Part shown: piece by piece, positions 1 to 64,000 of the stretch
How positions within the stretch are numbered: position 1 is the first letter of the stretch
Layout of the letters: the number at the start of each line of letters is the position of its first letter
Assembly: GCA_030704615.1 (NCBI GenBank)
Contig: CM060731.1
Span: 93,496,001-93,560,000 of the forward strand
Direction of reading: 5' to 3'
DNA length: 64,000 bases
Source of the DNA: Takakia lepidozioides
Taxonomy: Eukaryota; Plantae; Bryophyta
Made by a program: the position numbers and the translations under genes
The notes under the pieces: generated by a model
What the model saw: the letters and a program-made list of their open reading frames with translations, nothing else
Told to the model about the DNA's origin: nothing
The model's database searches: none

Positions 1-1096
1 CACATAGAATGAAGGGTTTGACAGCGAAATAAGGACAAAAAGGGGGAGGAAGATGCAGGTTCCGATTGGGATTTCGCATCGGGCCTGTAGCTTCATGATG
101 GTGATTGGTTATAACTGCTAATGGAAGAGATGTAGACTTGGCAGTAGATATTTAAACGTTTCGATTATAACTTACCAATCTAACACCAGATAACCTTTGT
201 AAATCCTATCGAACTCTCCCTTCGAATTCGCATCGTCGATGCTTCCATATATGTCCATGAAGGTAACGTTCCAAATTTCTTCAAGTAGATGCAGTTCTCG
301 CCTATGATATGATCACCATGCTATCCTGCAATCATCGCATTTGAAGACACGACCCGTCGTTCAGCCATACTGTCGCACATTCCCTCTCTGCAAACTCCAC
401 ATTCCAAATGGCATCCTCTGCAGACTCTCACTTTACAGACTCAATGAAGAATGCGACTTAGTGCTCTACGGTAACTACAAAATGCTTGAGCTATATCAAA
501 CCAATATGAAACTAACACATGTACTAAGCTGATAGGATTTCGGCAAACATGGATGGATGAGCTCATCCAATGGATGGATCCATTCATGTATATGTCTTCA
601 AAATGACACGTGTACTAATAAAGTCATATAAATGCCTTTAAAATGCCATGTGTAGTGATGTAGTCATATATATAGAGTCATGAATCAATCTGCAGTCAAA
701 CAATCATAAGTTTACATGCCATGTCATGTTATGGATGAACTCGTCCTATGGATGAATACATTCGTGTATTTGCCTTCGAAATGATACGTGTAGCGATGTA
801 GTCGTATAATTAGAGCTGTGAAACCATCTCCAGTCATGGAGTCATAACATTCCATGAAACGTCGTCCACGTGTAGTCAAACATATCACACTAGTCATATA
901 AACCATCCCTGTCATTGTGGTCAACAATGTTTGACCAAAGCTTCATAACTTTCCGGAGTCATGTAGTGATATCCTACGTCATGTAGTGATAAAACTATGA
1001 CTGCAACGCATTTCAGCGCTCTGTAGTCATCTACCTAGTGTAGTTTTTATGACTCCGCCAAAGCCGTAGTCCTAAAAACGCTCATCTCTTGTAGTG
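1..1096. mobile_element. Right end of a CACTA (En/Spm) DNA transposon inserted into the A repeat of the Gypsy element
   Basis: 1081-1096 CTCATCTCTTGTAGTG is the reverse complement of CACTACAAGAGATGAG. Many short subterminal GTAGTCAT/ATGAC-type repeats lie at about 600-1075. Homology to the Gypsy A repeat (17708-18119) starts directly after 1096. Confidence 0.65.
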
Positions 1097-1538
1097 GAAC
1101 AAGCCTTAGTTCTTTTAAGTGAAATCCACTCTATCACATAAACTAAGTCAAGCCAAAGGCACCATTACTTAAGGAATCCACCCTACAAAGCCCTCAACAC
1201 ACTCCTTCTCAATACCTAGAGCTATGGTGGTGAGAAAGGCTCATGGAGGCTCAACTACAAGAAGATGAGCCCTCCTCAACCCTCACAAGGGAAAAACCCA
1301 TCCCCATGTCCCAAGTGAGGCTTGATACCTCACTTGGCATATGAGACCAAATGCAGTCCCAACACACAAAATATAAATATAAATATCTAAAATGTCATAG
1401 TTAACTAGAAATAGGTAATTCTAGTTACCCATGACTAAAACCATGACAGCTGTCGTGCAGGTCTAAGCATCGTGCCGCAACATACATCAATGTCCATCAC
1501 ACATTCTAAGCATACAATCCTAGAAAGCTATGTCACAA
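1097..1538 (-). repeat. B1-GC-A2 terminal repeats of copy 1
   Basis: The minus strand reads CCAGCTAGGGGGCCGA-TTGTGAC...CACGACA-GC-TGTCATGG. 1097-1448 aligns with 17708-18048. Confidence 0.85.
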
Positions 1539-1809
1539 TCGGCCCCCTAGCTGGTGATGAGGTCCTTCTAACATCGGATAGCTGACAAATATCCATCTCA
1601 ATAAGATCATCGTTGGGTCTTCAATCGCACATGTCCCAATTTTCTAAAGTTTATGGATCAAGAGGCCGGGTGCAAAGAGAGCCCCATCGTTAGTCGCCTG
1701 CATGCAATCCATGATCTTCAATTGAGTATCCATGGCGTTGAGCTCCCACCAGCTAGACCTTGGATCACTTGTCAACTCCATCATTGTCATCCCCATTACC
1801 TTTGTCCAA

Positions 1810-4800
1810 GGCATCGTGGACACAACCATTATCCGCTAGGAACCTCCTCAAGTGGTGGTGTTAAGCATCCCATGTGCCACCCCCTTGAGCATTTGTCACA
1901 TACCAACATGGTTGCGGCACCACCAACATGCCTACATAACATGCAACGTAACCCTGCAGGTACCACTGCAAGGTTGGGATCTATCCTCCCATCCACATGG
2001 GGAAGGTGACATGGCGCACAATTGCGCACATGGTCCTTCCATACCATGCCATCCCGACCCTCCAGAATCAACACTCCTGAAGGCAACACCTCCCGTACCC
2101 GTAAAGTCACACGCCCTGCTGTGACATCCAAGGTCGTAGGTCCTATCTGCTGTAGATACACATAATCCCCAAGGTTGAATCTCCAAACACCCAGTCGATA
2201 TCCGCCTCCACGTATGGTGACATACCTCAATATGTCTCAGTGTTGGGCAATAGCAAGGTTCTCAAAAGCCATAGGCATGACTTTCTTGAACAACTCTGCC
2301 TGTTGGTCACACACTTGTGTCCATACATCCGGATCATCAAGATCAAGGACTACTGCAGCCTCCCTGCGAATAGATGCAGGCAAATCTGGCTCTCGGCCGA
2401 AGAGAAGAAAGTAAGGTGAGAAGGAAGCAAGTGACGTTTGTTTGCTGAACCTATAGCCCATAGCCAACCAAGGCAGTTGAAGGTCCCAATCTCCCAGGTG
2501 TCCCTTCTGCAAACCGTACTTGTGCAAACCCCTCTTGACTGTCTGAACACCTCTCTCTGCCAAGCCATCAGCTTCGGGATGATCTCGAAAAGTAGTGTGG
2601 TGGTCTATCAAGGCTTGCTCACACAAAGCCTGAAACTCCCCCAAGAACTCTCTCCCCTGGTCCATGAGTACCTCGGCTGGAGCACCAAATTGGCTAAGCA
2701 CTCGATCTAAGAATGCATATACAGCCCCCTCACTTGCCTTGTCAAGCAATGCCACCAGTTCAATCCATATGGAGAAGTGTTCCACCATCACCAACACATA
2801 CTTGTTATGACAAATCGTTGGTGACAATGGGCATGCGAAGTCAAGACTCCAACGATAGCCCAATCCCATAATGGGTAAATGATGCAATTGTGGAATAGGT
2901 GCATTGAAGGAAGCACGCACCTTCACACACCATGCACCTTGCCACTAACTGCTGCACATCCGTGTGCATATCCCGCCACCAGTACTGCCATTGCAGCGCG
3001 CCGCACCCCAAAATGTCTCAACTCCTCATGGGCATGGCGTACCAATTGCGCTCGTTGTGTTGGATGAGGCACAATCCTCACTCGTCCATCCTCCCATACT
3101 CGGAGTAGATGAGTCCCCTCCCACTTGAACCTCTTGGCTCATTGTAGGATCCGATCTCTTCTCTTAACAGTCACACTGGATGTTGTCTCTCCGGTACAAA
3201 GGTAGGCTAACACTGCTGCATCTTCATGCACATCCTTAGCACCACCAAGCTCCTCACTGATCTCTGGATCGTCATGCATACTTTCTCCATGACCAATCAC
3301 ATGGGATGGACAAGCTTGAGCTCTCATTGCTAGAATGCACAAACAGGCAGATGCGTGCCATCCTGGCACCATCTCCTCGTTTGTCTCACCATGCCAACGA
3401 GCTCCTGTATCATCAAGCTCACTTGTGCATGGATTACGACTCAATCCATCCGCATCCCGGTTGACTATTCCGGCTCGATGAACCACCTGGAAGTCGTACT
3501 CTTGAAGCATAAGTGCCCCACGTGCAAGCTTCCATGTAAGCTTGTCTGACTCCATCAATCACTTGAATGATTGGTGATCCGTGACAAGGGTGAAGAGATT
3601 GCCATAGAGAAAGCATCTGAAATGTGTCACTGCCCATACTGCAGCTAGACACTCTCCTTCATATGAGCTATACTTCGCCTCAGCATCATTGTTCGAGTGG
3701 CTAGCATATGCCACTACGAACTCTCTTCCCTCATCATCCACCTGTGTGAGCACTGCTCCAATCTCCAACATACTCCAATCCGTGTGTAGCTGGAAAGGCC
3801 GCCCCCGAATAGGCCGCCTCAGAATAGGCGCAAAAGTCAATCGAGCCTTGAGTTCCTCAAATGCTTTCTCCTGCTTTTCTCCATACCACTCTGACCCACA
3901 TTGATTAACTTGGTAAGAGCTTCGCATGCTTTGCTAAATCTTTGACAAAACCGACAATAGTAGTTGCCAACCCCATGAAAGCACGAACTCTGCTTACATC
4001 TATGGGGCGGGAATGCGTGCAATGGGCCTCCACATTGTTGTTGAACACCCAATCCTCTAGGGTATATCATGTGGCCCAGAGATACCATCTGATCGTGGAA
4101 GAAACTTGCACTTTCCAGGGTGCAGTTTCAATCCATGCGCCCTCAAGCGCTCAAACACCACTGAAGGTATCTCTCATGCTCCTCAACCGTGGCACTAAAG
4201 ATGATGATGTCATCAATATAGCACCGGACAAAGTCTAGCTCTGCAAGAATCCTATCCATGACCTCTTTAAACTGTGAGGAACATTCTTCAACCCAAATGG
4301 TAAGAAGAGCCATTGGTACAAACAATCATTCCCATGCTTGTCAATCCCCATAATGCCGTCTTTGCTTGTCAGCCTCTTTGATGACAACTGGTGATAACCC
4401 GATCATAAGTCCAATCCAATGTGCTAAACACCTTCGCATGCCCAATGGCATCAAAGATTTTCTCTGGAGTTGACATGGCATATCTATCAGACATTAGTCT
4501 GACGGTTCACAGGATGACAGTCCCCACACATCTTCTTTCGTCCAATTGCCATATATGTCATTCTTAGCTGACATCACCGTTGCTAAGGCATTACTCCCCG
4601 ACATGACAACTCCACCAATCCGCTTTGAACAACTCCATAGTCCGTGGACTGGATCCAAAGACCTCCAATGTCACTTATACCTGTAGGGCCTTCGAAAAAT
4701 TGGCGTATCACTTGTCAAATCAATACGAATCTTCTGGCAATTCAAAGGCAAAGCAATTTCTATAAGCCATTAGAAATTGTTGGATCCTCCGTCTCTCTCC
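1810..4800 (-). pseudogene. RT-RNase H-integrase-PHD region of copy 1, with many stops and frameshifts
   Basis: CYIDDIIIF; LHTDWS...YSSYEGECLA; SLDFA...DQG...AER; CMLC...MLVCDKC...WHMGC. Confidence 0.9.
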
Positions 4801-5259
4801 TCCAGTGACTGTAGGTCCAACATCTGGTTCCCACTTGTCTGACTGCAAACTTGGGTACGCCAGGCTTGGAGGTAGGAGACACATCCTTTGGTTGATAGAT
4901 AGCAACCTATTGGCTTGTCCGCCCACCCTGACTAGGCGTAGCCTCCACTTGCTCCGCCATAGCCACCTTGAGAACATCATCTGCGCAAGAAACATCCTTA
5001 ACCTCTTCAAAAACCTTAGCACCTTGGCCTCCAATGATCCTCAGTGTATTGGCTTCCCCACTCCTATACTGCTGCTTGAGAGATCCAATGACTCTCTCTT
5101 TGCACATCTCATCCCACATCTGCCATGGGGGTTTGCCCCCCACGATCATGTGCTCGCCCCAATCATGCCTCCACCGTCCCGGTTGGCAGAGAGGGTGCAA
5201 ATACCAATAGAAGTGCAGAAATAGCCACCAATGCTTGCAATCTCCGTTGCTCAGCCATG

Positions 5260-6215
5260 CATAAGCCAATAACCCATGTCAGGCAATTTAGATCCATTGC
5301 TTGACCCAACACCCAACGGCGTGATGCCTCTGACAGAGCTGGCACAGTTGTAGTGCCCGTGGAAAACCCCATTGCCCGCTCTCGCTCATCCGCACTAGGC
5401 TCCACCAGTTGCTGTAGCGCATTGTCCCAAATCAACCCTGGACCATTGTCTCGAAAAGCATGAGACGAGGGAAAACTTATGAGTGTAGGCAAGGCCGCAT
5501 GTGGTTGCCCCACTCGATTGACCACCGCCAAAGATGGACGGTCATCATGTCGCACTCTCTGTGGTTGCCTCCCTTGGTCCAAAATGTCATCAACCATGAA
5601 GGGGTGGCCGTTGAATGGAATCATAGGCTCTCTTGAGCAACTCTGGTGGTACAAGATTGGTCCACCATAACCTAGGCCTACGTGCCCGTGACCCCACTGC
5701 ACCTGCATCCAATAATACAGCTGGTCCAATCCATGAACGACCTGATGCACACTAGCCATAACCCTGGCTCGAGAATCCCCCATAAGAGGAACATTCTCCA
5801 AGATATAGGCTACATGTTGCACTTGCCTCGTCTGCACGTCACGCAACACTCGCAATATCTCCCAAAACAAATACGATCGTGCATCATGCAAGCCATTCCC
5901 ATAACCTGCGGGAGAGTGTCCTTGGCAAGGCCATCCGGTTATCACCAAGTCAATGGGACCATGCCGGTCCAAATCATCCGCCCCCAGCAAGGTAATGTCT
6001 GCTGGCAAGGCCTTTTGATACCCTTGAATTGCTGATAGAGGCAACAACTCAGGATACCGGTGTGTGAGCAAGGCGATGTGGCGCATAGAAATACGCCGAG
6101 CAATCTCATCCTTCTCCACATACAAGTACTTGCGTACTTTAATCCCTGCTTGCAATACTCCTGCAAGCCCAGTGCTCATGCCTCCAAACAGGTCTAGCAA
6201 ATAAATCCCTAAGTC
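5260..6215 (-). pseudogene. DNMT3-like C5 cytosine methyltransferase domain of copy 1
   Basis: Motifs LLDLFGGMSTG (I), ITGWPCQGHS (IV), YILENV (VI), ERERAMGF (IX) and RRWVLGQAM (X). A stretch around motif VIII is out of frame relative to copy 2. Confidence 0.9.
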
Positions 6216-8068
6216 AGGTGGTTGCCAGGTAATGGGCACTATGTCCAAAGGAGCTAACTCAGGAGGTACAGGTGATGTCACGAAACTCCCCTCGCTCACC
6301 AATGGAAAGGCCTCCTGCCATGCTTGGTGCACACACTCGTCTGCTACTCGCTGCAAATTCCCCCACAGTGGAATATGCACAGGCATATGAAGAAGCAACT
6401 CAACATTGTTTGTCCTCATCAGATGGTGGCCTATCATCTGCATGGCAACCTTCTGGAGGGTATAATAACATTGAGGAATATTCAAAACTAGGAACAACCT
6501 TTCGGCAGTTACCCATCAAACAAGACTGAATGATAAAAACAACCTTATGTAAGATAAAACATTTTTTGCTCTTCCATCATGTACTCTCGCATGTACTGTT
6601 TGCCCATCACTAGTATGTCGGAGTTCAAGATGATCATGGTAGGTTGGGCCTAGTATACAAACGGTCTCTCTTTCAATATCTTCTACTACTTTTTGCCTGC
6701 TTTGTTTGCTTTGCAGCTGGATAACCTCACCATTTAGTCGCTTATTATTGATAATTGGTTTCCGTAGACTGTGTTCCCAACACTCGTTTGCACCCAACTC
6801 ACTGTGGTTGGACCTGACATGCATTTATCTTGATAGTTTGAGCTGCATTTAAAATAGGGCCTTCGTCATCTGACTATTGGTATGTACAAAGTTTCTACCC
6901 ACTCGGGTGCAAAATAATAAAGATACTCATAATAAAATAGATGTATTCATAGTTCTTAGATGATATTGATGTGATATTTCATCAACTGCAAAATTGCTTG
7001 TCAACAAAAGCGCAGATAATTAACTGGAATAACAACTATATTAAGTTGGATGGTCAGTTGGAGCCAGTATTATGATGGCATTTAGTGTAAGCACTCACTA
7101 CAAAACAGTAGAAGAGATGAAAGATCGACATAAAGTTTGTTCAATCACATTGTAGAACAGAGAGGGAACAAAAAATGGCACTTGGAATAAGATGCAAGGT
7201 CTACATACATCTTGAACACCTACAAATATATTCATGAAACAAGTCCTTGTACGCTGTTCATTTATTTACCCCAAATAAGATTGTAAATTTTGCAAGCATA
7301 TCTTTATAATTTAGCAAAGGTTGATTTGAAGCTTGCAGCTGGGTATCATGTACAAAACAATTGTCAACTTCAAACATACAAATATTTGTTTGTCATTCCC
7401 ATGATTGCTAAAAGGTGCAAAAAACCTAGGGTTGTGCCCTTTCAATATCTATAGATACACCCAGCATAAAAGCCCATTATAATATATCAGTGCCTTTTGA
7501 TTTGCTTATTTAATGCTCGTGTGATTAGGCCGTCAAGTTGGCCAGTAGACAATTTACTAACGATCGCCATTATGGTTAATTTGTCACTTGACAGTTTCTT
7601 ATATTCGCTAAGAAGTTAACATATGGGTTTGGCATGTCTGATAGATTAAATTAAAATGATGTGTAAGGAATTATGTTTTTGGCATAAATCTTTATTTCAA
7701 AATAAAGTACGAAACAAAGATATCAAATCTGTCGATTAGATTCGATTAAATTTATAAGTTAAATTTGTTAGATACTTAACATTTAAGTTTCAAATATTAA
7801 CATAAATTTAATGTAAAATTTTCAAGCAAGAATATGATATTAAAATTTAATTGCATTATAGTATGCTTCATTATGGTTGAAAAGTTTGAATAAAATAAAA
7901 TAGAATTCATCTCAATAATTATAATAAATGAATGTAAATTATTAAGGTACTAAAGCGGAGGGTTTGTCTGGAGTCCTTTGATAATTTCAAAAGAATAAAA
8001 AATATGTGCATATAGAAGGACATAGCACTAGCATATAGATTATATTGATTATTCTGTATATCATACCA

Positions 8069-8180
8069 GCAGTGTTTTTTTTTCTGGCAAAAAATCACCA
8101 GATTTCGACCTGGAAAATGGGTCAGCTACTTGTACAAAGGAATTATGGGGGTACAAATCGAAAAATTCGCCAGAAAGCGC
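8069..8180. mobile_element. Possible hAT-like/MITE terminus
   Basis: CAGTGTTTTTTTTCTGGCAAAAAATCACCAGATTTCGACC resembles the reverse complement of 31912-31954 (GGTCGCAATCTGGCGATAAATCGCCAATAAAAGAAACGCTG). The partner end was not found. Confidence 0.35.
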
Positions 8181-8712
8181 CAATGATTTCTAATTCATTT
8201 TCATTTTCATTGGCCCTTTAATAGTTTATCATCAGTCATTAGTTCAACTAATGCACCTATCACAGTCTTAGACTTTGATGACTTTAAAATGAACGAATTT
8301 ATGAACTGAACCACTTATTTTTTCATTCAACAAATTAGTCAATTGAAGTATTATTATAGGGATTAGTTAAAATATTTGATATAATAATATTAGAACGAGT
8401 CCCTGACAGCATGTTGATTAATTATTGTCAAATGTGAAATCGATGTCGTTCAATCAAATGAGACTTCAGAGCTTGTCATACAAAGACAGATTTAGTTGCT
8501 AATTGTGATAAGTACTCGCGATAATGTATGATATTTAATCATACAAAAATAAGTTAAGAATAATTTTGTAACCAAGTTGACGTTCATATTTCAGGTCCAT
8601 AGGTTTATAAGGACAAGGTCAGGTAGTGGGGGAAAAATATATAACTCAAGAGGCATAAATGCCAAGTCCTTGCATATAATGAGACAAACTCTCTAACACA
8701 TTAGTGCTTTAA

Positions 8713-9534
8713 CCCTTAAGTTCCCAAGCCCTTTTTTTACTTTTTACCAATTTTGGGTACCCAGCTGCGGTAAATTGCCCCTAGAAACCTACCAAAAATC
8801 ATCCAGAGATTCCAGGCTTATAGTAGTGGGCGCAGCTCATTTATGCATGACATACTAAAAAATGAGCCAAGTCCACCGTGGAAATTGTGAGATTATAGCG
8901 TTGGCCCAGACCTCAAATATGAGGTCCCAAAGAAAAAGTGAGAAAGAAATTGGTTTGACCAAATCAAAACGTAGCTTTATCCAATTTTACTTGCCCCAAG
9001 ACCCACCATTTCGAAATCAATAGTGGAGTGGCTATGACCCCACTAAATTGCAGGTCCAACTGATTTTTTCACCTATGGTTGCTATGCATGCAATTACATG
9101 GGGGTTGAAATCTCAAAATTGACAAGAGAAAATGTGCCTCCAAATGAAGTACTTTTTTTTCTACAAATTTTTTGAAAGCCAATGGTGGATGTGTGTATGT
9201 AATGCTCACACACCAGATGGTGAAGTGCTTTTTCCAAAATTGCTAATTTTTATGCCAAAAATGGCATTTGGAGTGCAATCTGTTTTGGACTTGTTTTACT
9301 GCCACGTCAGCGGTCAACAAGCCCTTTTCAGGCCCAAAACGTAAAAATGAGATCTAAGATATTTTTCGTAGGTCGCAGCTTTTGTTTTTTTTTAGTTTTT
9401 TTTTTTGCATCATACTCGAGACAAATCCCTTATCATTAAAGCTTCAGGAGTGGGCCCCATCAGATTAGATCTGCAAAAATTAGGTCCAACCTCAAATTCA
9501 AAGTGACCCGTCAGGTCGCTTGGGAACTTAAGGG
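8713..9534. mobile_element. Non-autonomous piggyBac-like element (822 bp)
   Basis: Perfect 17-bp TIRs, CCCTTAAGTTCCCAAGC (8713-8729) and GCTTGGGAACTTAAGGG (9518-9534). TTAA flanks both sides (8709-8712, 9535-9538). No transposase ORF inside. Confidence 0.8.
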
Positions 9535-10544
9535 TTAAGCGAATCGCACCTGAAGCCTTAACTCTCGTTTCTCTCTTTCTCTCTCGCATTGGATGAAAAA
9601 ATATTTGTCCTTGGAAACCATGTCCATTTTCATATTTATACTTCAAATAGAGATTCAAGGTAATCTGCCATTGGTGAGTCTTTATTTCCAAGCTTTCCTT
9701 CAAACTTTCTATTGTTTTCCTAAGACTTGTGTTGAGGTTTTGGTGGTATAATACGATGTCTGTTGCAAACTCCTCCTCCTTGCTACGTATATCAGAGTCC
9801 AACATGAACCGGACACTGCCAATCGATCAATGCATTCTTGACTTTGTTTTTGCATTTTAGACAGTTCTTCTATATGTTCATGATGCTTATGCCTATATCT
9901 TTTTATGTGACTTAAAAATTTATTTTTCAAGTTGAAAATTATTTTATGACCAAGAAAAACTCTGCTATTCTCTAGGATATGTTATTTTTGACCATACATA
10001 CTGATCGACAATATTCTATTTGGTTCGATATTATGACACTATGTGACATTAATCATTTTTCACATAACATTTAAGTGTGAAAGGACTCTTGTCAAAGTTC
10101 AATTTCTTAAAGTTTTTGTGCTTGATGAAGCGATTTTTTTTTTGCAGAGGCAAAAGAAATAGACACATCACGAGGTCTTTTTCATTTTTTCTAAAAAAAA
10201 CTGTTCATATTTTGTATCATTGAAATAAAAATTATATCCAATTTTAATATTTGATAGGTTTGCTTTAAAATTGTGTCTTTTCGTTTTAATGCTTTTGGAC
10301 CAAATGGAGTGAACAAACATATGGACAAAACATTTATTGGCTCCTCCCTAAAGAGGAGACTACCCATCAGTGTCAAAAAATGTCAACCGCTTGTTACACC
10401 TTCCCTGGCAGGTAACACCTGCTCTAAATGAACCTATCCTCAGATTACACACCTAGTCCTGCGCTCCTTCGGTAAAACATTTATGAAATTACATAATCAG
10501 CTAGATCTATTTTTCTTCGCAATTTTTTTAATTTTTTAATTTTT

Positions 10545-10630
10545 TAAGGGGAAGTAGCCCTTGACTCATATTTTATTAAGATTATTGAAGGAAAAACAAT
10601 ATTGAAGGGAAAATAATTAAAACCCTTTTT
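10545..10630 (-). mobile_element. Putative Helentron/Helitron-like terminus
   Basis: Inverted homolog of 33010-33072 (GGGTTTTAATT...CCCTTCAATA...short GGG/CCC hairpin), which lies downstream of an EEP endonuclease relic. Confidence 0.35.
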
Positions 10631-11349
10631 GGCCCGCTTTAAACTCACGAGGGTCGTGACTCGCGACGGATGAGCCGGAGAACTATAACGAATGCCAAAT
10701 GACGAATGAAAATGAAACATTCTAGAAACCGGCCTATCTTCCAATACTTGAGAGAGTCGAGACAGGTCCTTGCGAGCTTTGCAGGTGTGAGCAGTGAACA
10801 GCATGAGAGACTATGGACTATAGCAGCATGAACTATTGCACATGACTACAATTTAGGAGATTGCTTGTTATCGAGTTATTAGGGAAGTGGACAGGATAGA
10901 GTGGAATTTATCGACGATAGACTAGTCTGGTCTTGGTAGAGAGTTTAACATGCTTCCAGTTAACGTCTGACTGATCGAATTCCGGGGAAGCGGAAGAGGA
11001 GGGCCCCATGCCGCTGCCATTGGAGTGGGATGTGCCCTGGCCACACAGGAGTCTGGCCCGTTGCGCAACATCGGACAACAAACAGCCGTCAAAAGAGAGC
11101 GGCCGGGATTTGGTGGCAAGATCATTGCCATTTTCGCAGCCCTAAAAATGGAGGGCTCGGATGGGTTATGGAAACGGACGGTGGAGATCCTGCGCCGTCA
11201 GCGGACTGGCGGACTGGCAGACTGGCAGACTGGAGGGCAGCGGACTCATGGGGGGGGGCTGGCCGTGCGGCGGGCGGGTGGGGGGAGCCGGCGTCCGTGC
11301 ACGGGGCCCACCGGCCACATCGCACGTGCCCATTGAAGAGAGGCGCTTG

Positions 11350-11566
11350 AGACCCATCCGATTTCCTTTGCTGAGTGTCAAGTGTGAAAAAAAAAAAAAA
11401 AAAAAAAAGGTGGTGTGAACCGGTCTCTCTCTAACTACTTTCTTTTCAAGAGTGCAGGCACGTGGTTTAGAGGAAAACTGCCGGTCCTTCAGACCCATCC
11501 GATTTCCTGCTGAGAGTCAAGTGTGAAAAAAAAGAAAAAAAGAAAAAAAAAGGTGAGGTGTGAACC
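11350..11566 (+). repeat. Local direct duplication of about 70 bp with an A-tract
   Basis: AGACCCATCCGATTTCCT..GCTGAG.GTCAAGTGTGA(n)GGTG..GTGTGAACC occurs at 11350-11421 and 11491-11566. Confidence 0.8.
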
Positions 11567-12445
11567 TGACTTCAGGCTTGCAGACTCATTGAAAAGATGG
11601 ACCCTGTGCCCTTAGCCTTCACCTTGCATTTGCACTTGCTTTCCAGACCATATATGTACATATAAATCTGAAAGCTTATGCACCCTGTTCCTTCCTCCCT
11701 ATTGGCCCCTCTCACCGGACCTTCAATTTTTCCCCGAACTGCGCCAGGTGTGCACACTCTCCCACAGTTGGCCCCTGGAGGTGGCTGGACACACGGCTTC
11801 ATCCCATCGCCCTCCTGCTTCGCTCTACTGCACCCTTTCCTGCATCCCTATTGGTCGCTCCAGTCATCTCTCCTTTTTTGACCTCCAAAATTTTCCCAAC
11901 TGATGCTCAGTACTACCCTCTGTCCCCTTTCCCTTAAAAAACAAAAAAACAAAAAAAGTACATGTTTGGCCACCACAACACTCTTTGTGGGATTGCTAAG
12001 GTGTGCTCCAATTTTCTCAATTTTCTTTCCAGGGATCCAAGCTCCTTGTCCCAACCACACCAAACAGAGCGAAGGTCCACAGCTGTGCCAGCAATTGCAA
12101 AATGATGCGGCCCACAAGGGCCTCCCGTCTGCACCGAATCAACATTCTTGCGTTGTCTGACGGTTGATCCCCGTGCTCCAAAGAAGGGGCGGGGCTTAAA
12201 AGTTCACAACCTGTCGAGGGGGCTAGAGGCGCAGTGGAATTGTTGGTATCCTCAAATGCTGCCGGGTTTCTTCTTAGTGCCGAGGTGAGAGTGGCAGAGT
12301 TGAGGTACGGACTGGAGAGCTGCCTTGCGGGAATTATAGTAGAATTAGAGTGATTTTAGGCGTGAGATAGGGGAGGAGCATTGATGAAGGAGGGTAGGAT
12401 TGTGTTAGAGGAAGAGATTACCTCGTAGCTGGAGTCCATATGCTC

Positions 12446-12480
<35 letters not shown>
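12446..12480 (+). repeat. (TG)n(AG)n microsatellite directly before the putative start codon
   Basis: Seen directly; the ATG is at 12480. Confidence 0.9.
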
Positions 12481-15400
12481 TGGCAGCAGGGCAGGAGGTA
12501 CAGAAAGCCACCGGTTTGCTGGAAATATCAAGCACGCTTCCTGGAGTTAGTCATTCCATTAATCGATGCGTGCTGCAACGAAACGGCAGCATGTCAACGC
12601 AAAAGGTAGCACTTCCCACACTGGTCATGAATCCTGGAGCAGCGGCTCAGTCTTACCACGATCCTTTGGAATTTCTTTCATATTGCACTCCATCCAAGAA
12701 AGGGCGGGGCAAGACCATCAAGAAGTTAGAGAACTTCCGAAAGCTGGAGTGTGATCCTTTGGGCAATTTTTCTGAGAGCACAATGACATCCTTACTTTCT
12801 GAGACGCAGAATGGTGTGTTATTATAAACCTGGTTTTTAAAAGTTGTCATGGCATGTACAAATTCATGTTGGTGGTCTTGGTGTGGATTATCCCAATTTT
12901 TTTTCCCAGTGAGTATCATACCGATGGGGCGTTATGCAGTCGCACAAGGTATTACTTCCGAATCTGATAAACACACAGCGTCTGCGTCCCCAGATTCAGA
13001 TTACTACAGATGGCATCAGGCCACATTTGGGGCTCGTCCATTCTCCATGATCAATTTCATGTGACCAATTCCTGGCTTAGTATTTACCAAGGACGATTTG
13101 AACCTTAAGTTCCAAGGGAATTTTGCAGCAAACCTCCTCGGGCCTATGCCCACCCTGATTAGCTTATAATCTGCTTGATGCCGGACAGAGATTTGCGGGT
13201 CCAAGGGTAAGGTAGATGATTATTCAACTGTCCCTTAAAAGGAACTAGGAACTCTCCAAACCACAGAAAATTGAAAGGAATGATTCTGAGTATCAGGAAA
13301 TTTTGGTTTGTAAGTTTTTTCTCTATTTGTGGAGTGGCTTATCTAGATTCTCGAAGTTCTATGTTAATGGAATGAGGATATTTTGATGAGATTTTCAGAC
13401 CTAAAGCAAGGTGACAGACCAAAGTATTAATTACTTGGTCTGTTGGTCAGTAAACATGAGACCTAATTGATTGTTTCTTGGTTTCTGTTGGTGGTTGGGG
13501 AGAATTGAGGAATTTGTACCATGTAGTCGTAGGCCGTGAGTGCAACCCTAGCATCTGTGATAACAGCCGTATAATCTATTGTTGTGGGATTAATTACGGG
13601 TCTAAAGCAGCAAGCTTGTTTCCAGGAATGCCCCCACGTCCTCGAAGAATCATCCTCATTCGCCATGGGCAGAGTGAAGGGAACATTGACGAGAGTGCTT
13701 ACACACGCATCCCTGACTCCAAGATTGCTCTCACAGAGGAGGGATGGAACCAAGCAGTGCAGTGTGGCCGAAAAATTCGCAGACTTATTGAGACCGATGA
13801 AGATAAGGATTGGCAGGTCTACTTTTACGTCTCTCCCTACCTCCGCACGGTGCTGACATTACGTGGGATTGGCTTGGCATTTGAGCAAGCGCGCATTGCT
13901 GGTGTGCGGGAGGAGCCTCGTTTGCGCGAACAAGATTTTGGTATGTGTTTGCTGTGTCCTGGGCTGTATTGTTGGTCTTTCTCTCTATCCATGCCGTTTC
14001 ATGTGTGTCTATCACTCTGTTTCTTGGACATTTTCTTCTCTCTCTTCCATCATCAAAGAAGCATTCACCCTTGGCAAATCCAGGTGTTGAAATACTTCTA
14101 CGCACAGTTCTTCAGACTGCATAGTAAGGCACATGACAATCCAAATCTTAGATCTTACGAACATGTGGGTATTCTTATTGGATTATGTTGGGTTGGGTAT
14201 GTCCATCCCTTCATCTTAAGTATATCTGTGTGATTGTGTAGCATGTCTGAGAAATGCCTAAGCAGTCAGTTTTATGAGTTGTGCAGGTAACTTCCAAGAT
14301 AGAGAACGAATGCGGTTGGAGAAAGCAGTTCGTATTCGATATGGCCGTTTCTTCTACCGCTTCCCAAATGGCGAATCGGCTGCTGATGTTTATGACCGCA
14401 TCACAGGCAAGTCCACCTGCCTGCTTAACCTGTTTTGGTAAACCCTAGGTCCTTCAATTGGTTGCCTGTACCATCTCATGCCTCTGACTTTCTTTCCTTT
14501 GGTGTGCATGGAGAGGTTTGCTATCTGAGTCCTCTTAGCATGGCATCAGGCCTTAAAAGTTTTTTATGAAGGTCTCACTTTCTCTAATCTGAGATCACTG
14601 GTCGATTTCCAAAATAATCTGCTCTGTTGTTGAGGTTTCCTAGACACAGGTGATCTGATGGGGTGCACAAAACAACTGCAGAACCACGCATCTATTGATT
14701 GTGCTTCAAAGCTAATCCATCTGTTGTCCAGTGTCTAGGGTTTAGCGTATTCCAGTGCGGTCAATGCATCCATAATAGTTGTATCCACAATCTTTTGTAG
14801 GATTTAGGGAGACATTGAGGGCAGATATCGACGTTGGACGCTTCCAGCAGCCTGAAGCACGTTTGAAGAACATGAATCTGATCATTGTGTCCCATGGGCT
14901 CACACTGCGTGTGTTTCTGATGCGTTGGTACAAATGGACAGTGCAGCAGTTTGAAGCTCTCCATAATTTTGCTAACACTGGCATGCTTGTTATGGAGCTT
15001 GGTCCCGGTGGTAGGTATGGCATACTGGCCTCAGTCTCTCCAAGCATACGCTCAAAATTGATCTTCTTTGAGGTCTGTAGGATTGTCGCATAGAGAATCT
15101 CTGTGTCTCTGTCTTGGACACCCTTCAAAACATAAGTCTGCTTGTCCCAAGGTGTGTGGTGTGGGTTATGGTAGAATAAGTACATATTTCTCCGAAGCTG
15201 TGGAAATAATATATGTATAATAAATCATATTCATACTCCTGTTCCCTGAAAGAGCTTTTGGCATGGTTTTGTTGTAGACCAGCCCCTGCGTATATGCTAA
15301 GACTTGTATTCCAATGTTGGTGGGGCTCATTCAGGATGAGCCTTTTACTAGCAGGTTCTTTGTACTGTAGCATATAAGAAAGCGGGGGTTCTGATGGATC

Positions 15401-16817
15401 CAGGTATAGTCTGGCTATGCACCACACTCCTGATGAGCTCCGAGCCTTTGGCATGACCGATGACATGATTGCTGATCAAGAATGGTATGTCTCTCTCTCT
15501 CCCTCTTCTCTCCTCCATATCAAGGTAACTCCCACTACCGGAGTGAGCGGCTCGCTGTTCCCTCTTGTTCTGCCCAAACTGGGCCTTGGGTCTAGGGCCA
15601 CAAGGCTATGGCAAACAGCATCCTATGAGTACAAAGTTAGGCATAGTGCTTCCTGAACTTGTTTCCAGTTTGTGACATGGGTGAGGACCTTAAGGATGAT
15701 CTGATGGGTCTACTTACTCTTGGCACTAGACTAAAATTTAATACTCAGGGCAGGAAGTCTATCTTTGAAAAGAAACAGATGCAGAGAGGAAAGGGAGATT
15801 GTCAATTCCCAATGTGCGGGCAGCCTCAAGATAATATCCATTTTCGGATACAATGTCCGGAGTATTCTCATCAGAGAGCGACCCTCTTCAGGACCATTAA
15901 GAACACAGTCGCTGCGGGAGTTTCACAAACTTCCAAAATCTCAAGGCCAAGCCTTAAGCCCTGGCGCTGTTGGGGTCTAACTGATGGGCAGATCACACAC
16001 AGCAGCTTGATGCTTGTGTGAAGGGCTTTCTAACAAATTGTTTATATCAAGGCCTAAAGCCCTGGCCTTGTTGGGTACTGCTGGGCAGATCACACACTGT
16101 AGATTGATTCTTGTGTGAGGGGCGTTCTGGAGGATATTTGGAAAGCCTGAACAAATTGTTTATATCAAGCCAAGTCCCACTAAGTGTGTGAGCACAAAGG
16201 TAGTGTTTGTTCCCTCTCAAACTGGGCATGGGGTCTATGACCACAAGGCTACGGCAAACAACTTCTTATGAGTACATTTCTCTCTCTCTCTCTGTGCTGG
16301 TGCCATTACTGGGTAGCTTCCTTGATAGTGGCCTCCATCCTAATTGCTACTTGTCACCACTCCTTTTCTAGTTCTCTTCCAGCCTCAAACTGGGATTACA
16401 GCTACAACTGAAAGTCTACTGGTTAAAGGTCCCCAAAAGTCTTAATTGCTCCCTTCCCTTCTACGTCCTTTCCCTCATCTCTTCTTTGTTCTGTGCCCTG
16501 CACAGAGTGTTGAGTAACAAGATTGAGAGAAAAAGAGAAGTCATCATTGCTTGCTGCTTATGGCTCACTAATCTACATCAGATCTAAGAGATGAATTGAA
16601 TATACGAGAAAATCGTGTCCATGTGCGCAGGCAAAAAATTGCACGGCCTGGGGAGTTGAACCATAACTGGTGCACCTCAGGGCCATCTTTTTTCCACCAT
16701 TTTGATGCTGCTGAGAAAGGCCTGGATTTGGACGAAATTCCAGCTGACGTCTTTCGTGGTGTGGTTGAAAATGGTGCTGCTGTACAGCCGGAGCCTCCAA
16801 TTGTTTGGCCTGTTTAA
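12480..16817 (+). CDS. Phosphoglycerate mutase-like (histidine phosphatase, AT74-like) gene. Secure exons: 13626-13940, 14287-14406, 14801-15014, 15404-15484, 16631-16817. The 5' exon(s) from about 12480 are uncertain.
   Basis: RHG motif (IILIRHGQSEGN), VSPYLRT, EPRLREQDFGNFQ, FFYRFPNGESAADVYDR, IIVSHGLTLRVF and WQKIARPGELN. The exons join in frame across GT-AG introns and one GC-AG intron. Confidence 0.9.
15660..15965 (+). mobile_element. Intronic LINE 3' fragment (zinc-knuckle region after RT)
   Basis: CQFPMCGQPQDNIHFRIQCPEY has the C..C...H....C spacing of non-LTR C-termini. It lies inside the last intron. Confidence 0.45.
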
Positions 16818-16944
16818 ATATTGCCAGCCTTTCTACCTCTGTGGCAGGGGTGGAGGCAGAGGTGTGTACTCATGAGAATGTACTCATAAGACGTTGTTGC
16901 CGTAGCCTTGTGGCCATTGACCCCGCGCACAGTTTGTGTACTCA

Positions 16945-16957
16945 TGAGAGAGAGAGA

Positions 16958-16995
<38 letters not shown>
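16945..16995 (+). repeat. (GA)n microsatellite in the 3' UTR region
   Basis: Seen directly. Confidence 0.95.
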
Positions 16996-16997
<2 letters not shown>

Positions 16998-17707
16998 CAT
17001 TAACAGTTCGCAATGGATACTGGCATTGAAATTTTCGGCCCTTGTGGCAGTCGGCGATCTGCAAAACAAACCAGGGGATTTCATCGTCACAGCGTCGTGC
17101 ACGGTGACAATCTTCCAACTCAAGGGGGGTTGAATGAGAGAGTATTTTGCTCTTTGACAGTACTAATGGTAATGTGGCCAGGACCAATTTTGGACCAGCC
17201 TGGTCTGCCGTGACGCTGGTGCACAGCCAACAACCACCTTTGTTGCACACTGAGGGAACGGGAATTCGACAAAAGGGTCAGCCTCTATTTTTCAAGAATG
17301 GAAGCATAGTTGGGAGATCCTTAATAGTTGCTATTCTTGCAACGGAATCACATGTCACTTGTCCTTAATTGGAGGAGAAGTGTTCTTAGTTAAAAGCTTG
17401 GGTGTGCCGTGTGTCTTAATATGGAGAATGTGGATATTCTGACCTACCTGATCCTTAGCACTTTTCTAAGACAAAAGGTAAGGTTGACTTTGGTCCTTCG
17501 GCCTTAGAGGATGTCACTTGTATCTTTCTCTGTTGTTTTTATCAAAAATATGAGTGGCTGCCTGACATGATATGATGGCATCACAAATACGCAGCAATAT
17601 TTTATCTATCTACAGCAGATGAGTTCTGAGGCTGAAGATGAAGACAAATAAAATGTAGGTTCAGTCCTTCCTTGGGGTGTAATGACCATAGCTTCGGTAA
17701 TAGTCAT

Positions 17708-19520
17708 TGTCATGGTTTTAGTTATGGTTAATTAAAATTACCTATTTTTAGTTAACTTTGGTTATTTATATTTATATTTTGTGTGTTGGGATTTCATTTG
17801 GTCTCATATGTCAAGTGAGGTGTCAAGCCTCACTTGGGACATGAGGATGGGTTTTACCCTTGTGAGGGTTGAGGAGGGCTCTATCTTCTTGTAGTTGAGC
17901 TTCCATGAGCCTCTCTCACCTCCATAGCTCTAGGTATTGAGAGGGAGTGTGTTGAGGGCTTTGGGTGGATTTCTTTAGCAAAGGTGCCCTTGGCTTAATT
18001 TAATTTATGTGATATAGTGGATTTCACTTGGAAGGACTAGGGCTTGTTTTTAGTGTGATTGCCTCATGCTTAGAGAGTTTTCATTGTCTTCCACTTCCCT
18101 CATTTCTCATCTCTTATCACTACAAGAAGATCTCCTTATGCTTGTGAGTGCGGAGTGTAAGGATTAGTTTTGCACTTATATGTTAAGGAGGTAGAGGCTA
18201 GGAGAATTTAGCTCTTTCACAAGGGGTTGCAAGGAAAGATGCTTGGGTGTTGCATGCACCAAGGAGTTGGAGAGCTAGAGAAGAAAACTCTTGAGTCACA
18301 AGATTTTGCAAAGATTGCAAGGAGGAAGTCTTGTGTGTGTGGAAGCATGGATTCTAGGGTTTGAGAATCATTTTTATGCATTATGGAGTCAATGGTGTAT
18401 GCCATGGCATGTGGAGAATGACTAAATGGTTGTTAGTGCTCATTTCACTAGCAATCTAGGGTTAAGCAAGCTCAAGTGTGGATGTTGTGGAAGAGAAGCT
18501 AAGGAGCTACATAGGCTTGGGCTTTAAGACAACAAGGGCATGCACTTGGAGAGCATTAGGAAGCTCAAGAGGTTAGAAGGGCGGCATGTGGAGGAATCTT
18601 CCAATCATGGTGGTGTGGAGCCAAGCTTAGGGCATTGGAAGAGCTTAGAGAACTAATTGTGGGAGGTTCTTGAAATGAGATCATCATTCAAAGTTTTCAT
18701 AGCTCCACCCTAACTATGTAATGTGCCAAGATGGGGAGGCAATGCCCGGCTATTCATGCTCCTAGTAGTGTGAGGTTTGTGGTGGATTGCTCTTGGTGAA
18801 GCAAATGGTTGACAAGCAAGTGGTGCATGTGCGGAACATGCTTCCCAAGTGTGGCTTCCAACTTCAAGCTTGAGGAGAGCTAGAACGTGAAGGAAACAAG
18901 TTGATTCCCGTGTGTATAAGGTGATGCATATGTGGAACATGCTTTTGGCTTGAGCTTTGCAATTTCAAGCTTGAGCGGAGTGGCTCTTGAACTAGCAAGA
19001 GGTGAAGGCCTTAAGATCCATTTGTGTGTGAAGTGGAGAGGTGTTGATTCATGTTATAATGAAGGAGAATAACACATAGGCCGAGAGGTCATGGAATATG
19101 CATTCAAATGACCAAGGGGAGCACATGGATGATGAATGAGAGCAAGATCCCAAATGAGGCATATGACGTGAGAGTGGGATCCAAGGCGGATTGCTTGGGA
19201 TCATTATTGTAAGTGTCAAGCATTGCTCCTACACATTGAGATAATTTGTATCGATTTGGAGCAATTGTCAAATGATGATGAGACAAATGCATGATTGTTC
19301 GACAATGGAGATATGATAGTTTGCAATCAAATCCCAAGGACTAGAAGGGGGATTGATTTGGTGGCCAATGCATACTAGTTGAGTTGGAGACACTTGTAGC
19401 TTGAGGTGAAGAAGGTCAAGGAAATTTGCCTTGGTATCCCATAGAATTCATGGATGTTTGAGAGGATTAAGCATAGAGCTCAAGGAGCACAAACCCTAGC
19501 TTGGTAAGGCTAAACCTCAA
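17708..19520 (+). mobile_element. 5' fragment of the same Gypsy family (copy 3): A1 repeat 17708-18119 plus leader
   Basis: Starts with TGTCATGG and matches the A2 of copy 1. A ends in TTATCA, as in copy 2. The leader ends AAACCCTAGCTTGG..GCTAAACC, like 34940-34966. Confidence 0.85.
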
Positions 19521-19529
19521 CTCAGGGTC

Positions 19530-19775
19530 TGTTGTTCATGACAAAGCATATCAGGTTACAGTGGGCAATTTCCCAGATTGCACTTGTCCTGATTTTGTAA
19601 CCATGCGTGAGGGCAGTCTCGAAAAAATAGGGAAGTGGGTCCCCTGTAAGCGTCTGTATTACATATATCTTGTGAGGATGTACTACGACCCTAAGATAGA
19701 CCAATTCATTCACCAGGCAACACTAGGTTACAATGAAGTTGATACTCTTTTGCAGCGGGATACCTCGCTTGAGTG
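19530..19775 (+). pseudogene. SWIM zinc-finger fragment, probably TE-derived
   Basis: YQVTVGNFPDCTCPDF...WVPCKRLYY fits the CxC...CxH pattern, with the His replaced by Arg. Confidence 0.6.
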
Positions 19776-20080
19776 GCTTGTCTTTCAACTCTTTGGGATC
19801 ATGTCCACGTGCAACCATGGATCCCAAGTACCAAGCTACCACAAGTGATGCTGCCTCCCCAACTCCACTACACAAGCGCCTCTGCTCCCACCGTCCAGCA
19901 CCAAATGTGCACGAAAACAACAACAAGATTGCCATCAAATGACTGACACCCAGGATGGAGTACTGTCTATACCTCCTCGGCCCATGCCAGCAGCGGTCTC
20001 CGCCAGTGCCTTCCGTGATGACAACAGAGAAATTACCCCCGCTCCATCGGATTCAAAATGAATTTCGCGAATAGCAACCC

Positions 20081-20600
20081 ATGGAGGTCAGTAGCAAAAA
20101 TGCAGCCCAGCACCTTTGGTATGGTTTCCAAAATATGGAACTCTACGCTTACGAGACCAATGCACCCTTAATCACGAAAAACCGTACTATGGAGCAATTG
20201 TTGTTGTTGGGCATCCCACCCTCTCAATGCGATGAACTCATTCACTGCAAGAAAGCGTTTCCAAAGGTTCCACCTTACACAGTTGCACGCAGTTGCCTAA
20301 AGGTACGATCGTCAATGAAGCCACTGGCCTACCCACCAATCCTTACCATGTCATGATTCGCTTTGATACAAATGTTGAGCTACATAAGGACATGATTCTC
20401 ACTAGAGCGACCCAACGCTTTTTGGATATGGATATTCCACTAGGCAGTGTCTTAATTGCCCCCATCTCTGTTTACTCTAAACCAGCAACACAGATCTGGT
20501 CCGGCCTAATCAAAGTTGAGCTTCTGCATCCTGAAATCGACAGGTTAGCCCTACTCAGAGGCGACCCACCGTTCGTACTCGAAATGGAGCCTAGAGTCAA
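20081..20600 (+). pseudogene. Decayed ORF, possibly a LINE ORF1 fragment
   Basis: Two overlapping protein-like ORFs (20081-20356, 20293-20600) joined by a frameshift; no diagnostic motif. Confidence 0.3.
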
Positions 20601-22586
20601 GCTACAACGGAAGGTGGAAAATGCCTTAATACCAACCGATATGAAACCTAACCGCCCATTCACATTTGGTGCACTTTTCATCCCTACACATTTGAATTTC
20701 GGTGCCGAAATTCATCCGGTGCAAGTGATTCATCCGTCATGTACACAACGTTCATCCGAATTTTGGTGCCGAAACACATCCATAGAAATCCCAAACTCGC
20801 TAAAATGGGGACATTTCATCCCTATTTTGGCGCCGAAATTCATCGTATGTGGACCGTTCATCCATGATGTGGGAACACATCATCCCTTCTTACATGTTGT
20901 ATATATTCTCCTCGGACCATCTCTCCCTCTACTTCACCGACGATGTGTTGTAGGGTACCATAGACACACAACTCGAGTGCTTTAGCCGGTCGATGTCCCC
21001 TGGCAGTGTTGGCCTCACAACAGGAAGGCTGACCATGTGACACAAATGAACTTTGAGGTTTTTTGGATACACCATAAAACCCAAAATGCGCCCAATGTTG
21101 TTATGTGTCTCTGCCAACAACCTATTTGCTGCAATGTTCATGTCTCGTGCTAACATGAGCATGCCCGCCACCAGTTTCTCACTTCTCTGACCATCTTGTT
21201 GATCTGTAGGATCGGATGAATCCCTTGCACCAAATGAATTTCAGCGCCGAAATACCAATGTGTAGGGATGAGAAGTGCACACCTAACGGTTCAATGTCAA
21301 TGGGCGGTTGGGTTTGATGATATGCGGATAATGCGACAGATCCGGGCATAGAATCCAGTGGTGTGCACGGTATTTCGGCACGGAAATTCGGATAATGCGT
21401 CCAACACGGTGTCCATCTGTCTGCTTCCCATAACTTGCACTGGTTGTACATATCAGGGGTCGCAATCTCTTTACTGCCCACACGGCGGGACGTTACCCGA
21501 AAGAGGCAATGCTTCGGTAGACGTGGCGCTTCCACAATTTCTCATATACTCGTCTACACTCCCTCCATATTCTACTGCTTCGCAATGTCGCTCCTTCCCC
21601 CTTCTGTGTTCATCTGTTTTCTACATTGCTTCTCCTTATGAAACTTAGTGATAGTGTAGAGTTTGTGGAAGGTCAGTCGACTCCCGCGCAGAGAAGGAGG
21701 GCACAAAACTTTGGGAAGCCGCCCACGACACGACTGAAGCTGAAGCTCCACCTCATGCAGGAGATGCAGAGCTCGTTCTCTGGAGACTTGGATCGCCCTC
21801 CAATGAGAGCTTCGTGCTTCGCAGATGTGAAGCCGTCCATACGCACTCTTCCTTTTACACTCTTATCTTTCCGTGCAGTATGCCATGTTTTCCTGTTTGT
21901 TTGACAAGGGCACTGGAGAGGGATCGCAGGGGGTCGGCGCAACCCAGTCTACTTTGAAGACTCCAACGTATACTGCGTTCGCAAGCGGGAGTTGCATCCA
22001 AGCAGGGGACTCCTCGCAAGACACCTCAAAAATCGCCCCAAAGAAGTCCGCCTAGAGTCCACAAGCAGAGGAAGCAGAAGGAGCCCATGACTTCATTTGT
22101 GAAGCCCCTTGGGAGATTGGAAGCGGAGATTTTGGATTTCGAGCCTGTTTCCCAAGTCACTGGAGGGATGGAGGCCGCAGAGATGGAGAAGTTGGCTCTG
22201 CACAAAGACGGCCCATTGTGCTGAACGAAGATGACGATGAAAACGTGGTGTCATTGGACGACTTCCCAACAGAGCAGAATGCATTGGAGCTCACTGAGGA
22301 GCAACTGCCTTCAAACATGATTTCGTTGCCCTCTGGGTTCGAAGCCTCAACCTCCAACATGATTATCAAACTTCGAGTAGGCTCCACTTGCTGTCGTACG
22401 GGGTCCAGACGAGGAAGTACGCGTCGCCTTGGTGGCCCATCGTCTCGAGGGTATTTGTGGTGTCTAGCCGTATGGTCCCTACTATGACTGGACATCTTCG
22501 TTTTCCGACCTCCTCGTATCGAACACTTGAATTGCGCCCCAAGCTTTGAATCTTCTCTTGTTGGGGCAGTTAAATGCTATGTGATC

Positions 22587-23518
22587 TTATTCTCCGCAAT
22601 AAAGGCACAATTCATCCGAGCGCCGTCTTTGTTTTTTTTGTGGCGTCAATGGCTTGAATTGGACAGTATCAATCTGCATGGGATCACTACCGGATGTCTG
22701 ATGGATTGTTGTGTTTGGTGCCGTAGTAGCAGCGGCATGATGCGTCGTCGACCATCTAGATCGCTTCTCTTGATGTCTTTCGAACAAACGATTATCGCAT
22801 GCAATGACTTGGGTGATGAATTCGCTCAGTGTACTCACGTTTGGCATTGTCAGCAACAAATCTTTTACATCCTCTTTTAGCCTACATCGAAACTGACTAA
22901 TGAGGCTCTTCTCATTTCAGTCGAGGTCGCACGCAAGTTGTCGAAATTCGGCAGCATAAACGGAAGCAGGACGTGCTTCTTGTCGAAGATTTCGCATCTT
23001 TGTCTTTGCAACTCTCTCTCTAGCATTCTCTCCAAACGTTGCAGTGAACTCGGACATGAACGCTTCAAAATTGTATAATAATTGCGAATTTTTTCTAATA
23101 GCGGTGCAAACCAAGATATGACAGTGCCTGATAGAAGGGTGCCCACGAATCCCACTTGAATACCTTCATCGGGGTAACGTTGTGGATGTAGTCGTAGGAA
23201 CAGTCGTACTTGTTGAACAAAACCGCGAAATCTTGTTCTCGTCCCATCAAATTTCTCGGGCATGCAGATCTTTGGTTCTCTCGTAATCTGTTGAAGATGA
23301 ACCGTTACAGTAAGAGCTGTTGTAGTATGGACTCGTATGGTTGAAGATTCATTGTTCGATTCCTTTAACTCTGAAATTTGTTGTTGCAAATTGTGGAGAG
23401 CGTTGCCAAAATCTTGAGACTGATCAGCTTGTAATTGGGCGGTAGAGGTACGAAGTTCTTGCATCTGGAGCTGAAGACTGTGCAAGGTGGCGACCATTTT
23501 CGCAAATGTGTCTTCCAT
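22587..23518 (-). pseudogene. Retrotransposon gag, frameshifted
   Basis: ORFs 22877-23518, 22917-23114 and 22587-22859 together give a capsid domain and the start of a CCHC knuckle. Confidence 0.85.
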
Positions 23519-23556
23519 CTTAACTAACTAAAGAACAAACTTGAGTCTCGCCAAAC

Positions 23557-24113
23557 TGTCATAAACAAGAACATGACTGAACACAAACAAGAGATCAGAC
23601 TAGAGGTACACGACTAGACAAGAAGTCAAGGTCGGCGTGGCCGAATGCATGATAGCTAAACATGAATCAAGATGATCTTTATAACAATGGACAAGAGTAC
23701 AAGATATTGGAACTCGACTTGAGTATTGGAATGCTGAAAACTGGACTGGAGTACCAGATTCTGGAAACTGGACTGGAGTACTGGGACTGGAAACAAGAGT
23801 AGCTTCAACTTGTGTTGGCGAGACGAGGAGTGTCCAGTCTCGCCTTCTACATATACTAGCTACTAGGAAGTTCTTAAGAAGTTTTCCCAATATAGGTTTC
23901 TTGATGGAGAAGTTTCCTCCAAAGGAAGCTTCCTGAGCAGTTTCCCAAATTACTCTCGATAATTTGGTAAACTCCTGGCAACTTGGTAACTAATGGTAAT
24001 TTATGATAAATCATGATAAATCATGGTAAATCATTATAACTTTTGGTAACATGGTAACTTGATAACTGTTGGTATTTACTCCTGGTAAGTTCCTCTGGGC
24101 TATGTCCGTGACA
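23557..24113 (-). repeat. 5' LTR (557 bp)
   Basis: TGTCA/TGACA inverted ends, a TATA-like box near 23848-23855, and gag starting about 40 bp downstream. Confidence 0.75.
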
Positions 24114-27100
24114 GGCAAGGCTCAATTTTTTGCGGCCTAAACAATCAGCTGAAAGAAAATGTCAAAAGGGGGCAAAGGCAGCAGACTCGTGACTATGAGC
24201 TCAGACACCGTAGTGGTCACTGCTGTGAGGAGCTGCCTGAAGCTCGACATTGGTTATGATGATGAGACCTGGAAAACGCCGTTCCAAGATCAGTCCATGG
24301 GAAGGACCATACTCCTTTCTGGGCTACAATGATCATGAGAATCAACAGCAAGGTTTAGAGGCAGAACGCTGATGCATACTTAAGGATGGAGCTGGTAAAA
24401 CCTGGGTCAGAAGCATGAGGGACCTCAAATTATGTCTGCAGAACTCATCCATGGACTGCAAGGACGCTGTCATTTAAAAAGGGGAGCCACACCACATATG
24501 TAGCACTTATGAAAACTTGGGTAAAGAAGGGTGTCATAATGCAGATGTATGAAATTTTTGGATGAGAAACTGTGTTCGTCAATCGCACGTTTTTTGCACG
24601 GAGGCACAAAGTGAAGAAGCTGCTCGAGTTCGGAATGGAGTGCTTGCAACTGACATGTTTCGTAAATTCGAGTCTGCTCAAATCTGCTCTGGGAGTGCAT
24701 TTTGATGGCGTGTTTTTATGTGAAGGGTGATGAACCTTGAGGAGAATTTGGTTCTATGTAGTTTATGAATGGCGGCTGATATTTGTGAGCTAGATATGGT
24801 GTTTAGATTCACTGACAAGGGTATCATGAAAAATTCGAGCAGCTACGACGGCAGCGGAGGCTGGTATGGGCTATTTAGGCCAGGATAGAGACGGGTAAGG
24901 CAGATTTGAGGTGAAGAGAAAGTAGACAAAGGAGCGGCAGAAGTGGTGGAGTGAGAGAGCATGAGAGAAAGAGGAAGGATATGAGAAGTATTGGCCAAGA
25001 GGAGGAGGAGAAGAAAGCTGATGCCGAGCTGAGATTGAGAGGAAAGATATGTTGCTGACTTGAGGAGCTGTGTGGATCTTTATATAAAACTACTATGGTT
25101 TCCTTTGTTTGACAAATACATATTGCTGTTTTGGTGATCTGAATTCTTCCTCCTAGGCAGGTGTCTCTCATTTGTTTTTCCTGTCTGTCTTCGTAATTCA
25201 GGATGCTGGCCACAAGTCTCTGTTCCAAGAGATGTCACTAGATGAATTTTGCTTTGGGATTAGTATCTCCTTGTCTGTTCGGTAGCTGGATTTTTTATTG
25301 TTAGGTCTGCCATAATCTGCTGGTCTGTCATGAGGGCACCTGCTGAGTCATCGTCACACCTAGGTTTTATTTCGCTTCAGTAATGGGTCTGCTGAGGAAA
25401 TTTATTGGTAGGGCAACGCGAACATCTAACCAGATTTTCCAGTGATGAAACTCAGCCTGACATTGCTCAGCTGCCAACTTGGTGCTAGATCCTGCTTTGA
25501 ATGTATGAAGGGGTAAGGGAATGAGGTAAAATGAGTGAAGGCCGGATAGGGTGACTTGCTATGACAATGTTCAGAACTGGTGAAAGGTTTCCCATGAGAA
25601 CTAGTATTCGACGCTTCTCCATGCTTCACTTATACTTCCTGGTACTCATGCAGATCCAAGGACAAGGCATTTCGGCGTATGGAATCACATGCCCTCGGAG
25701 ATCAGAATGAACCAAAGCAGAGGCTCTATTAGTGCTTTCTCTTCCGCTGCAGCACTAGTAGGCCTGAATTCCGTAACTCTGAGAATACTCAAATGGTCAT
25801 AGTTAACTGTCGTGAGCTTTTGCTCCTTTCTTTCACACCACAGGAGATCTCTACAACATCACCTTGTCACCTGACCTTGTATAATGGAGATGGCAATGCG
25901 ATGACCGGCAGACAGACTGAGAGATTCCACGCCTGTGTGGTGGATTTCACAAATCTGTTCCCACCTTGCTTCTAGCCTCGCTACACGTTTCATAGATCAC
26001 GCAGTCAGGAGGTGCTAATAAGCCCTATGATGACGTCATCGAATGACTCCAGTTGGGGGACTATCTGAGGGACTCCACACTGCACAGTCACATTTGGGGG
26101 AGCAACATCTGCTCCTTCCTCTTTTGGAAGACTATTAAGCAATATGGATTTCAAATGAAGTCGATGAAGACAAAGATTCTTGTTCTTAACATATAAAACG
26201 ATCACCTGCACGAACACTGCTTGCTCTAAGTGGGTCAAGAGAGTGAAAACGTTACACTCTTTTGGATTCCAGCTCGGTACGATGCTGTGTGGCAGCGGAG
26301 AATAGATTGGCGCAGTGCAAGGGCGCCCGATTGATGCAGCCAACTATAAATGACTCTTCAGCTTGGTGAGGTAGCTCAGGAGGGGGGTCACGGACTTGTT
26401 GGTTCCACAAATCGAAACACAATCTCATGCGACCGGTTTAAATGGATTCTGGGCCCTTTTGATCCACCGCCACATCTCATGTCTCATCTTCAGCAAGCAG
26501 TATGTAAAAGAGAATGTACAATTGACGGGACCAATGAGTCAGCGCACACCATCCTCGTCATCTTAGACTTAGCGTCACTTGAGGCTCTCTACTTTTTTCA
26601 CGAGTCTGACACTCTACGGTGACATGAAGGTCAATAAGAATACTTCCCTGGAGAGGATACTCCACTTTCCGTAGACTTCCACTTTCTACTGTGATTGTTT
26701 ATGGGTCGTCAGGCCTGTAGATTGATGACGTCCTCGTCGACATGACTACTTGTTTGAGTGGGTGTAAGCGAGGACCAAATTACCCGCTTACTACTGACTA
26801 GGACCAATTCAGTGACAAAACTCCCTGCAGCTGCTGCTCGGAGATGGTCATACGCACATAGTTCGACTCCATGGAAGCGGTTTTCCTTATCAATGACCTG
26901 CACAGCGGTAGACGTGCAAATCTCCAGTGACACGTGGCTCAGCAACATGTGCAGATTTCCTGTTTGAAAATCTTATGTTAGTTTTTGACTGGCCGCTTTC
27001 TTCTCCCCACAAAGCACTAGATGCAGAACCACTCGTAGAGGCGGTATAATTGCATACGGAGAAGAGGTCATGGGAGGATTGCAGGCTTTTGTTTTGAAGA

Positions 27101-27699
27101 TGTATGACAATCAGTCAAACATCCTCTAGGAAGAAGTATTGTCTTCCTGACGTAAGTCTTGCAATGTGGATCACGGAATGTTTGAGATCTCAAGAGATTC
27201 ACAATATGACCGGGCCTGCCTCGTGCTGGTTTGCTGAGTAGGTTCTAGCTTACTACTCTATTGGCTGTGGGTGTAAACGTGTAAACAGCGAAGATGGCGA
27301 TTTGCAGAAACCACGTCCCTTGCAGAATCAGTGCCATGCTTGCGCACGAGGGGGGACAGAGATAATATCATGTGCAACAACGAACGACCACACTCACCCT
27401 GCGAGTAGGTACAGATGATTCCTTGCATTCCGCTGGATCAATCTGAAGATCCTGTACAGGGTGGCTCCCAATCCATATGGAATTTTGAATCAGCCAAGGC
27501 AGGAGTGAGGTCAACTTTCTTGATCAAGGGTGTCTGTCTCTGCCATTGCACTTGTTTATTCAAACTTTTGACGAGACCTACATAAAGAGATTGTCACAAA
27601 GGGGTCTCTGGAACTTTTCTCTCTGATTTTCTAGCTCTCTGTATGTATGTACATGTAATTGGGACATTCCTGTTTTGGATATACTGGGTCCCTGGGAAT

Positions 27700-29640
27700 C
27701 CAGGGACCACATGTTCCCAGCCACTCCAAGAGGATGCTCTGAAGTGTAGTGTGAAGAAGTTAAGAGGATTCTATTGCTTGTTCAGCAGGTTCCATGCTCA
27801 CCAATAATGCATTATAGAGAATAGGTGCGTTGACTGTGTCCAAGTAATTCTTGCGACCTTTCCATGTTCCAATGTCTGTCAAACAAATACAGTCTTGTAT
27901 TAAAAAATTGGGTGGAATATAGAGTATGTTGAGACTGTGATCTCATCACTACCTCAATCAGTGCAACCTTTGTGTGTTTGGTATGTGCCTCTGAAGAACA
28001 ATGACTGGATTGTGGAACAGGGAACATTGGCAACATCCCCCTTGTGATGATAGGGTCAATTTGTCGAGACGACAATAACCCATTTGAGGATTCGAGCACC
28101 TGCAATACCAGTGGGGTGGCCTACATATCCTTTGGCCAGTGGGTATGTTTTATTCGACATGGATTTGATGCTAGATTCCTTTGCAACTGAAAGATTCTAC
28201 ATATTGGTAGCTCATACTGTTGAGCTTAAGTGCTGTCTAGCAATAGTTGAGTGAACTTTTCGATTAGATTGCTCTCAGTTGGCTGTTGCCTAAGTTGTTA
28301 CTTGCTCCAAACTTCAGTCCACAGGTGAGCGCAAGTGCATGTTTGATGAAGTTGAACATGTTTGGCATCAACCAGTGGATGCCAGTAATGTGGGGTTACA
28401 GGCCCCTCAATAGGAATCATAATGGGAAGCAGGTCGGGGCGGTCATTGTGTACACCTTTGCGTACCACATGTTGGCACCTCCTACACCACCTGGTGAAGT
28501 CACCCCTTCGACTGCGTATGGGGATTCAGTGGCTATAAAAATGGAGATTACCAATGGCTTGTCTGAAACTGTTCCAGAGCTTCCCAATTATGTTGATGTG
28601 GATGACTCTATCTCTGTCCCATTGCTTCTTCCGCAATCCTTGCCTACAGTATCCAAGGTCAGTGAAGAGTCCTAAGTTTCACTGGATGTGTTGGATGGTA
28701 TCTTCATGGGGATTTTGTTCATATGTCTTCTGCATAATTGGGCATGTGAGGGTTCACCTACTCTGCTTGCACCGGAGATCTGTATTCTTGTCCAAAATAA
28801 AAAGGGAGATTCTTTCTGAAGCAAGCATAAGCTATGATGCCAGTTCACCCCGAAGGGCTACTGCCTTCTGTTTGGAAGGTGGACGTATTCTTGTCCATAT
28901 GGATAGTAGACATACCCTGAATTGAAGCTAATGCTTGTGTGTATACACCTGGACATAAAGCACAGGGCAATTGAGCTCTTGCTGTGATGGCCTGCATGAA
29001 TCGATGCACTAGCTAGGATTCAATGATCGTTGAACAATTTAGCTCCCCAAGGTTTTTCCAAGGGGACCTTAGGGTTATACACTTTGGTTTTTTATGACCA
29101 TTGACAGATGCGGGCTGGGGAGGCTGCTGGCATCGGAATAACCTGAGTCTGGCTGGAGTATAAGGTGAGCAGGCCAGATAGGTATGTGCTTGAAACCCGT
29201 ACCCAATAAAAGCATCCTGGTTTGTTTCTGTGATGTGCAATATTGGAAGGGAATCACTTTGAGTAGTCACCCACTGATGTGGTTTGAAGCTTTCTTCTCC
29301 TTCTCTGAGCAGGATTTTCCATTGGTCGGGGATTCCCTCAATTATGGAGGAGATGCCAGCCCTCAGTCTGTTGGTCCCAAGTGCTTGTTGAAGGGTGTCT
29401 GGAGTGCTGGCCCAGAGGAAATACCTGTGCAGGCAATTCCTTTTCCTTCGCAAATTTTTCTGCATGGGCCTTTATGTTAGAGGGTGACGGGTGGCCGATG
29501 TGTTAGAGAAGCAGCTGCCGGAAAATGGGTGGTAAGTACTGCGACCAGACCGCGACACCCCCTATCTCTGGTGGGAAGAACATCTCAATTGGGTTTCCAA
29601 GCAGGTGGGCTTGACTTAATATATTTTCTGTTAATGAGCA
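27700..29640 (-). mobile_element. Heavily decayed LINE-like ORF2 3' region
   Basis: Protein-like minus-strand fragments (29013-29465: ISSIIEGIPDQWKILL) resemble the post-RT region of L1-type elements. Boundaries are approximate. Confidence 0.3.
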
Positions 29641-29647
29641 GCCTTGG

Positions 29648-30830
29648 ATGCTGTGGGGATGGGCTATAAGATTTTCATGCATGTCCATGTGATAAAACCC
29701 TGTACTACGGAGAGGATGCGAAACTCACCAAGTGTCCAAAGTGCAACAAAGACCGATATCGGGATGATGTTCAAGGGAAGAAAGCCCCGCGCAAGGTATA
29801 CCCGCGCCACAATACACTTGTATATTGCATTCTACCTTTTTGCAACCGCTACAAGACGTAAGGTTTTACTTAGAGATATGAATGACACTGATTATGATAT
29901 GGGGCCGACATGGGGATGGTGCCAGAAAATGCACTACTTTCCAATCATCCCGCGACTGCAGGCACACTACCGAAGCCCCTCATTGGCAGAACTGATGAGA
30001 TGGCACGCCTCGCATCGGACCCCCCCAGGAAAGGTGTGCGGGCCACAATATTCACAAGCATGGAGGCATACTGAAGAGATGTGGCATTTTATCTTGGAGG
30101 ACCCACGACATGTCCGCCTCAGCTTCTCCTCGGATGGGGTCAACCCATTCTCTGTCCAGTCATGTAGTCATTCCACTTGGCTGGTGACCATGGTGAATTA
30201 CAACATCCCTCCGTATCTTTCAATAAAAAAATGTCATATCATGTTGGCTGCCATTGTACCGGGTGAGTGTTTCCATTTCATGCTTAGTATTACTTTGGAT
30301 TTTACATTAATCTTCTTCTCTTTGGCGCCGATGGAAGATTGATGAGTGACGTAATCATGTAGTAAGATGTGTCATTCATTATGAAGTATAATTAGCATGG
30401 TGGAGCATTGAAACAATTAATGGTGTGAATGTCTCATAGGGAAAAAACAAGTGAAAAACATGGACACGTACTTGCGACCTCTAGTTGATGAAGTGAAGGA
30501 GTTATGGAGGGGGGTCCCGACATTGGATGCTTCACTTGACCCTATGGCCGGACAATCTTTCAAATGAGAGGCATCTTGCTTTGGACAATGCATGATTATC
30601 CAGGTATATTATGTTCCCCATGAGAAACCCGCGTACATTTACCTGTCAAGGGATATTGAAGAGGATTGGGATTGATTGAAGTAGCAGCGACAGTCTTCTG
30701 CACCGTAGTGGGATAGATGCACATGGAAACTTTTTGTCTTTCCTAATGTGGCGGAATGTCTACAGGACTTACTGTTTGCTCGGGGTTGAGCACTAAAGGG
30801 TACCACGCATGCCTGCATTGTGGCGATAGT
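29648..30830 (+). pseudogene. CACTA (Tnp2/Transposase_21) transposase fragment with introns
   Basis: HACPCDKTLY..CPKC; HYFPIIPRLQ; VRLSFSSDGVNPF; STW...NYNIPP; MDTYLRPLVDEVKELW; LLWTMHDYPG; GYHACLHC. Confidence 0.9.
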
Positions 30831-31268
30831 GGGAGAAAACCAAGACCCAAACTAAGAACCCCAAAGCAGGTTTGGTAACTCTAGCTTGCTTGTCTTGCAC
30901 ATGGTCATATCAGATACATGTGAATCTCTTTGTGACAGAAACAAGATGATGACCTTGATGTTTTTGCTGTTACCTTAGTGTTACCCCTGCTAGGAGTTTC
31001 AGCTTTGAAGTTCTGTCGGTGGGAGGGAGACTCAGAGAGAGCTTTTTTATGACACCATACAGCCTGATTTAGACGAGTAATTTTATAGTACTCAGTGGCT
31101 TCTTGAATGGACATTGCCAATTTCTCTACAGCTTCAATGAGAGAGAAATTGAAGCAAGATGCTCACCCCTAGCAGAGTTGAAGGTGAACTGCAGATATAT
31201 ATATGTGACACAAGACACCATCAAAAATGGTGGGAACATTTCCTGTCTAATAAAAACCCATATTTCTT

Positions 31269-31751
31269 TAGTTTTTTCAGATCTTAGATCCCTGCGGGTC
31301 CCTTTAGATCCATCAATTTATATACAAAATAAAAATTAAAAATTAAGAACTAATTGTTTTTTAATTTTTAATTTAATTTCAATATATTAAGTTTTTATTT
31401 TATTGAAATTTTTAATCTTTAGAAGTTAATACAATTATATTATATATTATATATTGATTTATTGTTGATTTGTTGTTATCTTCTTGAAATTGTTGCATAC
31501 CATTGAAATAATACTGTAATTCATCAATATATTTATTTTATAAAAAATTACTCATATTTTGAGGAAAATTCTTCTTAAATTTTTCATATATGTATATGTA
31601 ATGAATGTAGCTGTTTATTTTAATTTAGATATTTAATTACTAAAGGAATTTTTCAGTCTAGTAATATCCATATTTTTCAACTTTGCAAAACCTCTAGTTT
31701 TTTTCAGATCTTAGATCCCTCAGGTCCCTTTAGATCCATCAATTTATATAC
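31269..31751 (+). repeat. Direct repeat pair of about 56 bp in AT-rich TE-like DNA
   Basis: TAGTTTTTTTCAGATCTTAGATCCCT..GGTCCCTTTAGATCCATCAATTTATATAC occurs at about 31269 and about 31696. Confidence 0.8.
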
Positions 31752-32319
31752 CATTTCACATCTAATGTTATAAAATGAATTTTTTTTAATGTTTCATATA
31801 TTCTTAAGCAGGTCTCTTAAGGAATTTGAAAAACAGCAAGAGTGGCTACAGAGTCTTACAAAAAATGGCCATAAATTCATGAAAAAACAGGGAATTCGAT
31901 TTTATTTTTTGAGGTCGCAATCTGGCGATAAATCGCCAATAAAAGAAACGCTGCTCTTAAGGTCTTTATTATTAATTATAATTTATAATTTTAACTCATG
32001 ATGATCTATATTCATCGACACAAACAAAAATGAAAAAAAATCAAGCAGTATGTCCTTTTCATTATCCATTATCTCCCATGCATTCAAGTGTGATTTTAGA
32101 ACCTTTTCAATAAGACTTAGATGATAATGATACAAGACAATATGTAAAGATATCAAACAATATATTTGATACACTAAATAAAATGAATGTTAATACAAAT
32201 ATCTCATTCGACGAATTTATTGGGTTATTTAATTTCGAAATGGTACTTATATAAATTTTTTAAAGAAGTCGACCAAGAAAATCAACAATATTTTTAAAAA
32301 GAGCATGTAAACCAAGCAG

Positions 32320-32720
32320 GAATATGAATATATAGCTGCAATATTTAATTTGAATACCAGAAAAAACAATTCATATTATTGCAGTCTATAAATCTCCAAC
32401 ACTATAATTTACTATTCTCTGATATTCTCTCCAAAAGCTCAATGATAATATCCCACATACATGCCCAACAATAATAGTAGGGGATTTTAATGTAGATATT
32501 TTACAAAATAATACCGTAACAACAAATCAATTGCAAAAATTCATGTTTTCTTTTCACATGCAACTCCAAATTCCAATTTCCAATTAGTACTACTATTTAT
32601 GGATCTCAACTAGACCATGTTTGGACAAATACACGTCACCAACATTGCATATCTTAACATTACAAAAACATATTGGACGGACCATAATTTTGTATTTATT
32701 GCTTTTAAATTACCTAATTA
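32320..32720 (+). pseudogene. EEP/APE endonuclease relic, Helentron- or LINE-type
   Basis: Translated by hand: IHIIAVYKSPT...PTIIVGDFNVDIL...TTIYGSQLDHVWTN...YWTDH, containing the GDFN, D and DH motifs of EEP nucleases. A hairpin followed by TTT lies at about 33055-33072. Confidence 0.65.
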
Positions 32721-33148
32721 CATTCCTTGCTACCAACATATATTATCATCATCTCACCTCCATAGGGCTCCAACCCTATTTCCCTCCCAGCCTTAGTTTA
32801 GTCTACGATCGACTCGACTTGGCTTTTGTCTCTCCCTCAAACGGTTGTAACTCCTCTTCATTAGAGGCGATAACTCTATATTTTAGGCCAAACGCCTCTG
32901 ATATTCTGTGGTTGTAGATAGGCCTAGGTAAATGGCTCTCAGTTACTGTTCTTAGTCATCCGGCACGGTCTCTGTGCGATCAGCCTCATGGTGGCCTTGT
33001 GGCACTCTAAGGGTTTTAATTTTTTTCCCTTCAATAATTCCAAATAAAGCTTCCAGGGCCATACCCCTGTTTATATATATATATATCATCATAATACTCT
33101 TATAGGTAGTCACCATATAAGGAGGAGCCATTACGCGACGAGCCGCTT

Positions 33149-33475
33149 TGTCAAGTTATTTTACCACTAGTGTGAAACTAGCTAGGAAATAGCTAGCTTT
33201 TACATATTGACATTTGGGATTGGCCCAAGTGTCAATCCAGGGGTCAAGGCAGATTTAGGCCCTGGAGTGGTTATCTTCACAGCAAGCGTGGGAGGCTCAT
33301 CTTTCTCGAGTTGAGCCTCACCGCGCCTAGCTATGGCGCCGTAGTGTGTATTCCCCATGGCGTGGGGTGCACTTGGCTTGACTTGTATTTGAGTGATGAG
33401 GTTATATATGCATGAGTTTATGCTTCAGCTTTGTGAGCTCGCATGAGCTTGTGCTTGTATTCTTCCTCTTTATCA
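33149..33475 (+). repeat. Repeat A1 (327 bp)
   Basis: Matches 44428-44754, with two substitutions seen by eye. Confidence 0.97.
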
Positions 33476-33519
33476 CTCGAGAAAGATCAGCTCGTATCTG
33501 TGAGTGCCAGATACGAGTT
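33475..33519 (+). promoter_or_regulatory. Putative self-priming site plus a conserved hairpin at the PBS position
   Basis: ACTCGAGAAAGAT (33475-33487) is complementary to 33299-33311. Stem 33491-33500/33508-33517. Confidence 0.7.
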
Positions 33520-35004
33520 AGTTGTAGCACTTGTGGTTTTTGCTTGAGAATGAGAGAAACCAAGTTGTTATGCAAGGAGCACCGTGGAGCTCTTAGTTGT
33601 TAGAAGCGGAGGCGAGGTGGGTTACGAGGTGGTAGACCTTGGCATTCGATCTTCAGCTTCAGAGATGAAAGCACCATGCTGCAGGTAATTCCAGAGCACC
33701 TTGATGGTTCCAGATTGTGTACATGCATGCGCAAGCACGATTGGGAAGAGGACCAGTCAAGAGCAGGTTATAGTGGCTTTGGTGGCAAAGCTGAGAACTG
33801 GACTTGGGAATGCGAGCTTTCATTGTGTGAAGGATTGCAAGACCAAGCGAAAGGGCTGATTTTGCTTGGGGCAAATCAGTGCACTTTGTGGAGTATGGTG
33901 AGATTGGGTTTCAATCTCGAGCTTCAGCATTGAGAGGGCTCTTGTCATGGCAAGAGCAGGGCTGGAACAGGAGCTAAGAGGTGCGGCAAGGCCATGGAAT
34001 GTGCACCTAGGGTTTCAGAGCTTGGAAGAAGAGTTCTTGCACCACAAGAGAAGTGTCTTGTGGCTGGAAATGTAAGCCTTAGGGTTTCAGGAGCTTGGCA
34101 AAGGCTATGGAGTGCTTAGTCTTGTCATAGAGAGCATCAAGGAGCCAAGATAGGGGGCTGATATCTCTTGTGTGAAGAGGTTGCATGTGTGGAGCATGTA
34201 TTCAGCTCATTGAAGCTTCCATCTTCAAGCTTGGAGGGCAAGCAAGGAAGAGGGAAGGGCTGACTTCCCTTATGTGAGGGCAATGTATGTGTGGAGCATG
34301 CTATCAGCCTGGTGAAGGCTTGCACTTTTAGGTGTGGGAGTGCAAGAAAGGAAGGAAGGGGCTGGTTTCCCTGTAGGGCATGTAGAGCATGCTTTCAGCC
34401 TGCTGAAGCTTGTATTATCAGGTTTGTGGGTGCAAGAAATGAAGCAAAGGAGCTGATTCTCTTATGGTGAGAGTGGGGCATGTGTGGAGCATGCCTTCAG
34501 CCCATTGAGGCTCTTGTTTTCAAGCCTTAGAGAGCTAGAACGGAAGGTCTAGGGCTGGTTTCCACTTGGAGTGAAAGAAAAGCACTTGTAGGGCCTATGT
34601 GAGTTGGGGTTTCAACTTCAAGCTTGAAGGGAGCGCAACTCTTGAAGCAACAGGTGTAGAGGGCTGGAATAGGCTCTAAGACAGATGCTATGGCCAATGA
34701 GGGGAGTGCTTGAATGAGTGCTCACAAGGGCTGGGAACCAGCAGGGCTTGGTTGTTTGCCATTGAGTTTAGTGGCGTGTTTGGGGAGGCTAAGTGAGAAA
34801 GAAGGCTTGGTTTGTGGCAACCACCTCATGGCTTAGGGCTACTATGGTGGTGTGTGGGAGCCGAAAGAGCAAGATACCTTGCTGATTTCCTCACAGCCAC
34901 CATAGCTCGGTGGAAAAGAAGCCTAGAGTCCAAGAGACAAAACCCTAGCTTGGCGTAGCTAAACCCCTTGGAGAAATGGCTAAACTGCCAGAGCGGCCAT
35001 GTGT

Positions 35005-36410
35005 GGGGCTGTGTCAGGCTGTGGCAAGCTGTGACGGGCTGTGACGGGCTGTGTCAGGCTGTGGCGAGCTGTGAAGGGCTGTGACGGCTGTGGCAAGCTG
35101 TGACTGTGCCCTGTGGGGGGCTGTGACGGGCTGTGTCAGGCTGTGACAGGCTGTGCCCAGTGGCCTTTTGGGGCTGTGCGGGCTGTGCGGGCTGTGACAG
35201 GCTGTGCCTGAGGCTGTGGGGCTGTGACGGGCTGTGACAGGCTGTGCCATGGCCTTTGGGGCTGTGATGGGCTGTGAGGGGCCTGTGACAGGCCGTGCCT
35301 GAGGCCTTTGAGGCTGTGATGGGCTGTGATGGGCTGTGACAGGCTGGGGCTGTGCCTGTGCCCTGTGGGGCTGTGACGGGCTGTGTCAGGCTGTGAGGCT
35401 GTGCCAGTGGCCTTTGGGGCTGTGACGGGCCTGTGCGGGGCTGTGACAGGCTGTGCCCTGAGGCCTGTGGGGCTGTGACGGGCTGTGACAGGGCTGTGCC
35501 CATGGCCTTGGGGCTGTGATGGGCTGTGATGGGCTGTGAGGGGCTGTGACAGGCCGTGCCTGAGGCCTTTGAGGCTGTGATGGGCTGTGAGGGGCTGTGA
35601 CGGGCTGTGAGGGGCTGTGACAGGCCGTGCCCATGGCCTTTGGGGCTGTGACGGGCTGTGAGGGGCTGTGACAGGCCCTGTGCCTGAGGGGGGGCTGTGA
35701 TGGGCTGTGAGGCCGTGCCTGAGGCCTTTGGGGCTGTGATGGGCTGTGAGGGGTTGTGACAGGCCCTGCCTGAGGCCTTTGGGGCTGTGACGGGCTGTGA
35801 GGGGCTGTGACAGGCCGTGCCTGAGGCCTTTGAGGCTGTGACGGGCTGTGAGGGGCTGTGACAGGCCGTGCCCATGGCCTTTGGGGCTGTGATGGGCTGT
35901 GAGGGGCTGTGACAGGCCGCGCCTGAGGCCTTTGGGGCTGTGACGGGCTGTGAGGGGCTGTGACAGGCCGTGCCTGAGGCCTTTGGGGCTGTGATGGGCT
36001 GTGACAGGCCGTGCCTGAGGCCTTTGAGGCTGTGACGGGCTGTGAGGGGCTGTGACAGTCCGTGCCTGAGGCCTTTGAGGCTGTGACGGGCTGTGACGGG
36101 CTGTGACAGGCCGTGCCTGAGGCCTTTGAGGCTGTGACGGGCTGTGAGGGGCTGTGACAGGCCGTGCCCATGGCCTTTGGGGCTGTGACGGGCTGTGAGG
36201 GGCTGTGACAGGCCGTGCCCATGGCCTTTGGGGCTGTGACGGGCTGTGACGGGCTGTGACAGGCCGTGCCTGAGGCCTTTGGGGCTGTGACGGGCTGTGA
36301 GGGGCTGTGACAGGCTGTGCCTGAGGCCTTTGGGGCTGTGACGAGCTGTGAGGGGCTGTGACAGGCTGTGCCCAGTGGCCTGTGGGACTGTGACGGCTGT
36401 GACCAGTGAG
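35005..36410 (+). repeat. GGCTGTGA-based minisatellite (10-bp subunits, about 51-bp higher-order unit) in the element leader
   Basis: The unit GGGCTGTGACGGGCTGTGAGGGGCTGTGACAGGCCGTGCCTGAGGCCTTTG repeats over about 1.4 kb. Confidence 0.97.
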
Positions 36411-36692
36411 CTGTGTGGGCCTGTGCTGGTCTGTGGTGGCCCGTGTTGACCTGTGGATGGCCTGTGCTGACTCGTGGAGGCACTGGTGGACTAAGGACTG
36501 GCATGTGGTCTGGAAGGCCGAATTTTGAAGCTCGTGGAGGGCGGTTTGAGGAGTATCTTCATGATATTCCCATGGTCATGCAAGTTCAGGTGTAGGCTAT
36601 GTTAGGAACTTAGTATTCCAAACCATAAGCCGCAACAGGTTCTCTACCCGGTTACCTTGTGGAGAGGGGGTTAGGGACATGTTCATGACCGG

Positions 36693-39600
36693 TTGAGTGT
36701 CAACACGGAGGTGCCACTAGTTGCTGGGGACAGTGCCGGTTCGAGCACTAGCGATACTAGTGGGTACACGAGACGAGGTGTGCGGTTTAGGCCACCTTCA
36801 CCTCCTGTGTCTTCCACGGAAGGTTCTGATTCGGATTGTGAATCAGGAGGGCTCATACCGGCGGTGCAAGTTGTTTCTTTGCCATTATTGTGGGACACAA
36901 TGGAGGAGATGTATGGAGCTACCAAGGGGCCACGAAGGTACTCTGGGGCGGTGGGCACCATTGAGTTGGATGATTTTATCCAAGAGTTTGATAGTTGGTG
37001 TGATTTGCAGCAAATGCGCAATCCACAACTATTTACGCCGTTCATGGCATGGAAAGGGCTGTTTCAGCACCTTGAGGGGCCGCCTATGGATGATTACCAT
37101 GAGTTCAGGCGGGGGCATGAGGTTGAGATCGAGGAGTGGAGGATGTACTGGTCACCCGACTATGTCTCCATCACTAGGGGCACTAGAGCCACGAGGGCAG
37201 TGGCTACACCTGCCGCTGCACCGGCAGCTTCAGCAAGTAGCAGTGGGACTGGTGGTACAGTAGCTACGACGTCCACCCAAGCCACTACCGCACCAGCACT
37301 AGCACCCGTGCCTGCCTTCAACCCTGTTGTGGAGTTCTTCGAAGAGTTGAGAGGGAACTACCAAGGGGTGAGGACAGAGAAGTTGCGGAGCTTGCAAGAG
37401 TTCCAACGGAAGCCGACCGAGAGCTTGAGGGAGGCTTTCACTCGCATGAGGCGCTTGATAAATGTAACCCAAGGGGTTACGGAAGCTCAGGCAGTCCAAT
37501 TCTGGTATGGGATATTGGACAAGGAGCTGAGGAGAAGGGTGCGGGATGCAACTCTCCTACAAGCGGCCCAACCCACCTTAGCAAATGTGTTTTTGCTGGC
37601 AGAGCGGATAGAGCTCAACATGGTGGAGGAACGAGTGGTCATGGTGGGATTTGCTAAGGAGACACCACGGGGTAGTGGTGCTCCTAGCCAACCACTACCT
37701 CAACGTGCTCAAGGCAACAAGGGGGCTCAGGTGAAGCTCAGGGAAGGGCAGAGAGGACCTCAGATGCAGGGGTCTCTCCCTTCATTTGCTGGCCAACAAC
37801 GGGCGGATGTGGTGTGCTGGACATGTGGAGGACCCCATGTCAAGAAGGATTGCCCAGAGGGAGGCAAAGGGCCGGCACATGCACAGCCTGCACAGTTGCA
37901 GTGTGGGCATTGTGGCAAGCACGGGCATGGAGAGGCCCAGTGTTATGGTTTGCATCCTGAGTTGCGCCCAGGCCAGTTCCAAGGGAACAATGGTGGCCGG
38001 GGGCGAGGTGGAGCAGCCCAGAGAGGACGAGGTGGCCAGCCACGAGGTGCAGGCCAAGGGCAAGCTCAACGTGGCCAAGGACGCGGAGGTCAGGGTGTTG
38101 ACCAAGGCATGGCCAACCGGCTTCAGCAGCTAGAGCAGAGGCTCGCTGCCATGGCTACAGCTCAGGTGGTACCGGCTCTAAGGCCGGATGGTCCACCTCC
38201 TGCTCCTGAGGGAGGAGATATGGGAGGCATGGGATTCATGTGTGGAGCAGCACTACCACTAGTGCAGGTGGAGTCTGCTGCAGCCGTGACTCGAGGAGCA
38301 GCACGAGTTCCTGAGCCACGAGGTGCAGAGGTGGAGTTGGATCCACAGCGTGGGGAGGCAAGCCGTCAGGCTAGGCTTCCTCAGTCATTCACATTGGCGG
38401 AGACAGTGTCGACGCCATCCATGGCACCTAGTTCTCGCCCGACTGTTACCGAGGCGGAGGTTACTATGCCATTGGGGAGAGCTACACGGGTAGCACCACT
38501 ACCTAGTGTTGCCAAGGCTACGGCAGCTAGTGTGCTGCTAGGAGCGGCCACATCTGTGTGCCAGGCTCCATTGTTCTCGGCTACCATGATTGCGACGCCG
38601 GGGGTAAGACCAGCTGAGGTGTTCAGGCTGGCAGCTACACTCTGTGAGAGTGGGGAGGTTACTTCATCTTCTGCGGAGATAGTGGGAGGTGTAGTGCCGG
38701 AGGGATCCTCGGATTTGAGGGTCAAGACTGCCACGGCGGCGCCATGGCAAGCTGCAGCTGCCAGGTTGATGGAGCTGCCAGCTAGGCCAGCCATTGAGCG
38801 CGCCATGGTGACACCTGGAGTTGTCATGTTAGACAACCAGGATGGCATTTTCTGTTTGAGTGGACCGGCAGGCAAGAGGTACCGGCCACTGCGAGTCTTG
38901 TTGGACTCGGGAGCTCAGCCACTGATGCTGGGCAGAGCTGCTATTGCAGGCTTGGGCCTCACGGAGGCGGATATGGAGCCTTGTCCTTTCCAGATACAGA
39001 CGTCTCTGGGAGGATCGGAGCAGGCTCGGGGCATGACACGGCATGAGTTGGCTATCAGACTACGGCCGGATCACCCTACAGATGGCTCAGTGATGCGAGC
39101 CAAGGCCATTGTGACAGACGCAGTCTCATACGATGTCCTGGTTGGTGGGGCAGTGTTGTACCCCATGGGCTTCACCCTGGATTTTTGGGAGGAGTCAGCT
39201 TCCTATAGGCCTGCATGGCAGTCAGGGGAGGGCCGGCGTGTGCAGCTCCCTGTGACGTTCATAGGAGGAGTTGCGGTTGCCCAGCGAGGCAAGATGCCGA
39301 CACTAGCAGCATTCACAGCGGCAGTGAGTTGGCCTAGAGAGTTGCTTGAGGGCAATGCTCATTCAGAGGATGTACCACCTCCGGGAGAGCAGGATGACAT
39401 GTATGGTATGGCGGAGTTGCCTACCATGGTTGCTCAGACTCCATTGTGGGGCACGAGCAAGGATTTGCAGCGGGATGCTGATCGACGGGTGCAACAAGCC
39501 TGGGTGGAGGCTTTTGTACCGTCAGGAGAGGAGGAGAGTGTGGGGATTGCACCAGGACCACCTCAATTGTCTCCATTGGACACCACACCTATTGTGTGGC

Positions 39601-40843
39601 AGTCTCCGGATGAAGGCATTTGTCTTCTGGACTTGTTTGGCGGGATCAGCACCGGATTGGCTGCTGTGTTACAGGCAGGTGTACGAGTTCGGCGTTACCT
39701 GTATGTGGAGAGGGATGAGACTGCACGACGCGTTTCACTTCGCCATGTTGCTCAGTTGGTGCAGCGGTACCCTGAGTTGTTGTCGGTGTCTGCAATTCGT
39801 GGATATCAGCAGGCCTTGCCAGCAGACATTTCGTTGCTGGGGGCGCAGGATTTGGAGCGGGTTGGCTCCATTGATCTGGTAGTGGCAGGTTGGCCCTGCC
39901 AAGGGCATTCATCAGCCGGGCATGGCAATGGATTGCGAGACTCGAGGTCGGGTCTGTTTTGGGAGATGGTGCGGGTTTTGCGCCACTTGCAGCTTCATCA
40001 AGCTGTATCTCCAGCATACATCTTGGAGAATGTGCCACTGATGGGCGATTCTCGGGCCAGGGTGATGGCCAGTGTGCATCAAGTCCGGTCGTGGCTTGGG
40101 TCAGCAGTGTTGCTAGATGCAGCTACAGTGGGGTCACGGGCTCATCGTCCACGGCTATGGTGGACTAACATGATGCCACCCGCACTGCTCAAGCGTGCAT
40201 TTGATGGGGTGCAGCGGCCAGCACATCTCACAGTGGATAACATTCTGGACACAGGGAGGCAGTCTCAACGTGTGAGACACGATGACCGTTCGCCTTTGGC
40301 AGTGGTCAAGGTACCATTACACTGCTCAGCTTCCCAGGATCGCATGCTTTCCGGGATAGTGGACCTGGCCTCCTGTGGGATGCTCAGTTGCAGCAGTTAG
40401 TGGAGCCTAATGCTGACGAGCGTGAGCGGGCAATGGGTTTTACCACTGGTACCACGGCGGTGTCGTCTCTTTCTGAGGCATCACGTCGTCAAGTGTTGGG
40501 GCAAGCAATGGATCTCAATTGCTTGACCTGGATTATCAGCTTGGCTCTAGCTGAGCAACGCAGAGTGCGGAATACACTTCCCTCAATGGTCTCTCTGCCT
40601 ACCGAGACGGTACAGGCAGTGAGTGGGGGCGAGCATATGAGGACCACGGGGTGCATGCATCCATGGCACACGTGGGAGGTGCTCGAGGTTCAGAGGGAGT
40701 TGGCAGCCAAGGCGGCTGTGATGGATGAGGTTGGGGATTCTTCTCGAGTTGAGGAGGTCCTCAAGGATGAGATGATGGGGCAGGATGATGCCTTGTCATT
40801 GACTGAGCAGGTAGGGAGTACTGCTCAAGAGGTTGCAGCATAG
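36693..40843 (+). CDS. Gag-protease-C5 DNA methyltransferase polyprotein, with a frameshifting deletion at about 40310
   Basis: Capsid-like region; knuckles CWTCGGPHVKKDC and CGHCGKHGHGEAQC; protease VLLDSGA...YDVLVG; DNMT motifs at about 39618-40560. The first in-frame ATG is at 36900. Confidence 0.93.
39618..40560 (+). other. DNMT3-like cytosine-5 methyltransferase domain
   Basis: LLDLFGGISTG (I), YVERDE (II), VAGWPCQGHS (IV, catalytic Cys at 39897), YILENV (VI), RAHRPRLWWTN (VIII), ERERAMGF (IX), RRQVLGQAM (X). Confidence 0.95.
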
Positions 40844-43800
40844 CAACCACGGGACGCGTCCTCTACCTCTAAGCCCACTGGACTTAAGGTTGTAGTTACG
40901 GAGGACAATTGGGAGCCTGACATTGGACCCATTGTCACCGGAGGAGAGAGACGACGTATACGGCGGTTCCTGAGGGCTTACAGGAATTGCTTTGCCTTCA
41001 GTTTGAAGGACTTGGGAGCACTGAAGGGTCAAGAGATCCGTATTGAGTTGGCCACTGACACGCCAATCTTTCGGAGACCCTATAGATACAGTGACATGGA
41101 GAGGTCTTTGATTCAGATGAGGACTCAAGATCTCTGGGAGGCAGGTTTGGTGGAGCTCTCTGGTGGAGAGTATGCTTCAGCCACAGTGATGCCAGCCAAG
41201 AAGGATGTCTATGGCAATTGGACGGAGAGACGTATGTGCGGTGATTACCGGCCTGTAAATCGTCAGACCAAGTCCGATAAGTATGCCATGCCAACACCAG
41301 AGGAGATCTTTGATGCCATCGGGCATGCTAAGGCCTTTAGCACTTTGGATTTACGATCCGGATATCACCAGTTGCCAATCAAGGAGGCGGACAAGCAGAA
41401 GACGGCATTCTGGGGGATCAATGAGCACGGCAAGGATTGCCTATATCAGTGGCGGTTCTTACCATTTGGGCTTAAGAATGCTCCTGCAGAGTTTCAGAGA
41501 GTCATGGATAGGATTCTAGCAGGGGTGGACTTTGCTCGGTGCTACATAGATGACATCATCATCTTTAGTGTTACGATGGAGGAGCATGAGAGACACCTTC
41601 AGGTGGTATTGGAGCGCTTGAGAGCGCACGGATTGAAGTTGCATCCGGGGAAGTGCAAGTTTTTCCACAACCAGATTGAGTATCTGGGTCACATGATATA
41701 TCCTGGAGGATTGGGGGTACAGCAGACTAAGGTAGAGGCCATTGCACAAATTCCACGCCCCACGGATGTGAGCCGAGTTCGAGCTTTCATGGGGTTGGCA
41801 AACTATTATAGACGGTTTGTCAAGGGATTTAGTACCATTGCAAAGGCTCTAACCAAGCTGACCAAGGTGGACCAGGAGTGGCAGTGGGAAGATGAGCAGG
41901 AACGAGCTTTTCAAGAGCTCAAGGCGAGGTTGACCTCGGCGCCTATCTTGAGACGACCTATCAGGGGGCGTCCTTTCAGCTGCATACGGATTGGAGCATG
42001 CTGGGGCTTGGAGCGGTGCTCACACAGGTGGATGATGAGGGAAGAGAGTTCGTAGTGGCTTACGCTAGCCGCTCGAACAACGCTGCAGAGGCTAAGTACA
42101 GCTCATATGAGGGAGAGTGCTTAGCTGCAGTGTGGGCCGTGGCACACTTCAGGTGCTATCTATACGGCAATCTTTTCACCCTTGTCACGGATCACCAGCC
42201 ACTCAAGTGGTTGATGGAGTCAGACAAGCTTACGGGGAAGCTTGCACGGTGGGCACTTATACTCCAGGAGTATGACTTTCAGGTTGTGCATCGACCGGGT
42301 TTGGTCAATCGGGATGCGGATGGATTGAGTCGCAATCCATGCATGAGCCAGCAGGATGACACTGGAGCTCGGTGGCATGGTGAGACGGACGAGGAGATGG
42401 TGCCGGGATGGCACGCATCTGCATTTTTGTGTATCTTGGCATCGGGAGGTCAGATTGGACCTACAACAGGGATGACTGTAGACGGAGTGTCTGAGGACCC
42501 TGAGGCTAGTGATGAGCTAGGTGGTGCCAGAGATATACATGAGGATTCGGCTGTGTTGGACTACCTCCGCACGGGAGACACGGCAGCCATTGTGACTGCC
42601 AGGGAGAGGGATCGGATCCTGCAACGAGCCAAGAGGTTCAAGTGGGAGGGGATACACCTACTTCGAGTGTGGGAGGATGGTCGGGTGAGGATTGTGCCTC
42701 ACCCCACACAGCGTGCACGGTTAGTGCGGCATGCCCATGAGGAGTTGGGGCATTTTGGAGTGCGACGCACTCACAGTTTACTGCAGGGGCAGTATTGGTG
42801 GCGTGGTATGCATACAGAGGTGCAACAGTTTGTGGCTAGGTGCATGGTGTGTGACAGGGTGCGTGCTTCATTCAACGCCCCTACACCACAGTTGCATCCT
42901 TTACCTATCATGGGATTGGGCTACAGGTGGAGTCTTGACTTCGCAGGACCGTTGCCACTGACTATGCGCCACCACAGATATGTGTTGGTGATGGTGGAGC
43001 ACTTCTCCAAGTGGATTGAGTTGGTTCCATTGCCTGACAAGGCTAGTGAGGGGGCTGCGTATGCATTCTTGGATCGTGTGCTTAGCCGATTTGGTGCTCC
43101 AGCTGAGGTACTCACGGACCAAGGGAGAGAGTTCTTGGGGGAGTTTCAGGCTTTGTGTGATAAAGCCTTGATAGACCACCGCACCACTTCTCGGGATCAT
43201 CCTGAGGCCGATGGCTTAGCAGAGAGAGTTGTTCAGACGGTGAAGAGGGGTTTGCGCAAGTATGGCTTGCAGAAGGGACACCTAGGAGATTGGGATCTTC
43301 AGGTTCCTTGGTTAGCCATGGGCTACAGGTTCAGCAAACAAGCATCACTTGCCTCCTTCTCACCATATTTCCTTCTCTTTGGCCGAGAGCCGGATTTGCC
43401 TGCAGCCATTCGTAGGGACACTGCTCAAGTCCTTAACCTTGACGATCCGGACGTGTGGGTACGTGCATGTGATCAGCGTGCAGAGTTGTTCAAGAAAGTC
43501 ATGCCCATGGCTTTTGAGAACCTTGCCATTGCACAGCACCGTGATACGTTGAGGTATGCCACTATACGTGGTGGAGGATATCGTCCTGGGGTTCGGAGGT
43601 TTAGCCCTGGTGACTATGTTTATTTGCAGCAGACTGCTCCTACGACTCTGGATGTTACTGCAGGGCGTGTTATTCTGAGGGTTCGAGAGGTGTTGCCCTC
43701 AGGGGTCCTGATCTTGGAGGGTCGGGATGGCATGACTTGGAAGGACCATGTGCGTAATTGTGCGCCATGTCACCTTCCCAATGTCGATGGCAGAGTTGAC

Positions 43801-43977
43801 CCAAACTTGGCAGTGGTACCTGCAGGTTTGAGGTGCATGCTCTGTGGGTCTGCCAAAGGGGCAGCCACCATGCTGGTGTGTGATCGATGCTCAAGGGGTT
43901 GGCATATGGGATGCTTGACACCACCTCTTGAGAAGGTTCCTGACGGAGATTGGTTGTGTCCACACTGCTTGGGATAG
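40844..43977 (+). CDS. RT-RNase H-integrase-PHD, with a 1-bp frameshift at about 41978
   Basis: RMCGDYR, LDLRSGYHQ, LPFGLKNAP, YIDD; RNase H TDWS..YSSYEGECLA..TDH; HHCC, SLDFAG/TDQG/AER; PHD at 43834-43968. In frame with the upstream ORF across the TAG at 40841-40843. Confidence 0.95.
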
Positions 43978-44220
43978 TGGCAGTGGACATGACTGGAGGC
44001 AGCTAACAAGACATGGGAGGCCAAGCTCATAGGAGTCAATACATGAGATCCCAAGCTCAAGTTCACAGGTTGCAAGACGACGACTAACGATGGGGCAACT
44101 CTTGCACCCGGCCTCTTGATCTATCGAGTTTGAGTGTAGTAGGGATAGTGGTGGAGGACTTAGTGAGGCTATGGTCACTATCACATCTTGTGGCTACCTG
44201 GACTTAGAGGGACCTAAGCA

Positions 44221-44236
44221 CCAGCTAGGGGGGCGA
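44221..44236 (+). promoter_or_regulatory. Polypurine-tract-like motif
   Basis: CCAGCTAGGGGGGCGA lies directly before B1 and is conserved in copy 1 (1539-1554, minus). Confidence 0.7.
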
Positions 44237-44943
44237 TTGTGTGGACTAGTGATTGCCATAGTGGGCAGCGTAGTGGCAGCCTAGTGACTGACTAGTTGTA
44301 GCCTAGTGGTTGGACTAGTGGCTGGACTAGTGGTAGACTAGTGGTATACTAGTGTGTGGTGTGCACATGTGTTGTGTGGTTTTGGACAGCGATGTAGTTG
44401 TGTAGCGATATGTATGCGCACGACAGCTGTCAAGTTATTTTACCACTAGTGTGAAACTAGCTAGGAAATAGCTAGCTTTTACATATTGACATTTGGGATT
44501 GGCCCAAGTGTCAATCCAGGGGTCAAGGCAGATTTAGGCCCTGGAGTGGTTATCTTCACGGCAAGCGTGGGAGGCTCATCTTTCTCGAGTTGAGCCTCAC
44601 CGCGCCTAGCTATGGCGCCGTAGTGTGGATTCCCCATGGCGTGGGGTGCACTTGGCTTGACTTGTATTTGAGTGATGAGGTTATATATGCATGAGTTTAT
44701 GCTTCAGCTTTGTGAGCTCGCATGAGCTTGTGCTTGTATTCTTCCTCTTTATCATTGTGTGGACTAGTGATTGCCATAGTGGGCAGCGTAGTGGCAGCCT
44801 AGTGACTGACTAGTTGTAGCCTAGTGGTTGGACTAGTGGCTGGACTAGTGGTAGACTAGTGGTATACTAGTGTGTGGTGTGCACATGTGTTGTGTGGTTT
44901 TGGACAGCGATGTAGTTGTGTAGCGATATGTATGCGCACGACA
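44237..44943 (+). repeat. B1-GC-A2-B2 terminal block
   Basis: B1 (44237-44425) and B2 (44755-44943) are both 189 bp and look identical; both contain internal CTAGTGG repeats. Confidence 0.97.
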
Positions 44944-45849
44944 GCTTGTTTATGTCAATTTACTTGCATCAAATCTCTCTCAATCAAACAAGCATGTCCC
45001 AAAAGTTAAAACGTTACCTTGACAGATCTGAGCCAATGATTATGAATAATATGATTTTGAATAATTGGATTGTGGAAACAACCTTTGAAGAAACCAATTT
45101 CATTATTGTTATCAGTCTCATATTTAACTTGGTCTAATCGCACTAGAGTTGGTTGGGAGTTTCTACTTTGCCTGTGCATAATTTAGATGATCTAGGGTTC
45201 GAAATGTCCACCTTTCAACGGAAGGCCATAGGCCCTCGGGATGAAGAGACATCATAAATATTCAAGCTTCCGGCTTTGGGAGGCATCATCATTTTTTTTT
45301 AAATTTGTTTTGGGCCCGATCCGATCAAATCTCACTTTGTCCTTTGTTTTCTCGACCTTGCAAAGATGTGGCAATGCCAAAGGGATCATGATCGGCATTG
45401 AGAGTTAGATATCCTTCATTTAGGATGAAAAGCTATATTTGAGTATGGCTACATGTCATGCTATAGTAGATTTTGAAAATGATATATAGATGACGCCAAC
45501 TGGAGGGGAACCGGAGTTAACGTAAATAAGAATCTATTTCCCCTTTCGGGGGTGGGCCTTATGAAATGGGTCGTATCTACGAGGTGATAAGTTGGCCACT
45601 CTCAATCTTGCGTTTGTCGAGGACATTGAGAGCTATAAGTTCTCTGATAGCCATAAAATGTAGGGTGCAAAGGAGTTTAGTGATGGCGGTACGGGATAGT
45701 AACTTTCAATTTTTGTTTCAAAATATTGATATTAATGTGGTTATGAGCGTCACTCCTAACACCTGCAATAATAATAGTCAATGAGACGATATGTCATCCA
45801 TGCTGGTGAAGGGTCAGCACCAAGGGTTCATATTTCTAACGATTATAAT

Positions 45850-46420
45850 GTAAATTCATTTATATGGATAATGAGGGAGGAGTAAAGGTCTCTCAATGTT
45901 GTCGAGGAGATTTGGAGTCCTTGGACACGTAGTGTATCAAGGGAGAGTCGTGTTAGTGGCATGGAAGAATGAAACAAATGCAAGGCAGGAGCCACTGGGG
46001 AATTGTGTGGTTGGCCTACCTTGGAAGGTACCATCGCTAATGAGGTTGAACCATCTAGAGACCTATATGGTGTGATAGGAGGAGTTTCTTAAGTTGTTAG
46101 ACTCTTTAATTATGGCGAGTTATTTGGAGATCCTGTAGTGTGAGGTATGTGGAGTGTAGGAGAAGATGCAGCCATATTGTATCTACTTGGGGGGTTTGAG
46201 CATAGCACATCATGCAATTTAATATGATATAGTGTTGGCCAAATTATATATATATTTTTTAATTTATCCATGTATTGTCCATATCGGAATCGGAGTATTT
46301 GTTTGATTTGTGCATCAGTTATTGCGTTAGATGTCCAAAAGTGGTTGAAAGTGATACACAGAGTGAATGACGCGGTACAACCACTTGAAGTTTGCAATTG
46401 ATGATAATCATCATATCACT
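45850..46420 (-). mobile_element. C-terminal fragment of an RLE-type non-LTR retrotransposon
   Basis: NHFWTSNAITDAQIKQILRFRYGQYM is followed, in a shifted frame, by TWLHLLLH...ITRHN, the knuckle/RHN signature. Confidence 0.5.
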
Positions 46421-47648
46421 AAATGGGTTCGGTTACAGGTGCTACATAGCACCTCTGTCCCTATAGGGCCCACCCCTGACAGGGGGTAGTAGCCGCAAGG
46501 TGAAGTGGCTCTTAGTTACGCCGGCTTTGGCCGGAGTCTTCTCTCTCTCTCTCTCACTAAATGGGACGAGTACTGATATGTGGCAAAACTTGGTCTTGGT
46601 TGATTGCTGACACTTTTGAGTTGTGGTGACCTTTTGGAGGAAGTGATTTAAGGCTCATATTGAATTCAGGCTTCTCTTCTTTACAAAAGAAAAACCAAAA
46701 CTATACACTCATCACTAGTGAGGCTGCACTGACTTCAAAATCTCTTCGCTAAATTATTTATATATCTTATTTTGGAAAACTTATTTTGATAAAAGAGATT
46801 TGTGTGTACTTGGCTGTAAAGCAAAGCAACATCTATTAGCAATGAAGATATGAATTTCGCGTGATGATGAGCATCATAATGTGAGCACACTGACATATTA
46901 ATATATTCACAAAATATGCTTATGAATTTTTTCTGCATTATGAAACGAAAGTTGTTCACAAGAGAATTTTTCCAAAGAGAGAGAAGACGCCAAGCCGGGC
47001 CGGCGAAGAATTCTTTCAAAATTGATGCAAAAGTTTTGCAAATCTGGCTCACATATGTATCAAGTGACACAATCAAGAGTATAAGCAACCGAATCACAAG
47101 CATAAAGAACCTAATCATGAGGATGGGAAATTTTTGGATTATTCTTCAATTATACATGAACATATGGAATCAACGGATTAGGTTTCATATGAAAATTCAG
47201 AATAATGATTTTATCAACATACTATTTTATATCCTAGAATTCGGGCTGAAAATATTTATGTTCCAACAATGTCAAATGCAATTCCAAAACAATTGTCCGA
47301 TCTGAATAGTAAGCAAAGACCAATTTTGTTTTCGAGTTTTCGGATAAACTTGGATTACTGATTTGAATGAGTTTTGTTGGCCAAACTCTTTGAAACCAAA
47401 ACAAATTGTTTCACACTGACATACCTATTTTATTTATTTATGTTTAAATCTTTCTTCAAAGAAAATGGGATCGAGGCCTTGTAATGCCTCTCATTGAACA
47501 ATATTAGCGTCTTCAATGCCCGCGCGTGTGGCGGCGGCGGGGCCCGCGTGTGGCAGAGGGTGGGATCGCCCCTACCCGGACCCGGCCAGTCTGCTGTTGG
47601 GTCTGCCCGGCAAGCTAGTCTGCTGGGGCCCACAATATGCACATAATT

Positions 47649-47686
47649 CTAGCGACGACCGAAGGTCGAGAGCTAGTTTAGCGTAG
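47649..47686 (+). mobile_element. Helitron-like hairpin-CTAG terminus
   Basis: CTAGCGACGACCGAAGGTCGAGAGCTAG, with a near-identical copy at 62897-62924. Confidence 0.55.
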
Positions 47687-47939
47687 AGCAGGAATAGGGT
47701 GCCATAGTGCCACATCATCGTCGCCTCCTGTCGTAGCCACCTGTCGTCACCACGTTTCGTACGTCGTCAATTTCTTTGGGCCCTGCCCAGTCTGCCCGAA
47801 AATAACTGGGAAAAAAACCCGGATAGATGATGCCCCCGCGTCCTTGATCGCGTTTACAAGGTTCTTGGAAGAGTCAGCTTGGTCTTACGCCGTGTTTCAA
47901 TCTCTTTCTGCACCATGGTGGTTCTCACAGACCAATCTG

Positions 47940-50900
47940 GCATTATCTGACTACAGACACAAGCAGCACACAGAATGTGGAACCTTTGACCAATGGTACG
48001 TGAAGAGGTGACGCCCACCAAGGTCACGTTCGTTTCTGCTCTCAGCAGCGTGTGCCAGCATAGGTGCCCTGGAAAAGGGAAAACAGGTCCAAGCTGACAT
48101 TTTGAAAGCTGGAATTGCACCAGATATCATTCTAGAGGTTGCCCTTGCTGCCATCTATGCCAAGTGCGGGAGCATAAAGGAGGCCCGTCGAGTTTTCGTC
48201 AATATGGCTGGACGAGATGTGGTTTCATGGAGTGCGATGATTGCAGGATATGCTCAGCAAGGGTGTGGTCAGGAGGCCTTGGAGACCTATGAGCAAATGA
48301 TATGGGAAGGGTGGGTACCGAACAAAGTCACATTCACTTCCGTTCTCGATGCATGTGCCAGCCTAGCAGACCTGGAAAAGGCCAAAAAGATCCATGCTGA
48401 TATTATCAAAGCCAGAATTGAGCCACCCGACATCCTTGAGCGCGGAGGGGTTTCACGCAATATGGTGACGGTACCCTCTTCTTCGACCTATTTCAGCCTG
48501 TTTTTGCCTCTCATCAGACTAGGCCCTGAGATGCCTGTTATCAGAATCAGCCCTAAATTTTCATGTTGAATTCTGCAAGTTAGCTGGTTGACTAAACCTT
48601 TGATAGTTTGGAGTGACTGACATGATACTGCCAATGTGACAACAGGAAAGTATCCAGAAACAGGTAACAAAGACGAGAAGCTGTGGAATGAATACTTTTC
48701 TGACCCCTGTTAATGGTGGGACAATCGAGGCAAAAAAGGTAAATGCCTGTTGGATTACAGAGAGTAGCAGATGCAATTGAGCATAGGAACTAGTGTGATA
48801 AGTTGAGTTGGGTGTTTCCTAGAACAAATCTAGGCTGTCATTGTCAGCTGCTAGCAGCAAAGCAAGGATGTATGCATGATTTGTACATAGGCATGGATAG
48901 CTGAAGGAGCAGGGATAGAGTGTGGGTCCAGACTCATCCAACAGGGCCGGACTTCAAGCTCTAGATGACCTATGATTCCCTGTGGATCAATAGCTACAAG
49001 AAACCTGCATGGGGAAATGGTCAACTAACTAGCGCAACATAAAGAGTGCAGTCTTAACATTCAGTGACAATCTGCCATCACACCCCATCGATTCATCAGC
49101 TCCTGACAACGGGTGTTGCACATATATTACTATGCTCAAATTTATGGGCATATACCGTTACCACAACTTCTGAAAGAGGATCAAGAGAGGGAGTCCACAA
49201 TGCCTCTTCTGGCACTTCTGGGCATGTGAAGATGCTTTGTGAGGCAAGCAAACTGAAAGAGGCTCTACAAACTTTAAACCAAGGAGGAATTTCAGCAGAT
49301 TCAGATACGTATGTCTGTCTCTTGCATAAGTGCATCAAGATGAAAGGCCTTGAAGCTGGAAAGCAGGTGCACACGAGGGGTGAAGCCCATCCACAGCACG
49401 TTCGTTTGTGTTTGCGGACTCAGAATCAGATCCTTGAAAACCGCTTCTTCCGCCAGGACTTAACCTGTTTGACAGGGCAATCCTGCTTCCAAGATAGAGT
49501 CGATTAACTTAGGGTATGTGTTTTTAGTCCTACATTGCAGCTGACCCAACCATCTGACCTTGAATTCCTCTCGTCTAGAGTTATACATAGAGAGAGTATT
49601 CCTAGGACGTTGTTTGCCGTAGCCTTGTGGACATTGACTCCGCGCCCAGTTTAAACAATTGATCCGGGTTTTCCAGATATCCTCTAGAAATCCCTTTACA
49701 CAAGCATCAACCTGCTGTGTGTGGTTTGCCCAATAACTAGGCCCCAAAAGGGCCTGGGCGTTTGGCTCAGCCTCGAGACTTTCAAAGTTGCTAAACAGAG
49801 GTACAGGCGTATGAGCAAATGATGCGCGAAGGGGTGAAGCCCAACCACATCACGTTCGGTTGCATTTGCAGTGCGTATGCAAGCCTAGGAGCCCTAGAAA
49901 AGGGGAAAGAGGTCCATGATGACCTCGTCAAAGCTGGAATTGTACCAGATGTCATTCTCAACACTGCCTTGGTGGACATGTATGCCAAATGTGGGTGCAT
50001 TAAGGATGCAAAGGCAGTTTTCAACAATATGCAGGCTGAACGAGATGTGGTGTCGTGGAGCGCGATGCTTGCAGGGTATGCACAGCAGGGACGTGGGGTG
50101 GCGGCTTTGGAGACCTATGAACAAATGATGGGGGAAGGGGTGAAGCCCAACCACATCACGTTTGTGTGCGTTTGCAATGCGTGTGCAAAGCCTGGGAGCT
50201 CTGGAAAAGGGCAAAGAGGCCCACGGCGACATCGTCAGAGCTAGAATTGTACCCGATGTCATTCTGAACAATGCCCTCGCGGACATGTATGCCAAATGTG
50301 GGAGCATCGAGGATGCGAAGGCAGTGTTCAACAATATGGCTGAATGAAATGTGGTGTCATGGAACGCGATGCTTGCAGGGCATACACAGCAGGGGCGCGG
50401 GATGGAGGCTTTGGAGACGTGTGAGCAGATGATGGTGGAAGGGGTGAAGGCCGACCACATCACATCTATGCGTTTGCAAGCTTGGCAGCCCTGGAAAATG
50501 GCAAAGAGTGCATGGTTGTATCGCAAAAGCTGGAATTGTACCAGATGTGATTCTGAACGATATCCTCGTGGGCATGTATGCAAAATGTGGGTGCATTAAG
50601 GATGCAAAGGGAGTTTTCAACACTATTGCTGAACGAGATGTGGTGTCATTGAAGACGATGCTTGCAGGGTATCCACAACAGGGACGTGGTATGGGGGCTT
50701 TGGAGACCTTGATCAGATGATGGGGCAAGGGTGAAGCCCAACCACATCACGTTTCTATGCATTAGCAATGCGTGTGCAAGCCTGGCAGCTCTGGAAAAGG
50801 GCAAAGAGGTCCATGGCGACATGGTCAGAGCTGCAGTTGTACCAAATGTCATTATGAACAATACCCTCGTGGACATGTATGAAGGGAGTGTTTGACAATA

Positions 50901-51075
50901 TGGTTGAATGAGATGTGGTGTCGTGGAGTGCGATGATTGCAGGATATGCACAGCAAGGGCACGGGATGGAGGCTTTGGAGACCTATGAGCAAATGATGTG
51001 CAAAGGGGGTGAAGCCCAACTACATGACGTTTGTTTGCATTTGCAATGCGTGTGCAAGCCTGGCAGCCCTGGAAA
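47940..51075 (+). pseudogene. PLS-class PPR repeat pseudogene segments
   Basis: Repeated ALVDMYAKCGCIKDA..VF..M..RDVVSW.AM.AGYAQQG.G..ALE.YEQM..EGVKPNHITF, with stops and frameshifts. Confidence 0.92.
48666..49028 (+). pseudogene. OSB-type PDF ssDNA-binding motif split by an intron, upstream of a PPR N-terminus
   Basis: KLWNEYFSDPC*WWDNRGKK (48666-48738), a GT..AG intron, then THPTGPDFKL*MTYDSLWINSYKKPAW (from 48932). Confidence 0.7.
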
Positions 51076-51081
51076 AGCCCT

Positions 51082-53140
51082 ATTCCAGAGCTGCTAGGCT
51101 TGCACACGCACTGCAAAACACACAAACGTGATGTGGTCGGGCCTCACCCCTTTGCACATCATTTGCTCATAGGTCTCCAAAGCCTCCATCCCGCGCCTCT
51201 GCTGTGCATACCTTGCAAGCCTCGCGTTGGGCAATGTTCAGAATGACATTTGGTACAATTCCAGATTTGACGATGTCACCATGGGCCTCTTTCCCCTTTT
51301 CCAGGGCTGCCAGGCTTGCACACGCACTGCAAATGCAAACAAATGTGCCTTTAGTTGACCATCTACCCATGCAGGTTTCTTGTAGCTATTGATCCACATG
51401 GAATCATAGGTAATCTGGAGCTTGAAGTCCGGTCCCCTTGGATGAATCTGGACCCACATTCTATCCCTGCTCCTTCAACTATCCATGCCTCTGCACAAAT
51501 CATGCATACATCCTTGCCTTGCTGCTAGCAGCTGACAATGACAGCCTGTGACAGGCTCAATAAACTTTGGAATAGAGCTCCAAAGCCTCCATCCCGCGCC
51601 CCTGCTGTGCATACCCCTGCAAGCATTGCAATAATTTCTCGTGCAACAATTTTGGATATCAACTTGGTGCCAGTGTGGCAGTCCCCACATATACATAGGT
51701 TTTTAATGATGCGGATAGGGGTCCTAGGGGGTGTGCTAATGAGCCCAAAAGCTATGGCCAGCTTTTCGCTGTGGTGGTAAAGAGCCCGTTCCTTCATCTG
51801 CTGATCCACATCACGCAACACAAAGCGTGTCTCAGGCACATATCCCGCCTCCTTAATCTGCCAAGTCAATCTCTCTAACGCATCATAGATCTCCTCTGCT
51901 TGTGGGTGAGATCTATCTCCAATGGCAAATGTATCCATCTTGTGATTCCACCTTGAAAATACATTCTGCAGCACACTCTGCTAACTCCACATTTCCATAG
52001 ATTCTGCGGGCACCAAGCAAGGCCCCCCACACTGAAGCACTTGGTTTGAGTGCCATGTTGGCAATAAAATATTCTTCATCCAAGCGCCCTGCATGGCCAA
52101 GGAGGTCAACCATGCAGGTGCAGTGCTTTTCTGTTGGTGTAATGCCATGCTATTGACACATGGATTGAAAATAATGACCACCTTCATCTACAAGGCCCAA
52201 ATGGCTGCATGCAGAGAGAACACCAATAAATGTGACCTCATTTGGCTTCACACTAGTTTAAACAGTTGGAGAGCCTCGTGACCACGCCCATGCTGAGCGT
52301 ATCCTATAATCATCGTAGTCCATGAGACCACATCTGGTTTAAGAATTTTGTCAAACACCTCCCGTGCATCCTCTACACTCCCACATTTGGTATACAAATC
52401 AATGAGGGCATTCCTGACGTAGCATCTGACTCACACACAGATTTGATAATGTAGGCATGGACCCACTTGCCCTGTTCCAGGGATGCTTCACACCCTCTCT
52501 TTGCATTTGTCGAAAGAGTTTGAAAGCCTCCTCACCATGACCACTATGTGCACATCCTCCAATCATCGCAGTCCATGAGACCACATCTCGCTTAGGCATT
52601 CTGACAAACACATTGAGTGCATCCATCACACTCCTGCACTTGCAATACATACTGACAAGGGCATTCCTGAGTCCAACATCTGACTCAAATTCAGCTTTGA
52701 TGATGCTGGCAAGGAGCTGCTTGCCCCGTTCTAAAGCCTCCGGGCCAGCACAAGCGTTGAGGACAATAATAAAAGAGACAATATCTGCCTTCATGCCTTC
52801 TCTTTGCATGCGCTGAAAGAGTTAAAAAGACCATGACCATGCTGAGCAGATCCTGCAATCATAGCAGTCCACGAGAGCCCATTTCGCTTGGGCATTGCAC
52901 GTCAAATACTCGGGTGGCATCCATCAAACTCTCACACCTGCAATACATGCTGACAAGGGCAGTCCCCACAGGGACATCCCCCTCAAGTCCAGCCTCAATG
53001 CACGCACCACATCACGTTCAGCAATACTGTCAAACACTCCATTTGCATCCTCGATGCACCCACATTTGACATACATGTCCACCAGGGCAGTGTTCACAAT
53101 GACATCGGGTACAATTCCAGATTTGATAATGTCACCATGG
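51082..53140 (-). pseudogene. Inverted PPR-E-DYW segment with the DYW domain truncated
   Basis: MVDLLGHAGRLDE, VWGALLGA, FAIGDRSHPQ, GYVPET, HHSEKLAIAFGL...KNLCICGDCH...KIVAREII. The terminal DYW segment is missing after about 51630. Confidence 0.92.
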
Positions 53141-53141
53141 T

Positions 53142-54740
53142 CCATGGTTGCATCGTCAAAGCTGGAATTGTACCAGATGTCATCCTGAACACTGCCCTGG
53201 TGGACATGTATGCCAAATGTGGGTGCATTAAGGATGCGAATGGAGTTAATTTCAGCATTATGGCTGAACGAGATGTGGCGTCGTGGAACACATTGCTTGC
53301 AAGGGTATGCACAGTAGGGGCGCGGGATGGAGGCTTTGGAGCTCTATTCCAAAGTTTATTGAGCCTGTCACAGGCTGTCATTGTCAGCTGCTAGCAGCAA
53401 GGCAAGGATGTATGCATGATTTGTGCAGAGGCATGGATAGTTGAAGGAGCAGGGATAGAATGTGGGTCCAGATTCATCCAAGGGGACCGGACTTCAAGCT
53501 CCAGATTACCTATGATTCCCTGTGGATCAATAGCTACAAGAAACCTGCATGGGTAGATGGTCAACTAAAGGCACGTTTGTTTGCATTTGCAGTGCGTGTG
53601 CAAGCCTGGCAGCCCTGGAAAAGAGGAAAGAGGCCCATGGTGACATCGTCAAATACCAGATGTCATTCTGAACATTGCCCAACGCGATGCTTGCAGGGTA
53701 TGCACAACAGGGGCGCGGGATGGAGGCTTTGGAGACCTATGAACAAATGATGGGGGAAAAGGTGAAGTGCAACCACATCACGTTTGTGTGCATTGGCAAT
53801 GCTTGTGCAAGCCTAGCAGCCGTGGAAAAGGGAAAAGTGTGGGTCCAGATTCAGCATCTGCGGCACAATTCATAAAATCAGGCACTGCTAATGAAGGCAT
53901 CTTCTTCAAAACATTTCACCCTGTTTTCCCCCCTTATCGAAATCGTCCTTAAATTTTCATGTTGATTTCTGCAAGTTACTGGTTGAGTGAACCTTTGATA
54001 GTTGGCAATGCGTGTGCAAGCCTGACAGCTCTGGAGAAGGGCAAAGAGGTCCATGGCGACATTGTCAGAGCTGCAATTGTACCACATGTCATTCTGAACA
54101 ATACCCTCGTGGACATGTATGAAGGGAACAGTATGGCTGAACGAGATGTGGTGTCGTGGAACTTGATGTTTGTAGGGTCTGCACAGCAGGGGCACTGGAT
54201 GGAGGTTTTGGCACCAGATGTTGTGCTTGGCACACTATATAAACCCAGTAAGACCAGGGAGTAGTTGAGCAGCTCAGTCTCAACCCTTTCCTAGTGCCAA
54301 CAAACTCTGATGTGGATTCACGCCAAGAAAGGTCTGGAAGCTGGAAAGCAGGTGCACACTCACAAGCATCGCAGGGTATGCACAGCAGGGACGTGGGATG
54401 GTGGATTTGGAGACCTATGATCAAATTATGGGGGAAGGGGTGAAGCCCAACACATCATGTTTTTGTGCGATTGCAATGCTTGTGCAAGCCTGGCAGCCCT
54501 GGAAAAGGTCAAAAGAGGTCTATGGTGACATTGTCAAAGCTGGAATTGTACCAGATGTCATTCTGAACTCTGCCCTGGTGGACATGTATGCCCAATGTGG
54601 GTGCATTGAGGATGCAAAGCAAGGAACTTATGTGTACTCTGTTTATGTACTGAGTGGCAAGGAGGCTTTGGAGATTGTGAATGGGTGATGCCTGGTAGGT
54701 GAACCTCATGTGTATTCTGATGCCTGTGCCAGTCTTTGAG
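53142..54740 (+). pseudogene. Further PLS PPR pseudogene segments
   Basis: The same PPR motifs in ORFs 53137-53394, 53675-53875, 53959-54264 and 54398-54688. Confidence 0.88.
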
Positions 54741-55194
54741 CACTGAAAAAGTGCAGATGGATCTGTATGTATTTGTAAGCCTTTACGTTCTGATGTGAGG
54801 TTCTCTGGTTTTATGATAGGAACAAAACAATTGTGAGCAGGAAGTGAAGGGCCAGTTCCTATTGGAATTCCTCAATCAGCATAGCTGGGCCTGAATCAAA
54901 CATCAATGGACTAGGCCTTTCGTCTTCACTAGGTGTTGTTGCTAAGAAAATAACCGATTGTGAGAGGGTCCCTAATCGAATGATGCTTCCAGGTACAGGT
55001 GAAGCAGAGGAATATAACATACTGTTACATCGCACTTTGCACCTAACTTCCCAACAACGCGGTGTAGCATCAACCTCGGTCTGAGAGAGAAAGCCACAGT
55101 TCTATAGATTAGCGTGATTAATTTTAAAGTTGCACTCTCAGGGTTTAATAATTCTCCTAAAAAACCCACCGATATATACTTTCATCTGCCCCTG

Positions 55195-55237
<43 letters not shown>

Positions 55238-55258
55238 ACACCATACATACAAACAACC

Positions 55259-55983
55259 ATGTCAACGTCAGAAATAGCCGACATAATAGACACTGTAATG
55301 GACCAATAAATTCAGGAAATAACCCACCAAGACATGACAAACGTGATATACGACAGTTTCACGTCCAATGACCATCATGCCCTAAAGGTGGGGAACACAT
55401 GGAAGCGCCTGCCCTACAGTACAAACTTCCACAGCGCCTTGTGAAACGTCCCTTCAGACCGTGAAGTAATAACAATCTTCGTAGGTATTGCAAAATTCCC
55501 CTACCTTGGCAAAACCGGGAATTACAGATTCGTGACTTTCGCCAAAGAACTCAAAGACGCAAAATTCACAATATTGATAGAAGACAGCCATTTCTTGTTC
55601 AACTACGCAAATACAATACAGAATGGTTCGATAATTGAAGGAGGAGAGGCGAGGACATGACGTGGATGGACAACATGAGCTTCACGAAAAAGCTCCTAAA
55701 AACTAACGCAAACAACAACTCTGGCTCGACGTCCAGTAACAACAAACGTCAAAAAACAAACAATGACGGGATGTACAATACAATAGAAGTCCTTAACGAA
55801 AATGGCCAAAAAATGGATGGAGAATCCGTACGTTCAGGGGATCTTGTTGCAGTCAAGTGTAACATCCGATATTGGATGAATTTCCATCACAAGAAACACG
55901 GGCTTTCATTCCAATTAAAAGGGGTCAAACTGTTGGCCAAAGCAGAAGGAGGAGACAGAGTGACAACTGGAGCAAAAGCATAG
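55259..55983 (+). pseudogene. Decayed ORF with an OB-fold/gp2.5-like SSB-type C-terminus
   Basis: IEVLNENGQKMDGESVRSGDLVAVKCNIRYW...HGLSFQLKGVKLL. The upstream part has stops and a frameshift. Confidence 0.45.
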
Positions 55984-56095
55984 CTTGGTAGAGCTTAAAT
56001 TAGACACATCTAAACGTTCCATGTAAGGGCCACCATATTTTCTCTCTCTCATGATCCTCGAGTATGGCCCATCCGTCCGGACGTCCTTCTCAGAA

Positions 56096-56132
56096 GTCGT
56101 CGCTAGTAGTGCGGAGCAACGCGAAGCCCTAG
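56096..56132 (+). mobile_element. Helitron-like 3' end
   Basis: GTCGTCGCTAG, then GCGGAGCAACGCGAAGCC-CTAG followed by T. Confidence 0.45.
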
Positions 56133-57639
56133 TAAAGCATTAGTTATTTCTAAGATTTGTAGAAAGTGGTGGGTAGTGTGGTATATTTTGTCGAAGGGTC
56201 TACCTGTCCGCTCGAAGGCTGGAGTCAGTCTGCTGGAGGGTGTGCCCAGTCTGCTAGAAGGTTGGAGTCAGTCCACGTTTGGCATAGAAAGAGCTAAGCC
56301 AAAGAACACCAATGTGGGGCCTGTTCAAGAGGGAGAGGGAGACAAGGAGGGTGACTACATTACTTGTGTGTTCAAGGTTGTTAGCTTGGTTTCATCATAG
56401 AGTAAAACTGCATTTGTGAAGGCCAAATGTGGTTGGGCAAATGTTGAAGTCTTTTTTGACTAGGATTAGGTACCTTGAAAAGTTTTCCTCCGCAGATCCA
56501 ATATCATATGCAAAAGTATTGATCAAACAATTTTTGAGAGCATTTCTCCCTGGTAAAGGGTACGATTCCCAAAAATCTTCTCTGGAACATCCAGCAGTAC
56601 CTAATTTGGAGAGTGAACAAGTGGGAAAGTGTGCAACCCATGCTGGACCAGCCAAATCAATCCCAAACTATAGCCATTACATACTTTTCCGCCCATTTTC
56701 AAACTCGACACACTCTCAATTCAGATCAATGCATACACCGAACAGTACCCTGCAACTATGTTTGTTCTTGGAATTGCCTCGAAAAAATATCAAAAACCTA
56801 ATTCTCATCTGCTTTTCATACAAGTTCTTCGTGCAAGACACATTTGTAGGAACGTCGAGAGAGAGACATGTGGGAGACGATAGCTATACGCGTGTCAAGG
56901 GATCCCCTTGGTTTGCTTGCTTTGAAGGAGTATGTTGCAGAGGATCAAACAAGTGTGAGAGATCCGTGTGAGAGACGGAGGGAGGAGGCCCTGCTTTTCT
57001 TTTTATTTGGCGGGTGTGAGGATTCTGTCTCGCACGGAATCAATGGTAGGCGAAGGGGTGACAGGTGACAGCTCTAAGAAACCATGGTGGGCGCAACGTT
57101 GGATTACCAAGCTGCATTACTGGACGATTTTGTCATTAAACTTCGCTCAATTTTCTGAAGGCAGCCACTGGAAAGAGATCATTTCAAGTAATTAGTGCAG
57201 AAGGCGCACCAAGGTAAGCATTTTGGATGACAGGTATGTCAGCAATGATGTTATGCATATGCTGGAACAGCCCAACCTAAGCAACTTCGTTGTAGAGCTC
57301 TCTCTCTCTCTCTCTCCCTCTCCCGCGGACGTTATAAAGCACATTTCATTTCATATCTCTCCCTCTCATGCTATATGTTGAGGGAAGTGTCAAACTGGGA
57401 GGACTTTGGAAGCCCCAAGCCTTGTTGGTGTAGATCTTAAATTGCAAGCCCAACTAATTGGACAAGAGTTGTGGGTTACAATGCATTGTTCCATACACCC
57501 AGCATCCTTTCTGCCAAGACATGCCATCAAGCCATTTCTGGATTTTACATTTTAAGATACTGGCTTGGCCGACAAGCTCGCCCACTGTCGAGCTCCTGTA
57601 GTTCAAGTAGCTCACATGACGAAGGGCCTGACAACCAAA

Positions 57640-59265
57640 GACAATGACTTTGTCTTTGCATAGACTGCAAGGGGATTCGGCGACGCCTCATAAGGATTTG
57701 TGAAGCATGAGCAACATCGTGAGCTTTTCCAAGCACAAGCTGCGGTCGGCGATGATCTTGAGGAGGATCCCGATCCCAATCCCGAGGTTAATGATGGGCC
57801 AGCCGATGATGGAGAAGAACATGAAGACGTAGATGAAGATGATGAGGGATGGAGAGGCAAACTTCCTTGATGCATGGGAAGCGCTGCAAACTCCTGTGTA
57901 CGATGGATGTGGAACCAGTGTGTTGTCCTTCACACTTCTTCTTCTGGAGTGGCAGAGTACCCATCAGGTCACAAACATTGCTTTCAACAGGATCCTAAGC
58001 TTGATTAGGGAAGAGCTTGGTCACAAGAATTTACCACAAGTCATTACAAGGCAAAGGTTGGGCTGAACAAATTGGGGCTAGGGTACAACAAGATGCATGC
58101 TATTCAAAAAGAAGGAGAAAAGAAGGAGATGACGTGTCGTGTGTGTCACACAAATAGGTACAGGAATGAGAAAAAGAAGATCCCTCGGAAAGTTCTATGG
58201 CATTTTCCATTAATACCTAGACTTTTGAGGATATGCCATACGGAGTCCCTTGCAGCATTGATGTCTGGGTTTAGGGACACGGCAAGCTCAGATAGCATGT
58301 GTAGGAATCCTGAATATAGTGTTGCTTGGAAGCACATCGACACTATGTGGCTAGAGTTTGGTGAGGAGCACAAGAATGTGAGGTTGGGGCTGGCGTTGGA
58401 TGGGATTAATCCATATGGCTCCAACGACACTAGATGGTCAACATGGCCGGTTATTCTTCTCAATTACAACCTGCGCCCAAACATAGTGACGAAACTTGTC
58501 TTTGTAATGCTCAGCCTGCTCATCCCTAGGAAGAAACAAGTGCAACTTATGGATGTGTATTTGGAACCTCTGATCAACAAACTCCAACTACTGTGGGTAG
58601 GTAAAAAACGATTGGATCCTTTTGATCATAATATATCCAATTGCAGCAAAAGTTTTGTGAAGATTAATGCATCGAATCTCTGAGCAATGTTGATTTGCCT
58701 TACTCGTTGTTTTGCCTACTTGATTATATAGGTGTGCGGGCCTATGACATCAATAAACCTCCCCAAGATCGGAATTTCACACTTCGAGGCATTTTACTAT
58801 GGACAATCCACGACTTTGTTGGCTATCAGTATGCGGCTGGCTGTTCAACAGACGGCTATTTTGCATGTCCTACTTGAGGGCAAGCTTGGAGAGGTTGCTG
58901 ATCAAAACACCTTGGAAAGTGTGTGAGTGAGGGGCATCGCCGGCTCCTTCCACTCGATCATCCGTTCCGATTCCCAGGAGAAGCCTTTACGGAGCTTGAG
59001 GACCCGCCTCCCCCGTTGTCTGTAACTGGAGAGGATTGGCTCACTAGGGCCAGGCAAGTGGACCCCACAATGATAGGCAGGGACGATGAAGAAGAAGATG
59101 ATTTGGATATCGGAGGAATCAAGAGGGTATCAATCTTTTTCAAGTTGACATATTGGAAGTACCTTCTCATCCGCAACCTTCTCGACCCCATGCATGTAGA
59201 AAAGAAATGTTTGTCAGCTGTTGTTGGGGTTCTTGTTTGGAGATAATGACACCCCTGAAGTAAGG
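57640..59265 (+). pseudogene. CACTA transposase (Tnp2/Transposase_21), decayed and interrupted
   Basis: TPVYDGC..SVLS; WHFPLIPRL; NVRLGLALDGINPY; STWPVILLNYNL; DVYLEPLI; LLWTIHDF; GHRRLLPLDHPFR; SIFFKLTYW..LLIRNLLDPMHVEK. Confidence 0.92.
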
Positions 59266-62200
59266 TTTGGAAAGTGCAAGCGGGAGGGCGGAGCTCCGCT
59301 CTCCCGCGCTGTTTCTCGCCACTTTTAGTAATGACTAATCTTGTTAGGGTTTTTCTATTTTCTCATCTTGTTCTTTGGTTTTATGCAAGCTTCTTTGGTG
59401 CCTCCGCTATGTTAGCTATCTCTAAGACTAGCTCTGCCGCCCCCATGGCCAAACCTTGCACTCCTCGCGATGCCTTGCAGCGCTGCTGCCGAGATCAAGG
59501 GAGTGGTTACTCTACCCTATATTGCCTGATTCATATGCTTCTTCTAAGCTCTGCTTTGCTGGATTCGGTGACTTTTTCCACCACTAAGTTCACTAGGGCC
59601 GCTTCTAGACCCCACCAAGCGGCTCTTCTTCGACAGATGTATGATCGCTCTCTGCTGCACGCCTCCAGCCCCTCTGGCTCTCAGAAGTATCGATTTTCCC
59701 CCTCCAAGCCAAGTTTTCCTCGTGCCGCTCTAAACTCGACCCTCACACGACTGCGACATTGTTCCCCATCGACAAAAAGTATGCGCATCTACAACAGGGA
59801 ACCCCCATGGTGGCCCAGCCCGAGGCACAAGATACCATCAACGTGTAGAAGGTCAGGCGGCTGCTCCATGTCCACTGCGAACAATCCCACGTACTTAGAC
59901 CAAGGGTTTCAAACGACGCAGCCTACTTCACAGCACCAGTAGTGGCAACCCCCTGGCAGTTCAATGGCGACCTGGTGGCGGTCTATGATGCATTCGCGAC
60001 GGGCTCCCACGTTCAAGGAAATCAGTGTTATGGGGATAAGGTACGATCTAGCTCTCGTTTGGTCTCGACCTTGCTCTCGTGTGCTCACCCTACCTGTTCA
60101 CTACCGGCCTAACGGCGCCAACATACCCTGCATAGTCATGTTTACGGGGCCCTCCCAACCTCCCGAGTCCCACCGGAAACAACACCAGTCATACCACCCC
60201 AAACCCCTCCCCCCCCTGCGTTTCAACTCGCTTGGGACAGGCTGAAGGGGCTCTGCCCCAACTCTGTCTTCATCAACCCTCCGGAGGTGTCTGGACTCCT
60301 CAAGGGAGCCCTTCAACATACCGCAACGGCTGTGTTCTGCATTAATGGGCTGCTGCCCGTTCTTCAAGCTAATGGTGGTGGCACTCCAGTATGGAGGATC
60401 GGTTTCTAGATAGGCCCATGTATGGAAAAGGCCTGGCGAGTGCGACTTCTCGACAATCCGATCTTCCACGTTGCCAGGATGCTCTACTCTCTGGCGGTCG
60501 GCTCCACAGGCAGGCACGCGCTGCTCTACCGGGTGGTTAGCGCTCTTGGGATGGCAGACATCCCCGTGGAGGGGCTCTTAATCAGGTCAGGTGATTCCCA
60601 CGGGTGCTTTATCTTAGTTGGCGTCCCTAAGTTACAGTGTGCTGATGCCAATGACACTAGTGTTGTGACTGGCGCCATCACAACACCCGCAATGCTGCCT
60701 TCGCCGCCGTCCCTTGCCATCTACATGCCATTTTATTCCTAGGGAGTACACCCGCCCCTTCTTCCCACCCTGGTTGTTCCCTCCCTCCCCCATGTTACCA
60801 CAAAAATTGCTTTACTCTTACTGCATCGTCTCTTTCTGAAAACCCAAAGGGACTGGCCTCCGGACCTTACTTCTACTGTATTCTCCTCATTTTCTGATAC
60901 CCTGTTGCCAGGTCTTGTATGGCATCTTGCAATCACGGGGTACCCAACTACTCTCTGGGACATACCACGCACACTCTCAAAGCACCCTGCGGATCAAGTC
61001 TTGTACTCGCGGCAGGCTGTCTCATATCGGCCAATACCCACGGTATTCCAGCTAATTTATCCAGGTATTCGACCGCTCAATGATCTATACCTGCAGGCAA
61101 ATTATCTCTGTTCAGGTAATCACTTCGACTCATCTCTATTTCCATTGTCAGTATTGCCTCCCTGCTTGCTGATAGCTGCTTCTCTGTCGATCTACCAATA
61201 CCAGACTGTGCCTGCCCAATTTATGCCCCTCTCTCCAATTATATGATCTGGCCCTGTCCCCTGCTATCACCCTTACTCTTCTCTCGCCGATATCTGTTCC
61301 TCGCTCTACTCTCTATCTCCTTTTTACAGGCTCGGCACCAAGCAAGGACCACTCAACATGCTACTTGGGCCTACTGGCTCCTGCTATTTCAAACAATTTC
61401 ACTCCAATGTTACTCCCCCCTCATGATTTTACACAAAGATTTCTCCGCCATGATCTTCCTCTATACCTCCCACAAAATTGGTTACTACCATTCTGTTATT
61501 CATCCAATGTCTACCGCTTACCATCCATCTCATATTTATCATCGTCTCCCAGATGTATATCATCCATTTTTTATTCACCGCCGCCTCATCCCGAACACCC
61601 GTGCCTCACCCTACCCTGCGATTTAATACCATTTCCCCCTCATGTGTCCACGGTATGTATTTCATCCAAGGACTATCATGTCCACATACCGCAACCTCAC
61701 ACAATACTCCTAAAGCTCCATCCACTATCCCCCGACCTGGAAATCTGTTACCCCACGCCACACTATCCTTCACATGGTGCCTTGCTATAACCTCTCCCAC
61801 AATGTTCTCTCAACCCCCACCTGCCAGTTCCCATCAGATATATTCAAATCTCGGACAACCCCACTCTCACACAATACCCCCTCAATATAACACACTGTTG
61901 GCACCATTCATCCTCTACACAATGTACGCATGCACATATGATATCTCGGCTGGAATGCTTTACTCAACAAAGTCGCCCTGTTTGCCTAAAAATCGAATTC
62001 CGGGATCACAGTGCAATCAGCTGGCCACAATCCCTGGCTCACACTAGTCTGCACCCCTGGCTGCGTTACACAACACAACTGATCTGTCTATATGCCCACG
62101 CCTACTCATACTTCCATCTGCAATGCCATGCCAACTCTACTACACTCTTATACAACCCACCAGCTGCTCCACCCATATATCCCCCCACACTATTCTCCCA

Positions 62201-62924
62201 CCAGCTACTTGCTCGTCCCCTTTATCAAACCGCTCCACCACAGACTGCCGAGCTGTGGCCCCACATCAAATGGAACTTCATGCACCTGGTGCCACAAGAC
62301 ACAACACTACAAACCCTAACCATTCTCAGCCCCTTCCCACATCGTTCTTCATACCACTGCAATATCATACAAAGATTTGCCTATACCCTATACCCAACAT
62401 AGTAAACTAAGCACCCCCCCAAATCCCTAGCAGCCAATTCACGCAACTCCTGTTATCATAACCAGCCTCATAAATCGACACATTACTCAGCTTCAGCCAA
62501 AATCCACCCTGTCTGCTTGCAAAATAGCTGCCACCCCACAACCACAACTCTACCTTGCCATATTACTCCATGTTAACTCCCTTTCCTTAATGCTGCACAT
62601 TAGACCTCCCACAAGCTGGCTACCTCCCCCCCCCAAAAAAAACACCTTCATCTTTACATGTTCTATCTCATCGCCGTCTCTCATCAATCGCTCCCTCCAC
62701 CAGCCCACATGCACATTACTCCGCATTACAATGGCCTCTGACGGCTCGTTGCCACCACTCCATTCCCCAAGCATCCCTCAGCCTCAGAATTTTGTGTGGC
62801 CTCGTCGTAATGAGGCCGCAGGGTGCAGAGGGGACAGGGACCTGACAGCGGGCCCCGCTACATTAAAATGATCCCTATTCCCCCGTTTCTCTTATTCTAG
62901 CGACGACCGAAGGTCGGAAGCTAG
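59266..62924. mobile_element. Unclassified insertion of about 3.65 kb bounded by hairpins
   Basis: Begins where transposase homology stops, with a 28-nt near-palindrome (59280-59307). Ends at the hairpin-CTAG (62897-62924). The interior is C/A/T-skewed with no recognisable domain. Confidence 0.4.
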
Positions 62925-63084
62925 TTTAGCATAGTGGTCATTTTTGATGCATTGTTGAGGGAGCGTAGGTGGTGCATTAAGATGTCGTCAATGACATCTT
63001 AATATGGGAGGTGCAACGATCACTGGTTCGGGTGTCTCCACTGCAATTTGTCTATCTCATACGATTGCCTGTCCTCATTTCAAG

Positions 63085-64000
63085 TGACCAGGATGCCATG
63101 TTGGGTGAATGGAGTGCAGCAGCCCTACGCGACAGATCTTGTCATCCTTGACATCCCAGATGGGCTTCCAGTGCCTGATATCATTCCCACAGATGTGACT
63201 CCAGCCTGGAATGCTCATAATCCACTTTACTGGCAGTGGGCCTTCTCTCTCAGCAACAAGTTTCTGTCTGACGCTGGGTCGCTTTTGATTTTCCAGGGTG
63301 AGGACATGACATCCCGCCGGTTGCTTCACAGCTACATGAAGTCGTCAGGGTTCAAAATCCGCAAAATTTGGACCTGTGTGAATACCCTGCCACTATCTAA
63401 TGCAGAGTTTCCTTGACAGAAGGTGCTCGCCTGGGCTTTTTTGTGTGTTATTGTTTCGTGGAATTTCCCTTCACAACGTTTCTAACATTGGTGCTGCTGC
63501 AGACACATGTGTTCAAGGCCATTTGTCTTGCTCAAATTCGGCCAGACACCACTCCTGTTCATGTTGGCCATTCGACGTTTGGGAAGGGGGGCTTCACATA
63601 GACCCTAAATGCGACCCTGTGCAATCCGATGTTATCCACAACTATGTGGACTCCTCCCAGACATTGAAAAAAACTGGTGGCATTCCATGGAGAAGTGATC
63701 GGGAGAAGTCACCCGCTTTCATGCAGACTTTGATTGAGACATGCAGCCGGCATGGTGGGAAAGTGGTGGACCTGTCCATGGGTACAGGTTGGTACCCAAT
63801 CAGATTCCATTGTTTGGGTGCACTTCTTTGCCTTCAGATTCTGCTTCTTACTTTGTTTCGTGGATCCATTTGCACTGTTGCAGGGGCTTCCTCCCATGCA
63901 TGCAAGTATGCAGGAAGGCATTTTTTTGGGATGGAGGGGGACGAACATCTCTACTCTCAAGTCATCGCACCTCTGTCTGGGGGTTCATCGCATTCGACCC
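63085..64000 (+). pseudogene. N6-adenine/N4-cytosine DNA methyltransferase-like gene (beta-class motif order), spliced, with frameshifts; runs to the window edge
   Basis: DLVILDIPDG (motif IV region), FLSDAGSLLIF, PWRSDREKSPAFMQTLIE, VVDLSMGTG|ASSHACKYAGRHFFGME (motif I) joined across the GT-AG intron 63788-63883. Confidence 0.78.

Follow-up and report, generated by a model that had tools for sequence, protein, structure and literature searches.

A Ty3/Gypsy lineage of land plants with a DNMT3-like methyltransferase at the end of its Gag frame

Retroelements that carry a DNMT3-type cytosine methyltransferase (MTase) and split repeats have been described as KnitGypsy-Dnmt3 in the alga Klebsormidium nitens, the closest known system (de Mendoza et al. 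2018, PMC5890265; compared here by description only, from the accessible part of the text), and as SymbioDIRS-Dnmt3 in Symbiodinium. According to that text, the SymbioDIRS enzyme methylates CG de novo in yeast; the KnitGypsy enzyme gave no methylation there, a result that its authors call inconclusive, and human DNMT3B was also inactive in the same assay (PMC5890265). Since 2018 it has been a standing question why a transposon carries a transposon-silencing enzyme, in part because a tractable host was lacking.

The window analysed here, a stretch of 64,000 nucleotides from Takakia lepidozioides, contains at 33149-44943 (+) an element with the order Gag, protease, C5-MTase, RT, RNase H, DDE integrase and PHD finger, the last four found by Pfam 3′ of the MTase; its Ty3/Gypsy membership follows from the protease-RT-RNase H-integrase order together with the DDE integrase. 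We judge it somewhat probable that it represents a family whose Gag frame ends in a DNMT3-like MTase, present in many copies per particle and methylating new cDNA, with RT, integrase and PHD made via read-through. The features are as follows.

33145..33148 (+), left 4-bp target-site duplication, GCTT
33149..33475 (+), repeat A1, the element's left end, beginning TGTCA; differs from A2 at 2 of 327 nt
33299..33311 (+), 13-nt stretch within A1, complementary to the sequence after A1; likely RNA 5′ end (self-primer), the transcript start being putative
33475..33487 (+), likely primer-binding site for self-priming, with a hairpin downstream at 33491-33517
34989..36509 (+), tandem array with 10- and 51-nt periods in the 5′ leader
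36900..40843 (+), ORF1: Gag with two Cys/His knuckles (37815, 37902), protease (DSG near 38904), C5-MTase and an acidic tail; frameshift near 40310
39618..40570 (+), DNMT3-like C5 cytosine methyltransferase domain with motifs I-X in unpermuted order; the window copy has it split near 40310
40841..40849 (+), in-frame TAG followed by CAA CCA (CAR-YYA read-through motif)
40844..43977 (+), ORF2, sharing the frame of the stop and encoding RT (YIDD at 41543), RNase H, integrase (H2C2 and rve) and PHD; frameshifted near 41970
43834..43968 (+), PHD finger, C-terminal in the integrase; best matches among solved structures CHD4, KDM5B, PHF12, KDM5A and ATXR5
44223..44235 (+), polypurine tract immediately 5′ of B1
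44236..44425 (+), repeat B1, ending GACA
44422..44431 (+), palindromic B-A junction GACA-GC-TGTC, likely paired integrase attachment sites; kept in copy 2, CA-NN-TG in relatives
44428..44753 (+), repeat A2
44754..44943 (+), repeat B2, the element's right end, ending GACA; the A2-B2 junction equals the blunt join of primer-defined cDNA ends
44944..44947 (+), right target-site duplication, GCTT
1098..6395 (-), copy 2, decayed and 5′-truncated: MTase (about 5233-6215), RT, RNase H, integrase, PHD, polypurine tract, B and part of A
17708..18170 (+), copy 3, the 5′ end of another relative, beginning TGTCA with no B upstream: A, self-priming site, hairpin

The window copy is broken twice, by frameshifts near 40310 (MTase) and near 41970 (ORF2), and is likely a young insertion, the near-identity of its repeats claimed in a preliminary description of this DNA being confirmed (A differs at the two positions given above, B at 0 of 190). 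Pol, whose frame ends at 43977, yielded no chromodomain or DAM of the kind found in chromoviruses and EpiLTRs, a PHD standing there instead, and no tRNA gene was found within the 64-kb window. Long antisense ORFs at 35014-36575 were rejected as genes, being tandem repeat with no Pfam match in the one scanned.

That the domain is a C5-MTase, for which the preliminary description had proposed a profile check, was borne out by a match to Pfam PF00145 (E 1.4e-12). From 39618 the Gag-protease frame contains motifs I, II, IV (GWPCQG), VI (ENV) and VIII, and motifs IX-X follow at 40400-40550, so that the full set and its order, I to X without permutation, stand as first described; the single frame does not, because near 40310 the window copy lacks 22 nt relative to copy 2, and this frameshift splits the domain and puts motifs IX-X in a different frame. 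The DNMT3 likeness of motifs VIII-X likewise held, but the strings quoted for it are DNMT3's own, the element having AHRPRLWW, ERAMGF and RRQVLG. The MTase does lie between protease and RT, yet it ends ORF1 before a conserved stop and is not a simple Pol domain. In copy 2, on the minus strand, it sits upstream of RT as well and carries two compensating frameshifts across motif VIII; this copy has no Gag or protease match in the window (its alignment starts near 6395), therefore the ‘same position’ asserted earlier is valid only relative to RT.

Plant DRM enzymes have circularly permuted motifs. A DRM identity was rejected, as the element motifs run from I to X and DRM aligns to the first part of the domain only. 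When a Calypogeia relative was searched against the PDB, DNMT3A/B came first (E 8e-11), followed by DRM (4e-7 and weaker) and HaeIII/HhaI (4e-4 and weaker); for the predicted model of an unbroken relative (L003, pLDDT 93.9), all 31 of the 31 Foldseek matches listed were DNMT3A/B/C (TM 0.63-0.72). As judged from sequence and predicted fold, the element MTase is thus nearest to DNMT3A/B, at a sequence identity to DNMT3 of 20-26%. Phage and plasmid MTases (118 and 1 records) were all below 60% identity, with phage enzymes at 24-32% among the matches listed, and so give no sign of a recent bacterial source. The positions of the catalytic Cys, ENV and AHRxR (C97, E140, N141, R180, R182) hardly vary across an alignment of 45 sequences, which also retain the SAM-binding glycines; by a regular-expression count of motif IV in 196 relatives, 85 have PC, 71 EC and 18 another form, with 22 unmatched.

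The MTase is almost certainly a family trait, as the preliminary description had proposed: among the sequences compared, one architecture recurs in proteins of known liverwort, moss and Closterium origin as well as in dozens of loci, together with purifying selection. Named relatives come from Marchantia, Calypogeia, Sphagnum, Closterium and Scenedesmus; homologous long proteins numbered 42 + 5 and clusters at E<=1e-30 114, and a relative was encoded in 289 of 599 pattern-matched metagenome stretches, the viral contigs giving four pattern matches and no relatives. The dN/dS check proposed earlier gave values far below 1 for the MTase of copy 1 versus copy 2, namely 0.13 (155 codons) and 0.07 (84 codons), with 0.12 for the integrase; compared with seven close loci, copy 1 had dN of 0.14-0.24 with synonymous sites at or near saturation. 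Read from these values, the element MTase is under purifying selection; weighing against this, dN/dS among decayed copies within one family was about 0.56 for the MTase and 0.42-0.54 for other domains.

In a quick, unrooted MTase tree of three groups, without rows for plant host DNMT3 and DRM, 50 of 50 element-borne MTases formed a single group apart from nine animal DNMT3 and six phage enzymes (SH-aLRT 100). A host DNMT3 search returned animal or animal-type proteins only, and no plant DNMT3, among the best 120 of 806. A quick RT tree unites the stop-bearing elements (support 99), and the MTase and RT trees agree. Although the two breaks of the window copy would suit a single capture, the nesting of one insertion in another or a chimeric assembly, such an origin can practically be set aside, given the shared architecture, the congruent trees, and public sequencing runs that span the entire stretch, with both breaks absent in other copies; capture as a single event is refuted by the homologous proteins, the metagenome relatives and the purifying selection.

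An in-frame TAG at 40841, not noticed in the preliminary description, parts the MTase region from RT. All 15 in-frame close loci, 14 of them distinct, have a stop at the corresponding place (TAG 12, TAA 3), so a private mutation of the window copy was rejected; in each of them RT continues in that same frame, and the Marchantia ORF1 proteins (1278-1281 aa) terminate at the homologous stop. This conservation makes it very probable that the stop is programmed, and the MTase is likely made at Gag levels because it closes the Gag reading frame ahead of it. In-frame UAG-CAR-YYA is the TMV read-through motif according to the accessible text of PMC2754532, and the window copy has exactly this context (TAG CAA CCA). 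Every one of the 15 close loci has CAR directly after the stop, the six nucleotides being CAACCC in 12, CAACTC in one and CAGTTA in two; the strict CAR-YYA, found in two separate families (the window copy and L023/L024), is missing from 13 of the 15, and CAACCC fits five of its six positions.

Read-through is, on this context, the probable way past the stop. Splicing, re-initiation or a second transcript might serve instead, since five Marchantia and Sphagnum gene models fuse the MTase to RT (P0012, P0015, P0016, P0021 and P0036, known as protein models), a Met stands two codons past the stop in many close loci, and the strict motif is so often missing; we consider this unlikely, as RT keeps the frame of every stop, CAR is constant, the strict motif recurs in separate families, and in the window copy no Met occurs from the stop up to where RT starts. 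MTase and RT share one ORF in Closterium P0032 and in a distant family without a programmed stop, in which 13 of 24 in-frame loci are fully open and the other 11 have decay stops; five distant loci have a common stop at one Gln codon, showing that a single site can acquire a stop by decay more than once. This open family and the EC form of motif IV mean that neither the PC motif nor a programmed stop is universal. The stop was absent among 40 listed read differences (550 more are unlisted), which was not counted as support.

The repeats are split direct repeats (A...B-A-B) and not a plain LTR pair, two whole end LTRs of identical type being absent. The element ends in TG...CA with the 4-bp duplication GCTT, and among eight elements with both ends such duplications were exact in four, had one mismatch in two and were missing in two. 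In all 20 distinct loci that keep a complete A 5′ of the coding region, no B precedes it, and 22 distinct 3′ ends comprised B-A-B (10), a single B (9), an incomplete B-A (2) and one unclear case. A Gypsy-type primer site, self-complementary and not of the tRNA type, follows the 5′ repeat, and a polypurine tract precedes the 3′ repeat. Perfect complements of 11-15 nt between the post-A site and A occurred in 6 of 6 cases tested, which were picked after being seen (0 of 1000 shuffles each); the window copy pairs over 13 nt, a length reached by 0 of 1000 shuffles, and the site of copy 3 keeps the same pairing with other letters.

The A2-B2 junction is mostly uniform and, in three families, agrees with blunt joining of the ends set by the primers. 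A CA-NN-TG palindrome within the primer-defined LTR marks the true ends and suggests integration of an end-joined circle; it is quite probable, from these ends, that integrase cuts an internal attachment site. A simple circle would offer integrase a pair of equal palindromes, whereas no A-B-A...B product was observed, an asymmetry that weighs against this route. Split repeats could also arise in the DIRS/PAT/Ngaro manner, with a tyrosine recombinase acting in trans, or by copying B2 from RNA, and the DIRS-type layout, shared with KnitGypsy-Dnmt3 as described, and the uniform junction would agree with this. Tyrosine-recombinase elements usually lack a target duplication, and none of the 12 frames of the element scanned contained a tyrosine recombinase. 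The TG...CA ends with 4-bp duplications, the DDE integrase under purifying selection, and the polypurine tract before B1 and primer site after A1 all fit an LTR route instead, making the DIRS-style origin very improbable.

Along the preferred LTR route, the RNA would begin inside A1 and prime its own reverse transcription at the site after A1, the polypurine tract would prime the plus strand to yield a linear cDNA with B+A at each end, and joining of these ends would create the A2-B2 junction; integrase would then cut the palindrome that separates B from A in the upstream repeat, giving the insertion A...B-A-B. The PHD, which resembles fingers known as readers of unmethylated H3K4, likely tethers the complex to nucleosomes without H3K4 methylation. 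The MTase, of which each particle likely contains many copies after a putative release by the protease, likely marks the cDNA, whose arrival would then resemble host heterochromatin. Whether the cDNA is the substrate we put at even chances. Observed/expected CG and CWG were 0.53 and 1.33 in the coding region versus 0.52-0.54 and 1.12-1.14 in the flanks, with no signature of self-methylation.

The MTase might instead modify host chromatin, be it at the insertion site, at sister copies or at silencing targets, which would agree with the likeness of the PHD to such readers and with Scenedesmus-type relatives, where the MTase adjoins integrase and would therefore be carried to the target; in Physcomitrium, the host DNMT3 makes heterochromatic CHH methylation de novo (PMC6453930, accessible part). 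We hold this rather unlikely for the window lineage, whose MTase lies in the Gag frame ahead of the stop and is therefore likely unfused to integrase and PHD after processing. Decidedly unlikely is a domain kept as a DNA- or RNA-binding module with little or no methylation: the inactive Klebsormidium enzyme, EC replacing PC in 71 of 196 relatives, and the lack of extra CG or CWG loss would suit it, but the nearly invariant catalytic residues and retained glycines argue for an enzyme, and DNMT3B failed in the same yeast assay. Equally doubtful is a broader scenario of a Gypsy lineage as old as green plants that would have shifted its integrase attachment sites away from the cDNA ends to a palindrome within the LTR and would integrate as an end-joined circle; its land-plant branch would load the particle with the MTase by means of a leaky stop, and methylation of the cDNA would shield one of two equal CAGCTG-type palindromes while the other is cut.

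The conserved stop, by predicting a Gag-level enzyme, narrows its likely job, and the question becomes testable in a genetic model, as Marchantia polymorpha has several unbroken Gag-protease-MTase genes annotated as hypothetical proteins. LTR finders would probably overlook split-repeat elements, so that bryophyte genomes may contain more of the lineage than is counted, and its genes may inflate DNMT counts. The element ends suggest that integration proceeds by way of a circle, a route viewed as a side path in retroviruses. In keeping with the preliminary description, which knew of no characterised land-plant lineage, the literature searched held no land-plant DNMT-bearing Gypsy lineage, read-through stop of this kind or circle mechanism, though subscription papers, Repbase or supplements may hold one; the accessible texts of PMC12344493, PMC11982613 and bioRxiv 2021.11.30.470311 describe no such Gypsy.

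Compared by their accessible descriptions, KnitGypsy-Dnmt3 and the window element share Gypsy domains, an unpermuted, intronless DNMT3-like domain, DIRS-type split repeats and purifying selection on the DNMT. The algal DNMT lies in the Pol ORF with RT and RNase H, whereas that of the land-plant lineage closes the Gag ORF before a conserved stop; the accessible text of PMC5890265 has no occurrence of ‘PHD’, which the window element possesses, and describes no integration mechanism. SymbioDIRS-Dnmt3, reported as an independent capture, has a tyrosine recombinase in place of the DDE integrase (PMC5890265). EpiLTRs/DAM-LTRs (bioRxiv 10.64898/2026.05.21.726589) are likewise Gypsy-like with a DNA methyltransferase and a chromatin reader, but carry a chromodomain, DAM and a DNMT sister to DNMT4, unlike the PHD and DNMT3-like enzyme without DAM seen here. 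Tf1/Sushi and plant Tcn1 also have a primer site complementary to their own repeat, yet are chromoviruses with ordinary LTRs in place of PHD and split repeats (PMC6317226, by description). TMV and rice RIRE2 share the in-frame UAG followed by CAR-YYA, which in the window element divides Gag-protease-MTase from RT-integrase (PMC2754532). Foamy virus and HIV integrases cleave palindromes of 2-LTR circles, resembling the cut proposed here, but there the palindrome is the circle junction and linear DNA the normal substrate (PMC1180852; PMC1905944), whereas the palindrome of the window element is internal to the repeat, about 190 nt away from where the ends are joined, and defines the termini of integrated copies.

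A single element occupies the region from the TG at 33149 to the CA at 44943, and Pfam matches to DNA_methylase (E 1.4e-12), RVT_1, RNase H, Integrase_H2C2, rve and PHD were found in it. The coding frames of this copy (copy 1), by reading-frame inspection, and the other features of the window are as follows:

36675-40400, + strand: frame encoding Gag (Met 36900), two Cys/His knuckles, a DSG protease and, from 39618, methyltransferase (MTase) motifs I-VIII
from ~40319, + strand, next frame: MTase motifs IX-X
13460-14233: host gene exon, histidine phosphatase family
22877-23527, - strand: Gag-like fragment of another retroelement (DUF4939, below cut-off)
29638-30342 and 58009-58683: two CACTA-type Tnp2 transposase fragments
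48000-54620, both strands: cluster of broken PPR repeats (domain search)
51528-51980: E+/DYW domain within the PPR cluster (domain search)

Thus the C5-MTase domain that the preliminary description placed in the element is real, but it is split in copy 1 with motifs IX-X in the next frame; near 40310 copy 1 is 22 nt shorter than copy 2, the decayed relative at 1098-6395 on the minus strand of the window, and the frame shifts again near 41970. At both break sites other copies, in contigs of public runs, differ from copy 1. The same domain position had also been claimed for copy 2, where the MTase, carrying two compensating shifts across motif VIII, does lie upstream of the reverse transcriptase (RT), but no Gag or protease match was obtained in that copy.

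The enzyme is DNMT3-like by several comparisons. With a Calypogeia relative (P0007) as query, DNMT3A/B came top of 48 PDB matches (E 8e-11), above DRM and HaeIII/HhaI, and the MTase half of copy 1 itself aligned to fish DNMT3 with 26% identity. The structure predicted for an unbroken locus (L003) from a 45-row alignment, in which the catalytic Cys, ENV and AHRxR were nearly invariant, reached a pLDDT of 93.9, and every match among those listed by Foldseek was DNMT3A/B/C. Phage MTases stood at a roughly equal distance from the element-borne enzyme. In a quick unrooted tree of 65 rows, built without plant host DNMT3 and DRM, the 50 element-borne MTases formed one group (SH-aLRT 100) apart from the animal and phage enzymes; lacking these and a root, the tree shows one old element-borne group and does not indicate its donor.

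Protein searches yielded 42 and 5 long homologues, with Marchantia (many), Calypogeia, Sphagnum fallax and Closterium as named hosts; a cluster search gave 114 clusters at E≤1e-30, Scenedesmus among them; 289 metagenome stretches encode relatives, of which 80, including 13 near-identical pairs, were kept. Two layouts were distinguished and separated on the RT tree (support 88), i.e. the MTase ahead of RT, whose named members are streptophytes, and the Scenedesmus type with the MTase between RNase H and integrase. Between copies 1 and 2, the two parts of the MTase gave dN/dS values of 0.13 and 0.07 and integrase gave 0.12, and against close loci dN was 0.14-0.24 with synonymous sites at or near saturation. 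Decayed copies within one family gave 0.42-0.56 across all domains, as expected after insertion. The named relatives, and likewise the broken PPR and DYW genes of the window, indicate that the host is a non-flowering land plant.

Five Marchantia proteins (P0010, P0063, P0064, P0070 and P0071) are ORF1 of the family, corresponding to Mp4g09160, MpVg00370, MpVg00540, Mp5g06330 and Mp5g06860, which are annotated as hypothetical or CCHC-domain proteins, two of them on the V chromosome. Among 37 long RT-RNase H-MTase-integrase relatives, 13 carry an amino-methyltransferase-like C-terminal domain with DPWxG and/or SPWF-like motifs (the last 330 residues of P0001, P0002, P0004, P0292, P0335 and others), for which two scanned proteins gave no Pfam match. 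Such relatives may be elements that combine a PHD with two methyltransferases, the DNMT3-like one and another. A G-patch domain was also seen between MTase and integrase in the algal-type P0002 (2030-2073).

MTase and RT are separated by a TAG at 40841, followed by CAA CCA, after which RT continues in the same frame. The stop survey covered 17 close loci, sharing at least 46% identity in the MTase, with MTase and RT at most 500 nt apart (15 in frame and 2 shifted; three more, which carry long insertions, were left out), and a stop at the homologous place was present in all 15 in-frame loci, each followed by CAR, with strict CAR-YYA in two of them and copy 1. The available text of PMC2754532 gives CAR YYA after UAG as the TMV read-through signal, and many database proteins terminate 53-91 residues past the MTase. 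Against a programmed stop, however, five gene models fuse MTase with RT, and one codon common to five distant loci carries a decay stop; the distant family showed no programmed stop, 13 of 24 in-frame loci being fully open. Gag-protease-MTase is probably what is chiefly made, with RT-integrase-PHD probably arising when the stop is read through.

Such likely Gag-level production, together with cDNA being the DNA at hand, argues for cDNA as the substrate, and methylation of cDNA inside the particle is the favoured reading, at about even odds; no self-methylation signature was seen in the element composition. The closest solved relatives of the PHD are CHD4, KDM5B, PHF12, KDM5A and ATXR5, fingers of a type that presumably reads unmethylated H3K4, and action of the MTase on host chromatin is an unlikely alternative; slightly less probable still is a binding-only role for this enzyme with its nearly invariant catalytic Cys.

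The repeats are split into units ordered A1, internal region, polypurine tract, B1, A2 and B2, and the priming signals delimit the LTR as B+A, i.e. the polypurine tract precedes B1 and a site after A1 complements the middle of A. This complement spanned 11-15 nt in 6/6 cases and appeared in none of 1000 shuffles, its letters differing among three families. The RNA 5′ end is predicted near position 151 of A. Just past the primer site, both families have a hairpin whose loop reads TGAGTGC and whose stem letters differ (33491-33517; 18130-18160). The element termini, the A start (TGTCA) and B end (GACA), meet within the LTR as GACA-GC-TGTC. Among eight elements with both ends, four had exact 4-bp target duplications, two had one-base mismatches and two had none. 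Each of the 20 distinct loci that have a complete A upstream lacks a B ahead of it, and 22 distinct 3′-ends comprised 10 B-A-B, 9 single B (ACA terminus in 9/9), 2 incomplete and 1 unclear. The A2|B2 junction matches a blunt join of two primer-defined ends in three families, with a few imprecise cases, and a scan of 12 frames of the element revealed no tyrosine recombinase. We infer that the ends of a linear cDNA would be joined, whether strand transfer comes first or later, and that integrase would cut the palindrome lying inside the upstream repeat; candidates for its constant use are second-strand synthesis timing or methylation. Single-B forms could come from one-LTR circles, double cuts, B1-B2 recombination or assembly collapse.

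At 1075-1105 (-), the shortened A repeat of copy 2 is followed by a 16-nt primer-site match instead of B2, possibly a tandem or rearranged insertion. L042, a metagenome locus, holds two successive family copies (2702-5877 and 9311-10894) with a partial A repeat between them, and the distant family (L029-L080) has the same split repeats, with GWECQG in motif IV.

In the literature searched, most subscription papers lying outside it, no description was found of a land-plant lineage, a read-through stop or an internal attachment site. As far as the accessible text of de Mendoza et al. 2018 (PMC5890265) goes, KnitGypsy-Dnmt3 of Klebsormidium combines Gypsy domains with DIRS-type repeats and Ka/Ks <0.2, and its enzyme was inactive in yeast; the available part of a 2026 preprint (bioRxiv 10.64898/2026.05.21.726589) calls it streptophyte Gypsy-DNMT3 and also describes EpiLTRs, which carry another DNMT and from which the candidate two-methyltransferase elements would differ. 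The DNMT of KnitGypsy-Dnmt3 shares an ORF with RT, unlike that of the element at 33149-44943. Going by the published description, this element operates in the manner of KnitGypsy-Dnmt3, of which it is probably a land-plant relative.

Follow-up and report, generated by a model that had tools for sequence, protein, structure and literature searches.

Probable self-priming by the 5' end of its own transcript in an 11.8-kb Ty3/gypsy element with split terminal repeats

The window, by which we mean the whole 64-kb stretch of DNA that was analysed, contains an 11.8-kb Ty3/gypsy element, denoted here as copy 2, together with the 3' part of a related element (copy 1) and a lone 5' end (copy 3). In copy 2 a 327-bp repeat at 33149-33475 recurs at 44428-44754 with an identity of 99.4%, and the element has the layout A1...B1-A2-B2, where A2 stands between two copies of a 193-bp direct repeat with 100% identity. 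The assignment to Ty3/gypsy is made because the domain order is RT-RH-IN. The features of the three copies are as follows, with A denoting the repeat and B denoting the second repeat module.

33145 to 33148, plus strand: left target-site duplication GCTT, matching the GCTT at 44944-44947 just after B2
33149 to 33474, plus strand: A1, the 5' repeat, starting with TGTCAAG and ending with TTATC
35000 to 36500, plus strand: G+C-rich array of 51-bp tandem repeats, within a 3.2-kb leader
36693 to 40400, plus strand: open reading frame with a weak gag (amino acids 214-269), a weak aspartic protease and a C5 cytosine DNA methylase (about 39825-40154)
41003 to 43977, plus strand: RT, RNase H, integrase (H2C2 + rve) and a C-terminal PHD finger (about 43834-43968), from Pfam, in two overlapping frames
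44226 to 44235, plus strand: polypurine tract AGGGGGGCG, G-rich, directly before B1 and not before A2
44236 to 44425, plus strand: B1, the first B copy
44422 to 44431, plus strand: palindrome GACAGCTGTC at the junction of B1 and A2, made of the right end of the element, 2 nt and the left end
44428 to 44753, plus strand: A2, the 3' repeat copy, with a second copy of the inner partner P (see below) at 44578-44590
44754 to 44943, plus strand: B2, the second B copy, flush with the end of A2 and ending with GACA, after which GCTT stands at 44944-44947
1098 to 6395, minus strand: copy 1, the 3' part of a related element with the methylase-RT-IN-PHD region, about 79% identical to copy 2 in pol
1550 to 1098, minus strand: 3' end of copy 1, with polypurine tract (1550-1540), B1, palindrome (1459-1444), truncated A2 (1448-1098) and P (1266-1254)
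17708 to 18118, plus strand: copy 3, a lone 5' end that represents the A1 of a second family and in which P lies at 17883-17895

Elsewhere the window carries PPR genes, fragments of CACTA-type transposases and a gene for a histidine phosphatase, from which the host is taken to be a land plant.

In the open reading frame at 36693-40400 Pfam gives PF00145 at 1.4e-12, with PF03732 and PF13650 being weak. The candidate methylase domain (PF00145) sits between the protease and the RT, i.e., inside the gag-pol coding region, and the methylase region is kept in most relatives and is annotated in many Marchantia polymorpha proteins. The integrase of copy 2 ends in a PHD finger (PF00628), as the integrases of the relatives likewise carry a PHD finger, and Pfam gives no match to a chromodomain in copy 2 and no match to a tyrosine recombinase in any of its open reading frames. 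The coding region is spread over four frames and copy 2 is therefore a broken copy, despite its young repeats. The repeat of copy 3 is 88% identical to that of copy 1, and the interior of copy 3, to the right of its A1, has no similarity to pol proteins, so that copy 3 gives the 5' end alone.

Among the best 120 related proteins, the closest named ones come from liverworts (Riccia, Calypogeia and Marchantia) and then from Sphagnum, Klebsormidium, Closterium, Volvox and Haematococcus, with no fungal protein among these 120. The Klebsormidium integrases are 45-56% identical to the integrase of the window, and in Marchantia polymorpha the lineage is present in abundance and with young copies, such as the locus L089 (AP019869.1, 10,223,128-10,246,964), whose repeat pair is 99% identical. 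The relatives that are considered below comprise 91 loci, of which 80 are metagenome loci collected by RH-IN protein similarity and 11 are genome loci reached via exact proteins, and their 5' ends were searched with scans anchored on the pol match and the repeat ends. A Volvox locus (L085) and a Closterium locus (L084), which are nested or repetitive, and a Marchantia locus (L088), which is too decayed, were left out. Three Klebsormidium loci lie at contig ends, where the 3' ends are readable and the 5' ends and primer sites fall outside the sequence.

Directly after A1 of copy 2 stands a 13-nt site that is complementary to a stretch inside the same repeat, and copy 3 has an equivalent pair.

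33475 to 33487, plus strand: PBS ACTCGAGAAAGAT, complementary to the element's own P and directly adjoining A1
33299 to 33311, plus strand: P, the inner partner ATCTTTCTCGAGT, the exact reverse complement of 33475-33487 and the putative self-primer at the transcript 5' end
18119 to 18131, plus strand: PBS of copy 3, ACTACAAGAAGAT, the exact complement of 17883-17895

The base A at 33475 can be counted either as the last base of A1 or as the first base of the 13-mer, and the junction after the 3' repeat copy favours its assignment to the primer site. In the 64-kb window ACTCGAGAAAGAT has three occurrences, with one on the plus strand (33475-33487) and two as the reverse complement (33299-33311 and 44578-44590), the latter two being the equivalent position in both repeat copies of copy 2. 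For comparison, 0.06 matches are expected in shuffled window sequence, and three matches were reached in 0 of the 100 shuffles. Copy 1 too contains the complement of ACTACAAGAAGAT, at 1254-1266 within its truncated A2. Between the families of copy 2 and copy 3, 4 of the 13 positions differ in each arm and all four differences are compensated. A TGG-type tRNA site is absent after A1, where ACTCGAGAAAGATCAGC stands, as it is in every family examined, and an Rfam search of 33000-34200 gives no family match up to E = 1. It is noted that the preliminary description had already claimed the exact 13-nt complementarity, the lack of a TGG-type site after A1 and the joint change of the two partners in copy 3, and that on all three points it is borne out, with its coordinates and sequences confirmed without change and with the pairing exact at 13/13 positions in both families.

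Next consider the relatives. After every recognisable 5' repeat the bases that directly follow are complementary to a stretch that lies 110-225 nt upstream within the same repeat, and the pairing is kept through differing sequences in at least seven families from several host species, with the relatives drawn from Calypogeia, Marchantia and metagenomes associated with mosses or liverworts. The preliminary description had named a loss of the pairing in other copies as what would speak against a priming signal, and it had called for a covariation analysis over many copies; both bear in favour of the signal. Examples of the pairing are as follows.

Calypogeia fissa (L002): AGTTCTCTAAGT / ACTTAGAGAACT, 12 nt
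Marchantia polymorpha (L089): CAGTTCTTCGAGT / ACTCGAAGAACTG, 13 nt, with P beginning at position 6995 of the locus
Marchantia polymorpha (L090): 12 nt
L016 and L026: 17 nt exact, or 22 nt with one G.U pair
L051: 22 nt with one mismatch, with a compensated TG/CA change relative to L016
L020: 16 nt
L079 (RH-IN about 49% identical): 15-16 nt with one mismatch

Two families may differ in as many as 9 of 12 positions of the primer site, and yet the site always matches the repeat of its own element. In an alignment of 14 elements, 93.8% of the cells of the 13-bp helix are paired, as compared with 34-50% when the partner is slid by 1-3 columns, and double-sided changes occur in 9 of the 13 pairs, with the observed values being reached in 0 of 500 shuffles. 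Moreover, RNAalifold on the same 14 elements independently predicts the pairing between P and the PBS (P:PBS) as the closing helix, with which the single-sequence folds agree. Many of the older copies have a decayed pairing of 7-11 nt, which is as expected for dead copies and adds no support. Note also that several copies of the L016 group retain a G.T mismatch in the distal part of their 22-nt pairing, and the length of the primer is thus uncertain (12-17 nt), because this distal part would not be rewritten from the primer in each cycle.

Based on these data, we consider it likely that 33475-33487 is the minus-strand PBS of an element that is self-primed by the 5' end of its own transcript in the manner of Tf1, one of the two readings that were put forward in the preliminary description. 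The evidence for this consists of the complementarity, the position of the site flush with the repeat, the conservation of the pairing through sequence change, the lack of a tRNA-type site and the spacing of the TATA boxes in the relatives, which lie 26-31 nt upstream of the complementary stretch, while it is from Tf1 that the start of transcription, the cut by RNase H and the act of priming are carried over as a model. The pathway would then proceed in four steps. First, transcription would begin at 33299 or within a few bases of it, from a TATA-type promoter located about 28-30 nt upstream. Second, the first 12-17 nt of the RNA (P, ending with AGU) would fold over the R-U5 segment of about 160 nt and anneal directly after the repeat. 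Third, the element's RNase H would cut after P and before the conserved UGAGCC, and the freed 3'-OH would be extended into the minus-strand strong-stop DNA. Fourth, the plus-strand DNA primed at 44226-44235 would later copy the attached RNA primer, thus rewriting the PBS from P. Under this proposal P and the PBS always change together because the PBS is rewritten from P in each cycle.

The sequence around P bears on the first and third steps.

33271 to 33277, plus strand: degenerate, weak TATA-like motif TTATCTT, 28 nt upstream of P, matching the position of the TATA box in the relatives
33292 to 33319, plus strand: hairpin enclosing P, with the stem GAGGCTCA / TGAGCCTC and with P as the loop in copy 2
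33309 to 33317, plus strand: AGTTGAGCC, spanning the putative RNase H cleavage site and able to pair with GGCTTGACT at 33375-33383
33312 to 33474, plus strand: putative R-U5 segment between the two partners, strongly structured

In the relatives canonical TATA boxes precede the complementary stretch, and their distances from it are 26 nt for TATAAAG in the L016 group, 28 nt for TATATT in L089, 30 nt for TATAAAAG in L079 and, for TATAC, 31 nt in L002 and 30 nt in L090. With this spacing the transcript would start on the first base of the pairing, and it is this geometry that defines Tf1. The copies in the window carry only degenerate motifs (TTATCTT and TTTTACC) at this position, and because of this the placing of the start at 33299 rests on the relatives. 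In nearly all families P ends with AGT and is followed by a conserved TGAGCC or TGAACC, and the boundary between AGT and TGAGCC is likely to be the putative RNase H cut site.

If transcription were to start upstream of the hairpin, the P:PBS pairing could instead be a long-range switch or pseudoknot that serves priming, packaging or dimerisation, or P could be an internal self-primer that is released by a cut. The preliminary description had offered a pseudoknot or switch of this kind as its second reading, together with the claim that P is almost entirely the loop of a hairpin. The hairpin claim stands for copy 2, where the stem (33292-33299 / 33312-33319) can be extended to 33287-33325 and the fold of 33285-33325 has an energy of -24.2 kcal/mol (z = -5.1). 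It does not extend in the same way to the other copies, since the hairpin is weaker in copy 1 (z = -2.1) and is not significant in copy 3 (z = 0.2). In L002, L016, L089 and L090 the hairpins over P are also strong, with P forming an arm that pairs with an upstream PBS-like copy, and most families have an inverted repeat over P, which would sequester P if transcription were to start further upstream. These strong hairpins are in favour of an upstream start, as is the fact that the copies in the window lack a good TATA box at -30 and have AT-rich stretches about 100 nt upstream of P. However, the hairpin is not one conserved structure, as the pairing partners differ between families and L079, like copy 3, gives no significant hairpin over P on folding. 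Moreover, the TATA boxes of the relatives start the transcript at the first complementary base, leaving the 5' arm of the hairpin untranscribed in the 5' copy, and no other primer site is visible. We thus regard an upstream start as unlikely, and the switch reading has become the less likely of the two readings of the preliminary description. With self-priming from the transcript 5' end, the hairpin in the RNA would be formed only in the 3' repeat copy, because its 5' arm lies between the TATA box and the putative start, and we speculate that there it might stop the second P from competing for the primer site.

It may also be argued that the pairing serves another step, such as RNA circularisation, strand transfer or dimerisation, with the true minus-strand primer being some host RNA. 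The pairing indeed closes a long and stable R-U5 domain: the fold of 33299-33500 has an energy of -85.4 kcal/mol with z = -7.1 and is closed by the P:PBS helix, and a second R-U5 fold has z = -4.3. In addition, there is a potential helix that covers the end of P and is likewise conserved. It is formed by AGTTGAGCC and GGCTTGACT, which are among the best-conserved parts of the repeat and whose pairing appears in minimum-energy folds, with 94% of the cells paired as compared with 12-55% after sliding and with no double-sided changes. Both structures could be taken in favour of another step. But in every family the site is flush with the repeat end, where the minus strand must begin, and the repeat boundary that marks the minus-strand start coincides with the first paired base. 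A census of the repeat copies moreover gives that each copy with host DNA at its left is followed by the primer site and that copies standing after B are followed by B again, with the fold-back locus L077/L078 as the sole exception; therefore, the primer site is specific to the 5' repeat copy, which also speaks against another step. The exception itself is telling. At this single locus, behind the PBS that follows the repeat, bases 1-176 of the repeat recur as their reverse complement, with the turn falling exactly at P:PBS and the inverted part ending with ...CATGACA. Such a fold-back is the expected product of a DNA with a copied P primer that snaps back and is then extended, and it is hard to explain unless a nucleic acid with the P sequence was joined where the minus strand begins. 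We therefore hold it to be quite improbable that the pairing serves another step only.

That the site binds a host tRNA, tRNA half or tRNA fragment, with the match to the repeat being incidental, is given almost no credence by us: half-tRNA priming is known in some plant copia lineages (Neumann et al. 2019, PMC6317226), but the site begins with TGG in no family, a host tRNA would keep the site constant while it is seen to vary as widely as described above, and a chance 13-mer match is expected a mere 0.06 times in the whole window. This judgement rests on the sites themselves, as no tRNA genes with which they could be compared were found in the window or in any fetched locus.

We now turn to the arrangement of the repeats. 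The element begins with A1 (TGTC...) and ends with B2 (...GACA), and A stands alone at the left, which departs from the canonical LTR layout. The full layout A1-internal-B1-A2-B2 is present in the window and in L002, L005, L016, L079, L089 and L090, and in these complete long-form elements 4-bp target duplications lie directly before A1 and directly after B2 in 7 of 7 cases (GCTT in copy 2, GTCA in L002, TCTC in L005, AAGG in L016, ACCT in L079, GGTT in L089 and CCGG in L090). B1-A2-B2, the 3' part of this layout, was also found in L001, L010, L014, L031, L053, L061, L074, L083, L086 and L087, and the 3' end consisting of the polypurine tract and B-A-B is found in Riccia and in three Klebsormidium loci. 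In every case the polypurine tract adjoins the start of B1; it is kept as CTAGGGGGGCG in the liverwort-type families and has a shorter G run in L079 and in the Klebsormidium locus L083. The palindrome is also present in Klebsormidium, Riccia, Calypogeia and Marchantia. At the junction of A2 and B2 the bases vary among copies (AG, AA, GAA or a 17-nt insert), which fits an end-joining or template-switch event in each cycle. There are also insertions that end right after B1, with matching target duplications in L006 (TACA), L030 (TGTG), L041 (ATTA) and L051 (TACA) and with a match at 3 of 4 positions in L047; these could represent either an alternative product of integration or deletions that arose when B1 recombined with B2.

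Other accounts of this arrangement were considered and rejected. Against a plain LTR element with a long B-A LTR, and against nested or tandem insertions as the origin of B2, stand both the host DNA that precedes A1 in 19 of 19 5' copies and the target duplications that bracket A1 and B2. If a two-LTR circle were cut at random, it would be expected that left ends with B-A-PBS occur, and 0 of 19 were found, which argues for a directional process.

As the polypurine tract adjoins B and the primer site adjoins A, reverse transcription should set its ends at the start of B and at the end of A, and these two stand joined to one another in the integrated copy rather than at its outer ends. A tentative reading, whose chance we put slightly below even, is that a DDE-integrase lineage that extends from Klebsormidium to liverworts both self-primes and integrates in a circularly permuted form, with B-A being the LTR of the cDNA. 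In this form the integrated A...B-A-B would have been opened at the GACA-NN-TGTC palindrome inside the LTR and would contain the joined cDNA ends between A and B. The same tentative reading would imply either an LTR-LTR junction or circular intermediate that is cut by integrase, or an end-extension step of reverse transcription. The putative cut at the palindrome has a biochemical precedent, because retroviral integrases can cut palindromic LTR-LTR junctions (PMC1180852, PMC1905944). It is important to note that the split architecture is observed directly in the integrated copies, while the route by which it is produced is suggested from it and the claim that it is undescribed is uncertain. 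In the searchable literature, split direct repeats are described for tyrosine-recombinase retroelements only.

Regarding the meaning of these results, the priming signal most likely represents a known mechanism to which a lineage is newly added, with the start site and the cut being assigned by analogy, and the split-repeat architecture is the more unusual feature of the two. Self-priming is the rarer way for LTR retroelements to begin DNA synthesis, in plants it has been predicted for the Tcn1 and TAR lineages alone, and it has served as an argument for a horizontal transfer of Tcn1 from fungi. In the literature searched, no report of self-priming in the present lineage was found. If it is true that a second gypsy lineage confined to the green lineage self-primes, the argument for the transfer of Tcn1 is weakened, unless the present lineage belongs with Tf1/sushi/Tcn1. 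It would also be expected that annotation pipelines that seek tRNA sites mis-score such elements. As Marchantia polymorpha is a laboratory model, the prediction of self-priming can be directly tested there. The split repeats, if they are confirmed as a feature of replication, bear on the relations between integrase-based and recombinase-based retroelements and on LTR-LTR junctions as possible substrates of integration, and if the reading of a circular permutation is true, the layout of Ngaro, PAT and DIRS occurs in an element with an integrase and target duplications.

Finally, we compare the element with known systems. It is in Tf1 that self-priming has been established, and for the rest of the Tf1/sushi group, with its fungal and vertebrate members, it is assumed. 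The present element shares with Tf1 of Schizosaccharomyces pombe the lack of a tRNA-type site and the presence, directly behind the 5' LTR, of about 11-13 nt that can pair with an internal stretch of this LTR (PMC6317226, PMC5006619), and further that the internal stretch would consist of the first bases of the transcript and that the pairing closes a structured R-U5. By contrast with Tf1, its integrase ends in a PHD finger rather than in a chromodomain, it carries a DNA methylase, its terminal repeats are split with the primer site adjoining a half-repeat, and the complementarity is 12-17 nt and up to 22 nt long. A chromodomain at the integrase C-terminus, which characterises the Tf1/sushi-Tcn1 clade, is thus not what copy 2 has.

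In plants, self-priming has been predicted for Tcn1 (83% of the elements) and for the copia lineage TAR (89%) (Neumann et al. 2019, PMC6317226). The Tcn1 clade occurs in mosses and clubmosses, and according to the same study no other group of plant chromoviruses self-primes (PMC6317226). The present element is like these two in being a plant LTR retrotransposon with predicted self-priming, and like Tcn1 in occurring in non-seed plants (PMC6317226), but Tcn1 is about 6.4 kb long, always has a chromodomain and has ordinary LTRs, whereas the present element is 11.8 kb long and has a PHD finger, a methylase and split repeats.

The PHD finger and the methylase have parallels among algal elements. 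Ty3/gypsy elements of green algae (e.g. Gypsy-7a_cRei and REM1) carry a PHD finger in the polyprotein (PMC9940879), and the likeness to Chlamyvir and the PHD-finger gypsy elements of algae consists in this finger and in the Volvox and Haematococcus proteins among the relatives of the present element. Unlike the present element, Chlamyvir is recorded as tRNA-primed and as always having a chromodomain (PMC6317226). KnitGypsy-Dnmt3 of Klebsormidium nitens is described as a gypsy element with a C5 cytosine methyltransferase in the polyprotein (de Mendoza et al. 2018, PMC5890265), and copy 2 shares the methyltransferase within gag-pol (PF00145, 1.4e-12). That paper deals with a charophyte alga and, on term searches of its text, makes no mention of priming or split repeats (PMC5890265), and the methylase-bearing lineage described here differs in being abundant in liverworts, including Marchantia polymorpha.

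In the arrangement of its repeats, the element is most readily compared with Ngaro, PAT, VIPER and TOC1, as copy 2 has the same layout A1-internal-B1-A2-B2. These retroelements have a tyrosine recombinase and no DDE integrase, whereas the present element has an rve integrase and is bracketed by 4-bp target duplications.

The direct repeats of copy 2, the 11.8-kb Ty3/gypsy element at 33149-44943 of the window, are split into two modules that follow one another in the order A1...B1-A2-B2, bracketed by 4-bp target duplications, as follows.

33145-33148 and 44944-44947, 4-bp target duplications
33149-33474, A1, repeat module A
44236-44425, B1, repeat module B
44428-44753, A2, repeat module A
44754-44943, B2, repeat module B

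B1 is adjoined by the polypurine tract, and at the point where B1 meets A2 stands the palindrome GACAGCTGTC. This split layout is also found in relatives from Klebsormidium, Riccia, Calypogeia and Marchantia and in the metagenome loci. In five relatives (L006, L030, L041, L047 and L051), the insertions stop right after B1, lacking A2-B2 and having no terminal repeats whatever, with the matching 4-bp target duplications still present. For example, in L041 A1 lies at ~2577, the polypurine tract at 12150 and the B end ~130 nt beyond the tract. These insertions would be either a second integration product or the result of B1-B2 deletions.

A further relative bears on the proposed priming. At positions 3361-3878 of L077 (L078 is this locus too), the primer site comes after the repeat, and beyond the site bases 1-176 of the repeat recur in inverted orientation at 94% identity, with the turn falling exactly at the pairing between the self-primer proposed inside module A and the primer site that is its reverse complement. 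This arrangement looks like an integrated snap-back product of reverse transcription. AGTTGAGCC (33309-33317) and GGCTTGACT (33375-33383), which are among the best-conserved motifs of the repeat, could pair with each other, spanning the proposed cut that would free the primer. In this potential helix 94% of cells are paired when the families are compared, with the changes being one-sided only.

Copy 3, the 5' end of a second family (17708-18131 and onward), has the complete 5' repeat, the primer site and the leader, and no pol similarity was found to the right of this 5' end. Copy 3 may be truncated, interrupted or non-autonomous.

The other features of copies 1 (the related minus-strand 3' part) and 2 are the following.

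35000-36500, 51-bp tandem repeats (~1.5 kb, G+C ~58%) inside the 3.2-kb untranslated leader of copy 2
~39825-40154, C5 cytosine DNA methylase domain in the copy 2 polyprotein, between protease and RT, within ORF 36693-40400
~43834-43968, PHD finger at the C-terminal end of the copy 2 integrase
5517-6395, minus strand, C5 cytosine DNA methylase domain of copy 1

The long minus-strand ORFs at 35000-36500 are probably artefacts of the tandem repeats. The coding region of copy 2 (36693-43977) is spread over four frames, at 36693-40400, 40388-40843, 41003-42055 and 41998-43977, despite the 99.4-100% identity of its repeats; copy 2 is a broken yet young copy.

The host context in the window, located at 47978-54620, 29644-30342, 58072-58683 and 13478-14233, is made up of a PPR-repeat gene cluster, within which there are both direct and inverted duplications, together with two transposase fragments of the CACTA type (tnp2) and one gene for a histidine phosphatase.

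Finally, we compare the element with known systems. In the literature searched, the A1...B1-A2-B2 layout is described for tyrosine-recombinase retroelements only. The methylase domain is kept in most relatives, and many Marchantia polymorpha proteins are annotated with it; by this predicted domain, land plants are added to the range of the Klebsormidium 'KnitGypsy-Dnmt3' type. By contrast with the chromodomain typical of chromoviruses, the integrase of copy 2 ends in the PHD finger, an end common to nearly all full-length relatives.
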